64,000 bases of DNA from Candidatus Melainabacteria bacterium. Lineage in GTDB: Bacteria > Cyanobacteriota > Vampirovibrionia > Obscuribacterales > Obscuribacteraceae. The stretch is taken from the NCBI GenBank assembly GCA_003963305.1, contig RXJR01000003.1:113706-177705 (forward strand), given 5' to 3'. A program made the translations under genes and the position numbers. The notes beneath the pieces were generated by a model. It saw only the letters and a list, made by a program, of their open reading frames with translations, made no database searches and had not been told where the DNA came from. Below are positions 1-64,000 of this stretch, piece by piece (the stretch's first letter is position 1; every line of letters begins with the position of its first letter).

Positions 1-176
1 GTCAGCCAATCGGCCGAATCAGCGAGAGCGGTGAATTTACTTTTGCAATTCGGCGAAATTCAGTCAGTGGGGTAGCGGTAGCGATTTCCGCAACATGAAT
101 TTCCAGGCAGAGGCGGTGTATCGGCTGTTCCTGTAGCGGCTGTAGTTCTCTTCTATTGAGCTGTTGAGCTAAAGAG

Positions 177-863
177 CTATCCAATATCGAGTTTGTAACC
201 GACGCCGTGAACGGTCGTAATAATGGAGGGCTTTCCTTCTTCATCAAGCTTTTTGCGGAGACGTTTAATGCACGTCGTCAGAGCGTCGCTGCTAGAGTCG
301 GAGTCTGATGCCCAAACGCGATTGAGCAAGGCGTCTGCGCTAAAAACTTGCTTTGGATGTCGCATGAAAAACTCCATCAAAGCGAATTCTCTTGGCAGTA
401 ACTTGATCTCCACATCGTTTTTGGTTAGTTTGAAGTTCGCCTGGTCGAGGGTGATATTTCCCATCGTAATCACGTTTCCGGTGAACGAACCAGGGCGTCT
501 CAGTAAAGCTCGGAGCCGAACCGAAAGCTCTTTCATAGCAAACGGCTTTGTCAGGTAGTCGTCGGCTCCGGCTGTAAAACCAGTTTCTTTGTCGTCTATA
601 GTAGACTTGCCGGTCAGCATAATCACGGGAGTGGTTTTTCCGGCGTCCCTAAACTCCTTCAGAATTTGCGGTCCATGAATGCCGGGCAGCTCCCAGTCGA
701 GAATGACCACGTCAAATTGGTAGTATTTCAGCCTTTCAAGCGCTTCGCGTCCATCTGAAATGATTTCCAGATTGTGTTTCTCCATCGTCAGCCAGTCCCG
801 TACCATACGGCACAGACCTTGATCGTCTTCAACCAGGAGAATTTTGGCCACAGAACCGTCCAC
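177..863 (-). CDS. OmpR/PhoB-family two-component response regulator (receiver + winged-helix)
   Basis: 228-aa ORF. Receiver motifs LLVEDD, phospho-acceptor context VVILDWELPG and conserved lysine in LTKPF. C-terminal winged helix ends TVHGVGYKL. Confidence 0.9.
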   Translation of the reverse strand: MDGSVAKILLVEDDQGLCRMVRDWLTMEKHNLEIISDGREALERLKYYQFDVVILDWELPGIHGPQILKEFRDAGKTTPVIMLTGKSTIDDKETGFTAGADDYLTKPFAMKELSVRLRALLRRPGSFTGNVITMGNITLDQANFKLTKNDVEIKLLPREFALMEFFMRHPKQVFSADALLNRVWASDSDSSSDALTTCIKRLRKKLDEEGKPSIITTVHGVGYKLDIG

Positions 864-1029
864 TCGATACTGTCGTGTCTATTATGCCCGGACTGTGAAC
901 CTTCAACTGCTTTGCTGACAAGTGCAAAGAGATTTTTGAATGTCACTTTAGACCGACACGCAGATACTACAGCATGCGTGGACTCATGTAAAACCAATCC
1001 CTGTTTTCTCGGTGCAGGCGCAATGAATT

Positions 1030-2865
1030 TTAGACCCTGGCTTTTTCAGCCGGCGCGATGGAGGCGGTAAGTGGCAGGGTGAACCAGAAGACGCTGCCGA
1101 CTTCATTTTCACCGGGTTCGACACCGATTTTGCCTCCGTGCCTTTCAATAATGGCTTTGCAAATCGCCAGACCTAAACCTGAGCCGCCCTTCTTTCTCTC
1201 ATCATTCAGCTCAACCTGCTTGAACCGCTCGAAAATCGATTCCCTCATTTTTTCCGGAACTCCCCTGCCCCTGTCCCGAATATTTACTCTTACAGCGTCA
1301 GGCATTTTTGCTACGTCGATTGTGACCCGTTCACCTTTCGGTGAAAATTTAATCGCGTTGGATAGCAGGTTGACTACCACTTGCACCAGTCGATCGTTGT
1401 CCGCTTCAAGTATCAGATGGGCATCACCATTAATCGTTACCTCAACATCAGCTTGCTTGGCGAAACTAATTACTGAACCAATCGAGCTGGAAAGAACACT
1501 CTTCATGTCAGTCTTCGCAATGCGTAATTCGAGCATTCCAGATTCCATTTTCTCCAGATCGAGTAAATCGTTGATCAGAGCTATCAATCGTTTTACGCTT
1601 GCTTCGGTAATCTCGAGCGAATCATAACCATCTTCACTAAGGTTGCCGTATGCTTCAGCACCCAGTAATTCCAGAAATCCTTGCACTGAATTTAGTGGCG
1701 TCCGCAAGTCATGGCTGACCATGGCGACGAAGTCTGCTTTCAATCTGTCGATTTGTTTTCGTTCCGTGATGTCATGCGCAACGCAGAAAAGCGTCTTTTC
1801 CTCACTGGACCATTGCGCAGTCCAGTTCATATCAACCAGAGATCTGTCACTTTTGATTACTCTATTTTCGAAGGAGCCGAACGATTGATCCGCAATTATC
1901 TGTTTGATTTTTTCGAGCGTGTCGTTTACATCGTCTTTGAAGATTATTTGACTGATGCGCGTGCCTTGCAGGTCTTCTGGGGAAAGTCCCCAAACTGTCA
2001 CCGACGCGGGGTTCACTGATGCGAATCGACCATCTTTATCAATCGAGCAAATCACATCCACAGCATTCTCAAATGTCGCTCTTTGTTTGCGGTTTGCTTC
2101 TTCGAGGAGGGCAGCCATTTGCCTGAAAGTGTGATCGAGTCTGGCGATTTCGTCGATGCCCTCAATCGCCGGGCTCAGCTCCTTGCCTGCCGCAAGCCGT
2201 TGAGTATTGTCCATCAAGGTGTTGAGACGCCTGATGGTGCCTCTGTGAAAGAGGATTCCCAGAGCAACCGCTATCAGAACGTTGACTAACAGTCCCAGAA
2301 ACAGAGCAGCGGCAAAAGCATGGCGGGTCATCGTTTGCTGTGTCTGTGTTTCTTCCTGCAAATTGTTCATTTGGATGATCAGTTCATCCATACGCTGTTG
2401 CAATTTGAGCGTCAGCTTATTCAGACTGCCCCAGGCTTTAATCATGCCGAAACGGTCACCTTCAAGCGTTGCCTGCTTATTTTGAGCGAGAATCTTCAGG
2501 CAGTCAGTCAGAAGACCGTGAATTTCGTTGAATGCTTCTTCTTCAGCCGGGTGCCCTGCGACTAAGTCCTTAACTGCGGATGTTTCAACTTTGATTCGAT
2601 CATCGAGAACGCGTCTTTTACCTGACTGCTCCAGTGGATTGCTAGAAATTCGTGTCGAAACGGCGAGCGTACCTTCTGCCATGAGCAGCCGCAAAATTTG
2701 GTTGAGATGGCTGGTGACATCGCGGGCGTGTCGTTCGCTTTCAAGTTGAGCTTCATACTGCTGCGAGAGGAAGATCAGGACTAGAGCAAAGGTCAGTTCG
2801 AATGCCAGCGGTAACGCGACAAGCGTAAAAGTCTTTTTGGATAAGGGTGGTTCCTGAAAGCGCAT
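1030..2865 (-). CDS. Sensor histidine kinase (N-terminal TM, HAMP, PAS, HisKA, HATPase_c)
   Basis: 611-aa ORF. H-box MVSHDLRTPLNSVQGF, N-box NLLSNAIKFSPKG, G1 IRDRGRGVP, G2 GGSGLGLAICKAIIERHGG. PAS-like segment ENAVDVICSIDKDGRFASVNP. Two hydrophobic segments flank a roughly 150-aa putative sensor region. Confidence 0.9.
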   Translation of the reverse strand: MRFQEPPLSKKTFTLVALPLAFELTFALVLIFLSQQYEAQLESERHARDVTSHLNQILRLLMAEGTLAVSTRISSNPLEQSGKRRVLDDRIKVETSAVKDLVAGHPAEEEAFNEIHGLLTDCLKILAQNKQATLEGDRFGMIKAWGSLNKLTLKLQQRMDELIIQMNNLQEETQTQQTMTRHAFAAALFLGLLVNVLIAVALGILFHRGTIRRLNTLMDNTQRLAAGKELSPAIEGIDEIARLDHTFRQMAALLEEANRKQRATFENAVDVICSIDKDGRFASVNPASVTVWGLSPEDLQGTRISQIIFKDDVNDTLEKIKQIIADQSFGSFENRVIKSDRSLVDMNWTAQWSSEEKTLFCVAHDITERKQIDRLKADFVAMVSHDLRTPLNSVQGFLELLGAEAYGNLSEDGYDSLEITEASVKRLIALINDLLDLEKMESGMLELRIAKTDMKSVLSSSIGSVISFAKQADVEVTINGDAHLILEADNDRLVQVVVNLLSNAIKFSPKGERVTIDVAKMPDAVRVNIRDRGRGVPEKMRESIFERFKQVELNDERKKGGSGLGLAICKAIIERHGGKIGVEPGENEVGSVFWFTLPLTASIAPAEKARV

Positions 2866-2874
2866 GGTCAGGAG

Positions 2875-5800
2875 TCATTCCCATAAAAGCCTTTGAGCCA
2901 GGCTAGGACCCATTTTGAAATACCGGTTCAACAGTTCAGGATTGGTTTCCGTAGCCACGATGTAACCTGGACTTACATGTTTATTCCACGCTTCTTCGAA
3001 TGCTTCTCGCCCCTTCTCCGACCGGGCCAACAATCCCGGGACTGGATAGTAAGCAGCTATTCGTGGCTCAGCCTTGCCCGCTAAGTAGTCGAGGAAGAAT
3101 TGATTGGACTTCTGATTGTTGCCGGTGTTTGTTGTACTGATGATGCTTTCAGGACTTTTATTGTCGCCTACGAAGTATTCGAACTTCGGAATTACGTAGG
3201 GCTGATTAGTAACCGGCATCAATGCTTCTTTCATGCAGCTGATAAAGTGAGCAGATTGTTGAGGTTCCACGTCATCGAGCAAAACGCGAAACGTGCCGTC
3301 TGTTCGCATTGAGATGCGAATGCTGTCGGCGCTGATATCCTCCGGAATAAAGTGTCTCCTCTGCAGCGCTGAAAGGACCGCCTGAGCAATGTCTTTGAGA
3401 GCAGACTCCTGAGTGCGTTGCATGCATGTCTCTTTTTGCAAGGATGCGAAAAGTGACCGATATTCTTTTGCGGCGAAAATTAGTCCGATAATGAATGGAA
3501 TTGTCGCCACCAACATCGGCAGGTGAAGAGCGACTAGCGCAATCAAGGAAGTGCTCGCTCCGAGGAACGAATATTTGCTAACAACTCCGACCAGGTCGCT
3601 ACGTAGCTCGCTGACATGCTGTTTGTAGTTTAAGTTTCGGCGCACGAACGGAGGAGCAAGAGCGATTTCTCTCATCTTACTGATCTCGATACAGCCAAGG
3701 GCATGGTTCTTGTATGGTTGACCGACTTTCCAGAGGTCGTAAATTTGCTCACGCGCTAAAGCCCGATCGGTCATTTCCTGATTGAATTCGTCTATGGATG
3801 CAAAGACTTCGGCTGGTGTCAGCTCTGAAAGTGACGCGTGCACATGACCGACTCCACATTCAATCTGACCATCATCTGTGATACCGAAGTAACCTTCGTG
3901 TTTGCGTACAAAACGGTTGTAGTCGTTGAGCCCCTTTTCGAGTTGAGGGGCGATACAGACAACGTCCCAATTGTTGGCACACTTACGCACCGCCGTGGGA
4001 TCGTTGGCATTGAGGCGGATAGAACGACCCCTCAGTTGCTTGACTGAAACTGGTGATGTTGTTGTCGTCAAATCTATGAGAGTGTTAAGTGCCTGACTAT
4101 CCCATCCTTCGCCGAATAAGCCCCTCGTTCCGATTAGACATTTGGTTATTCCCCGTTCAAAAAATTCGGTGATCATGGCGACGTAAAAACGTGGTTCCCA
4201 TTTTGCACTGCTGGCGGTGATTTCGCTGAAACCTTCAGTGTTGTCATTTTTTACTATCAAATCCATCTGCAAGCCGGAGCTGGCAATATACTGATCTGCT
4301 GCCCTGACGAATTGCTCGGTGATACGCTTGTCCGTTAGCAGTAGTGAGCCTGTGACCAGGCAGGGATTAAGTTCTGTGCCACTTTTGGTTGCGAGTAGAG
4401 TTCTGAGTGCATCTATGGCGCCACCAGATTCCTTGGATAAAACACCATCAAGTGGTTTGAATACAGTAGCCGACATGCGCTCGAAGTCAGTAATTACGAC
4501 TGCTCTCAATTTGTCACCCAGATTTCGATGTTCAATCTGCAAGATTTTTGCGACAGCCTGAGCTTTGCTGTTGCTAAAGGCTAAAACTCTATCTACGGGC
4601 GATGCTTGTTTGCGTAATCCCTGTTCAGTAAAACCGTAACCGAGCTTCTGAGCTGCTGATTTTATGCGTGCATAGAGTTTGTGATCGGACTGGTCGGAGC
4701 TTACTTTCAGCTTATGAGAAGCATACTCTTCCAGTAAAATCATCCAATCTTCCAACAGCGGCGCCTGTGTCATGGCTTCACTGACTTCGATTTTCGAGGG
4801 GAACTGCATTTGCATTTTGAACATGTACCGGCAGTATGCAATTGCCAATTGCGGTTTGTGTTCTTGTAAGCCTTTCCATCCGGCAATAGGTGTAATCGGA
4901 GTTGCTAACTTCCCTATCCAATCGTTTGAAATGTTCGATTCGTTTGATGTGTTCGAATTGTTTGTATTGATTCGGTTGGTTCTTGATTTGGTTCTTGATT
5001 TGTTTTTGGGAAAACGAATTCTATGAGTCGTTTCATCGACTTTTTGCACGGCTGGAAGATAACTCAGGGGCGTTTCTGCGACTGCCCAATTGGGTCTATC
5101 GATCGTTTGCTCTTCGTCGCAAGCCTGTGATACTTTTTCGCTAATCCAGTTTGTTAGCCCGCTTGCATCACATCTCTCGTCGCTGACTTTGGTCGGCTTT
5201 ACTAGTTCATCAATGAGCTGGTGGAAGTCTTCATGCTGTTCCTTCAAAAATGCAAATTCTCTTTCTGTTGGCTGAGTGAAGTACACCAGGTCCTGAAATG
5301 GTGCCAGACCTCCTTCCTTGACGAGCGCAGGAGTTGGCACTTGATAGTCGATTTCGCCGACAAGCGACATGTATCTTGTCTCTTGCGTTGATGACTTGCC
5401 TTCGGGCGGTGTACCTGTAAGACCTACAATCAAAGGGTCGTCGAGTTGCTTAACCAGCTGGGTCATTACCGCGGCCCAGTAGTCTGTCAGGTGATGGCAT
5501 TCATCAAAAATGACAAGTCTGATGTTTTGTCGACGAAGTGCCTGTACCAGATTGAGCGCGTTTTCGTGCAGAATTTCTTTCAGCTCTAGAACATCGGTGA
5601 GTTTTCGTCTTATTCGTGTTAGATGCCTGGATAGCTCTTTTTGATGTTCCTTAGGATTGTGTTGCAAAAGTTCTATAAGTCGCAGTTCGGCATCGGCTCT
5701 GCTCATGCTGCGACTTTTTCTTAATTCTTCTATCCAGGCATTGCGAGCCAGTTTCTCTAAATATTCTTGTTCGCGCCCAGGCGTAGATAGCACCTGATAG

Positions 5801-6195
5801 GTGAGTAAAGTAATTGGTTTGAGTGGCTTGTCTTCATGAGTACCAATCAAATCCGCACTTCCAAAGGCCTCTGCATCTGGTGGCAGAAACAGATCGAGTT
5901 TTTGACGCCATTGGGACTGAATCGTTGTATTAGGAGAAATAATCAAGCTCGGACACTTAATTGCGCTAATAAGCTGGAGTCCAATGATTGTTTTGCCAGA
6001 TCCAGGTGGCGCCACGATGTGAATTTGCTTTTCGCCGTCCTCGATCTTCGAATGTACCAGGTCGAGGATCTCTTTCTGGTACTTACGAAGAGGAAAACGA
6101 AAGTTCAAGTCGTCCAGCAAACTCAATTCGGTTGTGTTATTTCTCGAATCTTGGCTCATGGCAAAATTTGCGTTACCTGGTAATTGACCAGTCAC
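2875..6195 (-). CDS. Large superfamily-2 DEAD/DEAH (type III restriction Res-like) helicase with predicted membrane hairpin and C-terminal extension
   Basis: 1106-aa ORF. Walker A VAPPGSGKT, motif II VIFDECHHL, motif III LTGTPPEG, C-terminal helicase lobe GEGWDSQALNTLIDL and motif VI QLRGRSIRL. Asn/Ser/Thr low-complexity insert NKSRTKSRTNRINTNNSNTSNESNISN. Hydrophobic stretch FLGASTSLIALVALHLPMLVATIPFIIGLIFAA is followed by a domain of about 190 aa. Its stop lies 9 nt upstream of the kinase start. Confidence 0.8.
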   Translation of the reverse strand: MTGQLPGNANFAMSQDSRNNTTELSLLDDLNFRFPLRKYQKEILDLVHSKIEDGEKQIHIVAPPGSGKTIIGLQLISAIKCPSLIISPNTTIQSQWRQKLDLFLPPDAEAFGSADLIGTHEDKPLKPITLLTYQVLSTPGREQEYLEKLARNAWIEELRKSRSMSRADAELRLIELLQHNPKEHQKELSRHLTRIRRKLTDVLELKEILHENALNLVQALRRQNIRLVIFDECHHLTDYWAAVMTQLVKQLDDPLIVGLTGTPPEGKSSTQETRYMSLVGEIDYQVPTPALVKEGGLAPFQDLVYFTQPTEREFAFLKEQHEDFHQLIDELVKPTKVSDERCDASGLTNWISEKVSQACDEEQTIDRPNWAVAETPLSYLPAVQKVDETTHRIRFPKNKSRTKSRTNRINTNNSNTSNESNISNDWIGKLATPITPIAGWKGLQEHKPQLAIAYCRYMFKMQMQFPSKIEVSEAMTQAPLLEDWMILLEEYASHKLKVSSDQSDHKLYARIKSAAQKLGYGFTEQGLRKQASPVDRVLAFSNSKAQAVAKILQIEHRNLGDKLRAVVITDFERMSATVFKPLDGVLSKESGGAIDALRTLLATKSGTELNPCLVTGSLLLTDKRITEQFVRAADQYIASSGLQMDLIVKNDNTEGFSEITASSAKWEPRFYVAMITEFFERGITKCLIGTRGLFGEGWDSQALNTLIDLTTTTSPVSVKQLRGRSIRLNANDPTAVRKCANNWDVVCIAPQLEKGLNDYNRFVRKHEGYFGITDDGQIECGVGHVHASLSELTPAEVFASIDEFNQEMTDRALAREQIYDLWKVGQPYKNHALGCIEISKMREIALAPPFVRRNLNYKQHVSELRSDLVGVVSKYSFLGASTSLIALVALHLPMLVATIPFIIGLIFAAKEYRSLFASLQKETCMQRTQESALKDIAQAVLSALQRRHFIPEDISADSIRISMRTDGTFRVLLDDVEPQQSAHFISCMKEALMPVTNQPYVIPKFEYFVGDNKSPESIISTTNTGNNQKSNQFFLDYLAGKAEPRIAAYYPVPGLLARSEKGREAFEEAWNKHVSPGYIVATETNPELLNRYFKMGPSLAQRLLWE

Positions 6196-6327
6196 TGACG
6201 GACCCGGAGTTTGCCTGTTTCAGCTAAAAGATACAGTATTTCCTTAATGTTCACGAACGATTGGATACAATTATGCCTGAGAAGTCGCCCTGCCAGCTAT
6301 TACCTGGTTTCTGGCTGCTGAACCCAA

Positions 6328-7059
6328 GTGAAACTTGTCTTTGTCGAGGATTACGTGTCCGATAGTTCAACTTTTCAACTCCGGGTCGTTGGTGTCTCCA
6401 AAACTTATGGAGACCATCAGGTCAATGCTGTCAAAGATGTCTCTTTGAGCTTCAGTGCTGGTGAATTTGTAGCGCTGATGGGACCAAGTGGCTGCGGCAA
6501 GTCGACTTTGCTCAACTTGATGGGCGGTATCGACAAACCAAGTGCGGGGAAAGTCTGGTTCGAAGAGCAAGATCTAACAACCATGACTGATGAGCAAACA
6601 ACCAAAATCAGAGGCGCAAAAATCGGCTTCATTTTCCAGTTTTTCAATCTCCTGTCGACACTTACTGTCGTTGAGAACGTTTCCCTGCCACTCGAACTGT
6701 CCGGCAAAGATGAACGCGAATGCAGGCGAGCCGCGACAGAGATGCTAGCGCGCGTTGGTCTTGAAAAACGTTTGAATTTTTATCCTTCGCAGCTCTCGGG
6801 CGGCGAAATGCAGAGAACCGCAATCGCTCGCGCCCTTGTTCATAGACCTTCTCTGATACTGGCCGATGAGCCGACGGGCAACCTTGATAGCGAAAACGGC
6901 ACAGCAGTGCTTGAACTGTTGCAGTCAGTCAACCGCGAGCTCAAGCCGACTATCATCATGGCTACACACAGCCAGGAAGCAGCCAACTACGCAGACAGAA
7001 TTATCGAAGTTCGTGACGGCGTCGTATATGGTGACAAACAAAAATGTTCTTCGAATTGA
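6328..7059 (+). CDS. ABC transporter ATP-binding protein (YbbA/LolD/MacB-ATPase-like)
   Basis: Walker A GPSGCGKSTLLN, signature LSGGEMQRTAIARAL, Walker B LILADEPTGNLD. The exact start is uncertain (GTG at 6328 or a downstream alternative). Overlaps the next gene by 16 nt. Confidence 0.9.
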   Translation: MKLVFVEDYVSDSSTFQLRVVGVSKTYGDHQVNAVKDVSLSFSAGEFVALMGPSGCGKSTLLNLMGGIDKPSAGKVWFEEQDLTTMTDEQTTKIRGAKIGFIFQFFNLLSTLTVVENVSLPLELSGKDERECRRAATEMLARVGLEKRLNFYPSQLSGGEMQRTAIARALVHRPSLILADEPTGNLDSENGTAVLELLQSVNRELKPTIIMATHSQEAANYADRIIEVRDGVVYGDKQKCSSN

Positions 7060-9608
7060 ATTTATTTCGTCGCTTTATACTTCGGGATCTTGCAAAGAAC
7101 AAAACTCGTACCTGCTTGACTCTGGTTGGTATCGCTCTTGGTGTCAGCGTTCTAATTGCAATCAGTCTGGCCAATCATACTGCTTTGCTCAAGTTTAAGG
7201 AGACAGTTGATCTTGTCTCCGGCAAGGCGAATCTCGAGATCCGCAGTACCGCTGGTCCTTTCATGGATGAGAATACGCTGTCCGATTTGAGCTGGCTTGG
7301 GAGTGTCGGCGGCAAGTACATGCCGATGATACAGCAGACGGTCGCAGTCGCTGATAAGAACGAAGAGCTTGTGCAAATTATCGGAATTGATATGTTGGGT
7401 GATCCCGACTTCAAATCCTACAGCGAAGAGAGTTCAGGCTCGAACAACTTTCTGGATCTTTTTTCCAGTAAGTCGGTGTTGGTTGGAGAGCGCTTGGCCA
7501 ACACATTGCATCTTTCAAAAGGCAGTCCAGTCAAACTTCTTATAAACGATCAGACCGAAACTTTCGTTGTTTCAGACATCATGTCTGGGGAAGGATTGGG
7601 CGGTGTGTATAGCGGCAATCTTGTTGTGGGCGATTTGAATGTCGTCCAGCGGGCCTTACGTGCAGAAGGAAAAATAAGTCAGATTGAAGTGATAGTGCCT
7701 GAGAATCTTCTGGAGCAAACGCAATTCCAGTTGCGACAGGAATTGGCTCCGAATATCGTCATAGACAGACCGTCTCAGCGTGGTGAGCAGGTTGAGAAGA
7801 TGACGCGTTCGTTCAAATATAATCTGATCGCGCTTACCTTCATTGCTTTGATGGTAGGCATGTTTCTGATTTACAACACAATGACGATTTCGATTATCCG
7901 CAGGCGTCCTGAAATCGGTACAATGCGCGCACTGGGCGTCACACGCCTTCAGATAATGATGCTGTTTTGTATCGAGTCTCTCTGGTTTGGTGTAGTCGGC
8001 ACCTCCATAGGGTTGCTCATGGGTGTCGCTATGTCGCAGGGCGCGCTCAAGGCGATTGCAGGAACGTTTCAGCACTTCTACTTCCAGACACCCATGGAGT
8101 CGGTCGCCATGGCTCCTATGACGCTGGCGTTGGCATTTTGCCTCGGTGTAGTGTTGACTCTGGTGGCATCGATTCCTCCAGTCATAGAGGCGACCGGAGT
8201 TGCACCCGCTGAAGCTACGCGCAGAGCCTCGTACGAATCCAAGATAGATAGGCTGTCGCCCTGGTTGAGTCTACTTGGCGTGATTTGCTTTGGTGGGGCG
8301 GTGGTCGCAAGCGGTCAACAGCCGGTCTACAATTTCCCCGTCTTTGGATATGTCTCGGCTCTTTCTGCGATCATCGGAGCTGCTCTAGTCATGCCGCTTG
8401 CGCTCCGATTCTTGCTTCCCTTATTGGGGTCGTTATGTCGAAAGATTTTTGGATTTGAAGGGTTGTTTGCCGCACGGTCTCTGCATGGTACTCTCGGGCG
8501 GACGTCTGTTGCGGTTGCGAGCTTGATGATTGGCATCGCTATGATGGTCAGCCTTGGCATCATGATTGGCAGCTTTAGAGAGACTGTTATGGTCTGGATC
8601 GATCAGACGCTTCAAGCTGATCTCTGGCTGGAGTCATCGGCTAGAGCTGCAGGAAGCCGTTTCGGCAAATTCGATCAGTCTCTGATGCCCGTGATCAAAA
8701 GTGTTCCTTCTGTGGTTGCAGTAGATGCTTTCGTCGATACTCCTATTGAATACAAAGGCGAACAGACAAATTTGGGCGCGGGGGATCTCGATGTAACCGA
8801 GAAGTATGGGCATCTCAAGTTCACCTCCGGTGAGCCGACGAAAACGGTGTTAGCTCGCATGGGGCATGACAGTGCAATAGTCTCGGAGAGTTTTGCCATC
8901 AGGAAGGGCGTTGCACAGGGTGACTCGCTGACTCTTCAGACTCCTTCGGGCGATCATACGGTGAAGGTAGAAGGCGTGTATTACAACTATGCAAGCGACC
9001 TCGGCTACATAGTGATACCGCGGGCTGTCTTCAAGGAGCTATATCATGAAGATCGTGTCTCTAATTGTGCGATTTACCTCGCACCTGGTGCTGACCCGTA
9101 TGCAGTGCGTGCAGAAATTCAAAAACGTCTGGCCAAAGTTGGACTTTTCTCGATTCGCACGACCAGTGAGTTGCGTAAAGAGGCAATAAAAATATTTGAC
9201 CGCACTTTTGCAATTACTTATGCGCTGCATACGATTGCAATTGCAGTATCAATGTTGGCGGTGATGAATGCTCTGTTTGCGCTTGCTCTGGAATCACGGC
9301 GTGAATTCGGTATTCTGCGCTACATGGGTGCTTCCAAGAAACAGATTCAATCTGTCGTTTTAACGGAAGCGGGAATTCTAGGTGTATTGGGCAATCTTTC
9401 CGGATTGGCTCTGGGATTTGTACTATCGCTGCTGCTGATTTTTGTAATTAATAAGCAATCGTTTGGCTGGACTGTGCAATTCGCAGTGCCGTACGATTTC
9501 TTGATCGAGTCCTCGATATTAGTGTTGTTGACGTCGGTTCTGTCGGGTATTGTTCCTGCCCGCTTTGCGGCGAAGACTGTGGCTCCGCAAGTGGTTCGAG
9601 AGGAGTAG
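7044..9608 (+). CDS. Large FtsX-family ABC permease with two FtsX modules (YbbP-like)
   Basis: 854-aa ORF. Two FtsX-type segments each carry the cytoplasmic loop motif (RRPEIGTMRALGVTRLQI and RREFGILRYMGASKKQI) and are flanked by hydrophobic helices. Large soluble domains precede each module. Overlaps the ATPase gene. Confidence 0.85.
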   Translation: MFFELNLFRRFILRDLAKNKTRTCLTLVGIALGVSVLIAISLANHTALLKFKETVDLVSGKANLEIRSTAGPFMDENTLSDLSWLGSVGGKYMPMIQQTVAVADKNEELVQIIGIDMLGDPDFKSYSEESSGSNNFLDLFSSKSVLVGERLANTLHLSKGSPVKLLINDQTETFVVSDIMSGEGLGGVYSGNLVVGDLNVVQRALRAEGKISQIEVIVPENLLEQTQFQLRQELAPNIVIDRPSQRGEQVEKMTRSFKYNLIALTFIALMVGMFLIYNTMTISIIRRRPEIGTMRALGVTRLQIMMLFCIESLWFGVVGTSIGLLMGVAMSQGALKAIAGTFQHFYFQTPMESVAMAPMTLALAFCLGVVLTLVASIPPVIEATGVAPAEATRRASYESKIDRLSPWLSLLGVICFGGAVVASGQQPVYNFPVFGYVSALSAIIGAALVMPLALRFLLPLLGSLCRKIFGFEGLFAARSLHGTLGRTSVAVASLMIGIAMMVSLGIMIGSFRETVMVWIDQTLQADLWLESSARAAGSRFGKFDQSLMPVIKSVPSVVAVDAFVDTPIEYKGEQTNLGAGDLDVTEKYGHLKFTSGEPTKTVLARMGHDSAIVSESFAIRKGVAQGDSLTLQTPSGDHTVKVEGVYYNYASDLGYIVIPRAVFKELYHEDRVSNCAIYLAPGADPYAVRAEIQKRLAKVGLFSIRTTSELRKEAIKIFDRTFAITYALHTIAIAVSMLAVMNALFALALESRREFGILRYMGASKKQIQSVVLTEAGILGVLGNLSGLALGFVLSLLLIFVINKQSFGWTVQFAVPYDFLIESSILVLLTSVLSGIVPARFAAKTVAPQVVREE

Positions 9609-9614
9609 AAAATC

Positions 9615-10718
9615 TTGTTTTTCCGAGTATTAGTTCTTTTGACTCTGCTGATTTCGGGTGTATTGACACCCTCTGTGGCGTGGGCTCGAACCTTCAAGCA
9701 GGCATTGCCGGGATATGTTTTTTCATTTCCTCGCGATCATGTTTCTCACGACGAATTCAAAACCGAGTGGTGGTATTACACAGGACATCTAGAGAGTAAG
9801 GACCAGAAGCATTACGGTTATGAGTTGACATTCTTTCGTACTGGTGTCGATGAACTGCCAGTCAAACAGCGTTCACCCTGGGATGTGAAGGATATTTTTC
9901 TCGCTCATTTTGCAATAACCGACGAGAATAACAAAACCTTTCATTATTTTGAAAAACTGAATCGCAGTGGATTGAGCTCAGCTGGTGCTAGGTTGGATCA
10001 CTATTATGTGTTCAATGAGAACTGGTCGATCGAACAGTTAGGAAATCAGTTTGTCCTGAAGGCAGATACGTCTGATTTCGGCTTGCACTTGCTGCTCACT
10101 TCAGGGAAACCACCTGTAGTGCATGGCAAAGACGGGGTGAGCCAGAAAGCTTCTTGCAAAGGTTGTGCGTCTCACTATTATTCAATGACCAGGCTCAAGA
10201 GTGATGGTTACGTCTATCTGAAAGGGCAATCTGTTCCAGTAAGCGGAACTTCCTGGATGGATCACGAGTTCGGTAGTAATCAGCTTACTTCGGAGCAAGT
10301 TGGCTGGGACTGGTACAGTGTTCAACTAAATGACAATACAGAGCTGATGCTCTACGTGATAAAGAAGACCGATGGGTCAATAGACTCTAACTCTAGCGGA
10401 ACCATTGTGTATGCGGACGGTTCATCTAAGCACATTACGCAGTCAGAATTCTCTATCACAACAAAACGTCAGTGGAAGAGTCCGCACACTGGTGGCATGT
10501 ATCCGATGGACTGGACTATCAACGTGCCGAGCCAGAAGATCAGCCTGAATCTTGTGCCTGTTCTGGACGACCAGGAGCTGAGCACTGCCAAGTCAACTGG
10601 CGTCTCATACTGGGAGGGTGCCACCACAGTCAATGGACAGGTAAACGGTAAATCCGTCAAAGGTCAGGCATATGTCGAAATGACCGGGTACGCCGAAAAA
10701 TTCCACAAAAAAATCTAG
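9615..10718 (+). CDS. Secreted AttH/CrtC-like (carotenoid 1,2-hydratase fold, lipocalin-like) protein
   Basis: TTG start, signal peptide MFFRVLVLLTLLISGVLTPSVAWA, family hallmark FPRDHVSHDEFKTEWWYYTGHL. Lies 6 nt after the permease, giving an attE/F/H-like gene order. Confidence 0.75.
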   Translation: MFFRVLVLLTLLISGVLTPSVAWARTFKQALPGYVFSFPRDHVSHDEFKTEWWYYTGHLESKDQKHYGYELTFFRTGVDELPVKQRSPWDVKDIFLAHFAITDENNKTFHYFEKLNRSGLSSAGARLDHYYVFNENWSIEQLGNQFVLKADTSDFGLHLLLTSGKPPVVHGKDGVSQKASCKGCASHYYSMTRLKSDGYVYLKGQSVPVSGTSWMDHEFGSNQLTSEQVGWDWYSVQLNDNTELMLYVIKKTDGSIDSNSSGTIVYADGSSKHITQSEFSITTKRQWKSPHTGGMYPMDWTINVPSQKISLNLVPVLDDQELSTAKSTGVSYWEGATTVNGQVNGKSVKGQAYVEMTGYAEKFHKKI

Positions 10719-10750
10719 GCGACGCCATGGAACAAGTGGGTCTCATGGAG

Positions 10751-10769
10751 TGCATCCGTCTCGGATGCA
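10751..10769. other. 8-bp inverted repeat hairpin between convergent genes (not a canonical terminator)
   Basis: tgcatccg-tct-cggatgca read directly. No downstream T-tract on either strand, so its function is unclear. Confidence 0.3.
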
Positions 10770-10791
10770 TAAAAACGTCGCGGTTAACTCT

Positions 10792-13700
10792 TCATCGCCC
10801 CGTCGGTACTTTCTCTCGTATTTTTTGCCAGCCATCACCGGCAATCACCCAACCCGCCCAATAACTCGGTGCCTGCCACTGAGGTTGACTACGAATGTAA
10901 TCTTGCGCCTTCTGCAGCGCTTCAACCTCCGTCATCGGATTTTGCGGGTCAAGTAAGCAACTATAGAATTTTTGCATTAATTGCTCGGTCGCTTCATCAT
11001 CGACGCTCCACAGTGACATAAGAATAGAACGTGCGCCGGCAGCCAGGATTGCCGACCGAAGTCCCAGCACGCCCTGTCCGTCTAGCCCTGTGCCTAATCC
11101 GGTTTTGCATGCCGAAAGCGAGACGAGCTTGCAATTCTTCAAATTTAGCCCGACTATTTCTTCAGCCGTTAACAAGTTCGTCAGCAATTTCTTATTGCTC
11201 GCGTTTATGGAATCAGGCATGCTCCGCCACTTGGGCCTTGTTTCAGCACTTGCAATCAGTTCTGCCGTTTTCTCGTCAGCGCCGGATGTTTTTTCGCTTG
11301 GGGCGAGGACGAGACCCGAATCAGTCAGGGGATTGCGAGCGATTGACGGCATCATCGACATCAATCCAAAGTGAATAGCTGGCAAGGCGCGATTTTCGCT
11401 TTGAGCAGATGAATCGCTTCTGGCAAAACCATGAGTGGAAAAGTGGACAACGCTGAAACTGTCAATCTTCTTCTCCACATTCTTCTTACTGGCCTGAGAA
11501 TCGAGAAGGACCTTGCATTCAATACCGGCTTTGCTGGCTTCCGATTTAATGCCATTGATTTCCCTTGCTGTGCCTGGTAAATCATTGAGGTCGTTGCTTC
11601 GGAATGTGCCAACACCTGCTAGCAACAACTGATTGGTCTTGTTCGGTTCACTTTGCTGTGACGTAATTTGAATGAATTCGCGCGGGCTGTCAACCTCACA
11701 AATGGTGAACTGGGTGGCGCCGCATATAGTGCCAATTGAATTCCAGGGTGTTCTTGCCATAGCTGCCTCTGGGCAAAGCCAGAGCTTTGTGACATCTGGT
11801 CCCAGAAATTTGGCGAGTTCAGGATTCAGAATAAAGTGATGCGCCAATTTTTGTGTTAATTGAAGGTATTCTTCCGCTGACAAGAGTGATTGGTTGCTTT
11901 CCAGATCCGGGTGTATATCTCGAGCGGAAAGTTTGGCGTCTCTGTTGTTTGTTGAAATTTGCTGAGTGATGTTGTTTCGCCAACTTGAAATTTCATCGTT
12001 GATTTCACGTGTCTGACCCAGATCCAGCATGTAAATTCCATTTTGCTGAGAGCGTACAGAATCCTTTGCCGGTGCCCTCAGCGCAATCAATGCATAATGT
12101 TCCGTATTATCTTTTATTGACGTATAAGTAAGTATGTCCAGGAAAGCTTGATCAGGTTGCAGGTGACTTTGAAACCACTGCACATCGTGGTTTGTGAGTA
12201 CGTCTGCAATCGTTTGCGCTCCAGTTATCTGGGATAGATTGCGCTCAAGTCTTTCTTTAGTCTCTGTTAGCAAGTTAAATTCGGAAGTTTGCGATTGACC
12301 TGTGTTAGCCATTTGTCCGAGCTTTACCCGGACGTCAGCAAGCTCTGAAACCGACTTTTTGGTAGCACCAGAACTAGTATTAGCTAGCGATGCAATCGCA
12401 GACTGGCTTCGCAATGTTTCTAGTAGCAAGCCCTTCCATTTTATTATGTATCCGTATGCTTTGGACAATTGCTCCTGATCGGTGCAAGTGTTGAGCAAAA
12501 TGCTGCGAACCTGTCGGGTGACGTTTACAAAGGAACATTGCTGCGCAAAAGACAATTGTGAGAATCCATTTTGCAGAAATTTATCGGTAAAGCTCGCTGC
12601 TTTCAGTGCGTAGGTTGCTGCCAGCTCTTTTTCGGAATTTAAACTATGCACCATGGCGATACCTGCGCAATCTCTAGCTGATGATAGTAGTGAGTATGTA
12701 TCGCTGTTTGAATGGTCGGTGGAAAGTGACCAGTCTAGATTCTGCAGCGCTTCCTCTTTGTCACCTAGATGGATGAGTGCCTCTGCAAGGGCGGTTGAAG
12801 ACGCCGTAAATTGAGAGCGATCCTCCGCCTGGTTGTTCACAGAATCGTTGCAGAAATTCAGAGCTTGATTAAGCTCAAATTTTGCTGAATCATAGCGCCC
12901 CTCCGCGAGATCGCAGAATCCTGTAGTATTGCGCATCCAGATCGCGTCAGACGTGCTCAGGTCTGTACACCGCAAAGCTTCCTGCGCATAGTTTTTTGCT
13001 TCTTTGTATTGTCCTGTGGAGAGTTTGATTTGCGAGAGTATTCGATAACAAGGAATTAGTTCTATTGATTTCTCGCCAAATAATTTCAACGCCATTGCTT
13101 GGGCGATGCTTACATTCTTGAGTGCAGCTTCGCTGTCGGATTCAGCCAGATTCAGATTACTCAATTGCAAATAGGCATCGTACTTGAGTTTGCTGTCTGT
13201 CTTGCCATCTGAGATCGTTGCAATCGCACTTTCGGTTAGTTCAGTGGCACGATGATATTTCCCCAACGCTAGCCAAACCGTAGCTAACTGCAAAAGCTTT
13301 CGCGCGAGCGTTTCTGGTGAGTGTGCGTTTCGTGAGTTTGTTTCAGGAGTCAGGTTGCGAGCCTTCAAACAATCTTCAGCGAGATTGAGGCGTTTCTGGG
13401 CTGATTCGAATTCTTCCTCCTCACCTTTCATCTCGGCTAAGACCAGAAGAGCTTCTATGACGTAGTCTAAAGCCCGGTCTCTGCCACCTAGAACGGCGAT
13501 AGTCACTTGCGCCTCAGCATCTGCTTTTGTTTTTGGATTGACCAGCGATTGTGCAAAAGCTAAAATACCCGGCTCTGCCAATCCGATCAGGGGCTGAGTG
13601 TGACCGCTCATATATTTGAGCTGCACTGCTAGCTGCAACGCTGCCTCACTCGTCAGAGCACTCTTGTCGCCGAAGGTCTGGCGTCGAGCTTTGTAGATTG

Positions 13701-14844
13701 ATTCGAGAAGCGGTGCCGAGTTTTGATGAGGATGCTTCTCAATCGTTTTTAGAGTCAAATATTCATTGAGGACCTTGGCGTTTGCGATTTTGGGATCTGT
13801 GCTTCGAATCAAGGGCTGATATATGTCGATGAATTTGAGCCGCTCCTGTTGCGCAAGCCGGCTGAACGCATCAAAGGTCCGATTCGGAGCCAGTTCGATT
13901 GACTGCGCGAGATATTTGGAGGCCACGGAATAATTGCCCTGCACGATCTCGTCATCTGCCATAAAGCTGTAGCAAGTGTTTAGAGCAGGGTGTTGCGGAG
14001 CAAACTTTTTGAAGACAACAATGGCCTCTTCGTAATACTTCTTCGCCAGGTCGAATTTTTTCTCTTTTGCGTAGCTTTGCCCCATAAGAGCCAGCAAAAC
14101 TGCCTGGCTGTCAGGACGGCTTTTTTGGGTTTCAGTAATTTTATTCAGAAGTGGAGTAATATATTTTCTCGCTTCATCTGTATTACCGAGGGCAACCAGG
14201 CATGCGGCGAGGTTCCCCGCAATGTAATCTGCAGTGTTCGAGTCACCGGATTTGGTAGCGATATCAAAGGCTTCCTGATAAGTATCCCGGCCTTCTTTCA
14301 CATTCCCTTGTGCCACCATGATCTTGCCCAGACTCTCCATCTTCGCGGCGATTTGCGGATCTGTGGGAGGTAGTAGCTTCTTGCAGATGTCTAGGGCTTT
14401 GCGCTGGTGGAGTTCAGCTTCGACATAACGGTATTGGTGGCGCAATATTCGGCCGAGAACGTCTTCCGCATCTGCGACTTCCATGGAATCGTTACCACAA
14501 AGCTTTTCATAGTTACTGAGTACTTTGCGGCATAAATCCTCGGCTTTTCTGTTCTTACCGCGATTTTTTAAAAGTTTGAGATAAGCAAACTGGGCATCAG
14601 TTGCTTCTCGTGATTTAGCCCCATAGCGTTTTACAGCCTCGTCAGCATCCTCCTTGAGTTGTGTCTCCAGATCTTTGTCGGACTCTGAAGATGGCGATGT
14701 TGACTGCGATGTGTTCTCTGCTGTGTTTTTGGGACTGTCTCCTGAATTGATTTGCTCACTGGCGTAGGAGTTTTCTGCTGTAGAAAAAAGAGTCAATGAC
14801 GCTAGGACACTGGTCAAAATAACTGACGAAAACTTCAGGTGCAT
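10792..14844 (-). CDS. Giant TPR-repeat protein with C-terminal CHAT (caspase-like) protease domain and N-terminal signal peptide
   Basis: 1350-aa ORF. Signal-like N-terminus MHLKFSSVILTSVLASLTLFSTAENSYA. Many TPR-like helical repeats. CHAT catalytic dyad contexts VVHFSTHGF (His) and LVSLSACKTGLG (Cys), then AGARSILMSLWSVDD. Confidence 0.85.
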   Translation of the reverse strand: MHLKFSSVILTSVLASLTLFSTAENSYASEQINSGDSPKNTAENTSQSTSPSSESDKDLETQLKEDADEAVKRYGAKSREATDAQFAYLKLLKNRGKNRKAEDLCRKVLSNYEKLCGNDSMEVADAEDVLGRILRHQYRYVEAELHQRKALDICKKLLPPTDPQIAAKMESLGKIMVAQGNVKEGRDTYQEAFDIATKSGDSNTADYIAGNLAACLVALGNTDEARKYITPLLNKITETQKSRPDSQAVLLALMGQSYAKEKKFDLAKKYYEEAIVVFKKFAPQHPALNTCYSFMADDEIVQGNYSVASKYLAQSIELAPNRTFDAFSRLAQQERLKFIDIYQPLIRSTDPKIANAKVLNEYLTLKTIEKHPHQNSAPLLESIYKARRQTFGDKSALTSEAALQLAVQLKYMSGHTQPLIGLAEPGILAFAQSLVNPKTKADAEAQVTIAVLGGRDRALDYVIEALLVLAEMKGEEEEFESAQKRLNLAEDCLKARNLTPETNSRNAHSPETLARKLLQLATVWLALGKYHRATELTESAIATISDGKTDSKLKYDAYLQLSNLNLAESDSEAALKNVSIAQAMALKLFGEKSIELIPCYRILSQIKLSTGQYKEAKNYAQEALRCTDLSTSDAIWMRNTTGFCDLAEGRYDSAKFELNQALNFCNDSVNNQAEDRSQFTASSTALAEALIHLGDKEEALQNLDWSLSTDHSNSDTYSLLSSARDCAGIAMVHSLNSEKELAATYALKAASFTDKFLQNGFSQLSFAQQCSFVNVTRQVRSILLNTCTDQEQLSKAYGYIIKWKGLLLETLRSQSAIASLANTSSGATKKSVSELADVRVKLGQMANTGQSQTSEFNLLTETKERLERNLSQITGAQTIADVLTNHDVQWFQSHLQPDQAFLDILTYTSIKDNTEHYALIALRAPAKDSVRSQQNGIYMLDLGQTREINDEISSWRNNITQQISTNNRDAKLSARDIHPDLESNQSLLSAEEYLQLTQKLAHHFILNPELAKFLGPDVTKLWLCPEAAMARTPWNSIGTICGATQFTICEVDSPREFIQITSQQSEPNKTNQLLLAGVGTFRSNDLNDLPGTAREINGIKSEASKAGIECKVLLDSQASKKNVEKKIDSFSVVHFSTHGFARSDSSAQSENRALPAIHFGLMSMMPSIARNPLTDSGLVLAPSEKTSGADEKTAELIASAETRPKWRSMPDSINASNKKLLTNLLTAEEIVGLNLKNCKLVSLSACKTGLGTGLDGQGVLGLRSAILAAGARSILMSLWSVDDEATEQLMQKFYSCLLDPQNPMTEVEALQKAQDYIRSQPQWQAPSYWAGWVIAGDGWQKIREKVPTGR

Positions 14845-15033
14845 TTGCCTCCGTGTTCTTGGATTAGGGCTTCTTCTTTTCCGCAGACTGTCTTAGTTCA
14901 TTTTATCGCGATGCCGGTTCGTTTTGCTCAGGAAGTTGCCGCAGAAGACAGTATTGCCCTTTCTCAGGCGTCCTGGTATCTGTACGGTTGACAACTGATT
15001 GGACTGATACCTGTCAGCTGATACAGTGTATCT

Positions 15034-16104
15034 ATGAATGTGAAGAAACTATCAAGCAGTTTGTTCTTGCTGACACTTATTTCGGTGAATGTCCCCGCAT
15101 TCGCGGCAACGCCGTCGAAGGAAGAGCTTCAGCGACTACTTAATGTCGCCGAGCAGCAGCAACTGAGCCGGGATTTTCGGCGTGCTGAATCTGAATATCA
15201 GAAGGCACTTCTCGAGGCTTCGAAATTTGGTGCTGAATCAGCAGAAGTTCAAGAATGCGAGGCGCATCTCGCCACCCTGTATGTGCTTCACGGCAAGCTG
15301 GATCTTGCGGAGCCTCACTATGTCAAGGCCAAAAATCTCGCAGTAAAGCTGATGAGAGATGGACATGGTGATCCTGAGTGTTATGTGCTTCTAGATGATT
15401 TGTCCGACGCTTATCAGTTGGCTGGTGCGACGCGCGAGACAGAGAGGTGCTATCAACATTGTCTGTCACTGCGCCAGACAATTTCACCGAAGCATAAATT
15501 GTTGCCCACGATTGAAGTGTTGTACGGTGCAGAATTGGTGAAAAATGGGAAAGTTGCTGAAGGTGAGAAGTACCTGAAGCAGGGCTACGCCCGAACAGTT
15601 TCATTAACCGGGGCGAAAAGCGGCGTCACCGGGCAACTTGCTTTGACTCTTGCGAGTACTTACAAAGCTCTTGGTCGCTGGCAAGAGGCGGAAAAGTACT
15701 GCGCCGATTCCGAAACCGTAGCCCGAACTGGTGCCGCGGGCAGTGTCGTGGTTGTGGCGAATGTTGCTCGACTGCACGGCATCATATTAACAAAATTGGG
15801 TCGCTTGAAAGAGGCGGAGTTGGAGTTGAAATCGGCCGAGATAATTCATAACCAGCGAAGTGGAACTGACAATTTTGAGTATGCCTACGATCAGGTCTGC
15901 ATGGCACAAATTTATCTGCAGATGCATAGATTAAATGAAGCCGATAAGGCTATCACTGAGGCGCTTGCTACGATTGAGAAAGATCCTAAATCGGTTAAGT
16001 CCGTAAAGCTCGAGGCTCTAGAATTGGCCGTGAAAATTGCCAGAGCTCTGCACCATACCGGTGATGTCACCAAGAGGGAAGCGCAGTTGAAGAATTTGAC
16101 TTGA
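15034..16104 (+). CDS. Secreted TPR-repeat protein
   Basis: 356-aa ORF. Signal peptide LFLLTLISVNVPAFAATP. Repeated TPR-like A/Y/L-rich helices (for example AESEYQKALLEA and AEPHYVKAKNLA). Divergent from the CHAT gene. Confidence 0.7.
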   Translation: MNVKKLSSSLFLLTLISVNVPAFAATPSKEELQRLLNVAEQQQLSRDFRRAESEYQKALLEASKFGAESAEVQECEAHLATLYVLHGKLDLAEPHYVKAKNLAVKLMRDGHGDPECYVLLDDLSDAYQLAGATRETERCYQHCLSLRQTISPKHKLLPTIEVLYGAELVKNGKVAEGEKYLKQGYARTVSLTGAKSGVTGQLALTLASTYKALGRWQEAEKYCADSETVARTGAAGSVVVVANVARLHGIILTKLGRLKEAELELKSAEIIHNQRSGTDNFEYAYDQVCMAQIYLQMHRLNEADKAITEALATIEKDPKSVKSVKLEALELAVKIARALHHTGDVTKREAQLKNLT

Positions 16105-16150
16105 ATACGTTGACTGGCGAACTTTTCTGAATTGCGATACATTCCGATTA

Positions 16151-17824
16151 GTGGGATCGGAGTTCGTTGTGCATTTAAGCGTTTTAGATTTGATTTATCA
16201 GCGGGCCGGCATGGTTCGGCCCAATCCTGCTGTTTCGGAGTTTCGAAACGGGCGTTGGTCTGACTTTGAGTTCGAAGCTATTCAGCGACAGGCGCAGCAT
16301 CTATCTAATTACTTGATTGATAGCGGTATCAAATCTGGTGACCGCATTGCGTTACTTTCCGAGTCGGATTCTAATTGCGGTGTTGTTTTCTTTGCTGCCG
16401 TTCGTGCCGGAGCCATTCTGGTGGCGCTTGACGCTGATGGTGCCGTTGATGATTTGAGAGCTCAACTGCTGGATAGTGCCCCCGCGTTGGTTTTTGCTTC
16501 GAAGCGCTATGTCGATCTTGCGGCAAAAATAGTGAATGAGTTAAAAATGGGAACGGGCATAATCTGTACGCAGGAATCTCCAGATCTTCCTTATAGAACC
16601 GTTAGCAGCGTCTCAACCCATATACTTCACGAAGGCTGCGAGCGGAATCTGGAAGAGACTGCTCTGATTGCTTACACCAGGGGCGCTACCGCGGAACCCA
16701 AGGGTGTGATGTTGACTTTCAGTAATTTGTTGTTTCAAGCTGACTGTCTACAGCGCTTGTTTGAAGTAGGAAAGAAAGATCTGTTTCTTTCTGCTTTGCC
16801 GCCAGCCAGCTTGATCGAGTTAACGTTTGGGTATCTTGGCATTCTGTTTGCCGGCGGTCAGGTGTGCTACATCCCAGAGGCTAGTTTCAGGGAGAAGTTG
16901 CGTATTCTGCCGACCCTCGACGTAACACACGTTGTGGCTCATGAGCCTGACTTGTCTCTGGTTGTTGATGTTATTCGCCGTCGTCTCGCCAGGGCGTCAA
17001 TGCAGAGGCGGCTGAAATTCAAAATGCGTTTTGGATTGGCTAAATTGCTGCCCAGGCGGTCCCGCCGTAAGCTTTTTCCCCTTGTGAGCGAAGTGGTAGG
17101 GTCTCGATTTAGATCTTTCATCAGTGTCGGCTCTGTGATTTCTGCAGATGTGGAGAGTTTTCTCGATACGGTGGGCATCGATATATATCGGGGTTATGGA
17201 TTGACTGAGACAGGCGCCGTCACAACCTTAAATGGTGCCGATAATTTTCGACTGCATTCGGTTGGGAAACCATTACCCGACGTTGAATTGCGATTGCTTG
17301 GCTCGAAAGGCGTAGGAGATGCGGGAGAGATTGTCGTTCGCGGACCAAATATAATGCGCGGTTACTATAAGCAGGGCGACAAAACTAGTGTAGCGATCGA
17401 TTCGTCGGGATGGCTTTATACAGGTGATCTAGGTGTTCTTGACGAGGACGGCTACCTGTTCTTCCGCGGACGAATCAAAGATCTTATTCACCTTGCAGAT
17501 GGCAGTAAATTTTTTCCTCAAGAGGTGGAACAGGTCATTTTGCAGTCAGCTCTAATAAAGGAAATTTGTCTTCTGGGCTTGCGTGATCCGAATAGCTTTT
17601 ACCACAATAAAGTGGTGGCAGTAGTAGTACCAGAAAAGAATGGCGTCAGCAAGAGCGCAATAACGAAATCTATCAACGTGTTGTTGGCAAACATGCCTGC
17701 TTTCATGATTCCTGCAAAAGTTGTACTTTCAACGACTAGCTTGCCACGCACGACCTCAGGCGAAGTAAAGCGGCACGAGGTCCTTAGCTGGCTGAAGAGC
17801 ACCGAATCAGCTAATCAACTCTGA
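16151..17824 (+). CDS. AMP-dependent synthetase/ligase (acyl-CoA synthetase family)
   Basis: AMP-binding motif variant YTRGATAEPKGVMLT, then GYGLTETG and TGDLGVLDEDGYLFFRGRIKDLI. GTG start. Confidence 0.85.
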   Translation: MGSEFVVHLSVLDLIYQRAGMVRPNPAVSEFRNGRWSDFEFEAIQRQAQHLSNYLIDSGIKSGDRIALLSESDSNCGVVFFAAVRAGAILVALDADGAVDDLRAQLLDSAPALVFASKRYVDLAAKIVNELKMGTGIICTQESPDLPYRTVSSVSTHILHEGCERNLEETALIAYTRGATAEPKGVMLTFSNLLFQADCLQRLFEVGKKDLFLSALPPASLIELTFGYLGILFAGGQVCYIPEASFREKLRILPTLDVTHVVAHEPDLSLVVDVIRRRLARASMQRRLKFKMRFGLAKLLPRRSRRKLFPLVSEVVGSRFRSFISVGSVISADVESFLDTVGIDIYRGYGLTETGAVTTLNGADNFRLHSVGKPLPDVELRLLGSKGVGDAGEIVVRGPNIMRGYYKQGDKTSVAIDSSGWLYTGDLGVLDEDGYLFFRGRIKDLIHLADGSKFFPQEVEQVILQSALIKEICLLGLRDPNSFYHNKVVAVVVPEKNGVSKSAITKSINVLLANMPAFMIPAKVVLSTTSLPRTTSGEVKRHEVLSWLKSTESANQL

Positions 17825-17834
17825 AGATCGAATC

Positions 17835-18866
17835 TCAGACCATTGAACTTGGACATATGTTGTTCACGGGGCAGCGTGGACAGTCTGGTTTTCTTGCGAA
17901 GCACATTCTGCGACCATGCCAGATTAAGGTGATGGAAAGCTTGGACCAGTCTTGACCTGGAAATAGTTTCTGCAAATCGACTTCAATCTTTTCTGGTTCA
18001 GTATTTTTTGTAAATCCAAGCCGGGCTGACAGTCGCTGCACATGAGTGTCAACGGTCCAGCCTGGAACACCAAATATGACACCAAGAACGACATTGGCTG
18101 TCTTTCGGCCTACACCGGGTAATGTCGTCAATTCTTCAATAGTCTGGGGAACAACCCCGCCGAAGTTTGCTACCAGAGCCTGAGCGCATTTTTGTATGTT
18201 GTTGGCTTTGGCATTGAAAAACCCGGTCGGTTTGATGATTTCTTTGATTTCATCCAGATCGGCTTCTGCTAAGGCTTTTGCATCTGGAAACCTTTCAAAC
18301 AAAGCTGGTGTAACTTTGTTAACCGTGACGTCTGTTGTTTGCGCGGACATGATTACAGCTGTTAGCAGTTGAAATGCACTGCTGTAATCTAGCTCACAAT
18401 CAGCTTCGGGGTATTCCTGACAGAGCAAGTTCATTTCTTGCTGAGCAATTTCGCGAGAGACTAAGTTGAAAGAAGGCTGGACTGATTTTTTCGCAGCTTT
18501 TGGGGTACGGACAATATTGTCAGCCTTTTTCGAGGATGCTGTCGCTTTGGTCGAAGACTTTTTGATTACGCGTTTGCTGTCTTTGTCGGACGATTTGGCC
18601 CTGGCATTTCCTTCGGCAGTCTTCTTGGACTTACTGGATGACTGCTCGGCAACGGCCTTTGCCGCAACGGCTTTTGTTGCAACGGCTTTTCCCGCAACGG
18701 CTTTTCCGGTAACGGCTTTTCCGGTAACGGCTTTTCCGGTAACGGCTTTTCCGGTAACGGCTTTGCCGGTTACAGCTTTTCCAATAACAGCTTTTCCAGC
18801 GTTTTTTGTCACAGCGCTTGCTGCTTTGTTCTTACCTGCTTTCTCGTTCATTTTTGAAGACGCCAT
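17835..18866 (-). CDS. nth: Endonuclease III (DNA glycosylase/AP lyase) with about 130-aa Lys/Ala-rich N-terminal extension
   Basis: HhH-GPD core LLTAVIMSAQTTDVTVNKV, LPGVGRKTANVVL, VDTHVQRL. 4Fe-4S cluster loop CFARKPDCPRCPVNNIC. N-terminus holds GKAVT pentapeptide repeats and a lysine-rich tract. Confidence 0.9.
   Translation of the reverse strand: MASSKMNEKAGKNKAASAVTKNAGKAVIGKAVTGKAVTGKAVTGKAVTGKAVTGKAVAGKAVATKAVAAKAVAEQSSSKSKKTAEGNARAKSSDKDSKRVIKKSSTKATASSKKADNIVRTPKAAKKSVQPSFNLVSREIAQQEMNLLCQEYPEADCELDYSSAFQLLTAVIMSAQTTDVTVNKVTPALFERFPDAKALAEADLDEIKEIIKPTGFFNAKANNIQKCAQALVANFGGVVPQTIEELTTLPGVGRKTANVVLGVIFGVPGWTVDTHVQRLSARLGFTKNTEPEKIEVDLQKLFPGQDWSKLSITLIWHGRRMCFARKPDCPRCPVNNICPSSMV
18649..18798 (-). 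repeat. Ten tandem 15-bp units (plus-strand consensus gtaacggcttttccg) encoding (G/A)KAV(T/A) repeats inside nth
   Basis: Units counted directly at 18649, 18664, 18679 and so on to 18784. The four central copies are near-identical and the outer copies are degenerate. The repeat is in frame (15 = 5 codons). Confidence 0.95.
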
Positions 18867-18944
18867 CTCTTTTCGCCACCCTTAGACTTTCCAATGTCCG
18901 AACACAAATGTTTGATCACAGATTTTAGAGCAACTGGCAACGGA

Positions 18945-20030
18945 TCAAGGCTCTAGTGGGCGTGCCACCATGATTCCTATGTTGTTTTTTGACCATTTCA
19001 GTGCCCCACTGATTGGACCAGGTTCAATTGTCACTTTCATGTTGATTTTTTTTGAGGAGGCATCCATGAAATGTGGGACGCCATCTTTGTCTCGATAGAT
19101 GATTCCCGTATGAACAATGTCCAACCCTGGCTGGTCTGTGCAGATTCCCACGATATCTCCTGTTTGCAACAATGGTTCAATCGAGGCTATCTTGTCCATC
19201 GGTACAAAATTCAGATGTCGTTTATTGATTTGCGATTCCTGGTTTTTGATTGTGGCGACAAATTCTGGATGCTCAACCAGCACGGGATAACTTTGCGGAT
19301 GGGAGGACATAAAGCTTACTTTGGATGGAAATGTCTGCTCGCCGGGTAGTTTTTGCAATAACTCAACAACATGCTTTTTCTGGTTGTCGTGATACCAGTC
19401 TGTCGTGTAGTGCAGTCTGCATGTGTAATCAGTCGGTTTGCCGCCCCGGTAGCGGGTATAGGTCACTTCTTTCAGTAGTGCCTCTGGCGTCGGGTTACCC
19501 TTTTTGATTATTCTGGCGAGGTCGAGCGTCGATTCAAAAAATGTGACGCAATCCAGTGCGCTCAAATCAACTGTGCAAACTTCTTTTTTGGTGTTTCGGT
19601 CAAGAACTCCTCCCACATAGGGAGTTCCTTCCAACTCGGTCGCTATTTTGCCCATCAGCTCTCCAATCGGAAGCTTTTGCCAATCTTCCTTTTCTGATTT
19701 AGCAACTATGCGATTGAATACTCTTACAGACGGTGCGCTATTTTGAACCTCATCTGAAAGTGACGGTGCAGGCGTCGTCAATGCGCCAAGAATTACTGAA
19801 AATGTAAGCAGCGCCGCTTTAAGAATTTGACCGGAGAAGCGGGATGCGGGTAGCAAACTCGTCGGTAAAATACGGAACGCTGCAAGGCGATCGTCTTGAC
19901 GTTTCTTCCGGGGCATGACTGTAACCACTGTTCGCCCTTGCCTGTGGATTTGGAGCTGCATTTTTTGCATCGATAATTGACCGGGCACGCAATCTAACCG
20001 AGTTATTATACTTGATTCGAACTGATACAC
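18945..20030 (-). CDS. DUF1460-like (N-acetylmuramoyl-L-alanine amidase-like) secreted protein
   Basis: Motif LSALDCVTFFESTLDLARI, recalled as typical of DUF1460. A hydrophobic signal/anchor ILKAALLTFSVILGALTT suggests the true start may be the internal Met near 19916. Confidence 0.55.
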   Translation of the reverse strand: MYQFESSIITRLDCVPGQLSMQKMQLQIHRQGRTVVTVMPRKKRQDDRLAAFRILPTSLLPASRFSGQILKAALLTFSVILGALTTPAPSLSDEVQNSAPSVRVFNRIVAKSEKEDWQKLPIGELMGKIATELEGTPYVGGVLDRNTKKEVCTVDLSALDCVTFFESTLDLARIIKKGNPTPEALLKEVTYTRYRGGKPTDYTCRLHYTTDWYHDNQKKHVVELLQKLPGEQTFPSKVSFMSSHPQSYPVLVEHPEFVATIKNQESQINKRHLNFVPMDKIASIEPLLQTGDIVGICTDQPGLDIVHTGIIYRDKDGVPHFMDASSKKINMKVTIEPGPISGALKWSKNNIGIMVARPLEP

Positions 20031-20059
20031 TTACGTTTTGGCGGTGTTATTGATATCTG

Positions 20060-20518
20060 GTGGTCGTTCCTGGCATGAGCAGTCCGTTAGCGTCGGTGTT
20101 TTCTATTGCATTGCCAATTGCTGGTGTGACTATGCTTGGTATCGGTATCGGACACATTTACATCGCTAAGTTGCTGAATTGGAAGGAAGAATTAAAGACG
20201 CTTTCACACGTCAACGAAGGTGTCTTCTATGCGCATGCGACATTCGTTGTAGCTGTTTTGATGTCTTTCGGAATAGCCCTTGTGGTAGCGCCCTCGGTGC
20301 TCATCACCAGGTCAGCGCCTGCCATGATTTTAAGTGGATGCTTTGCTCTTTGTTGGCTGAGCCGATTAGTGTTTCAGTTGATCACATTGCGTGAGAAGAT
20401 CCATAACGATGGGCGCATTGACTTCGCCTGGCGAATTTTGGGTACGCTGTTGTGGATTTTCTACGCTGTTCTGTTTTCTGTTTTGTTTGTTTATCAATGT
20501 GGATTTCTGGGTGATTGA
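20060..20518 (+). CDS. Small integral membrane protein (4 predicted TM helices), unknown function
   Basis: 152-aa ORF with four hydrophobic stretches. Its stop overlaps the TTG start of the next gene (aTTGA). Confidence 0.5.
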   Translation: MVVPGMSSPLASVFSIALPIAGVTMLGIGIGHIYIAKLLNWKEELKTLSHVNEGVFYAHATFVVAVLMSFGIALVVAPSVLITRSAPAMILSGCFALCWLSRLVFQLITLREKIHNDGRIDFAWRILGTLLWIFYAVLFSVLFVYQCGFLGD

Positions 20519-22590
20519 GAGTGACACTTCCCGTTGAACAATTTTTGAAGATTTCTGGTCCGAATTTTGTTCATGGGCGGGTCTTTTACACGGTAAATTT
20601 TGTGAAAACAACTCTTCTTATTTTACTTGTCTTACTGTTTGCCTTCGGAAGCCCTGCTGATGCAGCCAGTCATGACAGTAAAGTGGAATCAGGTGCTTTG
20701 TTTCACGATCAGGGACCCGTTTTTGTCAGCACTAATGAACCGAGCATCACCGCGCCTGTTGTAGTTCGATTGCGGGCCGCTAAGAATGACCTGACTGCAG
20801 CTACGCTCGAATACTTTGATTCGAAGGATCGAAGCTTGCATAAGGTTCCGATGACGAAAGAGATTGCTCAGTCGAATTCTACATTCGAATTTTGGAGTGG
20901 AACGATTCCAGCCAGTTCCGCCAGGAAACATTATCGATTCTGCGCACAAGATGGTCAAATCCGGGTTTGGTATAACGCGCACGGCGTGAGCCAACACGGC
21001 ATGAATGGATCCGAATCATCTGACGGCGATTTCTATGTGATCCCGGGTTTTAAAACTCCGGACTGGCTGAAAAATGGTGTGATTTACCAGATTTTTCCTG
21101 ATCGCTTTTGTAATGGCGACACCGGCAACGATGTCGCCACGGGTCAATACAAGTATCGATCAGCTTCGACTTTGCAGCGGCAGTGGGGAGAAAGCCCACT
21201 CACTACAGACGGTGACGAGCGATCCTTTACTTTCTATGGCGGTGATTTGGTCGGTGTTATCAAAAAACTAGACTACATTCGCGCGACACTGGGCGCAGAC
21301 ATAGTTTATTTGAATCCTATTTTCAAAGCACCGAGCAATCATAAATACGATACTGCTGATTACGATGTGGTAGATCCTGCGTTCGGGTCAAACTCTACTT
21401 TAGTTAGTCTATCTACAGCTTTGCATAAAAACTTGAATGGTAGACGGGGTTATCTTGTTCTTGATGGGGTTTTTAATCACACTGGTGATGGGCACAAGTG
21501 GTTTGGAAAGTATGACCCGCTGCCTGGTGTGGTCGGCGCTTACCAGTCGCAGAAGAGTCCATATTTTTCCTATTACAATTTCAATCAATGGCCAACTGAT
21601 TATGCTCACTTCATGGTGTATGACAGCTTGCCGAAGTTGAATTTCGGCTCTGCTCAACTGCGCAATGCTATTTATCGGTCACCAAATTCGGTGGCGTTGA
21701 AGTACTTGAAGGCGCCATATAATATCGATGGTTGGCGATTAGATGCTCCTAAATATGCCGATGCTAATGGACAGGATGGAAGTGACAAATTCAATCATAT
21801 GATCTGGCGTCAGTTTAGAGCTGCGGTCAAATCTGTTAAGCCGGAGGCTGCGATTCTGGGCGAGAATTGGGAAAATGCCAGGTCGTGGATTGTTGGTGGC
21901 GATCAGTGGGATTCAGTCACGAACTTCAACGCGTTTACCGCTCCAGTCTCCCAGTGGATCACTGGCAAGAAGATTGATGACAGTCCTGGGGCTCTTTCAA
22001 CGTCTGAGTTCGAAAAAATGCTGCGTTTGACCAGAGCTGAGTATCCATCGAATGTGCAGCAGGTATTGAGTAACCATTTGTCGAACCACGACATCAGTCG
22101 ATTTGCTCAGCGGGCTGGTGGTGATATCGGAAAAACGTCTCTGGCATTAATATTCCAAATGACTTACGTTGGCACGCCGACAATTTATTATGGTGATGAG
22201 TACGGCATGATGGGCGGTGGAGATCCCGATTGTCGGCGCACGTTCGATTGGTCTAAGGTTGCGCCTGACAACAGCACTGTGGCGTTGACGCATAAATTGA
22301 TTTCAATTCGAAACAGATATCCGGCTTTGCGGACAGGTTCGTTTATAACTCTGAAAGTTGATGATGACAAAAGCGTTTTCGTGTTCGGGCGGTTTGATAA
22401 ACAGAATCGAATCGCGGTCGTACTGAACAATTCAAGCAGTGATAAATCTGTAGCAGTGCCATTGAACAGGCTCGACATACCTGATGGTGCCGTAGTGAAG
22501 GACGTACTGAATGGCACTATATACCAAGTGCATTCTGGGAACATATCGATAACAGTACCCGGGCATTATGGTGCTATTCTTGTTCATTAG
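20515..22590 (+). CDS. GH13 alpha-amylase-family glycoside hydrolase (neopullulanase/cyclomaltodextrinase-like), probably secreted
   Basis: GH13 conserved regions VLDGVFNHTG (I), GWRLDAPKY (II), LGENWE (III), NHLSNHDISRF (IV), plus YQIFPDRFCNGD. A signal-like VKTTLLILLVLLFAFGSPADA suggests an alternative GTG start at 20602. Confidence 0.9.
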   Translation: MRVTLPVEQFLKISGPNFVHGRVFYTVNFVKTTLLILLVLLFAFGSPADAASHDSKVESGALFHDQGPVFVSTNEPSITAPVVVRLRAAKNDLTAATLEYFDSKDRSLHKVPMTKEIAQSNSTFEFWSGTIPASSARKHYRFCAQDGQIRVWYNAHGVSQHGMNGSESSDGDFYVIPGFKTPDWLKNGVIYQIFPDRFCNGDTGNDVATGQYKYRSASTLQRQWGESPLTTDGDERSFTFYGGDLVGVIKKLDYIRATLGADIVYLNPIFKAPSNHKYDTADYDVVDPAFGSNSTLVSLSTALHKNLNGRRGYLVLDGVFNHTGDGHKWFGKYDPLPGVVGAYQSQKSPYFSYYNFNQWPTDYAHFMVYDSLPKLNFGSAQLRNAIYRSPNSVALKYLKAPYNIDGWRLDAPKYADANGQDGSDKFNHMIWRQFRAAVKSVKPEAAILGENWENARSWIVGGDQWDSVTNFNAFTAPVSQWITGKKIDDSPGALSTSEFEKMLRLTRAEYPSNVQQVLSNHLSNHDISRFAQRAGGDIGKTSLALIFQMTYVGTPTIYYGDEYGMMGGGDPDCRRTFDWSKVAPDNSTVALTHKLISIRNRYPALRTGSFITLKVDDDKSVFVFGRFDKQNRIAVVLNNSSSDKSVAVPLNRLDIPDGAVVKDVLNGTIYQVHSGNISITVPGHYGAILVH

Positions 22591-22747
22591 TTAGTTAGTT
22601 GCTACGCATTAGTAAGTTACGAGCACTAGTAAGTTACCGAGCATTAGTAAGTTACCGAGCATTAGTAAGTTACCGAGCATTAGTAAGTTCCGAACATTAG
22701 TAAGTTACCGAGCATTAGTAAGTTCCGAACATTAGTGAGCTACCGAG
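22585..22747. repeat. Tandem array of about 9 direct repeats of 17-18 bp (consensus cattagtaagttaccgag), non-coding
   Basis: Units read at 22607, 22624, 22642, 22660, 22678, 22695, 22713 and 22730, plus a degenerate first unit (22585) that contains the amylase stop codon. Each unit carries TAG and TAA. Confidence 0.95.
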
Positions 22748-22788
22748 CATCAGACTATCCAGATACCCGACGAGAACCTCCTCAACTC

Positions 22789-23337
22789 ATGAAATATTCA
22801 TTCAATATTCAAGCAAACAACGGCAAACGTGATTACTCGGGCAAGCTTGTGATTGGAGCTTTCAGCAATGAGAGCGGCGACACCATAGCTCTCAAGCTGT
22901 TGGCGTATCTCATGTTTATTCACAGAAGTCCTCAGCTTGATGAAGATATAAGTTGGAGTTTCATTCCGGATCTGGTGGCAAGAGATCGGGATGGAGAGAT
23001 TTGTGTTGTTGTTGATTGCGGCACTGTATCAGCAAAAAAGGCTGATGCTATTGCCACCAAGGTGCGCGACCGAATCGATTACTATGTGTTCAGAAAAACT
23101 TTGCGCGAAATGGAAGAGTTCTATAAACAGATAAAAGATAAGGTCAAGCATATTCAGAACATCAAGTGCATCAGCTTTGACGAAGATTTTGTCGATGGTA
23201 TTGGCGCCAATCTCGATCGCACCAATGAATTGGAAGCTTATGTCGGCGAAGACATGATCACAATTACAATAACGAATTCGTTTGGAAAACACGAAGAATA
23301 CTCAACGCTGCATCGTATCGAGGAAGGCGAAGACTAG
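22789..23337 (+). CDS. YaeQ-like protein (PD-(D/E)XK-fold family), divergent
   Basis: Recalled E. coli YaeQ aligns by eye. ALKLLAYLMF matches RLLAWLKY. PDLVARDRDGEICVVVDCG...KKADAIATK matches DEPEAW..GIDLWIELG...RRIKKA. ISFDEDFVDGI...LEAYVGEDMITITI matches the C-terminal YaeQ block. Start moved to ATG 22789 because the track GTG (22735) lies inside the repeat array. Confidence 0.5.
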   Translation: MKYSFNIQANNGKRDYSGKLVIGAFSNESGDTIALKLLAYLMFIHRSPQLDEDISWSFIPDLVARDRDGEICVVVDCGTVSAKKADAIATKVRDRIDYYVFRKTLREMEEFYKQIKDKVKHIQNIKCISFDEDFVDGIGANLDRTNELEAYVGEDMITITITNSFGKHEEYSTLHRIEEGED

Positions 23338-23344
23338 CAGTCTC

Positions 23345-24346
23345 CTAGCTTATGGAAAGCAGCTCCACGCCTGAGTTGGTCGTGGCTGCTGACCAGGTGC
23401 TCACCTTCAGTTCCGGCCAGTCACTCCAACCGTTGATACCGCTACTTTGTTCTTCCGTTAGTTTGCTTTGAATGAGCCTGGATTGTTGATCATTCTCTGT
23501 TAGAACATAGAGCGTCGGACCGCTTCCTGTCAGTCTTGTGCAATAGCCCCCCAGCTGGCTGAGTCTGGAGGCTATGAATTTTAGCTCTGGTTTCCGCGCA
23601 AAGACGCTGGTTTCAAAAGCATTTCCAAATGTTTGTGCGATTGATTTTTGATTGCCGGTTGCCATGGCTGCTGCGCAGTCCTGGGCGGATATTCGAGTGT
23701 GATTACTGGCTTTGTCTTCGTCATAGGCGCGGTAGACTTCTGGTGTGCTCATGCCGAAAAGCTTCGGCCCTACGATCAAAAATGACAGCTGCGCGGCGCT
23801 ATCGATTTTTCTTAAAACGTCTCCCCGCTGGCTTCCTATCTGAGTTCCACCATCGATGAAAAATGGGACATCGGCGCCCAGTTTTGCTGCCATAGTCCCT
23901 AGCTCGTAGGCTGAAAAAATCTTGCCGAAGCATTCGTTTAGAACGACTAGTGTTGCTGCGGCATTACCGCTGCCACCGCCCATACCACCAGCTACAGGAA
24001 TCGATTTGATTAGTTTTACTTGACCATGGTAATTCTTTTCGAGAGCAGGAGTCTTTTGTGAAACACGCTCATAGAAAAGTTTTGCTGCTTTGATGATCAA
24101 GTTGTTCTGGTCTACCGGAACATCCGATTTATTCTCTGCGAATTCAATCGCGTCAATAGTTAGTGAGAAGTGTTCTGCGGGCTTGAAAGTAAAGGTCATT
24201 TCGTCATAGATGCTCACTGTTTGCATGAGCGTTTCGACCTCGTGGTATCCGCCCGGCAAATCTCCAAGGATATCGAAGGTGAGATTCAATTTGCCCGGAG
24301 AACGCACTTTCAGCGTCTTGATACTCAGTGCATCTGGTTGCGTCAT
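23345..24346 (-). CDS. ispE: 4-diphosphocytidyl-2-C-methyl-D-erythritol kinase (MEP pathway)
   Basis: N-terminal SPGKLNLTFDILG and GHMP kinase motif PVAGGMGGGSGNAAA. Has a somewhat extended C-terminus. Confidence 0.9.
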   Translation of the reverse strand: MTQPDALSIKTLKVRSPGKLNLTFDILGDLPGGYHEVETLMQTVSIYDEMTFTFKPAEHFSLTIDAIEFAENKSDVPVDQNNLIIKAAKLFYERVSQKTPALEKNYHGQVKLIKSIPVAGGMGGGSGNAAATLVVLNECFGKIFSAYELGTMAAKLGADVPFFIDGGTQIGSQRGDVLRKIDSAAQLSFLIVGPKLFGMSTPEVYRAYDEDKASNHTRISAQDCAAAMATGNQKSIAQTFGNAFETSVFARKPELKFIASRLSQLGGYCTRLTGSGPTLYVLTENDQQSRLIQSKLTEEQSSGINGWSDWPELKVSTWSAATTNSGVELLSIS

Positions 24347-24381
24347 CGCTCTGATTCTTTCCGTTCTGGCTTCAGTGAGTT

Positions 24382-25209
24382 TTAGTTTGCTTTGACTAGA
24401 GCATCGAGCAAATCTGTCAGTCTGGCGAACTGCTGCAGCGATAGCCGTTCCGCACGTGTTTGTGGGTCCAGATTCATCTCCTGGAACACTTTGTCGAGTT
24501 CAGCCAGCGGTTGCTTCAAGAAAGATAGATTGTTGCGCAGCATTTTCCGTTTTTGTCCGAAGCCGGCCTTGATCACCTGACGCAACAACTTATGGTTGTT
24601 GCATTCAATAGGTGGTTCCTTGAGCGGCGTGAAGGCAACAACCGCAGAAGTTACTTTGGGTGCAGGATAGAAGCTGTCCGGCGGCAGTACATATAGGATC
24701 TCAGCATCTGAGAAGTATTTGGTCAGCAATGTAATCTTGCTGTATTCGCTCGTGCCTGGTTTTGCAACAAAACGCTCTGCCACTTCCTTTTGGACGGTCA
24801 GAACAACCTTGTCCACGTTATGAAACCATGGCGATGGTGCGCCTATTTCTCCGAAGATGTAACAGAGGATGGGCGTTGTTATTTGATAGGGGACGTTTCC
24901 TGCAATCTTCAAGTGAGCTGGTTGGCTGGCTAGATCAAACTGCAGAAAGTCTTGCTGATGCACTGTGACATTCGGCAGCGCAAGATCTTTTAGATTGATA
25001 CAGCACTCCCAGTCCAGTTCCACTACATGTAAGTTGGCGCCCTTAGTCGATAGGAATCGAGTTAAAAATCCAATGCCGGGTCCAATTTCTAAGACGTTGT
25101 CACCAGATGCAATATCAAGAGCATCTGTGATGTTCTGCAGCGCCTCGGGGTCGATGAGGAAATTCTGTCCCAGACGTTTCTTCGTGTGGAACTTCGACGC
25201 CAACCTCAT
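24382..25209 (-). CDS. rsmA: 16S rRNA (adenine1518/1519-N6)-dimethyltransferase
   Basis: KKRLGQNFLIDP hallmark and SAM-binding VLEIGPGIGFLT. 275 aa. Confidence 0.92.
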   Translation of the reverse strand: MRLASKFHTKKRLGQNFLIDPEALQNITDALDIASGDNVLEIGPGIGFLTRFLSTKGANLHVVELDWECCINLKDLALPNVTVHQQDFLQFDLASQPAHLKIAGNVPYQITTPILCYIFGEIGAPSPWFHNVDKVVLTVQKEVAERFVAKPGTSEYSKITLLTKYFSDAEILYVLPPDSFYPAPKVTSAVVAFTPLKEPPIECNNHKLLRQVIKAGFGQKRKMLRNNLSFLKQPLAELDKVFQEMNLDPQTRAERLSLQQFARLTDLLDALVKAN

Positions 25210-25251
25210 CAGGTCGATGCGAGTAGGAAGTGCTGCCGATGACGTACTCAG

Positions 25252-26583
25252 TTAGCTGGCCTCCAGCGACTTCGCAGCGTTCGGCTTTGAAGGAGGCAAG
25301 TCTATCTTGTTGCCGTTATTTTCAGGAGCGCCATCTTCCTGGACCGGGTGACGAATCAATCGTAACTTGATGATGCGGTGGCGGTCAGACTCTTCTACAC
25401 GCAGGGTGTAGTTCTCCGTTTTCACTTCGTCTCCAATCGATGGCTCATGACCGAGAGCACCAAAAACGTGTCCTCCCAATGTATTGAATACCTCATCATC
25501 GATTCCGAGGTCGAGCTTGTCGTTGGCTTCGTATAGTGTCAGTTTTGCATCCAACAAGGCCGATCCGTCTGGTTCTTCTATGATGAATTCCTCTACCACT
25601 TCGTGCTCGTCGGCGATATCGCCTACAAGCTCTTCCAGCAGGTCTTCAAACGTGGCCATACCGCGGGTGCCACCATATTCATCGATAACGATGGCCATGT
25701 GTGTTTTGGTTTTCTTGAATTCAGTCAGCAAGTCACCCAAATTTTTGTTTTCTGGAACAATCAAAACCTTTCGCACCAGCTCTCTTACTTGAGCGGAATC
25801 TTTCTTCTCGACCATGGCGCGCAAGCCGTCGCGGATATGAACGGCTCCAAAGATGCTGTCCAGATCTGTTTCGTAGACAGGAATTCTCGAGTGTCCTTTC
25901 TCTAGTGCGAGATCGACGAATTCACGCACCGTTGCATTTGCAGAGACACAAGTCATGTCGGTTCTGGGTGTCATGATTTCGCTTGCAACCGTGTCGGAGA
26001 AATCAAAAACACTGTGCAACATTTCCTCTTCTTCCGGCTCGAGGACGCCTTCTTCGTGACTTGCCGAAACGAGCATCTTCAACTCTTCTTCAGAGTGAAC
26101 GAAGTGACGACGAGGAGGTTCGACAACGTTCATGCGGCGCAATATGAATTCGGTTGTTCCGTTCAAAACGATAATGAAAGGAGAAGCTATCCAGCACCAC
26201 CATTCCATCGGGTAGATGATCAGGAACAGTACAGACTCAGCGCGCTGGAATGTCCATGTCTTCGGTATCAACTCACCAAAAACGGTTTGGCAAAATGCTG
26301 TGATTACAAACGAGAAGCCGAAGCAGAACAGTCTGGCAAAGTGCAGAATTTCCGGCGACCAGGCGGCAAGCGCGCCCCAGTGCTCGAACATATCCGCAAG
26401 TTTGTCGGCGAAACTGGCTTCGCCCGCAGCACCCAAAGCCAGAGTCGCTAATGTGATGCCGAGCTGGCAAGCCGAGATAAAGCGATCGGGGTCTTCTAAG
26501 TGGACCTGGACGAGTTTTGCTGCTTTGTTGCCTTCGTCGACAAGCTGGTCGATGCGAGTACGGCGAACACGAGCCAATCCCAT
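25252..26583 (-). CDS. CNNM/DUF21-CBS-CorC_HlyC family membrane protein (hemolysin/TlyC/CorC-like); 5' end unresolved
   Basis: CBS pair (EIMTPRTDM; MAIVIDEYGGTRGMATFEDLLEELVGDI) and CorC_HlyC C-terminal domain. The frame stays open upstream to 26676 and encodes ILEFSLIVILIAINAFFVAAE, which looks like DUF21 TM1, without an in-frame ATG/GTG/TTG (see finding). Confidence 0.85.
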   Translation of the reverse strand: MGLARVRRTRIDQLVDEGNKAAKLVQVHLEDPDRFISACQLGITLATLALGAAGEASFADKLADMFEHWGALAAWSPEILHFARLFCFGFSFVITAFCQTVFGELIPKTWTFQRAESVLFLIIYPMEWWCWIASPFIIVLNGTTEFILRRMNVVEPPRRHFVHSEEELKMLVSASHEEGVLEPEEEEMLHSVFDFSDTVASEIMTPRTDMTCVSANATVREFVDLALEKGHSRIPVYETDLDSIFGAVHIRDGLRAMVEKKDSAQVRELVRKVLIVPENKNLGDLLTEFKKTKTHMAIVIDEYGGTRGMATFEDLLEELVGDIADEHEVVEEFIIEEPDGSALLDAKLTLYEANDKLDLGIDDEVFNTLGGHVFGALGHEPSIGDEVKTENYTLRVEESDRHRIIKLRLIRHPVQEDGAPENNGNKIDLPPSKPNAAKSLEAS

Positions 26584-26700
26584 TTCCGCGGCTACGAAAA
26601 ATGCATTTATCGCTATAAGTATGACGATGAGGCTAAATTCTAAAATGGCAAAATCTGCATCGCACTGTTGCGATGGCTAGCTCCTTTCACTAATCACAGT

Positions 26701-26739
26701 AGAAACAAAAGAACCGACGCAGCGTGTTACCGGTCGGTT
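26701..26739 (-). terminator. Terminator/attenuator-like hairpin in the leader of the CNNM gene
   Basis: Minus strand AACCGAC-14 nt-GTCGGTT followed by CTTTTGTTTCT. The T-tract ends about 13 nt (26688-26700) upstream of an AAAGGAG Shine-Dalgarno-like motif at 26681-26687. Confidence 0.35.
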
Positions 26740-26840
26740 TGCTTGCAGACGTATGAAGACGTGATTCCAAAACCAAAAGACGCCCCTGGGGAGGTTCTTC
26801 GGGATTTGAGGTGGTGCTGCTACTTTGAGGATCGTCCATA

Positions 26841-26868
26841 CAAATAAAACGCTGGCTACGGCAGCCAG
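26841..26868 (-). terminator. Second terminator-like hairpin further upstream in the same leader
   Basis: Minus strand CTGGCT-gccgt-AGCCAG followed by CGTTTTATTTGT. There is no convincing minus-strand gene upstream that it could terminate. Confidence 0.35.
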
Positions 26869-27141
26869 AAACACGGATTAAGACTGATCCTACCATAACG
26901 TTAGCCCCGCATAATCAAGCAGAGAGGCGTCAACGTAGTAGTAGTGCGCTTCTTGAGCAGACGAAGGGGGTCCAAAATGATTTTAAGGCGATATCAGTTT
27001 AAGTTTACGAATACCTGCCTCGCAGCGCCTGGAACTGCCACCAGCTGAGGCTTTTAGGTTTGCTTACCAAGAAATTATGAGATTGCCAAGTAGTGCTGGG
27101 TGCGTGGCATGCGATAATTTGCCCGTCTCGCGCTTGGGTTC

Positions 27142-27666
27142 TTGAGTATGCGACTTTTTTCGCTGAATCTGACATCAATCTCGGCAGTATTCCTGGTGTT
27201 GGCTGCACTCCCAGCAGTTGCGACCGGTCCCAATGGTGCTACCGCTGTGCCTTTGGGCGTTTCTTCGACCTGGTCAGGCGATACTATTAATCATTCAGTT
27301 TCTGATAATTCTGGACGGCAGCTTGCTGTGGCTATTCCGGTCGCGCCGTCAATGAATGTCAAGGTGCCGGGTTCAGCTGGTAGGCTCGTTAAACCTGCTC
27401 CAAAAAAAGGACAGGTGCTCAAAATTACCGTGCCGGCGTCTGTTGATGAGACTGCCGATGTCTGCCGGGTTGGTTTGAAGCGCTTCAGTACAGTTGGGCA
27501 GCAGAAGGCTAAAGAGCTCTGCCAGTGGGCGCTGGCCTTCCACAAACAAATGACTCAAACTCCTGTCATGACGCCGCTGGGGGGACCGTACCCTACCCCT
27601 ACATACGCGGAAACAAAGCTCTACTACACCAGTGAAGGGCGTTTGAAGACTGTCGTTAAGCGCTGA
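27142..27666 (+). CDS. Hypothetical secreted protein
   Basis: 174-aa ORF with signal peptide MSMRLFSLNLTSISAVFLVLAALPAVATG. No recognisable domain. Confidence 0.45.
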   Translation: MSMRLFSLNLTSISAVFLVLAALPAVATGPNGATAVPLGVSSTWSGDTINHSVSDNSGRQLAVAIPVAPSMNVKVPGSAGRLVKPAPKKGQVLKITVPASVDETADVCRVGLKRFSTVGQQKAKELCQWALAFHKQMTQTPVMTPLGGPYPTPTYAETKLYYTSEGRLKTVVKR

Positions 27667-27670
27667 CCAA

Positions 27671-28393
27671 CTAGCTGCTTACTCCCGATGGTTCAGCAGA
27701 TCGCCACGCTTGAGCGACCAAGATGGCGCCTACGCAGCTTGCTATGAAGCCGCAGATAGGTATAAGCGCGATTCCTATTACACTGACGGCCGGCACGACG
27801 ATTCCAAGCCATTGGATTCCCACGATAAGAAGCCACGCTTGTAGGAAGATGTGAGCTGATGATGCCAACTTTTTTACTACTGTGATCACGTCGAAAGCCG
27901 CTGCCATATGCTCTCGTTTGGCGAAGTTGGCCATGATGATTGTGTTGACCACAGAGATTGTAATTGCTGAAAACGTAACGAGAGCAATAGATGTCGCAGC
28001 CCAGAACGTGTACATATTTCCAGTGATGAATTTTTGACCGCCTATGATGGCGTACAACATCGAAATGGTCGCAATTGATATTGGAATCAAGCTCTGACCA
28101 AATGTGACAGCGATCCAGGCTATGCCTGAGATCAACAGGTCAAGCCAGTCGTTCCACTTTGGAAGAGGCGCTTGCATGTCGGCAATTTTCGCTCTCACCA
28201 CACGCAAGTAATATCCTGTCAGCAAGCCGCAGAGGCAGAGTGCAAGAGGATAAAACAAAGGTCCGAGGAAAAACAGCAAAAGTACGCCGCCGCTGAAAAT
28301 GCCGCCGATGCCTGCTTTCGCTCTCCAGTCAGGATCTGCGAAGAATTGACGAAAAGCAGCGTTTGGGTCGAGACCGGTTTGTTGTGTGGACAA
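27671..28393 (-). CDS. Multi-pass membrane protein, DUF4013-like
   Basis: 240-aa ORF. N-terminal FFADPDWRAKAGIGGIF and LLTGYYLRVVR resemble the DUF4013 signature as I recall it. About 6 hydrophobic helices. Confidence 0.5.
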   Translation of the reverse strand: MSTQQTGLDPNAAFRQFFADPDWRAKAGIGGIFSGGVLLLFFLGPLFYPLALCLCGLLTGYYLRVVRAKIADMQAPLPKWNDWLDLLISGIAWIAVTFGQSLIPISIATISMLYAIIGGQKFITGNMYTFWAATSIALVTFSAITISVVNTIIMANFAKREHMAAAFDVITVVKKLASSAHIFLQAWLLIVGIQWLGIVVPAVSVIGIALIPICGFIASCVGAILVAQAWRSAEPSGVSS

Positions 28394-28395
28394 GA

Positions 28396-29244
28396 CTATT
28401 TGTGCTCCCTGGCCTTTTCGTTTTCTGATTTCCTGGTTTGTTTACTGCCGTTGCCTTCAGCTGGATGGAAGAAGTTCTTCAAGTCATCAACTGCTTCTAG
28501 TTTGCGCATCGCCGTGTGATCCGTCATGTTGAATGAGATGGGCGTGATAGAGACATAGCCGTTTGCTACAGCCCACACGTCTGAGTTTTCCTTCTCATCT
28601 ACTTCGATTGCTTCTCCTGCTAACCAGTAGTAGACGCGACCGCGCGGGTCTGAGCGTTTTTCGAAGTAATCGTCGTACAGTCGCACGCCCAACTCAGTTA
28701 TGCGAACTCCTTTCACCTGGTCGAACGGTACGCAGGGAACGTTCACATTGAGCAGACTGCGCTGCGCCAAATGCGCTTTGGGAAAGACTTTCACGAGCTT
28801 GGCGATGAATTCGGCGGCCGTTTCGTAGTGCCTCGTTTCAGCGTACATCAGGCTGACAGCAATACTTGGAATGTCCATGAACGCCCCTTCCATTGCGGCG
28901 GCAACAGTTCCTGAGTAAAGGACTTCGCTGCCAAGGTTCGGACCGCTGTTTATGCCTGAAATGACGATGTCAGGTATTGGGCTGCCAACCAATTGTGTTA
29001 CGGCGAGCTTCACACAATCACTTGGCGTGCCACTTGTCGACCAGGCATGTTTGACCTTGCCCGGCAACTGCACTTCCTCGGTACGCAGTGGTTTGTGCAG
29101 AGTCAAAGAGTGACCGGTGGCGCTTCTTTCGCGATCTGGAGCGACTACATAGACCTGATGTTCCGGTTCTTCGGCAAGGCGTTGAGCCAATACCTGAATG
29201 CCCTTCGCGTTTATGCCGTCGTCATTTGATATCAGAATTTTCAA
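28396..29244 (-). CDS. surE: 5'/3'-nucleotidase SurE
   Basis: MKILISNDDGINAKG N-terminus and GINSGPNLG motif. Carries a short Lys-rich C-terminal tail. Confidence 0.92.
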   Translation of the reverse strand: MKILISNDDGINAKGIQVLAQRLAEEPEHQVYVVAPDRERSATGHSLTLHKPLRTEEVQLPGKVKHAWSTSGTPSDCVKLAVTQLVGSPIPDIVISGINSGPNLGSEVLYSGTVAAAMEGAFMDIPSIAVSLMYAETRHYETAAEFIAKLVKVFPKAHLAQRSLLNVNVPCVPFDQVKGVRITELGVRLYDDYFEKRSDPRGRVYYWLAGEAIEVDEKENSDVWAVANGYVSITPISFNMTDHTAMRKLEAVDDLKNFFHPAEGNGSKQTRKSENEKAREHK

Positions 29245-29386
29245 GGTTGCCGCTCCGATTTGCTTCTTTCGAGCATTGTATAGGCTTTTATCTTGCTATC
29301 CTAAAAGCAAAGAAGTAGTATTCGATTTATATTGTCTCGTTGCTGCGTGATGCCTCACGGTGAGCAATTTTTAATTGGAGTGCCTG

Positions 29387-30532
29387 ATGTTTGACTTTGT
29401 ATTTGAGCGTGCAAGCGAGTCCCTCCTGGGAGTCATCTATCTGTCTCTGGATGAGTGTTTGAGGCTCAACAATAAATGGGTCGGATCGGAGCACGTTTTG
29501 CTCGGTTTGATCAATTCGCAAAATACCGAAGACGACAATTTGGCCGGGCGTGCACTTGCTTCGATGAGCGTTGACTCGAAAAATGCGTTTCAAGAAATTG
29601 AGAATCATCTCCGGCTAAATCCCGATTCTGAGCCAGTCTTCAATGACAGACCTCAGAGCGTCGATGCAGTGGCTAAATTGACCGGCCGCCACGCTGCACT
29701 CGAGCAACCTGCATTCAGTCAAGCAATTGTTGAGGCGATGAAGCGCGCTGAAGAATATTCGGTCTTCTATGGCTCAGAGGAAATTGAACCAGAACATTTT
29801 CTTCTCGGAATTCTAGATCTCAAGGAAGCCGGTGCCATCACCGTCTTTGAAGAGCTGAGCGTTAATCTCGAATTCTTGAGAAAGCAGATCATTCAACTGA
29901 TCGCTGAAGAATCATTTCTCAGAGGCAACATCGGCGGGCTGCGCAGTTCGCTCATTCAAGGGTTAGCCGAGTTTGTCGAAAGACATTATCGTTCAGTCAA
30001 CAGTTTGAACAATTTAGCCCAGCGAAGTGGGCACACACGGCTGCACTTGCCATCACGCAGTGAAATTGTGCACATGGTGGTAATAACGTATCTGAGCGAG
30101 TTTCTCTCTACGCAAGTGTGCTTCCAGCGATATTTGCTCGAAGAGAGCATTCGCAATTTGTCACAGCGTGTCGGCAGCCTTGACCAGGAGACAACCGCCA
30201 CCATCGTCACGAGCGCTGCGCAGAATCTGCGCGCTGAAGTGCGCAGCACGATCGAGCATATGTGGTGCAACGAATATCGCATTCTCTCCACGATGCTTGA
30301 TGAAGCGGAGCATGATCTGATCGGCAGTGTAATCGAAGACCTCTGGTGGGCTCAGAGCGAAGAAATCGCCTTACATGAGTCATTCGCAGAAGCTCTGGAC
30401 GATCATCGTCGCAAGCATCTTCTCAATTTGCAGCAGCGCAGAATCGAAATTTCCTCGCGTCTTAACAAGTTAACAACGCGATTGAATGACACCATCAAGC
30501 AATGCTTCTTGAAGCATCCAATCTCGGCTTGA
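29387..30532 (+). CDS. Orphan Clp N-terminal (Clp_N double repeat) domain protein with helical C-terminal region, no AAA+ module
   Basis: Two Clp_N repeats (VGSEHVLLGLIN and IEPEHFLLGILD), then about 200 aa of helical sequence with no Walker motifs. Start set to ATG 29387, 6 nt after GGAG (29377-29380), rather than the track TTG at 29375. Confidence 0.7.
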   Translation: MFDFVFERASESLLGVIYLSLDECLRLNNKWVGSEHVLLGLINSQNTEDDNLAGRALASMSVDSKNAFQEIENHLRLNPDSEPVFNDRPQSVDAVAKLTGRHAALEQPAFSQAIVEAMKRAEEYSVFYGSEEIEPEHFLLGILDLKEAGAITVFEELSVNLEFLRKQIIQLIAEESFLRGNIGGLRSSLIQGLAEFVERHYRSVNSLNNLAQRSGHTRLHLPSRSEIVHMVVITYLSEFLSTQVCFQRYLLEESIRNLSQRVGSLDQETTATIVTSAAQNLRAEVRSTIEHMWCNEYRILSTMLDEAEHDLIGSVIEDLWWAQSEEIALHESFAEALDDHRRKHLLNLQQRRIEISSRLNKLTTRLNDTIKQCFLKHPISA

Positions 30533-30630
30533 CAGCATTGCGCTGACGCACACAAAACAAAGCTGAACGCACGTGAGAGTGGTCATGTGCATTCACATTG
30601 CATAGAGCGCGGCCGAATCCTGTCCTGAAT

Positions 30631-31095
30631 CTAGATGCGCAGAACGTACGGACATTTCGTACAGAATGCTTTGGCGAATTGAGTCGGATGTCCGTCCATG
30701 TCGAAACCATCGATGACATTGGTACGCAGGGGCGAACCACAGTCAGGGCATTTCAGATTCTCGACGCCGTCCAGAATATCGCGCGCTAAGTTCTCTGCCG
30801 TTTCGGCATCCAGCATATGTGACACCGGCAGTGGAGCGACCGCACTGTGACGTTGCTCCACTTCCTTAAGTAACGCCGGTTCAATGCTCAGGGCTTTCGA
30901 TAATCTCTGTCTGTCTGTGGAACTCAACCATGTTTCGAGACCAGCTTCGAGATCCTCTACTCTTTTGATGGGGAAATTCGCCAGTTCGGCCACATCCAAC
31001 ACAGTCATGTTGCGAATCTCGCGAACTTGCACGAGTCTTCGTGCCAGCGTCGGGGCTAATTTCAGGTTAGTTGGCAGAGGCTTAAATTGTTTCAT
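30631..31095 (-). CDS. XRE-family helix-turn-helix protein with C-terminal zinc-ribbon
   Basis: HTH segment REIRNMTVLDVAELANFPIKRVEDLEAG. C-terminal CPDCGSPL...CTKCPY four-Cys ribbon. Divergent from the 31197 operon with a 101-bp spacer. Confidence 0.7.
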   Translation of the reverse strand: MKQFKPLPTNLKLAPTLARRLVQVREIRNMTVLDVAELANFPIKRVEDLEAGLETWLSSTDRQRLSKALSIEPALLKEVEQRHSAVAPLPVSHMLDAETAENLARDILDGVENLKCPDCGSPLRTNVIDGFDMDGHPTQFAKAFCTKCPYVLRI

Positions 31096-31196
31096 TCTTT
31101 TTTTGTTTGTGACTTGAATTGATTGCGACTAACCAATTTTAGTTGAATTCTGACCCGGCCAGGGTAGATTCAATCAAGATGTAGCAATGTGCGAAA

Positions 31197-32621
31197 ATGG
31201 ATGACATGGAAGAGCCAGTCGAGACCGCCGAAAAGCAGATGGAGCGCCCACAGGAAAGTCAAGCGCTTGAACGTCGCGCCGGCGGTCGCAGCGGGACGCG
31301 GAGAAGCTCAAATACGACCAATGAGCCGAGCCTGATTGCACCCGATGGTGTAAAGAGTTTGATCACTAAGCTTTCGCAGCGTTATTGCAAGGATGGCAGG
31401 CCATTTGCAATTGCTTCTCTCGACATTCTCGAATATGAACAGGTCAGTAATGTTCTTGGTGCCGTTGCTGCCGAACAGCTGGATAGGCTTGGTAAGGTTG
31501 TCTGCACGAACTCACTGCGTGGCAGCGATCGTCTTTGTTTTTTTGAGCCGGGGCATATCTTGATAATTTTGCCTGATACTACGGAAGAAGCGGCCAATAT
31601 TGTCATGGAACGCATTACGCAATCAATCGCATCTGCGAAGCTGCAGCATAAGAACAAACCCCTGCGTGCCAGCGGCGCCTTCCAGGTTGCCGCCAGTGAT
31701 ATCGCTGAGGATGGCGCCGAAATTTTGGCACCAGATACGGAAGCTTTGATGGAATCTATCGGTTACAAATTCGATGCGCAAGATCATCTCTACAATACGC
31801 AGCTTTCATCGATGCGTCTTTTTACCAAAAAGCAACGGCCGTTTTCTGGAAGTTTTTCTGTATGGTCTGATCGGTATGTAAATATCATCACCACTAAATT
31901 AGAGAAGTCCGTTGATAACAGTCCATTGCCGCAAGGAGTTATTTTCATACGTGCTACAGCAGAAGATATGTGGCAAGCCAATCGAACCGTCAATTTGAAG
32001 ATGTTCGAGCTGGCTGATCGAGCCGCTAAGTTTGATCCTGATGCACTGGCTCTGGTGGCGCGGCGTGCCAGAGTGTTGCAGCAGATTGACCACCCAGGTG
32101 TTTCCCGTCTGGTTGATTTCCATACATACGAAGATCGTTGTTTGTACTTGATTGAAAATCAAGTTATCGGAAAACCTCTCGGTAGCATACGCGCTAATCT
32201 GGAAACTGTTTTGGCCTGGGGCGTGCAGTTGTGCAACACCTTGATTTATTTGCAAGGTCTGATGCCGCCTTTGATTCCACCGCCACTTAAGATTGAGAAT
32301 TTTGTCGTTTCCGCAGAGAATCAAATTGTTTTGCTTGATTATGAATTGCCCTATCTACTCAGCCCGTTGATGGTGCAACACGATAGCAGCTCTGAAACAA
32401 ATGCTTCTCCCCTGAGCGCTCCCTACAATCGTTTTGGCTTGGAGAATTTGCTCATGTTTTTGTATGACATGATTGCCAAGTCTGAGCACCACCGTGATCT
32501 CAGTGATTTATTCGACGTTAAAGATTCTGATCGTCTGAGTGAGAAATTGAACAGTCTCTTCAAAATTCGTGCCGAATTGAAGAAGGCTATCGATAAGATT
32601 TCTGCTGGTGCGACAGCCTGA
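31197..32621 (+). CDS. Fusion protein: degenerate GGDEF-like palm domain + protein-kinase-like (pseudokinase) domain
   Basis: FAIASLDILEYEQVSNVLGAVAAEQLDRLGKVVCTNSLRGSDRLCFFEPGHILIILPDTTEEA aligns to the GGDEF domain core, with GGDEF replaced by EPGHI. The C-terminal half is kinase-like (IDHPGVSRLVDF, YLIENQVIGKPL, LIYLQG, PPLKIENFVV in place of HRDLKPENIL, LLDYELPY in place of DFG). Confidence 0.6.
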   Translation: MDDMEEPVETAEKQMERPQESQALERRAGGRSGTRRSSNTTNEPSLIAPDGVKSLITKLSQRYCKDGRPFAIASLDILEYEQVSNVLGAVAAEQLDRLGKVVCTNSLRGSDRLCFFEPGHILIILPDTTEEAANIVMERITQSIASAKLQHKNKPLRASGAFQVAASDIAEDGAEILAPDTEALMESIGYKFDAQDHLYNTQLSSMRLFTKKQRPFSGSFSVWSDRYVNIITTKLEKSVDNSPLPQGVIFIRATAEDMWQANRTVNLKMFELADRAAKFDPDALALVARRARVLQQIDHPGVSRLVDFHTYEDRCLYLIENQVIGKPLGSIRANLETVLAWGVQLCNTLIYLQGLMPPLIPPPLKIENFVVSAENQIVLLDYELPYLLSPLMVQHDSSSETNASPLSAPYNRFGLENLLMFLYDMIAKSEHHRDLSDLFDVKDSDRLSEKLNSLFKIRAELKKAIDKISAGATA

Positions 32622-33811
32622 TGCTCGATTTCACAAAAGTCGTTCAGCAAATCGACTCGATTAGCCGTGATAGTTTTATCGATACTGATGCGGTGCAAGA
32701 AACGATCGATAACGCTCTTGCCGCTCTCGATCGGGCGATTCGTTCACCTGCTGAATTCACGACTCGACTTGATGAAAACGCCGGTTGGGTGCTGTGGCCT
32801 GTTGCGACCCCTCTTGAGGATATTGGAGTCAAACATAGTCTCCCTGTCGCAGACGATGCCTATACGGTGGTCGCTGTGGATGGGTCTCAGATAATGCCCA
32901 GTCATCATGAAGTTCATTCCTGCTATTTGCTAAATGTTGGCATGGCTTTGATAAGTTATGGTGCCAAACTGCCACCACGCCTGGAGACTGTGCCAAAGCT
33001 CTACTCCCGTCCGGAGGATCTCTATCCTCTTGTCGATAGACGGCGCTTGCACATCGATGAGTTGTACGTTTCGCTCGAGCGCACAATCATGGAACTCGAG
33101 ATTTTGACCACAGCTTGCCTGGAAGCAAAGGAAAGAGGATTGCCCGTGCTGGCTCTCTACGATGGTTCGTTGCTGCCCTGGAGTGTGGAGAAATTACCGG
33201 ATGGATATCAGCATACTTATATTCGAAGAATGTCGGAGGCTCTCTCCACTCTCGAACACAATCGAATCCCAATAATTGGTTATCTAAGCCACAGCCGTGG
33301 TGCGGATATTGTCAACTGCTTACGCGTTTTGATCTGTCCCTATGAGACCAGTCAATGTCGAGAACATTGTGGTGACTTAAACGAAGAAGATTTTCCCTGC
33401 TCGAAAGTCTGGCCTCTATCTGACCGTGTACTTTTCAAACCGCATTTGAATTTGAATGAGCGCAGCGCTGTTTTCTTGTCTGGCGCCAGCGTTTCAAAAC
33501 TGCTGCCTCGCGAACACAGGATCTGTTTCAGCTATTTGAACGTCGGTGAGGAAATCGCGCGTCTTGAGTTTCCGCGCTGGCTCATCGGTCAGGATGAGCA
33601 GATGCATGCGGCGATGAGCATGATTTTGTCTCAGTGCCAGAAAGGAATGGGGTATCCAATTTCTCTGGCTGAGTCGCATCACCTGGCCGTCATCAAGGGA
33701 ACGGACCGCGATCAATTTTTTGAACTGATCACGAGGCATCTGCTTACTCTGGGAGTAAGTCAAATCAAGACCAGCCCAAAGCAATCGAAAAAGCGATGGG
33801 GTTTTGTTTAA
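32621..33811 (+). CDS. NurA-domain nuclease-like protein
   Basis: Catalytic-Asp context VVAVDGSQI, then LALYDGSLLPW, IIGYLSHSRGADIV, ERSAVF, and C-terminal ARLEFPRW and GMGYPISLAESHHLAVI, as in NurA family proteins. ATG overlaps the upstream stop (TGATG at 32619-32623). Confidence 0.65.
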   Translation: MLDFTKVVQQIDSISRDSFIDTDAVQETIDNALAALDRAIRSPAEFTTRLDENAGWVLWPVATPLEDIGVKHSLPVADDAYTVVAVDGSQIMPSHHEVHSCYLLNVGMALISYGAKLPPRLETVPKLYSRPEDLYPLVDRRRLHIDELYVSLERTIMELEILTTACLEAKERGLPVLALYDGSLLPWSVEKLPDGYQHTYIRRMSEALSTLEHNRIPIIGYLSHSRGADIVNCLRVLICPYETSQCREHCGDLNEEDFPCSKVWPLSDRVLFKPHLNLNERSAVFLSGASVSKLLPREHRICFSYLNVGEEIARLEFPRWLIGQDEQMHAAMSMILSQCQKGMGYPISLAESHHLAVIKGTDRDQFFELITRHLLTLGVSQIKTSPKQSKKRWGFV

Positions 33812-33816
33812 CGTCG

Positions 33817-34389
33817 TTACTTAGCAGACCCGGCTTGTACTGGCTCTTTTACGTAGTCTTCCGTTGAGAGCAACTTCGCATAGCCAAATCCAAGCGCCGA
33901 CATGAATGCCGCATGTACTTGTTGGGCAGGAATTATCTGTCCATTCAATTCCAGATCTTTTGAAGCACAGGCATCGTGAACGACATTGACTTTGTAGCCG
34001 AAGTCATTTGACGCACGCGTAACAGCATCGATGCACATATGACTCATTGCACCGCAAATAACCACTTCGTCGATGCCGTTCTTGTCGAGAATTTCTTTCA
34101 AATCCGTTTCTCGATATGAGTTTATATGGTGTTTCAATACAACTGCTTCGTTTTCCAGATTTCTCACTCTGTTATTGATTTTGGCTCCTTCACTGCCGGG
34201 GGCGAAAAATGGAGCTTCGGCTGTTGGAAATTCGTGGCGGATATGAACAACCAGGTCGCCCTTTTGGCGTGCCGATTCGAGCAACCTGGCTGCGTTGTCA
34301 GCCGCTGCTTCGATGCCGTGCAATGTCCACTTGCCGCCTGGGAAATAGTCGTTCTGGATGTCGACGAAAATAACTGCCCGTTTACTCAT
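33817..34389 (-). CDS. Isochorismatase-family cysteine hydrolase
   Basis: AVIFVDIQNDYF N-terminus, conserved Lys region and catalytic Cys context VICGAMSHMCIDAVTR. Confidence 0.85.
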   Translation of the reverse strand: MSKRAVIFVDIQNDYFPGGKWTLHGIEAAADNAARLLESARQKGDLVVHIRHEFPTAEAPFFAPGSEGAKINNRVRNLENEAVVLKHHINSYRETDLKEILDKNGIDEVVICGAMSHMCIDAVTRASNDFGYKVNVVHDACASKDLELNGQIIPAQQVHAAFMSALGFGYAKLLSTEDYVKEPVQAGSAK

Positions 34390-34519
34390 GATTTGTCCTC
34401 AAATTGCCGCTGCTGATTCTAGCGCGGACTGCGTTCAAGAACATTGAATCCCGTGTATCGGGCAGCACCGGGTGTTATCATTGCGAACTCTGATTTGAGC
34501 TGCTGAGAGGTCTTAACGC

Positions 34520-35098
34520 TTGATCGATTCAAATGCTGTTCCTCCCGTAATCGAGACACCGCGGCTCATTTTGCGCCTTCTCGAGCCGTATGAAGCAGAA
34601 CTGGCTCTTTCCTTCTATTTAGACAACCAGGAGCATCTGGTGAAGACAGGGCCGCGCTGGACCGCAGACTTTTTTGAACTGGATCGCTGGAGATTGCAGC
34701 TTAAAGTCAACAGAGACGAATATTTTGCTGACGAATCGTTCAAGCTGTTTATGTTCGAGAAGGCGACTGGCTCGGTGATTGGCTTTGTAAATTTCAACAA
34801 CATCGTCAGACGTGTGGCTCAGTACTGCAATCTTGGCTATGGACTGGCGCAAGCTAAGCAGGGACAGGGCTTTATGGATGAGGCACTGCGGCATTCCATA
34901 AAGTATTCATTTGAAGTCTTGAATTTGCATCGCGTGATGGCTAACTACATGCCGCACAACGTCAGAAGCGGACGGGTTCTCAAGAAACTCGGTTTTGTCG
35001 CCGAGGGTTTTGCACGCGATTATTTGTTCATCAACGGCAGGTGGGAGGATCATGTCTTGACCTCTTTGACCAATGACAAGTGGCGCGATACCTTGTGA
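34520..35098 (+). CDS. GNAT-family N-acetyltransferase (RimJ/RimL-like)
   Basis: TPRLILRLLEP N-terminus typical of the RimJ/L group. Acetyl-CoA site NLGYGLAQAKQGQGFMDEAL. Confidence 0.85.
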   Translation: MIDSNAVPPVIETPRLILRLLEPYEAELALSFYLDNQEHLVKTGPRWTADFFELDRWRLQLKVNRDEYFADESFKLFMFEKATGSVIGFVNFNNIVRRVAQYCNLGYGLAQAKQGQGFMDEALRHSIKYSFEVLNLHRVMANYMPHNVRSGRVLKKLGFVAEGFARDYLFINGRWEDHVLTSLTNDKWRDTL

Positions 35099-35214
35099 AC
35101 CGGTAATTTGTGCATCGTAATATGCTTTATACGAAGTTCAATCGCCCAAATGATGGTTAAAACGGGTAGGATGGAAGTGCGTATCGTCTCTCCATCGAAA
35201 GAACAGGCAATGTT

Positions 35215-36075
35215 ATGAATTCATATTCTGGTTTGCACGCTCTATACATGTGTTTTTTCTCCAAGGACCTGTACCGCAGTGTCGTGCGAACTTGGAAAGG
35301 CATCGCGTTTCTCTATTTATTTCTTTTGATCATGACGTCCTGGTTACTGATATCAGTCAAGGTCTATTTCGTAATGAGCGAAGTCATGAATGGACCTGTG
35401 AAAAAGCTCATTGAACGACTGCCGGTTGTTGAGATTAAAGACGGCGAATTCAAGATGGACAAACCATCACCTTATCGGCTCAATTTGAATTCGACCGATT
35501 CTATGGATCCTGCCGTACGGCAAACAAATCGGGAGGTGCCGATAGCGGTTTTCGATGCCACCACAGATGATGTTAAAGGCGATGAGACCATTCCATTTGT
35601 TGTTACAAAGCACTTTCTCTACATTCAAAATGGAAAGGATCCAAAGGCTCAGGAGTTTGAGCTCAAGACTTTCGGCGATGTGAACTACACTCGCGAGTCC
35701 TACATCGAGCTCGCTGAGACCATCAAGCTGTGGGTTCCAATCGTAGTGTTTCTCGTGGCTGGTCCGATTAGTTTTATCTGCTGCGCCATTCTCAGCTTGA
35801 TACTTGCAGCTATCGGCATGGCATCGGCTAACGGAATGAATGTCAAACTCACCTACGGGGAGTGTCTGCGCATCGCCTGTGTTGCTTTCACTCCGGCTGT
35901 ATTGCTTGACACCGTGCTGAAACTTTTGCCTTTGCCGCAGATGCCCTTGTGGCCCATTGTGGGATTTCTTGCTGCCGTTGGCTACACCATATTCGGTGTC
36001 ATGTCCAACAAGCAGACAGTTGTCGTCGAAGATTCATTCCCTGGTGGTACTAACGAGACAACGCCGACTACTTAG
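35215..36075 (+). CDS. Membrane protein, DUF1189-like
   Basis: 286-aa ORF. N-terminal LYRSVVRTWKGIAFLYLFLLI plus C-terminal cluster of TM helices. Family assignment is from memory only. Confidence 0.45.
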   Translation: MNSYSGLHALYMCFFSKDLYRSVVRTWKGIAFLYLFLLIMTSWLLISVKVYFVMSEVMNGPVKKLIERLPVVEIKDGEFKMDKPSPYRLNLNSTDSMDPAVRQTNREVPIAVFDATTDDVKGDETIPFVVTKHFLYIQNGKDPKAQEFELKTFGDVNYTRESYIELAETIKLWVPIVVFLVAGPISFICCAILSLILAAIGMASANGMNVKLTYGECLRIACVAFTPAVLLDTVLKLLPLPQMPLWPIVGFLAAVGYTIFGVMSNKQTVVVEDSFPGGTNETTPTT

Positions 36076-36168
36076 CGATGTATGTTCGGCAGTCTATTCA
36101 GTTTCGAACGGAAGCTGTAACTGCTGTAAATCCGGTAACTGCGGAAGTGATTATGTTACCGAAGTGAT

Positions 36169-36348
36169 TCAGTAACTTCTCTGGTCGCCGCTGTCGCTGA
36201 AGAAGCCGCTTTTAATAACGAAGTAAGCAACGATTCCGTACCAAATGAGCAGAATCAACATGCCGACAATGGGAAACTTCATGCCGAACTTGAAGAAAGG
36301 TCGGACGAAATAGTCGAGAAATAGTATGCCGGTGCTTGCGCCTATCAT
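36169..36348 (-). CDS. Small (59 aa) hydrophobic protein, not in the supplied ORF track (below 60-aa cutoff)
   Basis: My own translation: MIGASTGILFLDYFVRPFFKFGMKFPIVGMLILLIWYGIVAYFVIKSGFFSDSGDQRSY. AGGA lies 8 nt upstream of the ATG. One or two TM helices. Confidence 0.35.
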   Translation of the reverse strand: MIGASTGILFLDYFVRPFFKFGMKFPIVGMLILLIWYGIVAYFVIKSGFFSDSGDQRSY

Positions 36349-36582
36349 GAGAGCAATCCTAACTTCTCAACAACTGAATGTTCAATCGACTTAATAATGG
36401 AGACCGTGCTAATTAATCCGGTATATGGCTTCAATACCTGCTTACAGGCGCTGAGCCTGTCAGCGTCTTGACTATTTTAACTTGACAAGAGCAGATAATA
36501 TTAGGATGATTTAAGGCGCTTGGGTTTACTACCGAACTAAATAAGGCGTCCACTCACCCCATCTCTTCGTGGGCCTATCGAC

Positions 36583-37182
36583 ATGAACACTACAGGTTTA
36601 AACCTGCAGCAAGTTCATCCTGCCTCAGGTCAAAAGCCTGCAGGCAAAGATCCTGCTGCACCTGCGACAACGCACGAGGCTATTCAGTCCGCGCGGGCTC
36701 AGTCGCCTCATTCTCTCGAACACGATGCTCCAGCCATGGTGCAGACATTCGCTTCACCGCCGCCGCTTTCGCACAGAAGAGCAAGCGTCAGGCGGTCGTA
36801 TACTTCTTTGATTGCTATGGCTCCAAGTGAGAGCCTCTTGCCCCCATCCTGTCAGACGGACACCCGGCCGCTTCGCAACCACAGCGAACGCGCATTCAAT
36901 CTAGCGACCAATGCTGCGGCAACTGCTGCGGCAACTACTGCGACAACTACTGCGACAACTGCTGTGGCAAGTGGCATGAATTCACCTGTTGTGGAGACGG
37001 CTCCGGAGAGTCAGATGGCACCAATGCCGGTGCAGGAAGCAAAAGTAGCATCTGCGCCACCGATTGCTCGCGCCACTGCTTACCCTGAACGGTGTATAAG
37101 TGCCAAAGATATAATTGGCGCAATTGATGACTTATGGGGGCTGGATCAACTTCCCTCGGTCGAACTCTTTTCAAAAGAGTAA
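36583..37182 (+). CDS. Hypothetical low-complexity protein (Ala/Thr/Pro-rich)
   Basis: 199-aa ORF with AAATAAATTATTTATTAVA tract. No recognisable domain. Coding status is moderate only. Confidence 0.4.
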   Translation: MNTTGLNLQQVHPASGQKPAGKDPAAPATTHEAIQSARAQSPHSLEHDAPAMVQTFASPPPLSHRRASVRRSYTSLIAMAPSESLLPPSCQTDTRPLRNHSERAFNLATNAAATAAATTATTTATTAVASGMNSPVVETAPESQMAPMPVQEAKVASAPPIARATAYPERCISAKDIIGAIDDLWGLDQLPSVELFSKE

Positions 37183-37266
37183 TAGTCTGCGGCTGCAATC
37201 TTGCAAATTGCCTGCAGGACCTCGACTGCATGGGGAATTCCACAATTGCGGCTAGTATGTTTTAGT

Positions 37267-37295
37267 CGCAGAATCGTGTCATATCCGATTCTGCG
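37267..37295 (+). promoter_or_regulatory. Perfect 10-bp inverted repeat (cgcagaatcg-N9-cgattctgcg) ending 6 nt before the rhomboid start codon
   Basis: Read directly. The arms are exact reverse complements. The repeat occupies the position where a ribosome-binding site would be expected. Confidence 0.4.
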
Positions 37296-37301
37296 GTAAA
37301 G

Positions 37302-38618
37302 ATGGTGTCAGCAGTCAGAATAATCATTGCATTGAACGTCGCCTGTTTTATCGCGATGGTATGCAGCTCGTCTGTTCAATCGCTTTTAATTCCATCTTCA
37401 ATGACATTATTGAACTGGGGGGCCAGTTCAGCATCTGAAACTATCGCTGCACATCAGTTCTGGCGACTGTTTACTTGCTCGTTTGTTCACGCAGGTATTC
37501 TGCACCTGGGCATCAACTTGTTCGTGCTGCGAGATATCGGGCGGGAAGTAGAAAAAGCATATGGACATCTTTCCTTTTCTCTCATCTACTTGCTTTCCGC
37601 GTGCGGTGGAGCGCTCACCAGTATCTTTGTCAACCCGCTCTTGATCAGTGCCGGGGCATCCGGAGCTATTTTTGGAAGCTTTGGTGCAATGCTAGCTGTG
37701 GTCTGGCGTCGACCTGAAAATTTTCCCAGAGGTTATTTGCTCCTCCATGGAAAAATCGTTGGTTTCTTAATTTTGTACAGCATAGTTTTCAGCTTTATCG
37801 ATAAGAACACTGATAACGCTGCGCACTTCGGCGGCTGTTTGGTTGGATTCCTTGCCGGGCTGTGCTTTCTGCCAGTGCAGCGGAATCAGCCGGAGAGTTT
37901 GAAAAAGACAGGCGCGGCTCTTTTGATTTTGGCGCTGTTTGCCGTCACTTTTTTTGCGTATCGCCAACTTTCCAATCGTCCCGATGTTCTTGCCGAAACT
38001 TACTATCGCAAGGCGGTGCAGATGCTCAAAGAAAAGAATTACGCAGCCGCTCTGCCTTTGCTTGATATGACCATTGCAAAGGCTCCAGATAATGCCAACG
38101 CATATTGCGACCGAGCCAGAGCCAATCTCGAGCTGAAGCACTTCGACCGGGCTATTGCTGATTGCACCAGTGCCCTACGTGATAAAAATGTTGAGAGCAG
38201 CGCATATGCGATTCGTGCGGCGATATATCAAAAGATTGGAAATTACGCTGCGTCTGTCAAAGACCTCACCAGTCTGATCGACCTGGATGCTAAAGACTCG
38301 ATGGCATACAATAACCGTGCCTGGAGCGAGGAAGCGCTTGGACAGTTAGATGCAGCGGTGCGCGACTGTGATAACTCGCTCCGGTTGAAGAGTGATAGTG
38401 CCACCACTTATGATACTAGAGGCGTGGCGCATATTTTGCTCAACGATTTTGAGCGAGCTAAAGTCGATCTCGCGCAAGCAATCAAGCTCAAACAGAACGA
38501 CGGCGCATTCTACTATCATCTTATGATTGCGAAAAGGAGAGCTGGACAGTCATTCGACCTCGAACGACAGAAGTTCCTGGAACTGGGCTACACCCCTGAG
38601 TCTTGGGAGCCCAGGTGA
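37302..38618 (+). CDS. Rhomboid-family intramembrane serine protease fused to C-terminal TPR domain
   Basis: Rhomboid motifs HAGILHLGINLF, catalytic GASGAIFG and NAAHFGG. The C-terminal 200 aa or so holds TPR repeats (for example YYRKAVQMLKEKNYAAALPLL and ANAYCDRARANLELKHFDRAI). Confidence 0.85.
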   Translation: MVSAVRIIIALNVACFIAMVCSSSVQSLLIPSSMTLLNWGASSASETIAAHQFWRLFTCSFVHAGILHLGINLFVLRDIGREVEKAYGHLSFSLIYLLSACGGALTSIFVNPLLISAGASGAIFGSFGAMLAVVWRRPENFPRGYLLLHGKIVGFLILYSIVFSFIDKNTDNAAHFGGCLVGFLAGLCFLPVQRNQPESLKKTGAALLILALFAVTFFAYRQLSNRPDVLAETYYRKAVQMLKEKNYAAALPLLDMTIAKAPDNANAYCDRARANLELKHFDRAIADCTSALRDKNVESSAYAIRAAIYQKIGNYAASVKDLTSLIDLDAKDSMAYNNRAWSEEALGQLDAAVRDCDNSLRLKSDSATTYDTRGVAHILLNDFERAKVDLAQAIKLKQNDGAFYYHLMIAKRRAGQSFDLERQKFLELGYTPESWEPR

Positions 38619-38620
38619 GT

Positions 38621-40354
38621 TTATGGAATGAAATTGGCGAGGTCAGCCAGGAGCGCCGGTATAGAGGTGAGTACGAGCATGACAATCCAGAAAATCGGAG
38701 AATCTCCCTTTTTCAGGCTCAGTAAAAAGCCCAAGGAACCGAACGCCATGAGTGTGAAGATCAGTTTGGCGCTATGCCTCAATACCATAAGCCAGATTGC
38801 ATTAGGCTGGTTCGCAAATACGATAGTGGTCAAAGGTCTGATACCGCTTTTCCCGATCCATTCGAATAGAGGTTTGACTGCCAGCAACTCCTTTGGTCTG
38901 CCGTCTTCGAGTGAGATGAAAAACTGAGCATCTGTATGCGCCCCAATGACCGGCTTTCCATCTTGCTCAAATGGTTTGATGATGAAAACGTTGATCGTTT
39001 GGTGTGCGGCAACGAATTTTACATTGAAGCAGCTTATAGTGCCTGGCTCAGGTTTCTCAGGCTCCATCTTCGCTTTTGAGAACACTAATTCTTTATACAG
39101 GTCAAGTTTCTTTTGCTCAATGTCCTCTCCCGACTTGGTATTACCGTCGGTGACTTGTTTAAAGACAACCAGGTGTTCCTTTTCATCGTATGGATTGAAG
39201 TATTTCCCGACCGCTTCAGCCGTGGTTGGATAACTGTGATTCTTGTCGAAATATGCCTGAACTCGTTCCGAAATCTTCTGCGCTTCACCGGTCAGTACAT
39301 TTTCTGGTGCGCGTGCCTCGAACAGTTCGATGTTTGATTCGACGTCCTTAACGCCGTGCTCTGTTTTTGCCAGGAATATCTGTTTTTGAAATGGGCTGAG
39401 TGCGATCACGTCGACGAAGTCACGTGGATCGCTGAAGAAGAAACGTACCGGAGTTTTGACATTGTCGCCGCCGATCTGAAACTGTGCCGTAGATGCGTCG
39501 AGTAGCTTGAAACCCTTCTCGTGCTCTGCTGACCAGAAGTCGCGGGGAAATGTATCGAAAAGTTGATTTTGTCGCGGCACGATGTTGTAGCCGACCGCAA
39601 CGACAATGGCGATAACGGCCATGACTCCGAAGCGTATGAACATCTTTTTTTGCTTCACTTCAGGAGCTTCTACTTCCTGAACCGGTGCCATGTCGTTTGT
39701 GGACCCAAATACTTTCTCGATAAATTTTTCGAAGGCAGATTGCTCGAGGCTGCCTATTTCGCGTCGGCTGCCGCCTCCACCTCCGCTGTATTCAGGCTTT
39801 TGTGCCAGTTCGTCGAGAGCACTCTTGCGGTTTACTGTGCCGCCTGACCGAGCCCCTTCGCCAGATTGCGTCGGGCGAGGCCCGCCGCCTGTGCGGATGT
39901 CAGGTGGGGCTCGAAATCCACTATCTCTTTCCTGGTCGCGATCTCGTCCCGGTGGTTTGACATTGCGGTCTTCCAACCTCAGACCGGGCATCATACTGGC
40001 GATTTGAAACAGTGCCGTCATCAAAGGATTTTCAGCCGAACCGCCGGAATCGAGCTTTTCTTTTTTCGCTGCTGCTTTCTTGCGCAGGGCAGTTTTTGAG
40101 GGTGGAGCAGCGTAAGACGCATAGCCGGAGCCATCTTCAGGCTCGTTATGTACTCCATAATTCAGGTCAGGCTCTGGCTCATTCCGGTACGACTGCGCGG
40201 GTTGTTTTCGGGGAATCGCCTTGCGCGGCATCGGCATGCTGTTGGGCGACAGTTTCTGATTTGATCCGGTTCCAAACTGCGGCGATTGACCAGGCTGACC
40301 TGAGCCGGTCATCTCGTGCTCTTCGTCTTCGTAATCGTATGGTCCGTTCGACAT
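38621..40354 (-). CDS. Hypothetical membrane protein with disordered Pro/Gly/Arg-rich N-terminus
   Basis: 577-aa ORF. Disordered region of about 230 aa, TM FGVMAVIAIVVAVGYNIV, a soluble domain of about 270 aa, and C-terminal TM helices. No recognised domain. Confidence 0.5.
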   Translation of the reverse strand: MSNGPYDYEDEEHEMTGSGQPGQSPQFGTGSNQKLSPNSMPMPRKAIPRKQPAQSYRNEPEPDLNYGVHNEPEDGSGYASYAAPPSKTALRKKAAAKKEKLDSGGSAENPLMTALFQIASMMPGLRLEDRNVKPPGRDRDQERDSGFRAPPDIRTGGGPRPTQSGEGARSGGTVNRKSALDELAQKPEYSGGGGGSRREIGSLEQSAFEKFIEKVFGSTNDMAPVQEVEAPEVKQKKMFIRFGVMAVIAIVVAVGYNIVPRQNQLFDTFPRDFWSAEHEKGFKLLDASTAQFQIGGDNVKTPVRFFFSDPRDFVDVIALSPFQKQIFLAKTEHGVKDVESNIELFEARAPENVLTGEAQKISERVQAYFDKNHSYPTTAEAVGKYFNPYDEKEHLVVFKQVTDGNTKSGEDIEQKKLDLYKELVFSKAKMEPEKPEPGTISCFNVKFVAAHQTINVFIIKPFEQDGKPVIGAHTDAQFFISLEDGRPKELLAVKPLFEWIGKSGIRPLTTIVFANQPNAIWLMVLRHSAKLIFTLMAFGSLGFLLSLKKGDSPIFWIVMLVLTSIPALLADLANFIP

Positions 40355-40745
40355 ACATCCTGGCCTGTTACATGACTGCTAGTTCGCCGCGCCCCCGGTT
40401 GCACCGTGTATCGTAACTGAGCTGTCCCCAGCTATCTGCCCGTATTGTCCGTAGCCCTAACAGGTCTGATAATCGCTTCACCCACGTTCCGTCAGAATTG
40501 GCCGCTCTGACGCTTATTTTGGACTGCTGTCATCGGGCGTTTGTAATTTCATATGTTCGTTCCATGGCGCTGCGACACTATATCCGGTGTCAATCGCAAG
40601 TAATACGGCATCGCCAATTTTAGTTGTCGAGCTGTAACAAGTGGAGAAAAACAGCGCAAATGAAAGTCACAGATTTAAAACAAGCTGTCTTGACATGTTA
40701 GGATCTGCCCTGAGGATAGGACCACCTCAGCAAAGGAGTTCCAAC

Positions 40746-41933
40746 GTGTCAGCAGTTCTCGAACAAGTTCTACCGTCATCCCATCCACTGGCAGACATCG
40801 GGCTGAAAGTCCAGGCTGGTCAGCGGTTAAGCAGAGAAGACGCGATCCGTCTTTACGAGTCAGATGATTTGTTGGCAGTAGGTGCGCTCGGTGAGTTTGC
40901 TCGCAGGCGCAAAGCCGGACCAGGTCGTGAGAAGTATGTGTATTACATTCACAACATGCATCTCAATCCCACCAATTTTTGCATCGAGACTTGCCGTTTT
41001 TGCTCTTACGCCAATCCCGAAGGCAAGGGAAAAGCCTACACCTGGACTGTAGATCAGGTACTGGCAGAAGCGAAAAAGGGTTCCGACCTGGGAATTAATG
41101 AAATCCATATGGTCGGTGGGCTTAACCCCGCCTGCGATCTCGAATATTACGAGGAAGTGTTGAAGGCTATTAAGGCCGAGTTCCCGCACATCCATATGAA
41201 AGCCATGACGGCTGTCGAAATTGAGTATCTGGCCAACCTCGAACACATTTCTTATGAAGACACGCTCAAGCGGTTAATCGCAGCTGGGCTCGGCTCCATG
41301 CCGGGCGGCGGCGCTGAGATTTTTGATGAAGAAGTTCGTCGGGCCATGCACGTCAAGAAAACACCAGCAGACGTCTGGTTGGAGATTCACGGCATTGCTC
41401 ATCAGTTGGGATTAAAGACAAACGCAACCATGCTGACTGGTATCGGCGAGAGTCGTGAGAACAAAATCGACCATATTCTTTTGTTGCGCAACCAGCAAGA
41501 TTTGACCGGCGGCTTTCAGTGTTTCATTCCGCTCAAATGTTATTACGACGGCACTACTATCGCAGACGAGGTTGTTGAACCGAGTGATGAGGAATTATTG
41601 CGAGACATCGCCATTTCTCGTTTGCTTCTCGATAATTTCGACCACATTAAAGCGTACTGGATTCAGCTGGGCGTTGAACTTGCACAGCTTGCTCTCTCTT
41701 TTGGTGCAGATGATTTAGACGGCACGATTGTGGAAGAGAAAATCACTCATGCTGCTGGTGCGAAAACACCTTTGCAACTTGCGAAAGATAAAATGGAGCA
41801 CTTGATATCCGGTGCCGGTTACATACCTGTTGAACGTGACACTATCTATAACATCAGGCGGGTTGCCGATTTGCAGCCTCAATCGGTTACCCCAATATCC
41901 GAGCGTGTTGCGGCATTAGCGCATTCTAAATAA
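40746..41933 (+). CDS. Radical SAM menaquinone (futalosine pathway) enzyme, MqnE/MqnC family
   Basis: Cluster motif NPTNFCIETCRFCSYA, with CofH/MqnE-like length and layout. Start set at GTG 40746, 7 nt after AAGGAG, instead of the far-upstream GTG 40641. I cannot separate MqnE from MqnC by eye. Confidence 0.8.
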   Translation: MSAVLEQVLPSSHPLADIGLKVQAGQRLSREDAIRLYESDDLLAVGALGEFARRRKAGPGREKYVYYIHNMHLNPTNFCIETCRFCSYANPEGKGKAYTWTVDQVLAEAKKGSDLGINEIHMVGGLNPACDLEYYEEVLKAIKAEFPHIHMKAMTAVEIEYLANLEHISYEDTLKRLIAAGLGSMPGGGAEIFDEEVRRAMHVKKTPADVWLEIHGIAHQLGLKTNATMLTGIGESRENKIDHILLLRNQQDLTGGFQCFIPLKCYYDGTTIADEVVEPSDEELLRDIAISRLLLDNFDHIKAYWIQLGVELAQLALSFGADDLDGTIVEEKITHAAGAKTPLQLAKDKMEHLISGAGYIPVERDTIYNIRRVADLQPQSVTPISERVAALAHSK

Positions 41934-42043
41934 ATCTAGTCTCTTAACCTGACCTTAACCGAAAAAGCACGACAATTGATATATGTCTCAATCGAGACCG
42001 ATATCAAACGATATCCAATGTCATCCCCGGCGTAGGAGTTTTT

Positions 42044-42145
42044 ATGACGATCGTGAGCGGCCTGACCATTGTGGTTTTGTCTGCAGCATTAGCAATGTGG
42101 TTGAACGACAACTTTTCTTTCGGCGGCAGTCTAGCCGACGAGTAG
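42044..42145 (+). CDS. Candidate 33-aa single-TM peptide
   Basis: My own translation: MTIVSGLTIVVLSAALAMWLNDNFSFGGSLADE. AGGAG lies 5 nt upstream of the ATG. This is a different frame from the 66-aa track ORF (41983-42183). Confidence 0.3.
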   Translation: MTIVSGLTIVVLSAALAMWLNDNFSFGGSLADE

Positions 42146-42172
42146 CGTCAAAAAACTTTCTCATTCAAAGCT

Positions 42173-43546
42173 TTATAAACTGAACTGACCCATCTGGTTT
42201 GCTCTCTGGATCATGAGCTGCACCGGTGCGCCCTGCTGTTTTCTTGAGAGTATCTGATTGGCATCAGCCATACTCTTCACGACATTACCGTCTACGGCTT
42301 TGATCAGGTCTCCCTGTTGCAGTCCCACGTGGGCAGCCCGTGAGGCAATACCGATCTGGACTATCTGCAGACCGTCATGTGCAGGCTTGGCAATGATACC
42401 GATACCGGCCATGAAGTCTATATTTTGAGCAGGTTGAACAGCCGGAGCAACATAGTTTTGTTGAGGCGGCATTTGCTGCGGTTGTTGTTGCGCTAGCGCC
42501 TTTTTGTCTTTCTTCGCAGGCTTGGTCGGTTTGCCATCCATGCCCACTCCGCCGGTCGCTTGCTGGTACTGCTGCCACTGTTGATCGTTCTGCTTCTGCG
42601 CCTCTTCCCCTGCTTTTAGATTGGCTGAAAGCTGTTGTACTGCCTGCTGGTAGCGAGGCTCTTTGGGTTCGAGTTTGAGAGCTTGTTTGTAGTAGACAAG
42701 CGCGTCAGTGTAGTTTTTAGTGACGAAATAGAGGGTGCCGATGTTGTACTTTACCAGTGCCTTATTCGGTGCTTTGGCATCTAATTGTTTGTACAGATCG
42801 AGTGCCGAAAAATATTCCTGACGTTTGTAAGCGGCGGCCGCATCTTCTGCTAATACGCGCAATTCACCGGCTTTGTCGTCATTCTTTTTTCGTGCCGTCA
42901 ATTTTTTTTCTACGGCGGTGATTGCTTCCTGATAGTCGCGATTGTTTGGATTTTCCTCTGCTGCTTTGTGGTAGCAGGCGGAAGCTTCCACTAAATTGTT
43001 GGCAGATTCGTAAACGACACCGAGGTTGAAGTGCGCTTCCGAGTTGTGTTGATCGAGTCGCAGCACTTGTTCAAAGCGTTCAATGGCCTGCGGTCCTCTT
43101 TTCTGACGCCACAGCTCTACGCCCTCGGCAAGCAGTTTGGCTACTTCTTCTTCACGTGCAGCCATGACAGCGATGCGGGCTCTTTCCATCTCCGCCTGCG
43201 GGTCTGCCTTTTGCACCGGTTGTGGTGGCGGCGCGGCGGCCACGGGCTCAGCCGGTGCACCAGTAACGGTGCCATCAGGGTTTACTTGTGGACCTACTGC
43301 AGTCTTAACTCGTTCCAGTCTCTGAGCAAAATCACCAGGCACGGCGTCGCCGAAAATGCGTTTCTCAATTCTTGCCAGCCGTGCTTCGTTGTCGTCGTCA
43401 CTGTATGTCTTGAAAAAAAGCTTTTGCTCCATAGCCCCAAGCGTGGCTTTATCGCCGGTTTCAGCACCCTTGGCCAGGCTGACCAGGGGGGCACTGCATA
43501 TGATGGCGACGCTGAGAAGGAGAGCTTTTACTTTTCCTTGATCCAT
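42173..43546 (-). CDS. Secreted TPR-repeat protein with C-terminal PDZ domain
   Basis: Signal peptide LLLSVAIICSAPLVSLAKG. TPR repeats (AHFNLGVVYESANNLVEASACYHKA and others). Gln/Pro-rich linker. PDZ-like GIGIIAKPAHDGLQIVQIGIASRAAHVGLQQGDLIKAVDGNVV. Confidence 0.75.
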   Translation of the reverse strand: MDQGKVKALLLSVAIICSAPLVSLAKGAETGDKATLGAMEQKLFFKTYSDDDNEARLARIEKRIFGDAVPGDFAQRLERVKTAVGPQVNPDGTVTGAPAEPVAAAPPPQPVQKADPQAEMERARIAVMAAREEEVAKLLAEGVELWRQKRGPQAIERFEQVLRLDQHNSEAHFNLGVVYESANNLVEASACYHKAAEENPNNRDYQEAITAVEKKLTARKKNDDKAGELRVLAEDAAAAYKRQEYFSALDLYKQLDAKAPNKALVKYNIGTLYFVTKNYTDALVYYKQALKLEPKEPRYQQAVQQLSANLKAGEEAQKQNDQQWQQYQQATGGVGMDGKPTKPAKKDKKALAQQQPQQMPPQQNYVAPAVQPAQNIDFMAGIGIIAKPAHDGLQIVQIGIASRAAHVGLQQGDLIKAVDGNVVKSMADANQILSRKQQGAPVQLMIQRANQMGQFSL

Positions 43547-44256
43547 TGTTTGACTTTCTCCATCGGAAAGCCTTTACCAAAGCTGCCAGGAACGAAATCT
43601 TGCTCGCCGGCTTGCTTTATATGCGATTCCCAGCCTTGCACGAGAGTAATTGAAGTTCGCTGTGTGCCCTGCGGGAACGCATGAAGGGGGGCTGCCTGCA
43701 TTAATGCTATCATCTGCAGCCGATCGTATGCCGGATTGCCCGAACTTTGCTTCAAAAACATATTGCCGATTTGACCGTTGTTGTAACAGGTAAATTGGAT
43801 CAAAGCCGGGCGGGCTGTAACGAATTCGTTGCCGACTACTTCTTCGTTCATTCGCAAGACGTAGTACCATCGGTCCGCCAGCTTAGCGATCCAGCCTGAC
43901 CAGTCGACTGCATATTCCTGCAGATAACTTTTATCAGGTTCGGATTTTTCCGGTTGAATTGCCATCGCCGGCACAGATGTTTCGGCCGAACCGGCAAAGG
44001 CCATCTGCGGTGGTGCCTGTTTGGGCGCCAGTGCTCCCAGATTACTCGTGTCCACCTCACTGCGGCTCAGTCGTGACTGGCTTGTTGTCATTGCCTTGAG
44101 CTTGTAAAGCTGATTTGAATCCTGAGCCTGTCCTGCAGTTGCTAAAAGACAGGCGAACCCGGAAGCAAGTGACAGGTAAATAAATTGGCGTCCTGAATTC
44201 ATGACAAACCCCGGTGGAAGTTGGTCCGGGCTATTCCCCGACTCATATAGCATCAC
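43528..44256 (-). CDS. Secreted protein with C-terminal domain paralogous to that of the 54536-55390 product (possibly TonB_C-like)
   Basis: Signal/anchor FIYLSLASGFACLLATAGQA. The C-terminal block VDWSGWIAKLADRWY...GNPAYDRLQMIALMQAAPLHAFPQG parallels IAWNEWHRRVAAAVY...GNPIFNAIVLTAINSLNGNMAILAFPPG. Overlaps the next gene by 19 nt. Confidence 0.45.
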   Translation of the reverse strand: MMLYESGNSPDQLPPGFVMNSGRQFIYLSLASGFACLLATAGQAQDSNQLYKLKAMTTSQSRLSRSEVDTSNLGALAPKQAPPQMAFAGSAETSVPAMAIQPEKSEPDKSYLQEYAVDWSGWIAKLADRWYYVLRMNEEVVGNEFVTARPALIQFTCYNNGQIGNMFLKQSSGNPAYDRLQMIALMQAAPLHAFPQGTQRTSITLVQGWESHIKQAGEQDFVPGSFGKGFPMEKVKQWIKEK

Positions 44257-44456
44257 TATATGAATCGCTGCCGGGTCTGTAACTGGTGAAACTACGTAGC
44301 CAGTGCGCTTAGAACAGTCTCACCCTCTCTCTGGCTACGGGTCGCTAAGTAGAAGCCGACTCTGCCTGCTCTAATTAACTTGCTACCGTATACTTTCAAA
44401 ACGGCTGAACTTTTTTTCCATATTTACAGTCTTAATGAAAGTAGGTTACCCGAGGT

Positions 44457-45626
44457 TTGCCAATGAGTTCTGGCCCGATGAACGTGGATGACGATTTGTG
44501 GACCGACAATGAGCAAGCACACTGGTTGGCGTTTGACCAGCTTTCTGGGCCGGGTCTTGGCGTTACCCGTATCAAGCGTTTGTTTCAGGAGTTGCATTCG
44601 CTGGCCGAGGCCTGGACTGCCAGCCGCGATCAGTTGCGATCGCTGGATATACTCAAGTTGGATGTCATCGATGCCTTTATAGAAAAGCGCAAATCCATAG
44701 ATCCGTCGGCACTTCTAGAGAAAGTGCGCAAGGAAAATATTCAGGTATATCCTCTCTATCACCCGGTCTATCCGATGCGGTTGCGAGAGATTCACGATCC
44801 GCCCGTAGTTTTGTACGTTAATGGGCGGCTCACTCCTGACGACATGATTTATGCCGTAGGAGTCGTCGGAACGCGGCGACCGACCAGCTATGGCACTAAG
44901 TATGCCAAAGAAATTTCACGAAATCTAGCTCGCGCTGGTGCCACGATTGTAAGCGGCATGGCAGTTGGCGTCGACTCTCTGGCGCACTGGGGTGCCATTG
45001 AAGGTGGTGGCAGAACAGTGGCTGTTCTGGGCTGCGGACCCGATGTTTGCTATCCTTCGGGCAACCGTCCTCTCTTCAAGTCGCTCGTAAGCGGCGAACA
45101 CGGGGCTGTTGTGTCCGAGTTCTTCCCCGGTACAAGACCTGAACCATGGCGATTTCCGGCTAGAAATCGCATTATCAGCGGCTTGTCAAAGGGGCTGGCT
45201 GTAATTGAGGCGGGTGAGACTTCCGGCTCTTTGATCACCGCCAAAATTGCTTTTGAGCAAAATCGTGAAGTTTTTGCTCTGCCTGGGCGCGTCGATAACC
45301 CGATGTCCAGAGGCACAAACAAGTTGATTAGCGCGCAGACGGCTCATGTTCTGACCAGCCACGAAGACATTTTGAACGAGTTGAGTTGGACCAGTGCACC
45401 ATCGAACGGGCCGATACCGGTTGTGGTTGAGCTTTTTGGTAAAGAAAAAGAGGTTTTCGAGCTGATTAGCGCCGAACCGGTTCACTTTGACCATTTAATC
45501 GAGCGATCGGGGCTGCACTCAGGCGAGCTTTCGGCCACCTTGACGATGCTCGAGCTGGCCGGAGTAGTCGAGAGGTTGCCTGGTGATTGGTACTCTCGTC
45601 AGACCACCAGTTTTATGAGCAAGTGA
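44457..45626 (+). CDS. dprA: DNA-processing protein DprA (Smf)
   Basis: VVGTRRPTSYG, SGMAVGVDSLAH, GSLITAKIAFEQNREVFALPG, and a C-terminal winged-helix-like region. Confidence 0.9.
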   Translation: MPMSSGPMNVDDDLWTDNEQAHWLAFDQLSGPGLGVTRIKRLFQELHSLAEAWTASRDQLRSLDILKLDVIDAFIEKRKSIDPSALLEKVRKENIQVYPLYHPVYPMRLREIHDPPVVLYVNGRLTPDDMIYAVGVVGTRRPTSYGTKYAKEISRNLARAGATIVSGMAVGVDSLAHWGAIEGGGRTVAVLGCGPDVCYPSGNRPLFKSLVSGEHGAVVSEFFPGTRPEPWRFPARNRIISGLSKGLAVIEAGETSGSLITAKIAFEQNREVFALPGRVDNPMSRGTNKLISAQTAHVLTSHEDILNELSWTSAPSNGPIPVVVELFGKEKEVFELISAEPVHFDHLIERSGLHSGELSATLTMLELAGVVERLPGDWYSRQTTSFMSK

Positions 45627-46000
45627 AACACTGCAGACCGTTTTGAGCACCTGACGACCGTCTTGCGCGAGTGTCGGATAATGCTGTTGGCTCGGTTTCG
45701 TCGATGAGTCTTTTGACAATGTGGAAAATTTGAGCCAATTTGTGTCAGTCAAGCGGCCCTAAGAGTGGCACAAGAGGCTTAGAAAGAGGTATTGTAATTG
45801 CAGGTGTTTTATTGCTTAAAGCTTGGCGGCTTGGCTATTTCATCTACTTAATCCTGTCGAATTTAAGTGCATATTTTGCACGGCGACGTGTAGGCGCGTG
45901 ATTCCAGGGTATCTTAATTGTTGGGGAGCTCTTCGCATTTGTCGATGCAGCGTGGGCGAGCGTCAATATTTTTCAGTGAGGTTATCGGAATTCAACTGAT

Positions 46001-49000
46001 ATGAAGCTCTGTCTGCGATGCAACCAATATTTTGAGGATGGCATCGAGCTTTGTCCGATGGACACTTCTACTTTGGAAGCGGTAGGAGAACATCCATTGA
46101 TTGGGGCCCTGATCAACGATCGATACGTGGTTGATTCGGTCATAGGAAAAGGTTCGAGCGGAATCGTCTATAAAGCCACCCGGCTCCTGATGGGGCGCGA
46201 GGTGGCTGTAAAAGTGTTGCACAGTTACCTGGGCGCCGAAGCAGGAGCTCTGGACCGGTTTTTAAGAGAAGCCAGAGCTGCCAGCCGGCTTCGTCATCCG
46301 CATATCATCAATATCTGGGAGTCTGGAGTAACCGATGACGCCCAGCCGTATTTCGTTATGGACTATCTGGAAGGCATGACGCTTGCGGACCTGGTCAGGC
46401 AAAAAGGCTATCTGCATGCCGCACGCGCCATGCCAATCATTACCCAGATTTGCGAGGCCCTGAGCGAAGCGCATCGCCAGAACATCATTCATCGTGACAT
46501 CAAGCCCGAGAACATCGTGCTAGAGACGAACGAGGGCGATAACAATTTTGATGACTATGTGAAAGTGCTCGACTTCGGTATCGCCGACGCACCATCAGGC
46601 ACGTCCGGAGTGCCCAAGCAGAAGACAGCCGCCGGCAGCCCAGCCTATATGAGCCCTGAACAGTGCCAGGGATTCGAACTCGATCAGCGCAGCGACATAT
46701 ACTCGCTCGCTATCGTTATCTTTGAAATGTTGACCGGCATGCGACCATTTGCGGCCGACGACGTCATGAAGTTGTTCTACATGCACGTCAGCCAGCCGCC
46801 GCCGACTCTCAGCAGCATGAGATCAGACCTGCGCTTCCCCATGCAGGTAGAACTCGCTATCGCCAAAGCCCTGGCAAAAAATCCCGATAACAGACAGCAG
46901 AGTATTAAAGAATTCCAGAAAGAGTTGGAAGACGCATTTGCCAGCTCTGACATGGGGTCAGGCAAGAGAGAAAGCGTAACAGTCGACTTGTTCTCGGTGC
47001 CCGTCGTAGACCGTTTGATGGATGGCGGCGGTGGCTCGACCAGCACAGGTTCTCATAATTTCTTGCCCGGACCTGAAGATTGGGAAGAGCCATCCGAAGA
47101 GGCAGTAATGCCTTCCACTCCAGCCGCTGCACCAGCAGCAAAATCGGATTCATCCGATGTCTCGGCCGCAGTAAATCGCCTCTTAAAGTCCGCCAAGCGC
47201 GCTTCTGAAGCTGTGAAGCAAGAAGATGTAGGCACCTGGGCAAGAGATGTTCTCACTCGTCATGAAGAGCAAGGTGGAGCAAAGAAAGATTCCCCTCAGC
47301 CTCTAAAAGCTTCAGGTGGTCAAAGCCCGCCTGAAAACAGTGGTCCTGAAGTCTCCAACTGGGCCCATAAGGTGTTGAGTCGTCAAAACACCGGTGAGAT
47401 GAATGTGCCGGGCAACAATCAGGCAGGCGGTGCTGCAAAAGCTCCTGCTCAGGCTTCACCAAATGCATTGCCGGCGAATTCTTCGCCTCAACCGGGTGCG
47501 GCTTCAAAACCTGCTCTCTCGGCTGCTTCTACTCCACCTGCGGCCAAAGCTCCGCAACCAGGTCAGCCCAACAATCCTGCTGCCAGGGTGCCGACTGGTC
47601 CGGGGTCCGCTGCTCCTCGTCCTGGTCTGGGCTCCTCCACCTCTGCGGAAGCGCAGTCAATGCAGACTAAGCAGGGCAACAAAATCGCCAAGCCAATTGA
47701 ACTCCTGAAAGCAAAATCGGCTGCTGAAGCAGCAAGACGTGGATCCGGTGAACTTCCCAAAGAAGTCGCCGAGGAGTCCGGTGCCGCTATTCCCCTGTCA
47801 CTTAAAGCCGCAGAGCAATTTCAGAGCAATTCCGCCGGCTCCGGCATGCCATCAGATTCGGTGGCGAGACCGCTGGCAAAACAAGCCGGTAGTCTTGAGT
47901 CAGATCTCGACAGCCGGCTTGACGGAGTTAAGCCGGGAGCTGCTAAACCTGTTTCAACCAGTTCATCTGCCCCGGGTGCCAGGGCTGATGCCAGCCGTCC
48001 TGCACCGCCTGTAACACCAGGTAGCGGCGCTGCACCAAAATCGAACGCACCTCCACAAGCGGCTGGAGCGCAGGCGAGACCAGGTGCTCCTGCCGGCGCA
48101 GCACCAGCTTCGCCTACTGCTGCCGGTCTGAAACCAGGCGGTGCGGCCACGTCACCGGCTCGACCTGGAGTGCCGGGAGCGAACACGGCAAGACCTGGTC
48201 AGCCACCTACCGCAAGCGCTCAGAGACTACCTGGTCAGCCAGGCGCACCGGCGCAGGCAAAACCGGCTGCGTCCTTGCCGAACGCACCGCAAGCGAAACC
48301 GAACATGTCTTTGCCCAACGCGCCGCAAGCGAAACCAAGCACGTCTTTGCCCAACGCGCCGCAAGCGAAACCGAACACGTCTTTGCCCAACGCACCGCAA
48401 GCGAAACCGAGCACATCTTTGCCGAACGCACCGCAAGCGAAACCGAGCACATCTTTGCCGAACGTACCGCAAGCGAAACCGAGCACATCTTTGCCGAACG
48501 CACCGCAAGCCAAGCCGAGCACGTCTTTGCCGAATGCACCGCAATCGAGACCGAGCACGTCACTTCCCAATTTGCCCGCTCAAACATCAGCTGCGACGCC
48601 GATAGCGCCGACACCAGTACAGCCTGCAGGCAACAGCGAAACGGTAAGTTCCGAGCGACCAGCTTTTGACCCGAGCCGATTCGAGCAGCCCGTCAACAGG
48701 CCTGCAGAGTCGCTCAATCCGTTTGCACAAGCAATCGACGGACTGCTTGATGCCGCCATCATGCCCAAGACACAGGAAGATGTGCGTCGGTCTGCCAACA
48801 AACTAAAGCAGATGGAGGCACCACCCGGAAATGCTCCCGATCCACTCGATCCGAGTCGATTCGAGTTGCCTATAAACAGTAGAGCATCATTTGATCCATC
48901 GCGGTTCGAAAATCCGATCAATAGAGAAGCACTGGCCGATGCCGCCGCTGCTGATAATTCGCGGTTCGACCAGCCCGTCAATAAAGGTTTTATATCGGGT

Positions 49001-50494
49001 AGTGCCGCCGGCAGTAAAATGCTTGGTGCAAGTGAGTCCGAGAAGAAGACGATTGAGCCTGCCGCCAGCACTTCTCTCGACGTTAATCGTTTTGAGCATC
49101 CAATCAACCGAGCGGAAGAGTCGCTCAATCCTTTTGCGCAGGCAGTCGATGGATTGCTTGATTCGGCAAGAATAAAGCCTGAGCCCAAACCTGTTACAGC
49201 CACGCCTTCTGACCTCGGTCAAACAGCGGCTGCTGTTGGTAAGCCACCCGATGCAGCGGCTATCGAAGCTCTTGATAGCACGGCAGAGGAAGATCGGGTA
49301 CATGATGCCGTCAGCCGTTTGATCGAAGCCGCCAAGCGCTCGCCTGAACCGACGCAGAAGCCCGAGGTTCTGAACAAAAAGATAGAGGCGGTCAAGAAAA
49401 AGATCGAAGCTTTGAAAGCTGCAGATGTAGCAAAGCCGATTTCAACAGGGCTGCCACCGGAAGCAGTGCCACCAGCACCGGTGCCCTCAGCGCCAGCGCC
49501 GACACCAACGCCTGCGCCTTTCGTTCCGGGACCAACCGATTCCAATTCACTTTCAGATGCTGTTAACAGGCTGCTGGAAGCCGCTCAGCGTCAGGAGACA
49601 ACTACTAATGCTCCGGCTTTGCCACCGCAAATGGTGAACCCGTTCGCTGATGCATACTCCAGCCCCGCACCACCAACGCCACCACCGGCACCGGCCGTGT
49701 ACGGCGGCACCAGCCCCAGCACTGCCAGCAGCAGCTCACTTACGAACGTGCCTGCTTCCAATCCGTTTGACGCCGCTGCCAGCACTTCGATGGTCAATCC
49801 ATTTGCTCAGGTCGCATCACCCGACCCGAGAACAAGTGGCAGCTTCATGCCGTCTGCCAATGTCCCCGGACCAGCCGCGCCCGATCCGAACAAGAAACCG
49901 CCCGAAGGCAGTGCTTTCCAAAATTATGTCAGCGCTCCGACAGATCGCATGACCAGAGCTGCCGAGTTGATCAATAACGCGATCAAATCAAGCAAAACAC
50001 CTGAAGTCGCTCAAGACTATTACTCCGGGTTTAAGAATGATCCCAAGCAGATACAGGCTGAACGTGCTGAGACCCTGAAGAAGAGCCGCGCTCGTGTAAG
50101 AAGGAATTTTCAGGGTCCGCCGAAGCCACCACTATGGGTGGCACTAATTCTGGCTTGTCTGGTGGGCGGATTCGCTCTCTGGTATGGCGGCTTCCTGCCC
50201 TTCTTCGGTCCACCGAAGTCTTCAGCGCCTCTCAGTCTTGATGCTTATATCAAGCAAGGTAAATATGAGAAGGCTCGTGAGCTTTTGGAAGCTAAAAAGA
50301 AAGCCGGTAATCTCTCAGCTGCCGAAACAGAGAAGATGAATACCGTCTATTATCAGCTCGGTTTGAAAGAAGGCAAGGAAGAGAACTATCAAGATGCTGT
50401 CAAAGACCTGAAGATGGTTTCTCGCAAATCTGACCTTTATCCTTCAGCAGCCGCCAAAATTCGTGAATTCAAAAAGAAAATGAGCGATCTATAG
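46001..50494 (+). CDS. Ser/Thr protein kinase (Hanks type): N-terminal Cys motif, about 1000-aa disordered linker, TM helix, short TPR-like C-terminal domain
   Basis: MKLCLRCNQYFEDGIELCPMD. Kinase motifs GKGSSGIVYKA, VAVKVL, HRDIKPENIVL, DFGIA, GSPAYMSPEQ. TM LWVALILACLVGGFALWYGGFL. C-terminal YIKQGKYEKARELLE. Confidence 0.9.
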   Translation: MKLCLRCNQYFEDGIELCPMDTSTLEAVGEHPLIGALINDRYVVDSVIGKGSSGIVYKATRLLMGREVAVKVLHSYLGAEAGALDRFLREARAASRLRHPHIINIWESGVTDDAQPYFVMDYLEGMTLADLVRQKGYLHAARAMPIITQICEALSEAHRQNIIHRDIKPENIVLETNEGDNNFDDYVKVLDFGIADAPSGTSGVPKQKTAAGSPAYMSPEQCQGFELDQRSDIYSLAIVIFEMLTGMRPFAADDVMKLFYMHVSQPPPTLSSMRSDLRFPMQVELAIAKALAKNPDNRQQSIKEFQKELEDAFASSDMGSGKRESVTVDLFSVPVVDRLMDGGGGSTSTGSHNFLPGPEDWEEPSEEAVMPSTPAAAPAAKSDSSDVSAAVNRLLKSAKRASEAVKQEDVGTWARDVLTRHEEQGGAKKDSPQPLKASGGQSPPENSGPEVSNWAHKVLSRQNTGEMNVPGNNQAGGAAKAPAQASPNALPANSSPQPGAASKPALSAASTPPAAKAPQPGQPNNPAARVPTGPGSAAPRPGLGSSTSAEAQSMQTKQGNKIAKPIELLKAKSAAEAARRGSGELPKEVAEESGAAIPLSLKAAEQFQSNSAGSGMPSDSVARPLAKQAGSLESDLDSRLDGVKPGAAKPVSTSSSAPGARADASRPAPPVTPGSGAAPKSNAPPQAAGAQARPGAPAGAAPASPTAAGLKPGGAATSPARPGVPGANTARPGQPPTASAQRLPGQPGAPAQAKPAASLPNAPQAKPNMSLPNAPQAKPSTSLPNAPQAKPNTSLPNAPQAKPSTSLPNAPQAKPSTSLPNVPQAKPSTSLPNAPQAKPSTSLPNAPQSRPSTSLPNLPAQTSAATPIAPTPVQPAGNSETVSSERPAFDPSRFEQPVNRPAESLNPFAQAIDGLLDAAIMPKTQEDVRRSANKLKQMEAPPGNAPDPLDPSRFELPINSRASFDPSRFENPINREALADAAAADNSRFDQPVNKGFISGSAAGSKMLGASESEKKTIEPAASTSLDVNRFEHPINRAEESLNPFAQAVDGLLDSARIKPEPKPVTATPSDLGQTAAAVGKPPDAAAIEALDSTAEEDRVHDAVSRLIEAAKRSPEPTQKPEVLNKKIEAVKKKIEALKAADVAKPISTGLPPEAVPPAPVPSAPAPTPTPAPFVPGPTDSNSLSDAVNRLLEAAQRQETTTNAPALPPQMVNPFADAYSSPAPPTPPPAPAVYGGTSPSTASSSSLTNVPASNPFDAAASTSMVNPFAQVASPDPRTSGSFMPSANVPGPAAPDPNKKPPEGSAFQNYVSAPTDRMTRAAELINNAIKSSKTPEVAQDYYSGFKNDPKQIQAERAETLKKSRARVRRNFQGPPKPPLWVALILACLVGGFALWYGGFLPFFGPPKSSAPLSLDAYIKQGKYEKARELLEAKKKAGNLSAAETEKMNTVYYQLGLKEGKEENYQDAVKDLKMVSRKSDLYPSAAAKIREFKKKMSDL
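48239..48598 (+). repeat. About 9-10 in-frame tandem 36-bp repeats encoding LPNAPQAKP(S/N)(T/M)S within kinase 1
   Basis: Unit starts read at 48275, 48311, 48347, 48383, 48419, 48455, 48491, 48527 and 48563, with degenerate flanking copies. Confidence 0.95.
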
Positions 50495-50515
50495 TTTCGC
50501 GATGCAGTGCTTTCA

Positions 50516-52018
50516 ATGAAACTGTGTTTGCTCTGTAGCAGTAAGTATGATGATACTGTCTCTGTCTGTGAGCGAGATGGCGCCAAGCTCGTAATCGCCG
50601 GCAGTGACAATTTGATCGGTACAGTTGTAGGCGAAAAGTATCATATCGACGAATTAATAGGCAAAGGTTCTGTTGGCCGTGTTTATAAAGCACACCGGGT
50701 GGCAGACAATTCCTTCGTGGCTGTAAAAGTTTTGCGTGAAAATCTGAGTAATGACAAAGAAGCGCTGGCTCGTTTCAAGCGCGAAGCGCAGATGCTGAGC
50801 ATTATTGAGCACCCCAACATCGTCGAACTCTATGATTTCGGACAGACAGCAGGCGGCGAGCCATTTTTTGCGGCTGAATATCTCGATGGAAAGACGTTAG
50901 CGACTATAATCGCAGAGCGAAGATGCTTGACTGTGTCTGAGGCTCATCCCATTTTTTCTCAGGTTTTTAGCGCTCTGGCAGAGGCTCACAGCCATGGTTT
51001 CATTCATCGTGATATTAAGCCGACTAATATCATTCTTGTTGAAAATCAAGATCAGCCACTGGTAAAAATTCTTGATTTCAGTCTTGCTAAGCTGCCACCG
51101 CTGGCGGTGGAAGATCGTGTCACCGAGGACGGTATGTTGAGAGGCACTCCTGCTTACATGAGCCCCGAGCAGTGCCAATCAATGGAGGTTGATAACCGCA
51201 GCGATATCTACTCTCTTGCTGTTGTCTTGTTTGAGAGTTTGACAGGTCTGCGTCCGTTCTCCAATAAAAATTCCGTTATCACCATGCATCAGCAGATGAA
51301 CGACATGCCACCGACTTTGATGGCAGTTCGTTCTGACCTGCAATTTTGTGAAGAGCTGGAAGTTTTGATCGCGCAATGTCTTTCTAAGAAACCGGAAGGG
51401 CGACCCGCGTCAGTAGAAGAGTTCCGGCAGAAGTTCGAACAAGCCTGCGAAGCACAAAAAAGGATTGCTGAACTCGAGATTAGCTCTGGTTATGCTGAAC
51501 GACCTCGGGTTAAAACGTTGGACAAGCTCACGCCCCTGGAGGCATTCCGAGAAGCTGATGAACGCCGCAAAGAGCTTGACAAGATTCTTGCTGACGAGTC
51601 AAGCGCTCGCAAGCTTACTGAATTACGCGCTGAAAAGATTCGTGCCGACGAGAGTGAGTCCGAAACAATTCGCATGACGACTGCGGAGCTTGAGTCGCAA
51701 CGAGTCACTGCCGTTAATGAGATGGACAACAGGGACAAGAACAGGGCTGAGAACAGAGTTGAGGGCAAGGCTGAGAACAGAGCTGAGAACAGACTTGACA
51801 GGGCTGTCAACGGGTTGAACAGCGTACCGGCTGAACATGAGCCCGGCTTTGATCTCACAACTGCACCAGTGCATCTGCGCCTTGCATCGTTTGTTCTGTC
51901 GATGTGGTGGAGCCCCGTCGGGCGTAAGGTCATCCTGGGCTTGCTTGTTTTTGTGCTGCTGATAATACTTGTCACTACACTCCTGCTTACGCCTATTCCT
52001 GGCCCTTCTACGCCCTAG
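50516..52018 (+). CDS. Ser/Thr protein kinase paralog 2 (C-terminal TM anchor)
   Basis: MKLCLLCSSKYDDTVSVCERDGAKL. GKGSVGRVYKA, VAVKVL, HRDIKPTNIIL, DFS in place of DFG (ILDFSLAK), GTPAYMSPEQ. AENR-type short repeats. TM ILGLLVFVLLIILVTTLLL. Start set to ATG 50516 by homology with the paralogs (track GTG 50507). Confidence 0.9.
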   Translation: MKLCLLCSSKYDDTVSVCERDGAKLVIAGSDNLIGTVVGEKYHIDELIGKGSVGRVYKAHRVADNSFVAVKVLRENLSNDKEALARFKREAQMLSIIEHPNIVELYDFGQTAGGEPFFAAEYLDGKTLATIIAERRCLTVSEAHPIFSQVFSALAEAHSHGFIHRDIKPTNIILVENQDQPLVKILDFSLAKLPPLAVEDRVTEDGMLRGTPAYMSPEQCQSMEVDNRSDIYSLAVVLFESLTGLRPFSNKNSVITMHQQMNDMPPTLMAVRSDLQFCEELEVLIAQCLSKKPEGRPASVEEFRQKFEQACEAQKRIAELEISSGYAERPRVKTLDKLTPLEAFREADERRKELDKILADESSARKLTELRAEKIRADESESETIRMTTAELESQRVTAVNEMDNRDKNRAENRVEGKAENRAENRLDRAVNGLNSVPAEHEPGFDLTTAPVHLRLASFVLSMWWSPVGRKVILGLLVFVLLIILVTTLLLTPIPGPSTP

Positions 52019-52138
52019 GCCCTTAAGCCTATGCCCCAGTGGTGGTAAGCTGGTCAACAAGAGAGTGTAAACTTCGTCTTTCGTTCTTTTTTGCAAGCCA
52101 ACTGCGATGACGAACTAGCAAGGTTAACCTGAGTCTGA

Positions 52139-53617
52139 ATGAAAGTCTGCCTGCGATGTAATTCCCACTATCTCGACAAGCTGATGGCCTGTCCTGAAGA
52201 TGGTGCGAAACTCATACCGACCGGAGACGATCCGCTCATCGGTACGATAGTTGGTGGCCGCTACAAAGTCATTTGTGCTGTCGGCAGCGGTTCGATGGGT
52301 ATCGTCTACAAGGCTGTGCAGGAAAATTCCGGTCGTGAAATGGCCCTCAAGGTGTTGCGAAATCTTCATCAGACCTCGGAGGATTCAGTCAAGCGATTTC
52401 GCCGCGAAGCTAAAACTGCAAGCAGTCTCAAGCATCCAAACATCGTCACCCTGTTCGACTTCGGCTTCATGGAAGATGGTCAGCCATATATCATTACCGA
52501 ATTTTTGAAAGGTCTCACGCTTGCTCAGTTTCTTCGTGAGCACGGTCACATGGCACCTCTTAAAGCCAGAGCCGTAATCAAACAAGTCTGCGATGCGGTT
52601 GGAGAAGCTCATCGCCACCAGATCGTTCATCGTGACTTGAAACCGGAAAATATTGTTTTACAGGGAAAAGACCAGGGGGGACGCTTTGTTAAGGTGGTCG
52701 ATTTCGGTATCGCTAAAATGCTCGGCGATACTGGTGCCACCTCAGCAGACCTGACTCTGGAAGGTAAAGTCTGCGGCAGCCCCGCTTACATGAGCCCTGA
52801 AGGCTGTCGGGGCGCGGAAATCGACTATCGCTGCGATATATACTCACTGGGCATTGTTATTTTCGAGATGCTGACCGGCAAGCGTCCCTTTGTAGCAGAT
52901 GACTTGATGGCGCTCATGTTTTTACACGTCAACGAGCCTGCTCCTAAACTTTCATCGGTTCGAGTCGACCCTGCGTTCACCCCCGAGCTTGAGGCGGTGA
53001 TCCGCAAGGCCCTCGCTAAGGAGCCTAAGGATCGCCAGCAGAGCGCAGAGGAGTTGTGGGAAGAATTCAATGCCGCCTGTCAGGGACAGCGACCCCAGAA
53101 GCGCCAGCAGACTGCTGACTGGATTCCATTTTCTTCCTGGAATGAACCTGCTTACTTGAAGCTGCCGGGGCTTGAGGACACGGAACCTGTTGATTTCAGC
53201 CATGAATTTGAAAATGAAATGGGAGATCGTGAAATCAAGTCACAGCGGCGAAAGAAGCTGCGCGATCTTTCCAAAGGCAAATTGTGGATAAAAGTTGTGG
53301 CTCTGGCTGCTGTTCTAGTCGCCAGTCTGGTTTATATGAAGGTGAGTCGCTACAAAGACGCAGTCGCTGTTGCGCAGGTCCTGAGCAACCAGGGGCGACC
53401 CGAAGATGCTGTGCGCATTCTAGAGCGTCTCAAGCAGCAAGGTGATCTGGCCACGGATAATTCAGAATCCCTCAATTCAGCTTATGTCCAAGCCGCCATG
53501 AAATTTGGAAACAAGCACCAATACTCGCAAGCAATCGAGCTTTTGCAGAAAGTTCAGCCCCAATCGAAATATCGCTCGGAAGCCTCTGATCTGCTCAAGA
53601 AATTCAAGAGACACTGA
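52139..53617 (+). CDS. Ser/Thr protein kinase paralog 3 (TM + TPR-like C-terminal domain)
   Basis: MKVCLRCNSHYLDKLMACPEDGAKL. GSGSMGIVYKA, MALKVL, HRDLKPENIVL, DFGIAK, GSPAYMSPE. TM IKVVALAAVLVASLVYM. Confidence 0.9.
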   Translation: MKVCLRCNSHYLDKLMACPEDGAKLIPTGDDPLIGTIVGGRYKVICAVGSGSMGIVYKAVQENSGREMALKVLRNLHQTSEDSVKRFRREAKTASSLKHPNIVTLFDFGFMEDGQPYIITEFLKGLTLAQFLREHGHMAPLKARAVIKQVCDAVGEAHRHQIVHRDLKPENIVLQGKDQGGRFVKVVDFGIAKMLGDTGATSADLTLEGKVCGSPAYMSPEGCRGAEIDYRCDIYSLGIVIFEMLTGKRPFVADDLMALMFLHVNEPAPKLSSVRVDPAFTPELEAVIRKALAKEPKDRQQSAEELWEEFNAACQGQRPQKRQQTADWIPFSSWNEPAYLKLPGLEDTEPVDFSHEFENEMGDREIKSQRRKKLRDLSKGKLWIKVVALAAVLVASLVYMKVSRYKDAVAVAQVLSNQGRPEDAVRILERLKQQGDLATDNSESLNSAYVQAAMKFGNKHQYSQAIELLQKVQPQSKYRSEASDLLKKFKRH

Positions 53618-54421
53618 TCAAACAACCGGCAGTGAAAATAAAGCGCGGGCGTTGTCGCGACATTTGGCGGCAATCGCTGCCAGCGTAGTGTTTCTGAGCT
53701 CTGCCAGCTTTTCTGCTGTGTACCAGACATAGGCAGGCTCGTTCTTCTTTCCGCGCACCTTCTGTGGTGCCAGAAAAGGACAATCTGTTTCTACGAGAAT
53801 GCGGTCGTCCTTCACTAACGTGGCCGCTTCTTGAATTGGTTTAGATTTGGGAAACGTGACGATGCCGGAAAAGGACACATAGAAATCGAGCTTTTCGATG
53901 CGCGGAAGCAGCTCCGGTCCGCCCGTGAAGCAATGGAAGACGCCGCGAATTTCTCCTTTACCTTCTTCTTCCAGAAGTGTCATTGTTTCGTCCCAGGCAT
54001 CTCTGCAATGAATGATGATTGGTTTGTCGGTTTCCAGCGCGATTTGAATTTGCGCTTTCAGGGCTCGCACCTGTGAATCGTGGTCGCTGTTGTTGTAGTA
54101 GAAATCAAGCCCGCATTCACCGATTGCCACCACTTTTGGATGACGGCAGGCCTTGTAGATGATATCGAAGCTATCATCATTCCAGTCCTTAGCATCATGA
54201 GGGTGCAGTCCTACAGCCGTATAAATTTCATCGTATCGATCTGCCAGATCGAGCAATTCCGGTATCGAGTGCAACACCACACCCGGGTTTACCATCTGCA
54301 CTATGCCTGAGGCGAAGGCTCTCTGAATTACTTCCTCTTGATCGCTTTCAAAATATTCTTTTACGACGTGCGCGTGGCTATCTATAATTGAGCCACTTGA
54401 TGGTAGTGTGGGTTCAGCCAT
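53618..54421 (-). CDS. tatD: TatD-family metal-dependent hydrolase (DNase)
   Basis: IDSHAHV, IGECGLDFYY, IIHCRDA, FHCFTG, LVETDCPFLAP. Confidence 0.9.
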   Translation of the reverse strand: MAEPTLPSSGSIIDSHAHVVKEYFESDQEEVIQRAFASGIVQMVNPGVVLHSIPELLDLADRYDEIYTAVGLHPHDAKDWNDDSFDIIYKACRHPKVVAIGECGLDFYYNNSDHDSQVRALKAQIQIALETDKPIIIHCRDAWDETMTLLEEEGKGEIRGVFHCFTGGPELLPRIEKLDFYVSFSGIVTFPKSKPIQEAATLVKDDRILVETDCPFLAPQKVRGKKNEPAYVWYTAEKLAELRNTTLAAIAAKCRDNARALFSLPVV

Positions 54422-54535
54422 TGTCTTCCCTTTCAGTAACCTGCTCTTTTTACTGAGTTAATCGCCGCCGGACCGCATTTGCGGTAATTTCGAATTTACT
54501 TTTTAGCCTTTTGGAGTAGAGTATAAAGTAGGCTC

Positions 54536-55390
54536 ATGACATCAATTACTAACAGTCAAATTAGTGTAACGCCGATGTTCGATTTCAACTGCCGCAAGAC
54601 AATCCGCTTTGCATTCGCGGCGCTTCTAAGCGCAACTATTGTCTTGCCCGCCAATGCCGAGCTTCTAAAGGGAACTGTCAACAAGCAAGACAGTGTCGGC
54701 GGCAGCGGTACAACCCTCAACCGCAACGACATACAGAAGATGGGCGACCCATTTGGCGGAGGCGGAGGACCTTCTCAGCCAGGACCAGCCGACCAGGCTT
54801 TCGACCCTGGCAACTTCCAGGTCTCGACCATGGCACCGCCCCAGGCGCCTCCTCCTGCCTTGCAGGGCAATGCGCAGGGACAGGGTCAACAAGATTTCCA
54901 GGGGCAGTATGGGCAGGCGATGCCGGCGCAGCAACAAGCTCCCCAGCAGATGCACAACCTCAACGCTCAATCTGGCGGGCCACCGCCCCAGCAGTTCAAC
55001 CCAAACGACCCGGACAGTTCACCTGAGCTGCAAATTGCCTGGAATGAATGGCACAGGCGCGTCGCAGCAGCCGTTTATGAGCGATACTCGACTATGGCTA
55101 ACGCTGCATTCTATCGCAGCCCGCCCATGGTGGCAGCGGCGGCGTATGTGGTCACTCGTGATGGACACATCGTCAACTCGCATCTGACTCAGAAGAACGG
55201 TAATCCAATTTTTAACGCTATCGTTCTTACAGCCATTAATTCGTTGAACGGCAACATGGCTATTCTGGCCTTTCCTCCCGGCTCACGTCGAATGACAGTC
55301 GATAAGTCAGCCACTTTCGCCCAGAACTATGGACCTCAACAAGGTTTCAAATATCAGATGGGTGACCAGGAAACGATCAGGCGCAAGTGA
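54536..55390 (+). CDS. Secreted Pro/Gln/Gly-rich protein with C-terminal domain paralogous to the 43528-44256 product
   Basis: Signal/anchor FAFAALLSATIVLPANA. Low-complexity P/Q/G region. C-terminal block IAWNEWHRRVAAAVY...GNPIFNAIVLTAINSL...AFPPG. Confidence 0.5.
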   Translation: MTSITNSQISVTPMFDFNCRKTIRFAFAALLSATIVLPANAELLKGTVNKQDSVGGSGTTLNRNDIQKMGDPFGGGGGPSQPGPADQAFDPGNFQVSTMAPPQAPPPALQGNAQGQGQQDFQGQYGQAMPAQQQAPQQMHNLNAQSGGPPPQQFNPNDPDSSPELQIAWNEWHRRVAAAVYERYSTMANAAFYRSPPMVAAAAYVVTRDGHIVNSHLTQKNGNPIFNAIVLTAINSLNGNMAILAFPPGSRRMTVDKSATFAQNYGPQQGFKYQMGDQETIRRK

Positions 55391-55509
55391 GTTGCTTGTT
55401 TCGCCCAGACCTTTGCCGGCAGTCGTCTTTGATTGCTGAATCGGCTAAATTGGCTTGTTAAATCATCAGGTCGCTCAATCATCCGGCTTGGCTTGCTAGA
55501 ATCATTGGC

Positions 55510-56958
55510 ATGCCAATTGATGCATCTATTGAAACTCGGCTGCGGTCGATTGTCGGCGACAAATATGTCTTGTCGTCTGCTGTAGACCTGGCTGTTTACG
55601 AATGCGATGCTGAAACCCTTGATATTGCCACACCTGACCTTGTTGTGTTGCCGAAATCCACTGATGAGGTGGCGGCTGTCATGGCACTGGCCTACGAGCA
55701 CAGAATTCCAGTCTCGGCACGTGGTGCTGGAACGGGTTTATCAGGTGGTGCCACCACTGTTATGGGTGGTATCAGTCTGGTGCTGTCGCGCATGAACAAA
55801 ATTTTGAGCATCGATGCAGTCGATCGAGTCGCAGTTGTGCAAGTGGGCGCCACCAATGTTTCTGTTTCGGAAGCGGCTCAGAGACACTCTCTCTACTTCG
55901 CACCAGATCCCTCCAGTCAAGCTGCCTCCACTATTGGTGGCAACATAGCAGAAAATTCCGGCGGACCTCATACGCTGAAATATGGAATGACGACCAATCA
56001 CGTCATGGGTTTGAAAGTAGTTCTGTCCAATGGAGAGGTGATTACACTGGGCGGCAGAAGCCGAACTAAGGAAGGACTGGATTTGCTTGGAGTCTTCATC
56101 GGATCGGAAGGTACAATCGGCATCGCCACAGAAGCGATCTTGAAATTGATTCCCAGGGCGCAAGCAGTTGAAACGATGCTGGCTTATTTCAATACTGTGG
56201 AAGCGGCTGGACAAGCTGTTTCTGATGTGATTGCATCAGGTGTGGTGCCTGCGGCTATGGAACTCGTGGATCAGTTGACGCTTAACGCGGTAGAAGATTC
56301 GTGGCACATGGGGCTAGATCGAAGCGCCGGTGCATTGCTGATTATCGAGTTGGACGGTCCACGCACCGGCATTACGATACAGCGCAAGAAAGTTGAGTCG
56401 TGTATCGGCACAAACAATGCTACATCTGTTCAATGGGCTAACGATGCCTATGAACGAGCCAAAATATGGAAGGCAAGGAAAAGCGCCTTCGGTGCACTGG
56501 GACGAATAGCTCCTCATGGATATGTGCTCGACGGGGTTATACCTCGTTCTAAATTGGCGCTTACCATCAGTGAAATAGCCAAGATCGCCGCGCAGTATAA
56601 TTTGACGATAGCTAATGTTTATCATGCTGGTGACGGTAATCTACATCCGTGCATTCTCTATCACAAAGATAACGCCGATGAAGTCAAACGTGTCGTTCAG
56701 GCAGGGCGTGACATACTCGAGCTGAGCGTCAGGCTGGGCGGAACGCTTTCCGGTGAGCATGGTATCGGTATCGAAAAGATTCTAGAGATGCCCACCGTAT
56801 TTAGCGAAGAGAGTCTTGAATCGATGCGCTGGGTGAAGCAGTCATTTGACCCTGAAAATATATGCAATCCGGGCAAAGTTATTCCCACGCCAAAGAGCTG
56901 TGGAGAATCTGGCGGTCGACCTTTGCTTCGCCACAAACTGCTCACTTCGGGCTGCTAA
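55510..56958 (+). CDS. FAD-binding oxidoreductase (GlcD / D-lactate dehydrogenase family)
   Basis: PCMH-type FAD-binding domain with VSARGAGTGLSGGA. C-terminal FAD-oxidase_C-like GEHGIGIEK. No glcE/glcF adjacent, so the subunit name is withheld. Confidence 0.85.
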   Translation: MPIDASIETRLRSIVGDKYVLSSAVDLAVYECDAETLDIATPDLVVLPKSTDEVAAVMALAYEHRIPVSARGAGTGLSGGATTVMGGISLVLSRMNKILSIDAVDRVAVVQVGATNVSVSEAAQRHSLYFAPDPSSQAASTIGGNIAENSGGPHTLKYGMTTNHVMGLKVVLSNGEVITLGGRSRTKEGLDLLGVFIGSEGTIGIATEAILKLIPRAQAVETMLAYFNTVEAAGQAVSDVIASGVVPAAMELVDQLTLNAVEDSWHMGLDRSAGALLIIELDGPRTGITIQRKKVESCIGTNNATSVQWANDAYERAKIWKARKSAFGALGRIAPHGYVLDGVIPRSKLALTISEIAKIAAQYNLTIANVYHAGDGNLHPCILYHKDNADEVKRVVQAGRDILELSVRLGGTLSGEHGIGIEKILEMPTVFSEESLESMRWVKQSFDPENICNPGKVIPTPKSCGESGGRPLLRHKLLTSGC

Positions 56959-57183
56959 TTTGCCTGTTGGTAGATATCGATGAGATGTGCTTTGGCGCTC
57001 AGACTGGATTGCAATCAGGCGCGGCGATAACGGCGAAAATTGAGTCTATTTCGACGTTTCCGAGATTAATTATCGGTGAAATTATCGGTCTTTAGGGGTA
57101 TGATCCCGAATGTGAGACTTATTGCAGGCGTGTGTACCGTTTTTACTTCAAAACTCAGTCTGGCCCCTTCTGGAGGATATTGA

Positions 57184-58917
57184 TTGCACGGCAAAGTTGA
57201 TCTCGCCAAATCTAAAGGACTGAAAAAATCGGAAATTAGGCAACTTAATCGTCTGCTGACGCAGCGTATTCCTGCGGATAAGATTCTCACTATCGAATTG
57301 GCCGACTCGGTCGCTGAACTTTCAAATTCAATCGGACAACCTGTTTCTCTAGTGGTCAACCGCAGAGGGCAGGTCGTAAATGTTACTGTCGGTCAGCCGT
57401 CAGATGTGAACATGCCTGAGCTGAGAGGGGTGCGGGTCGGACCAGGAAGGCTCTGCGGGCATCGCATCATTCACACTCATCTTGCCAAAGTCAGTGCCGG
57501 TGATGAGAAGAATGGCGTCGGTCCGAACAAAGAAAGTCTGCAATGTCTGGCTAGAAATCGCCTCGATCTGTTAGCTCAAATCGAGGTCAACCCGCAAGGC
57601 ACGTTCAGCCGCTCTCGTGGCGAACACGCCAAGATGGCTGATGTCATTCATATTGCTCATCTGATGCCGGGACGAGACAGTGAAGGAAAAATTTGGAAGC
57701 TTCTCGAACCTGAAACTGCAAGAAGAGCGCAGGAAGAAAGTTTCGAAGCTCTGATCGGTGCTCTTGAAGATGAGTTCCGTAAAGTCGCTCCAGGCTTGCC
57801 TGTGGCGGAGGGCGAAGAGCGTGCAGTTCTCGTCGGGCTCGTTACCGACGGAGAAAATTCGTGGCAGGTTGAAGACGACTTAGATGAGCTGGCACAACTG
57901 GCGCGCACCGCCGGTGCTACCGTTTGCGAGCGTCTGACTCAGACTCGTCCGCAACCTGATCCTCGTTATTTCCTTGGCTCGGGCAAGGTTCAAGAACTGG
58001 CTCTAATGGTGCAGGAGATGGGAGCAAATCTCGTCATCGTCGATCAGGAGCTCACGCCTAATCAACAGCGCACTCTGGAAGAAGTTGTAGGTGTGAAAGT
58101 CATCGACCGCACCGAGCTTATCCTGGATATATTTGCGCAGCGCGCTCAGACTAGAGAAGGTAAATTGCAGGTCGAACTGGCGCAACTCAAGTATCTATTG
58201 CCCAGGCTGATCGGAAAGGGGTTGACTCTGAGCCGATTGGGAGGCGGTATTGCCACAAGAGGTCCGGGTGAAACGAAACTTGAAATCGATCGCCGCCGCA
58301 TTCGTGAACGCATCAATTCATTAGAGAAAGAAACCGAACGCATTCGCTCTCATCGCGATACCCAGAGGCGCCGCCGCAACGACGATAATCTGCCGGTTGT
58401 ATCTCTTACAGGCTATACGAACTCGGGCAAATCGACTTTGCTCAATGCTATGACGAAGTCGAATGTGAATGTGGAAGACAAACTGTTTGCCACCTTGGAC
58501 CCGACCACAAGGCGCACGACCTTGCCTGACCATAGCCCCGTCTTGCTTACCGACACCGTAGGATTTATCAAAAAACTGCCTACTTCCCTGGTTGCTGCTT
58601 TTCGGGCAACACTCGAGGAGGTGGCAGTGGCCGATGTTCTGGTGCACGTGGTCGATGCCAGCCATCCCAACGTATCGGAGCATATAGCCAGTGTTTACGA
58701 TGTTCTGAGTGAACTTGGTGCAGTCGACAAACCATTGATTACTGTGCTGAACAAAGCTGACATCGTGCGCAAGGAAGATTTGAAGTACCTGATTGGTCAG
58801 GTGCCCAACCCTGTAATCGTTTCAGCCACTAAGCGAGTGGGACTGGGCAGCTTGCTGACAACTGTCCAGGAAGTTTTACAGGAAGTCTGTCCGACTCGCC
58901 AGAAGTTCAGTGCCTGA
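57184..58917 (+). CDS. hflX: GTPase HflX with N-terminal extension of about 215 aa
   Basis: G1 GYTNSGKSTLLNAMT, G3 LTDTVGFI, G4 VLNKADI. HflX N-domain starts near ERAVLVGL. TTG start is supported by GGAGG at 57172-57176 with a 7-nt spacer. Confidence 0.9.
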   Translation: MHGKVDLAKSKGLKKSEIRQLNRLLTQRIPADKILTIELADSVAELSNSIGQPVSLVVNRRGQVVNVTVGQPSDVNMPELRGVRVGPGRLCGHRIIHTHLAKVSAGDEKNGVGPNKESLQCLARNRLDLLAQIEVNPQGTFSRSRGEHAKMADVIHIAHLMPGRDSEGKIWKLLEPETARRAQEESFEALIGALEDEFRKVAPGLPVAEGEERAVLVGLVTDGENSWQVEDDLDELAQLARTAGATVCERLTQTRPQPDPRYFLGSGKVQELALMVQEMGANLVIVDQELTPNQQRTLEEVVGVKVIDRTELILDIFAQRAQTREGKLQVELAQLKYLLPRLIGKGLTLSRLGGGIATRGPGETKLEIDRRRIRERINSLEKETERIRSHRDTQRRRRNDDNLPVVSLTGYTNSGKSTLLNAMTKSNVNVEDKLFATLDPTTRRTTLPDHSPVLLTDTVGFIKKLPTSLVAAFRATLEEVAVADVLVHVVDASHPNVSEHIASVYDVLSELGAVDKPLITVLNKADIVRKEDLKYLIGQVPNPVIVSATKRVGLGSLLTTVQEVLQEVCPTRQKFSA

Positions 58918-59191
58918 AGCAGGGTAGGGGTTTAACTTGACGCCCGACTTGATTAAGGGACGCTAAATATTTGACATCTGCGGGCGGCCGAGAGCTATAG
59001 TGTTTGTAGCTAAGGAGCGCGGGTCGTAGCACCCCGTAGAAGCAAAGAAGAAGAAATTCCCATTTGATTGAAACACCCAACAACACCGCGTCAACAGCGT
59101 GTTGAAGGGAGCGAATTGAGTACTGCCAGACCCATTTCGTGGTGTTACAGGCGGTGCGAAAGCTCGCGTCTCCCAGCCCACCTTTACGCCA

Positions 59192-59228
59192 CCCCTGGCT
59201 ACATGCCAGGGGGGCATTTGATTTTTTA
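59192..59228 (+). terminator. Intrinsic terminator-like hairpin (CCCCTGGC-tacat-GCCAGGGG + GGCATTTGATTTTTT)
   Basis: 8-bp GC-rich perfect stem, 5-nt loop and a T-rich tail, read directly. Lies 275 nt downstream of the hflX stop. Confidence 0.6.
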
Positions 59229-59311
59229 TAGCGAAAGGTCGTCAAATCGGGCTAAATGCACCTTAAAAGTGTTATTTTAGCTTGATGTAACCAGCAAAAA
59301 GAGTAAACGGA

Positions 59312-60643
59312 ATGGTTTGGGAAGAACTGCATCAGTCAGGAGTAGAAGCGCTAGAGCGGGGCGAGTATTCCGAGGCTGAAAGGTATTTGCAAAAAGCCGT
59401 TGCCGAGGCCGGCAAAGATCAGGCAAATGTTGCTACGACTCTGTATTCGCTTGGACAAGTGCATGCCCATCTGCAGGACTATCCTAAAGCCGAAGCGGAA
59501 CTGACACGCGCCCTGGCAATTCGCGGCAAGGTCTTAGGGCTAGAGCATCCTGAAGTCGCTCGCGTCATCGACGAACTGGGTCTCGTTTACTTTAATGAGC
59601 AGAAATATTCTCAGGCCGAGCCCCTCTTGAGACGCGGTCTGGAGATGCGTAAGAAGTTGTTGGGCGACAAACACCCCGATGTTGCTGACAGCATGGTTTC
59701 TCTGGCTACTTTGTGTGAGTCGGAAAAGAACTTGCAGGAAGCTGAGACTCTGTTGCAACAGGCTCTATTGATTCAAGAAGAAAGTCTTGGACCCGACGAT
59801 GTCAGACTTGCGCCGACTCTAGGTTTACTCTCTGTTCATGCTTTCAACAAGAAAGATTATCGCAAGGCAGAAGAGCTGGCTAAATGGGGTCTGACAATCC
59901 GTGAGAATGGTCTGGGGCAGCACCATCCAGACGTGGCTATGAGTTTGCATGTGCTGGCTATGATCGCACTCACTCAACATGATTTTGTTAAGGCCGAGGC
60001 TTGCTATCGGCGTGCCCTGGCGATTCGTGAACGCACCTTGCCGCCCAGTCATTCTGGAATCGTCAGTGTATTGAAGAATCTTGGCATTACCTATTACTTG
60101 CAAGCTAAGTATGTGCAAGCTGAGGAGGTTTACAGCCAGCTTGAGGGAATTGCTGAAATTGCCGCCAATACAGCAGATATGTTGCTTTCATGGCGTCAGC
60201 GTAGTTGGATTCGACTGCGCGAGCGTAAATTCAAAGAATGCGAGAAATTCACCGTTACAGCTTTGCAGCGTATGAAAGATCTCGACATTCAAGACAAAGA
60301 GACCACTGATAGTCTCAATTTGAGTTTATTCTCCTGCTACGTGGCACAGAAAAATTTTGTCAAAGCTGCGCAAACTTTGCCGACGACGGCTATCACCATG
60401 GGCAAACGCTTGCTCAAGAAGAACTCGAAAAATTCGGCGAAGGATGCAGAGGCAGGCGCTAAGAAAAACGCTGAACCAAAAGTGAAAGAGAAAAAGCCTG
60501 CCAAAAAAAGCAGCAAACAGATCAAAGATGAGATGAAGAGAGCTCTTGATGAGGAAGATGGCGAACTCCTCGAACAGCCGGATCTTAAGAAAAACAGCTC
60601 CAAAAAGAATGGAAAGGCAAAGCGTGCCAAAGTAATAAAATAG
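59312..60643 (+). CDS. TPR protein (kinesin-light-chain-like 42-aa TPR_12 repeats) with Lys-rich C-terminal tail
   Basis: Repeats of the type ...KAEELAKWGLTIRENGLGQHHPDVAMSLHVLA... The tail reads KKNSKNSAKDAEAGAKKNAEPKVKEKKPAKKSSKQIK...KKNGKAKRAKVIK. Confidence 0.8.
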   Translation: MVWEELHQSGVEALERGEYSEAERYLQKAVAEAGKDQANVATTLYSLGQVHAHLQDYPKAEAELTRALAIRGKVLGLEHPEVARVIDELGLVYFNEQKYSQAEPLLRRGLEMRKKLLGDKHPDVADSMVSLATLCESEKNLQEAETLLQQALLIQEESLGPDDVRLAPTLGLLSVHAFNKKDYRKAEELAKWGLTIRENGLGQHHPDVAMSLHVLAMIALTQHDFVKAEACYRRALAIRERTLPPSHSGIVSVLKNLGITYYLQAKYVQAEEVYSQLEGIAEIAANTADMLLSWRQRSWIRLRERKFKECEKFTVTALQRMKDLDIQDKETTDSLNLSLFSCYVAQKNFVKAAQTLPTTAITMGKRLLKKNSKNSAKDAEAGAKKNAEPKVKEKKPAKKSSKQIKDEMKRALDEEDGELLEQPDLKKNSSKKNGKAKRAKVIK

Positions 60644-60663
60644 ACGACAAGCGGAGTAGCAAG

Positions 60664-61857
60664 ATGTCCTGGCAAAAGAGTAAGAGCGAGGCTCATGACG
60701 CCTTCACCAACGGTCGCTACATCGATGCAATTCGCCTCTATCAGAATGCTATTGCTCAGATCGAAGAAACCGAGCAGCCTGACGCGCTGGGAACTGTATA
60801 TGGTGCTCTCGCCGAGTCTTTATTCAAGCAGGGAAGATTTGACGAAGCTGAGGAAGCATTTAAGAAGGCAATTGAGTACCAACAAGGTGACTCAGGTGAA
60901 TTGCCCGAAACGCTGGAGTCGGCCGTTTTATTGACGAACTTCGGTGCTTTCTATGCGGACCGACAAAATTTTGAAGAGTCCGACCGCATGTTGAGCAAGG
61001 CTCTGTCTATGAAGAAAAATCTTGGCGCCGACGAGCTTTCGATTTCCAAAACGCTGACTGAAATCGGCATACTCAAGCTAGATCAAGATAAGTTCAAAGA
61101 AGCTGAGCCGATGCTCAGTCAGGTGTTGGGCATCCAGGAGCGTGAACTGGGAAAGGATGATGTTGCCTACGCTGAGAGCTTGAACAATCTGGCTGTTTTG
61201 CACTCCAAGAAGAAGAATTATGCTCTCGCCGAACCTCTCTGTAAACGCGCACTGAAAATTCGTGAGAACAAGCTAGGGCTCGAGCATCCTGCCGTAGCCG
61301 AGAGTCTGCATAATCTGGGCGTGCAATATTTGAAACAGGGCAGAGCCGACAAGGCAGAGCCTCTGTGGCGCCGTGCTCTGACTATACAGGAGCAGACCTA
61401 TACTGCCGATCATCCGCGTCTCGTCCTTACACTCAACCACCTGGCCAGTGCCTGTCTCAGTCTCGGTAAGTTTGACGATGCAATTGAGTTTTACAAACGT
61501 GCGCTGGATATATCGGAGCGCACCGGCGGCGGTGATAAGCATAACTTGATGAACAGCGTTGCCGGACTGGGCATGACTTATCTGAGAAGTGCGAAATTCA
61601 AAGAAGCCGAGCCCTATATCAAGAGATCGCTCGATATGCTCGACGAAGTCGAAGAGGACCATGGTACTCTCGAACATGGCTATTTGAATGAACTTTTCAC
61701 GTGCTACATCTTCCAGGGCAAATTTGGTGATGCACTCAGTTTAGTGCCTGATACTATGCGAGCAAGCCATACGACTCAGGTCAACGAAGTTCTCGACACT
61801 TTTATAAAGGTCGGTAAGTTCGCAAACAAGTTGTTCGATAAGAGCGATGAGAGCTAA
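60664..61857 (+). CDS. TPR protein (TPR_12-type repeats), paralog-like neighbour
   Basis: Repeats such as AEPLCKRALKIRENKLGLEHPAVAESLHNLGVQY. 397 aa. Confidence 0.8.
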   Translation: MSWQKSKSEAHDAFTNGRYIDAIRLYQNAIAQIEETEQPDALGTVYGALAESLFKQGRFDEAEEAFKKAIEYQQGDSGELPETLESAVLLTNFGAFYADRQNFEESDRMLSKALSMKKNLGADELSISKTLTEIGILKLDQDKFKEAEPMLSQVLGIQERELGKDDVAYAESLNNLAVLHSKKKNYALAEPLCKRALKIRENKLGLEHPAVAESLHNLGVQYLKQGRADKAEPLWRRALTIQEQTYTADHPRLVLTLNHLASACLSLGKFDDAIEFYKRALDISERTGGGDKHNLMNSVAGLGMTYLRSAKFKEAEPYIKRSLDMLDEVEEDHGTLEHGYLNELFTCYIFQGKFGDALSLVPDTMRASHTTQVNEVLDTFIKVGKFANKLFDKSDES

Positions 61858-62347
61858 TCGTCCTCGCCTACATTTGCCGATGTCGCTTACGGAGTGGGCA
61901 CTGCAAGCGGTTACGTTTTCACTTGTATGCGGTACTGCTGCTATCGTTGCCTACTACTGGCCAACTTTGCCGGAACGAGTCGTAGTTCACTTCGACATTC
62001 TAGGACGCCCGGACGGATATGGTTCCAAGAACACTTTGTTGTTCCTCTGTGGCGTAAACGTATTCAATTTTCTGTTGATGAGCGTGTTGAGCCGATTCCC
62101 TCACACGTTCAATTACTTGCGACCAATAACTGAGAAAAATGCAGCAAGCCAATATTTACTGGCCAGGAAATTTATCTACGTTATGAATTTGGAAGTGACC
62201 GGCATTATGTTTTTTGCCATCTGGAGTTGCATTCAGGTATCGATTGGTGCCGCTCAAACTCTTGATTCAGGCAGCATGATGACTTTACTAGCGGCCGTCT
62301 TTATCTCAACGGCTATTTACATGTTCAGAACCAGCCGAGCGCAGTGA
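61847..62347 (+). CDS. DUF1648-like membrane protein
   Basis: YYWPTLPERVVVHFDILGRPDGYG after the first TM helix, with 4 hydrophobic helices. The start may instead be the internal Met near 61880. Confidence 0.6.
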   Translation: MRANRPRLHLPMSLTEWALQAVTFSLVCGTAAIVAYYWPTLPERVVVHFDILGRPDGYGSKNTLLFLCGVNVFNFLLMSVLSRFPHTFNYLRPITEKNAASQYLLARKFIYVMNLEVTGIMFFAIWSCIQVSIGAAQTLDSGSMMTLLAAVFISTAIYMFRTSRAQ

Positions 62348-62521
62348 TTGGTACTCGACATCTGATTACTTTTCAATATTGTTCAAAAGCGGCTTGGACT
62401 GTGCCTCCTCTTGAAAATATAAAGTGAGAGTAATAAATAAGTAGCCACCTACTGCACATTGAGCTACGATGTTGGGGCGGTTAGACAGCGCGGTTAATCT
62501 GTCGGCAACAGGAGAACCCCT

Positions 62522-63382
62522 ATGTACATTCGCGTTGGCTATGAAATGGTATTTGATTTTCCAAATCCAACGGCGATGATTTTCCTTTTGCATCTGTTGC
62601 CCTCACGCGCCGGTGACCTCTGTCACCCCGATGAGCTGAAAATCACGCCCAATGTTCCAATTTCAGAATTTACAGATTGGTTTGGCAATCGCTGCGCCCG
62701 CATCGTAGCTCCGGCGGGCAAACTGACAATTACAAGCGATACGATCGTAAAAGATAGCGGGGTTCCGGACCCCGCAGTACTTGATGCCGTGCAACATCCG
62801 GTCGAGGAACTGCCTCCCGAGTGTTTACAATTTTTGCTTCCCAGTCGCTATTGCGAAGTCGACAAACTAGGCGATGCCGCCTGGGAGTTATTTGGCAACT
62901 TGCCGCCCGGTTGGGCTCGTGCTCAGGCTGTTTGCGATTGGGTTTTCGATAACGTCAAATTTGGTTATCAGTTCGCCAATGCCACCAAAGGTGCATACGA
63001 GGTTTATCAAGATCGCAAGGGCGTGTGCAGAGACTTCACGCATCTGGCTGTGACGTTTTGTCGAGCCCTGAACATTCCTGCCCGCTATGCTACAGGTTAT
63101 CTGGGTGACATCGGAGTTTCAGTTGATTCACCAATGGATTTTAGCGCCTGCTTCCAGTGCTACCTGGGCGGAAAATGGCACACTTTTGACGCCAGGCATA
63201 ACGTGCGAAGAATCGGTTGGATACTAGTTGCCACCGGACGCGATGCTGCAGATTGTGCCATTACGACTTCATTTGGACCACACACCCTGGACAAATTTCT
63301 TGTCTGGGCTGATGAAGTGCCGACCGATGAATTGATCATGCCGCGGCCTTTAGATCCGCGTCTTGCAGCGGCAGGTTTTTAG
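62522..63382 (+). CDS. Transglutaminase-like family protein (N-terminal bacterial TGase-like region + core)
   Basis: Catalytic Cys context GVCRDFTHLAVTFCRALNIPARYATGY. Downstream His/Asp region WHTFDARHN. AGGAG lies upstream of the ATG. Confidence 0.85.
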   Translation: MYIRVGYEMVFDFPNPTAMIFLLHLLPSRAGDLCHPDELKITPNVPISEFTDWFGNRCARIVAPAGKLTITSDTIVKDSGVPDPAVLDAVQHPVEELPPECLQFLLPSRYCEVDKLGDAAWELFGNLPPGWARAQAVCDWVFDNVKFGYQFANATKGAYEVYQDRKGVCRDFTHLAVTFCRALNIPARYATGYLGDIGVSVDSPMDFSACFQCYLGGKWHTFDARHNVRRIGWILVATGRDAADCAITTSFGPHTLDKFLVWADEVPTDELIMPRPLDPRLAAAGF

Positions 63383-63404
63383 TCTCTGGCACTGTATCCG
63401 GTGC

Positions 63405-64000
63405 TCAGCTTTTTAATTTGACGACTTCAACCGGACAGGGCGCATGCAAAACGACCTCCTGAGAGACGCTGCCCATAAAAAAGCGTTTCAAGTGACCACG
63501 CTGGCGAGATCCCATGACGATTAAGCCGGCCTCCATCGCGTTTGCCATTGACAAGATCGCGTCAACGGGCTGACCTTCGCGCAACTCGATGTTGACTTTG
63601 CCGATGCCGATTTTTTCTTCTAACTGATTGGCGTAGTCTTCGAGCAGCTTGGTGGCGGAATCTCGAAGTCTGTCTATTTCGATCGATTCAGCCTGCGCAT
63701 AAAGTGCGTCTACACCTGATGCTTGAATATCATCTGGTACTGCAATGACTGATAGCAGGGTAAAGCGTGCATCGTCATTCCAGGGCAGATTTAGAATCCA
63801 ATCCATGGCATTTTTAGAATCTTTCGTGTCGTCGAGTGCGACGAGGATATCGTTATCGAAACTCGGGCTGCCAGTGTGTGCATGTTGGTATCGCGCAATT
63901 AAGGTCGAACAGTGCCCATGCAGCAAAATATTTTGCGAGACGCTTCCCAGAAAAAGCCTGGCCACTCCGTGGCGTCCATGTGAACCTACTACAATCAGAT
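63405..64000 (-). CDS. Universal stress protein (tandem Usp domains), 5'-truncated by the window edge
   Basis: C-terminal Usp motif [32 protein letters not shown]. The frame stays open beyond 63965 and reads [21 protein letters not shown], the end of a first Usp domain, so the gene continues past 64000. Confidence 0.85.

Follow-up and report, generated by a model that had tools for sequence, protein, structure and literature searches.

In the 64-kb window analysed here (the window being the whole 64,000-nucleotide stretch of DNA), a gene for a NurA-family nuclease is preceded, with overlap, by a gene for a fusion protein whose GGDEF-like and kinase-like domains have both lost their catalytic motifs and whose GGDEF-like domain has a conserved I-site. 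The fusion is strictly linked to NurA, the two genes sit in the core genome and no HerA gene lies nearby. We tentatively propose that the fusion is a c-di-GMP-binding adaptor, built from a dead GGDEF domain and a pseudokinase, which is co-translated with a HerA-unlinked NurA and modulates it; we hold this to be possible rather than probable. The coordinates of the three open reading frames and the TGATG overlap given in a preliminary description of this DNA were reproduced, as were all the peptides that it quoted (LDIL, EPGHI, PPLKIENFVV, LLDYELPY, VVAVDGSQI, LALYDGS and GYPISLAESHHLAVI). The features of the locus are collected in Table 1.

Table 1. Features of the fusion–NurA locus, in coordinates of the window.
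Feature	Position	Strand	Description or basis
HTH/zinc-ribbon gene	30631–31095	−	154 aa; putative XRE-like HTH (residues ~17–80) and C-terminal Cys4 zinc ribbon
Divergent intergenic region	31096–31196		101 bp; presumed promoter and operator site
Fusion gene	31197–32621	+	474 aa; from N to C terminus: disordered N-terminus, predicted dead GGDEF, linker, predicted Hanks-type pseudokinase, helical tail
GGDEF-like domain	31329–31706	+	residues ~45–170; PF00990, 3ign alignment, Foldseek
I-site RxxD (R108-G-S-D111)	31518–31529	+	alignment to RQSD of 3ign
EPGHI at the degenerate A-site, replacing GG[DE]EF	31545–31559	+	alignment to GGEEF of 3ign
R139, third I-site residue (~ PleD R390)	31611–31613	+	alignment to R of ‘ERIRE’ in 3ign
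Predicted pseudokinase domain	31863–32372	+	residues ~223–392; profile and Foldseek matches
TGATG stop/start overlap, fusion/NurA	32619–32623	+	read from sequence
NurA-family RNase H-like nuclease gene	32621–33811	+	396 aa; PF09376
Candidate NurA catalytic residues	D87, 32879–32881; D181, 33161–33163; E351/H353, 33671–33679	+	invariance in orthologs
Cys4 cluster within NurA (C239, C246, C250, C260)	33335–33400	+	invariance, including HerA-linked homologs

The three genes are real and not chance open reading frames, being kept in dozens of species. For the fusion gene, dN was 0.06–0.12 with synonymous sites saturated, which indicates purifying selection, and dN/dS was 0.016 for one pair of loci (L004/L005). 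Scans of the 64-kb window with Rfam and for tRNAs gave no matches. The host order, the soil-associated Obscuribacterales, comprises non-photosynthetic relatives of cyanobacteria, and the locus lies within a housekeeping block (ispE-ksgA-CNNM-DUF4013-surE-ClpN ... radical SAM) that is syntenic across ~77 Obscuribacterales genomes. The locus is best explained as one for DNA processing that this order carries on its chromosome and inherits vertically. The preliminary description had suggested a defence module, and an anti-phage or abortive-infection system in which a nucleotide-sensing protein unleashes NurA as effector nuclease would agree with the recurrence of HerA- and NurA-type components and of nucleotide-sensing palms in defence systems, Sir2-HerA being one example from the literature. 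The fusion did match PADLOC models weakly, although only the generic kinase models of PD-T4-6 (7.7e-5 to 0.01), which is due to its generic kinase similarity, whereas NurA had no match to PADLOC models and the HTH/zinc-ribbon protein none better than 0.02, that is, none above noise. Moreover, the neighbours of the locus are housekeeping genes (ispE, ksgA, CNNM, surE and radical SAM among them), and order-wide synteny with vertical descent, one gain of the fusion and a few losses, is the opposite of the patchy occurrence of island-borne defence genes. A defence island or mobile module was therefore rejected, and we regard the anti-phage reading as highly improbable.

The N-terminal half of the fusion had been described as a palm that aligns to the GGDEF core with EPGHI in place of GGDEF, and this description held. 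The PF00990 match (residues 56–157) exceeded the cut-off (E=1.2e-5; 25.6 bits against 23.8), a profile of the fusion family matched GGDEF domains among PDB sequences at its positions 13–141 (3ign, 3e-11; PleD, 1e-6), phmmer aligned the GGDEF-like domain to 3ign with E=4e-6, and Foldseek matched the AF2 model of the fusion (pLDDT 72) to the 3ign GGDEF domain with a TMt of 0.68. Not one of 52 family representatives contains GG[DE]EF. The LDIL peptide, previously taken to preserve the metal-site context, is indeed present, but its metal-binding Asp (D76) is kept in only 8 of the 52, all close relatives of the protein in the window. An active diguanylate cyclase would be expected to have both GG[DE]EF and the metal-binding Asp; with the former absent from the family and the latter rare in it, the domain was confirmed, as far as motifs can tell, as catalytically dead. 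A search of the open reading frames of the sampled loci with a GG[DE]EF pattern found none, although these loci represent a single region taken from many genomes, and the result has no bearing on whether the lineage makes c-di-GMP. Sensing of GTP by way of the A-site was also considered; we think it unlikely, the A-site residues not being conserved in the fusion family.

A feature absent from the preliminary description is the conserved I-site, R108-x-x-D111 plus R139. Its residues, as defined for PleD, are numbered in a published account that also names 3IGN, WspR and PelD as proteins that bind c-di-GMP at the I-site (PMC7288161). In the fusion the RxxD motif sits five residues before the A-site, a register confirmed by the 3ign alignment, and R139 follows D111 by 28 residues, the same spacing as from D362 to R390 in PleD. 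R108 is kept in 51, D111 in 52 and R139 in 50 of the 52 representatives (96–100%), which stands out against a mean column identity of 29% for the family. Since the I-site is retained to this degree in a family that lacks GG[DE]EF throughout, we predict the fusion to be a c-di-GMP receptor. Sensing of c-di-GMP through an intact I-site is a likelier function for this domain than that of a generic palm.

The second half of the fusion had been called kinase-like, with the HRD motif and the DFG Asp lost, and here too the assignment was upheld. The family profile matched protein kinases among PDB sequences at positions 195–349 (TLK2, 4e-12; WNK1/3; also CDPK), and Foldseek placed the AF2 model with the Hanks kinases Nek7, WNK, PknB (E~1e-9) and PknA. 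HRD is replaced by PPP, the Asp at the DFG position is not conserved (30 of 52 representatives), the VAIK position holds K or R in 38 of 52, and neither a Gly-rich loop nor an alpha-C Glu was found in the family alignments. The kinase fold combined with the missing catalytic motifs marks this half as a predicted Hanks-type pseudokinase. The linker that joins it to the GGDEF-like domain carries an invariant WxxRY motif. The family as a whole is small: in a set of 1.84 billion representatives, 42 clusters reached E<=1e-30 and the full-length members number ~60; a homology search with the family profile (word index) added only one new member.

The fusion is found in ~41 of 77 Obscuribacterales genomes, in every case immediately upstream of NurA. 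Both gene ends can be seen at 38 loci; the two genes are −8 to +54 nt apart at all of them and overlap at 23. The translational coupling first read from the TGATG overlap is borne out by this conserved operon-type spacing. In a metagenome search seeded with the fusion, for which the closer alignment set of its relatives was used, NurA lay downstream in 7 of 7 loci. The other ~36 of the 77 genomes, including those of basal lineages and of Obscuribacter proper, carry NurA and the HTH/zinc-ribbon gene without the fusion, and NurA therefore does not need it. The presence of the fusion follows the NurA tree, on which it was gained once, by insertion in front of NurA in one large sub-clade, and lost a few times; the fusion is thus specific to this lineage. 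The ‘stoichiometric partnership’ that had been suggested, if taken as obligate, is not supported, given the genomes lacking the fusion and the NurA alignment, in which no column sets apart the lineages that have it. Within the order the sequence of the fusion changes far more quickly (17–37% identity) than that of NurA (44–60%), an uncommon pattern for proteins in a tight complex.

These data also allow that the two genes are co-transcribed and functionally independent. The fusion would then be a c-di-GMP effector or pseudokinase scaffold of some other pathway, inserted in a permissive gap between the HTH/zinc-ribbon gene and NurA with a borrowed promoter, and NurA would act as it does in the species that lack the fusion. 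Such independence agrees with the very different rates of change, with the absence of the fusion from half of the order, with the identity of the constrained NurA positions in lineages with and without it, and with the presence of unrelated genes in the same gap elsewhere (TPR/DUF6745 genes in L035 and a DAO oxidoreductase in L077). However, the fusion was never seen away from NurA, the seven loci of the fusion-seeded search included, and the overlap or gap of at most 54 nt is kept down to 17–20% identity, which would be difficult to account for if coupled expression were not under selection. We consider functional independence rather unlikely.

The assignment of the nuclease to the NurA family was confirmed by sequence profile: PF09376, carried by all listed NurA homologs, was matched over model positions 2–254 of 254 (E=1.7e-27; 96.9 bits against a cut-off of 21), and the acidic residues are conserved. 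D87, D181, E351 and H353 show no substitution among 20 orthologs or the HerA-linked outgroups, and this conservation makes D87, D181 and E351/H353 the candidate catalytic residues. The Cys4 cluster is likewise invariant, including in the HerA-linked homologs of Thermoanaerobacterium and Armatimonadota. The fold, as modelled by AF2 (pLDDT 85), appears to be RNase H-like, the best Foldseek matches being Argonaute PIWI, EndoV and RNase H (TM 0.2–0.5); a solved NurA was absent from the top 50 of these matches, and NurA family profiles matched no NurA chain among PDB sequences.

Present knowledge of NurA concerns almost exclusively its role as the nuclease of the HerA–NurA resection machine. As had been observed for the window, the NurA gene has neither HerA nor any other ATPase next to it. 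No HerA or HAS-barrel gene occurs within ±7 kb of NurA in 77 Obscuribacterales loci, and no homolog of HerA, Mre11 or Rad50 in the 64-kb window; the earlier term ‘orphan’ is accordingly supported at the scale of the neighbourhood only. In favour of a HerA-independent activity, NurA is reported to have endo- and exonuclease activities that HerA modulates (PMC4641729). Canonical end resection with dispersed genes, in which NurA would work with a HerA (and Mre11/Rad50) encoded elsewhere while the role of the fusion and HTH/zinc-ribbon protein would be limited to tuning expression, has in its favour that the closest outside relatives (31–35% identity) all lie in herA-mre11-rad50 operons (cinA-recA-recX-nurA-HAS-herA-mre11-rad50), that the Cys4 cluster, the conserved residues and a basic C-terminal tail (SPK..KKR) are common to HerA-linked NurA, and that the inspection spanned only ±7 kb. 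Against it, HerA is near NurA in none of the 77 genomes and absent from the window, whereas HerA and the HAS-barrel are encoded directly downstream of NurA in 4 of 4 outgroup loci, and the segment YPLVDRRRxHIDELYVSLER is strongly conserved within Obscuribacterales and differs in the HerA-linked outgroups. We consider a dispersed HerA partnership improbable.

The HTH/zinc-ribbon gene adjoins NurA in nearly every Obscuribacterales locus, and the pairing outlasts local rearrangements (L052, L062, L070 and L073); the conserved ancestral pair is this gene divergent from NurA. The HTH assignment is tentative: the N-terminal matches to HTH_25 (18.5 bits against 24.6), HTH_31 and HTH_3 (both lower) are all below the Pfam cut-offs, and an ortholog profile gave weak XRE matches among PDB sequences over the first ~65 residues (DdrO, E=0.013; 434 Cro, 0.74). 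All of 21 orthologs (44–75% identity) keep C116, C119, C145 and C148. The protein most likely regulates the shared intergenic promoter. A TTGAAT-16 nt-TAGATT sequence can be read by eye in the divergent intergenic region; a scan of 30400–34500 for consensus promoters and terminators gave fewer matches than shuffled sequences and none in this region. Inverted repeats there are weak; in other species the corresponding intergenic region contains palindromes such as ATAGCGCTAT.

Returning to the proposal, the core of the locus is a NurA whose conserved acidic and His residues are intact and whose gene has no HerA gene nearby; in front of it a new, co-translated gene, that of the adaptor, was inserted in one large sub-clade. 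The first domain of the adaptor, a GGDEF domain presumably unable to make c-di-GMP, should bind it because the complete I-site is retained; the second, the Hanks-type pseudokinase, could serve only as a binding or scaffold module. With c-di-GMP bound at its I-site, the adaptor would adopt another conformation or oligomeric state and thereby modulate the activity, stability or localisation of NurA, so that NurA-dependent DNA end processing would track the c-di-GMP state of the cell. We infer that the fusion contacts NurA physically and gates it, and we infer likewise the direction of this regulation. The evidence suggests, but does not prove, c-di-GMP control of the nuclease, and the strongest form of the proposal, a HerA-independent NurA switched by c-di-GMP through a dedicated receptor–pseudokinase adaptor, we think unlikely. 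If the proposal is true, it would provide a direct link from c-di-GMP signalling to a DNA-end-processing nuclease and a Hanks pseudokinase scaffold as output of an I-site receptor, both undescribed in the literature searched; it would extend c-di-GMP control to DNA processing, add an output class to the degenerate GGDEF receptors and offer a functional hypothesis, of which there are few, for a gene specific to a lineage of the uncultured Obscuribacterales. If it is not, the locus holds no more than a conserved nuclease of housekeeping character and a signalling gene transcribed together with it. Either way, the retention of a well-conserved NurA by an entire order, with no HerA gene beside it, raises the question of the role of NurA alone or with new partners.

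The literature search returned nothing on NurA with GGDEF, NurA in Melainabacteria, orphan NurA or a pseudokinase with GGDEF, in line with the earlier statement that no system of this architecture is known to have been described. Its parts can nevertheless be compared with known systems. HerA–NurA pairs are known in Deinococcus and Thermus, and the Obscuribacterales NurA resembles the bacterial NurA of HerA-NurA(-Mre11-Rad50) operons (Thermoanaerobacterium, L079–L081; 31–35% identity) in its full-model PF09376 match, VDGSQ, DGS/T and EAH motifs, Cys4 cluster and length of ~395 aa. Unlike in those operons, no HAS-barrel/HerA, Mre11 or Rad50 gene is adjacent in the sampled genomes, and the neighbours are the HTH/zinc-ribbon gene, joined in half of the species by the GGDEF–pseudokinase fusion. 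The HTH/zinc-ribbon protein resembles the XRE repressors of DNA-damage regulons, such as Deinococcus DdrO, in its weakly matching N-terminus and in a gene divergent from a DNA-processing gene, but its C terminus is a Cys4 zinc ribbon, a protease partner of the IrrE/ImmA type was not observed and E is only 0.01–0.7; the resemblance is a lead and not membership. With Hanks-type (eukaryote-like) Ser/Thr kinases and bacterial pseudokinases the fusion shares the bilobal kinase fold found by profile and Foldseek, and it differs from the kinases in lacking the Gly-rich loop, alpha-C Glu and HRD Asp, in its non-conserved DFG Asp and in the attached GGDEF domain. PelD is a degenerate-GGDEF receptor that binds c-di-GMP through its I-site, and the fusion appears akin to such receptors in its GGDEF fold, destroyed GG[DE]EF and retained RxxD with the downstream Arg. 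However, whereas known degenerate-GGDEF receptors control polysaccharide synthesis, proteolysis targeting or motility, the fusion, whose binding of c-di-GMP is predicted, has a Hanks-type pseudokinase as its likely output and a nuclease as its linked gene.

The open reading frames of the window reproduce exactly the positions that a preliminary description had given for three genes, the TGATG in which the fusion stop overlaps the NurA start is present at 32619-32623, and all peptides quoted there were found in the window proteins. The NurA protein matches its Pfam family across the full model (PF09376; E=1.7e-27, 96.9 bits), and residues 56-157 of the fusion, encoded directly upstream, match GGDEF (PF00990; E=1.2e-5, 25.6 bits, cut-off 23.8). 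The fusion showed partial similarity to diguanylate cyclases and nothing more in NCBIfam, and HTH and zinc-ribbon Pfam matches of the divergently encoded HTH/Zn protein were all sub-threshold. When a profile of 24 diverse fusion family members was run against PDB sequences, positions 13-141 matched GGDEF domains (3ign, 3e-11; PleD, 1e-6) and positions 195-349 matched protein kinases (TLK2, 4e-12; WNK1/3, CDPKs and CDK6). Foldseek searches with the AF2 model of the fusion (mean pLDDT 72) returned Hanks kinases (Nek7, WNK, PknB and PknA) as well as the 3ign GGDEF domain. Because the Pfam, PDB-profile and AF2/Foldseek matches all point the same way, the GGDEF plus kinase-like architecture of the fusion is real, and each of the proposed similarities (GGDEF-like, kinase-like and NurA) was recovered.

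Features of the window (window positions) and of comparison loci (locus positions)
Feature	Position	Strand	Length
Helicase-like protein gene	2875-6195	-	1106 aa
TPR-CHAT protein gene	10792-14844	-	1350 aa
Clp_N-only protein gene	29375-30532	+	385 aa
HTH/Zn gene	30631-31095	-	154 aa
Fusion gene	31197-32621	+	474 aa
NurA-like gene	32621-33811	+	396 aa
Four-cysteine cluster in NurA domain	33335-33400		
Gene without Pfam match	38621-40354	-	577 aa
Tandem Hanks-type kinase genes	46001-52018	+	1497 aa, 503 aa
Methyltransferase-carbonic anhydrase gene	L017:5306-6355		
Genes replacing the fusion	L035:2508-6961		
Pseudokinase half of fusion	L070:6210-6995		
Oxidoreductase insertion	L077:2715-5733		

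The fusion had been described as a degenerate cyclase retaining its LDIL metal site. Loss of the motif extends to the whole family, with GG[DE]EF in 0/52 representatives; the metal-binding D76 is present in the window protein, but only 8/52 representatives keep it. Judged from its sequence, the fusion is not a cyclase. GGDEF-type c-di-GMP receptors have as their hallmark a dead A-site (the GG[DE]EF active site) together with a kept I-site (the allosteric c-di-GMP site). In the fusion family R108 (51/52), D111 (52/52) and R139 (50/52) are near-invariant; R108 and D111 align on RQSD of 3ign, which according to its structure entry was crystallised with c-di-GMP, and R139 aligns on the Arg of 'ERIRE'. 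The three residues correspond to R359, D362 and R390 of PleD, which constitute its primary allosteric I-site (PMC7288161). The kinase-like half lacks the Gly-rich loop and the alpha-C Glu throughout the family and has K or R at the VAIK position in 38 of the 52 representatives. The reported loss of HRD holds family-wide, the position reading PPP, but that of the DFG Asp does not, since 30/52 representatives still have it. By these residues this half is a pseudokinase. W223 and R226 (WxxRY motif), D257 and W259 (DxW motif) and D307 are invariant in all 52.

Across the order, D87, D181, E351 and H353 of NurA are invariant. The NurA domain also carries an equally invariant four-cysteine cluster (C239, C246, C250 and C260; CPYE.S.CR..C......EDFPC), which may bind Zn or hold an Fe-S centre; we know of no such site in characterised NurA proteins. 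All eight residues are likewise unchanged in the closest homologs from outside the order (Thermoanaerobacterium and an Armatimonadota MAG, 31-35% identity), whose operons read cinA-recA-recX-nurA-HAS-barrel-herA-mre11-rad50; because these homologs lie in herA operons, the Obscuribacterales NurA descends from a bona fide HerA-linked lineage. No homologs of HerA, Mre11 or Rad50 were found in 77 Obscuribacterales loci (±7 kb) or the 64-kb window, so that the label 'orphan' is justified for the neighbourhood, to which the evidence applies. A canonical HerA-NurA system with dispersed genes, which is compatible with the other readings considered here, seems quite unlikely. NurA family profiles found no solved NurA among PDB sequences, and by this comparison no solved NurA is close to the family. 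Foldseek listed no NurA entry in the top 50 matches of the confident AF2 model of the window protein (pLDDT 85) and retrieved instead the folds of Argonaute PIWI, EndoV and RNase H, which support an RNase H-like fold in general terms. These are the folds NurA was first said to resemble.

Named homologs of the window place it in Obscuribacterales (Melainabacteria/Vampirovibrionia). Comparison loci came from gene-neighbourhood look-ups and from a NurA-seeded scan that took a single genome for each species and gave 76 loci from Obscuribacterales plus 4 outgroups; they were annotated by phmmer with window proteins against all their ORFs. Order-wide synteny comprises ispE, ksgA, CNNM/CBS, DUF4013, surE, a Clp_N-only protein and HTH/Zn(-), followed by the fusion where present, NurA(+), a variable set (isochorismatase, GNAT, DUF1189) and a CofH-like radical SAM gene. 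The flanking genes are housekeeping genes, and PADLOC returned no model matching NurA and only generic kinase models (PD-T4-6) for the fusion. Together these results rule out a defence island or mobile element, contrary to the suggested defence setting, and make anti-phage defence a highly improbable role. Elsewhere in the window the genes are ordinary ones for signalling and metabolism, and scans for tRNA and Rfam elements found none.

Several neighbouring features were recorded. The Clp_N protein has two Clp_N repeats without an AAA+ ATPase domain, and its gene is convergent with HTH/Zn in a position kept across the order; in the Obscuribacter-proper clade (L017) the two are separated by an additional gene, which encodes an O6-methylguanine-DNA-methyltransferase DNA-binding domain fused to a beta-carbonic anhydrase. 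Upstream of the syntenic block lie ResIII/DEAD helicase-like and TPR-CHAT proteins. No Pfam family matches the 577-aa protein at E<=1e-5; it has a seemingly low-complexity, charged N-terminal half and a seemingly hydrophobic C-terminus. The tandem Ser/Thr kinases appear active, the gene of the larger lying within a raised-G+C stretch (0.55-0.58 vs ~0.48-0.50 elsewhere). Contigs carrying the Obscuribacterales block under record titles naming Planktothrix, Drouetiella, Bryobacterales, Flavobacterium psychrophilum, Proteobacteria, Actinobacteria, Oculatellaceae or Chloroflexota (L009, L006, L013, L034, L035, L038, L047, L053, L054) probably reflect MAG binning or labelling errors.

HTH/Zn is divergent from and adjoins NurA in nearly every Obscuribacterales locus, the pair being kept despite rearranged surroundings in L052, L062, L070 and L073, and its orthologs (n=21) share 44-75% identity and four invariant cysteines. 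Where the fusion is lacking, the two starts are ~25-200 bp apart, except in L035, where TPR proteins and a DUF6745 protein replace it directly upstream of NurA. A DAO-family oxidoreductase separates HTH/Zn from the fusion in L077; the gap thus accepts unrelated insertions in some species. Intergenic regions of fusion-lacking species contain a perfect 10-bp palindrome, ATAGCGCTAT, inside AGTATAGCGCTA (L017, L028, L034, L037, L039, L040, L044, L048, L075, L076), and those of L056, L058 and L067 contain GTATAC...GTATAC inverted repeats and no such palindrome; either element is a candidate operator of the HTH/Zn protein. Repeats in the window's own HTH/Zn-fusion intergenic region are weak.

The survey of neighbourhoods showed the fusion and NurA as adjacent genes in ~41 of 77 informative Obscuribacterales genomes, the fusion being missing from ~36. 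The complete genomes CP064963.1 and OZ245871.1 are among those without it, whereas the large contigs CBDDIJ010000003.1 and JAFEAT010000007.1 carry it. Where present, the fusion always lies directly 5' of NurA; in 38 loci (three of the starts taken from the NurA-seeded scan or phmmer annotation) the distance from its stop to the NurA start is between -8 and +54 nt, and 23 of them overlap. A reciprocal, fusion-seeded metagenome search yielded seven true family members, all with NurA immediately downstream. With 42 clusters at E<=1e-30 and ~60 full-length members among 1.84 billion cluster representatives, the family is small and lineage-restricted. In a neighbour-joining tree of NurA the fusion is absent from the basal lineages, present in one large clade and absent again from the Obscuribacter-proper clade, for which a single gain with losses under vertical inheritance would be the simplest history. 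Upstream of NurA in L070 only the pseudokinase half (profile positions 187-445) is detectable, representing either a natural truncation or a decayed GGDEF half. Among close relatives dN of the fusion is 0.06-0.12 with dS saturated, and dN/dS is 0.016 for the pair L004/L005, which indicates strong purifying selection.

Does the fusion gate NurA? The coupling of the genes is strict, long-lived and often overlapping, and the fusion was never seen without NurA. Against gating, half of the order does without the fusion, no NurA alignment column separates fusion-carrying from fusion-lacking lineages, and divergence differs greatly across the order (identity 17-37% for the fusion vs 44-60% for NurA and 44-58% for HTH/Zn). 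Co-transcription with no physical gating would suit the latter observations, but we consider it somewhat unlikely. Our preferred reading, held tentatively and with less than even confidence, is that the fusion would act as an accessory adaptor responsive to c-di-GMP, which would modulate a NurA working independently of HerA, with the HTH/Zn protein as a putative local regulator of transcription. Such a receptor role would presuppose a source of c-di-GMP. Comparative evidence solidly backs the anatomy of the locus; its mechanism we infer.

The combination of NurA, GGDEF-pseudokinase fusion and XRE-like regulator is undescribed in the literature that could be searched. Its components are all of known kinds, namely a NurA nuclease, an I-site GGDEF receptor, a Hanks pseudokinase and an XRE-like regulator; what is new is the GGDEF-pseudokinase fusion itself, its exclusive coupling to NurA and the order-wide occurrence of NurA without an adjacent HerA.
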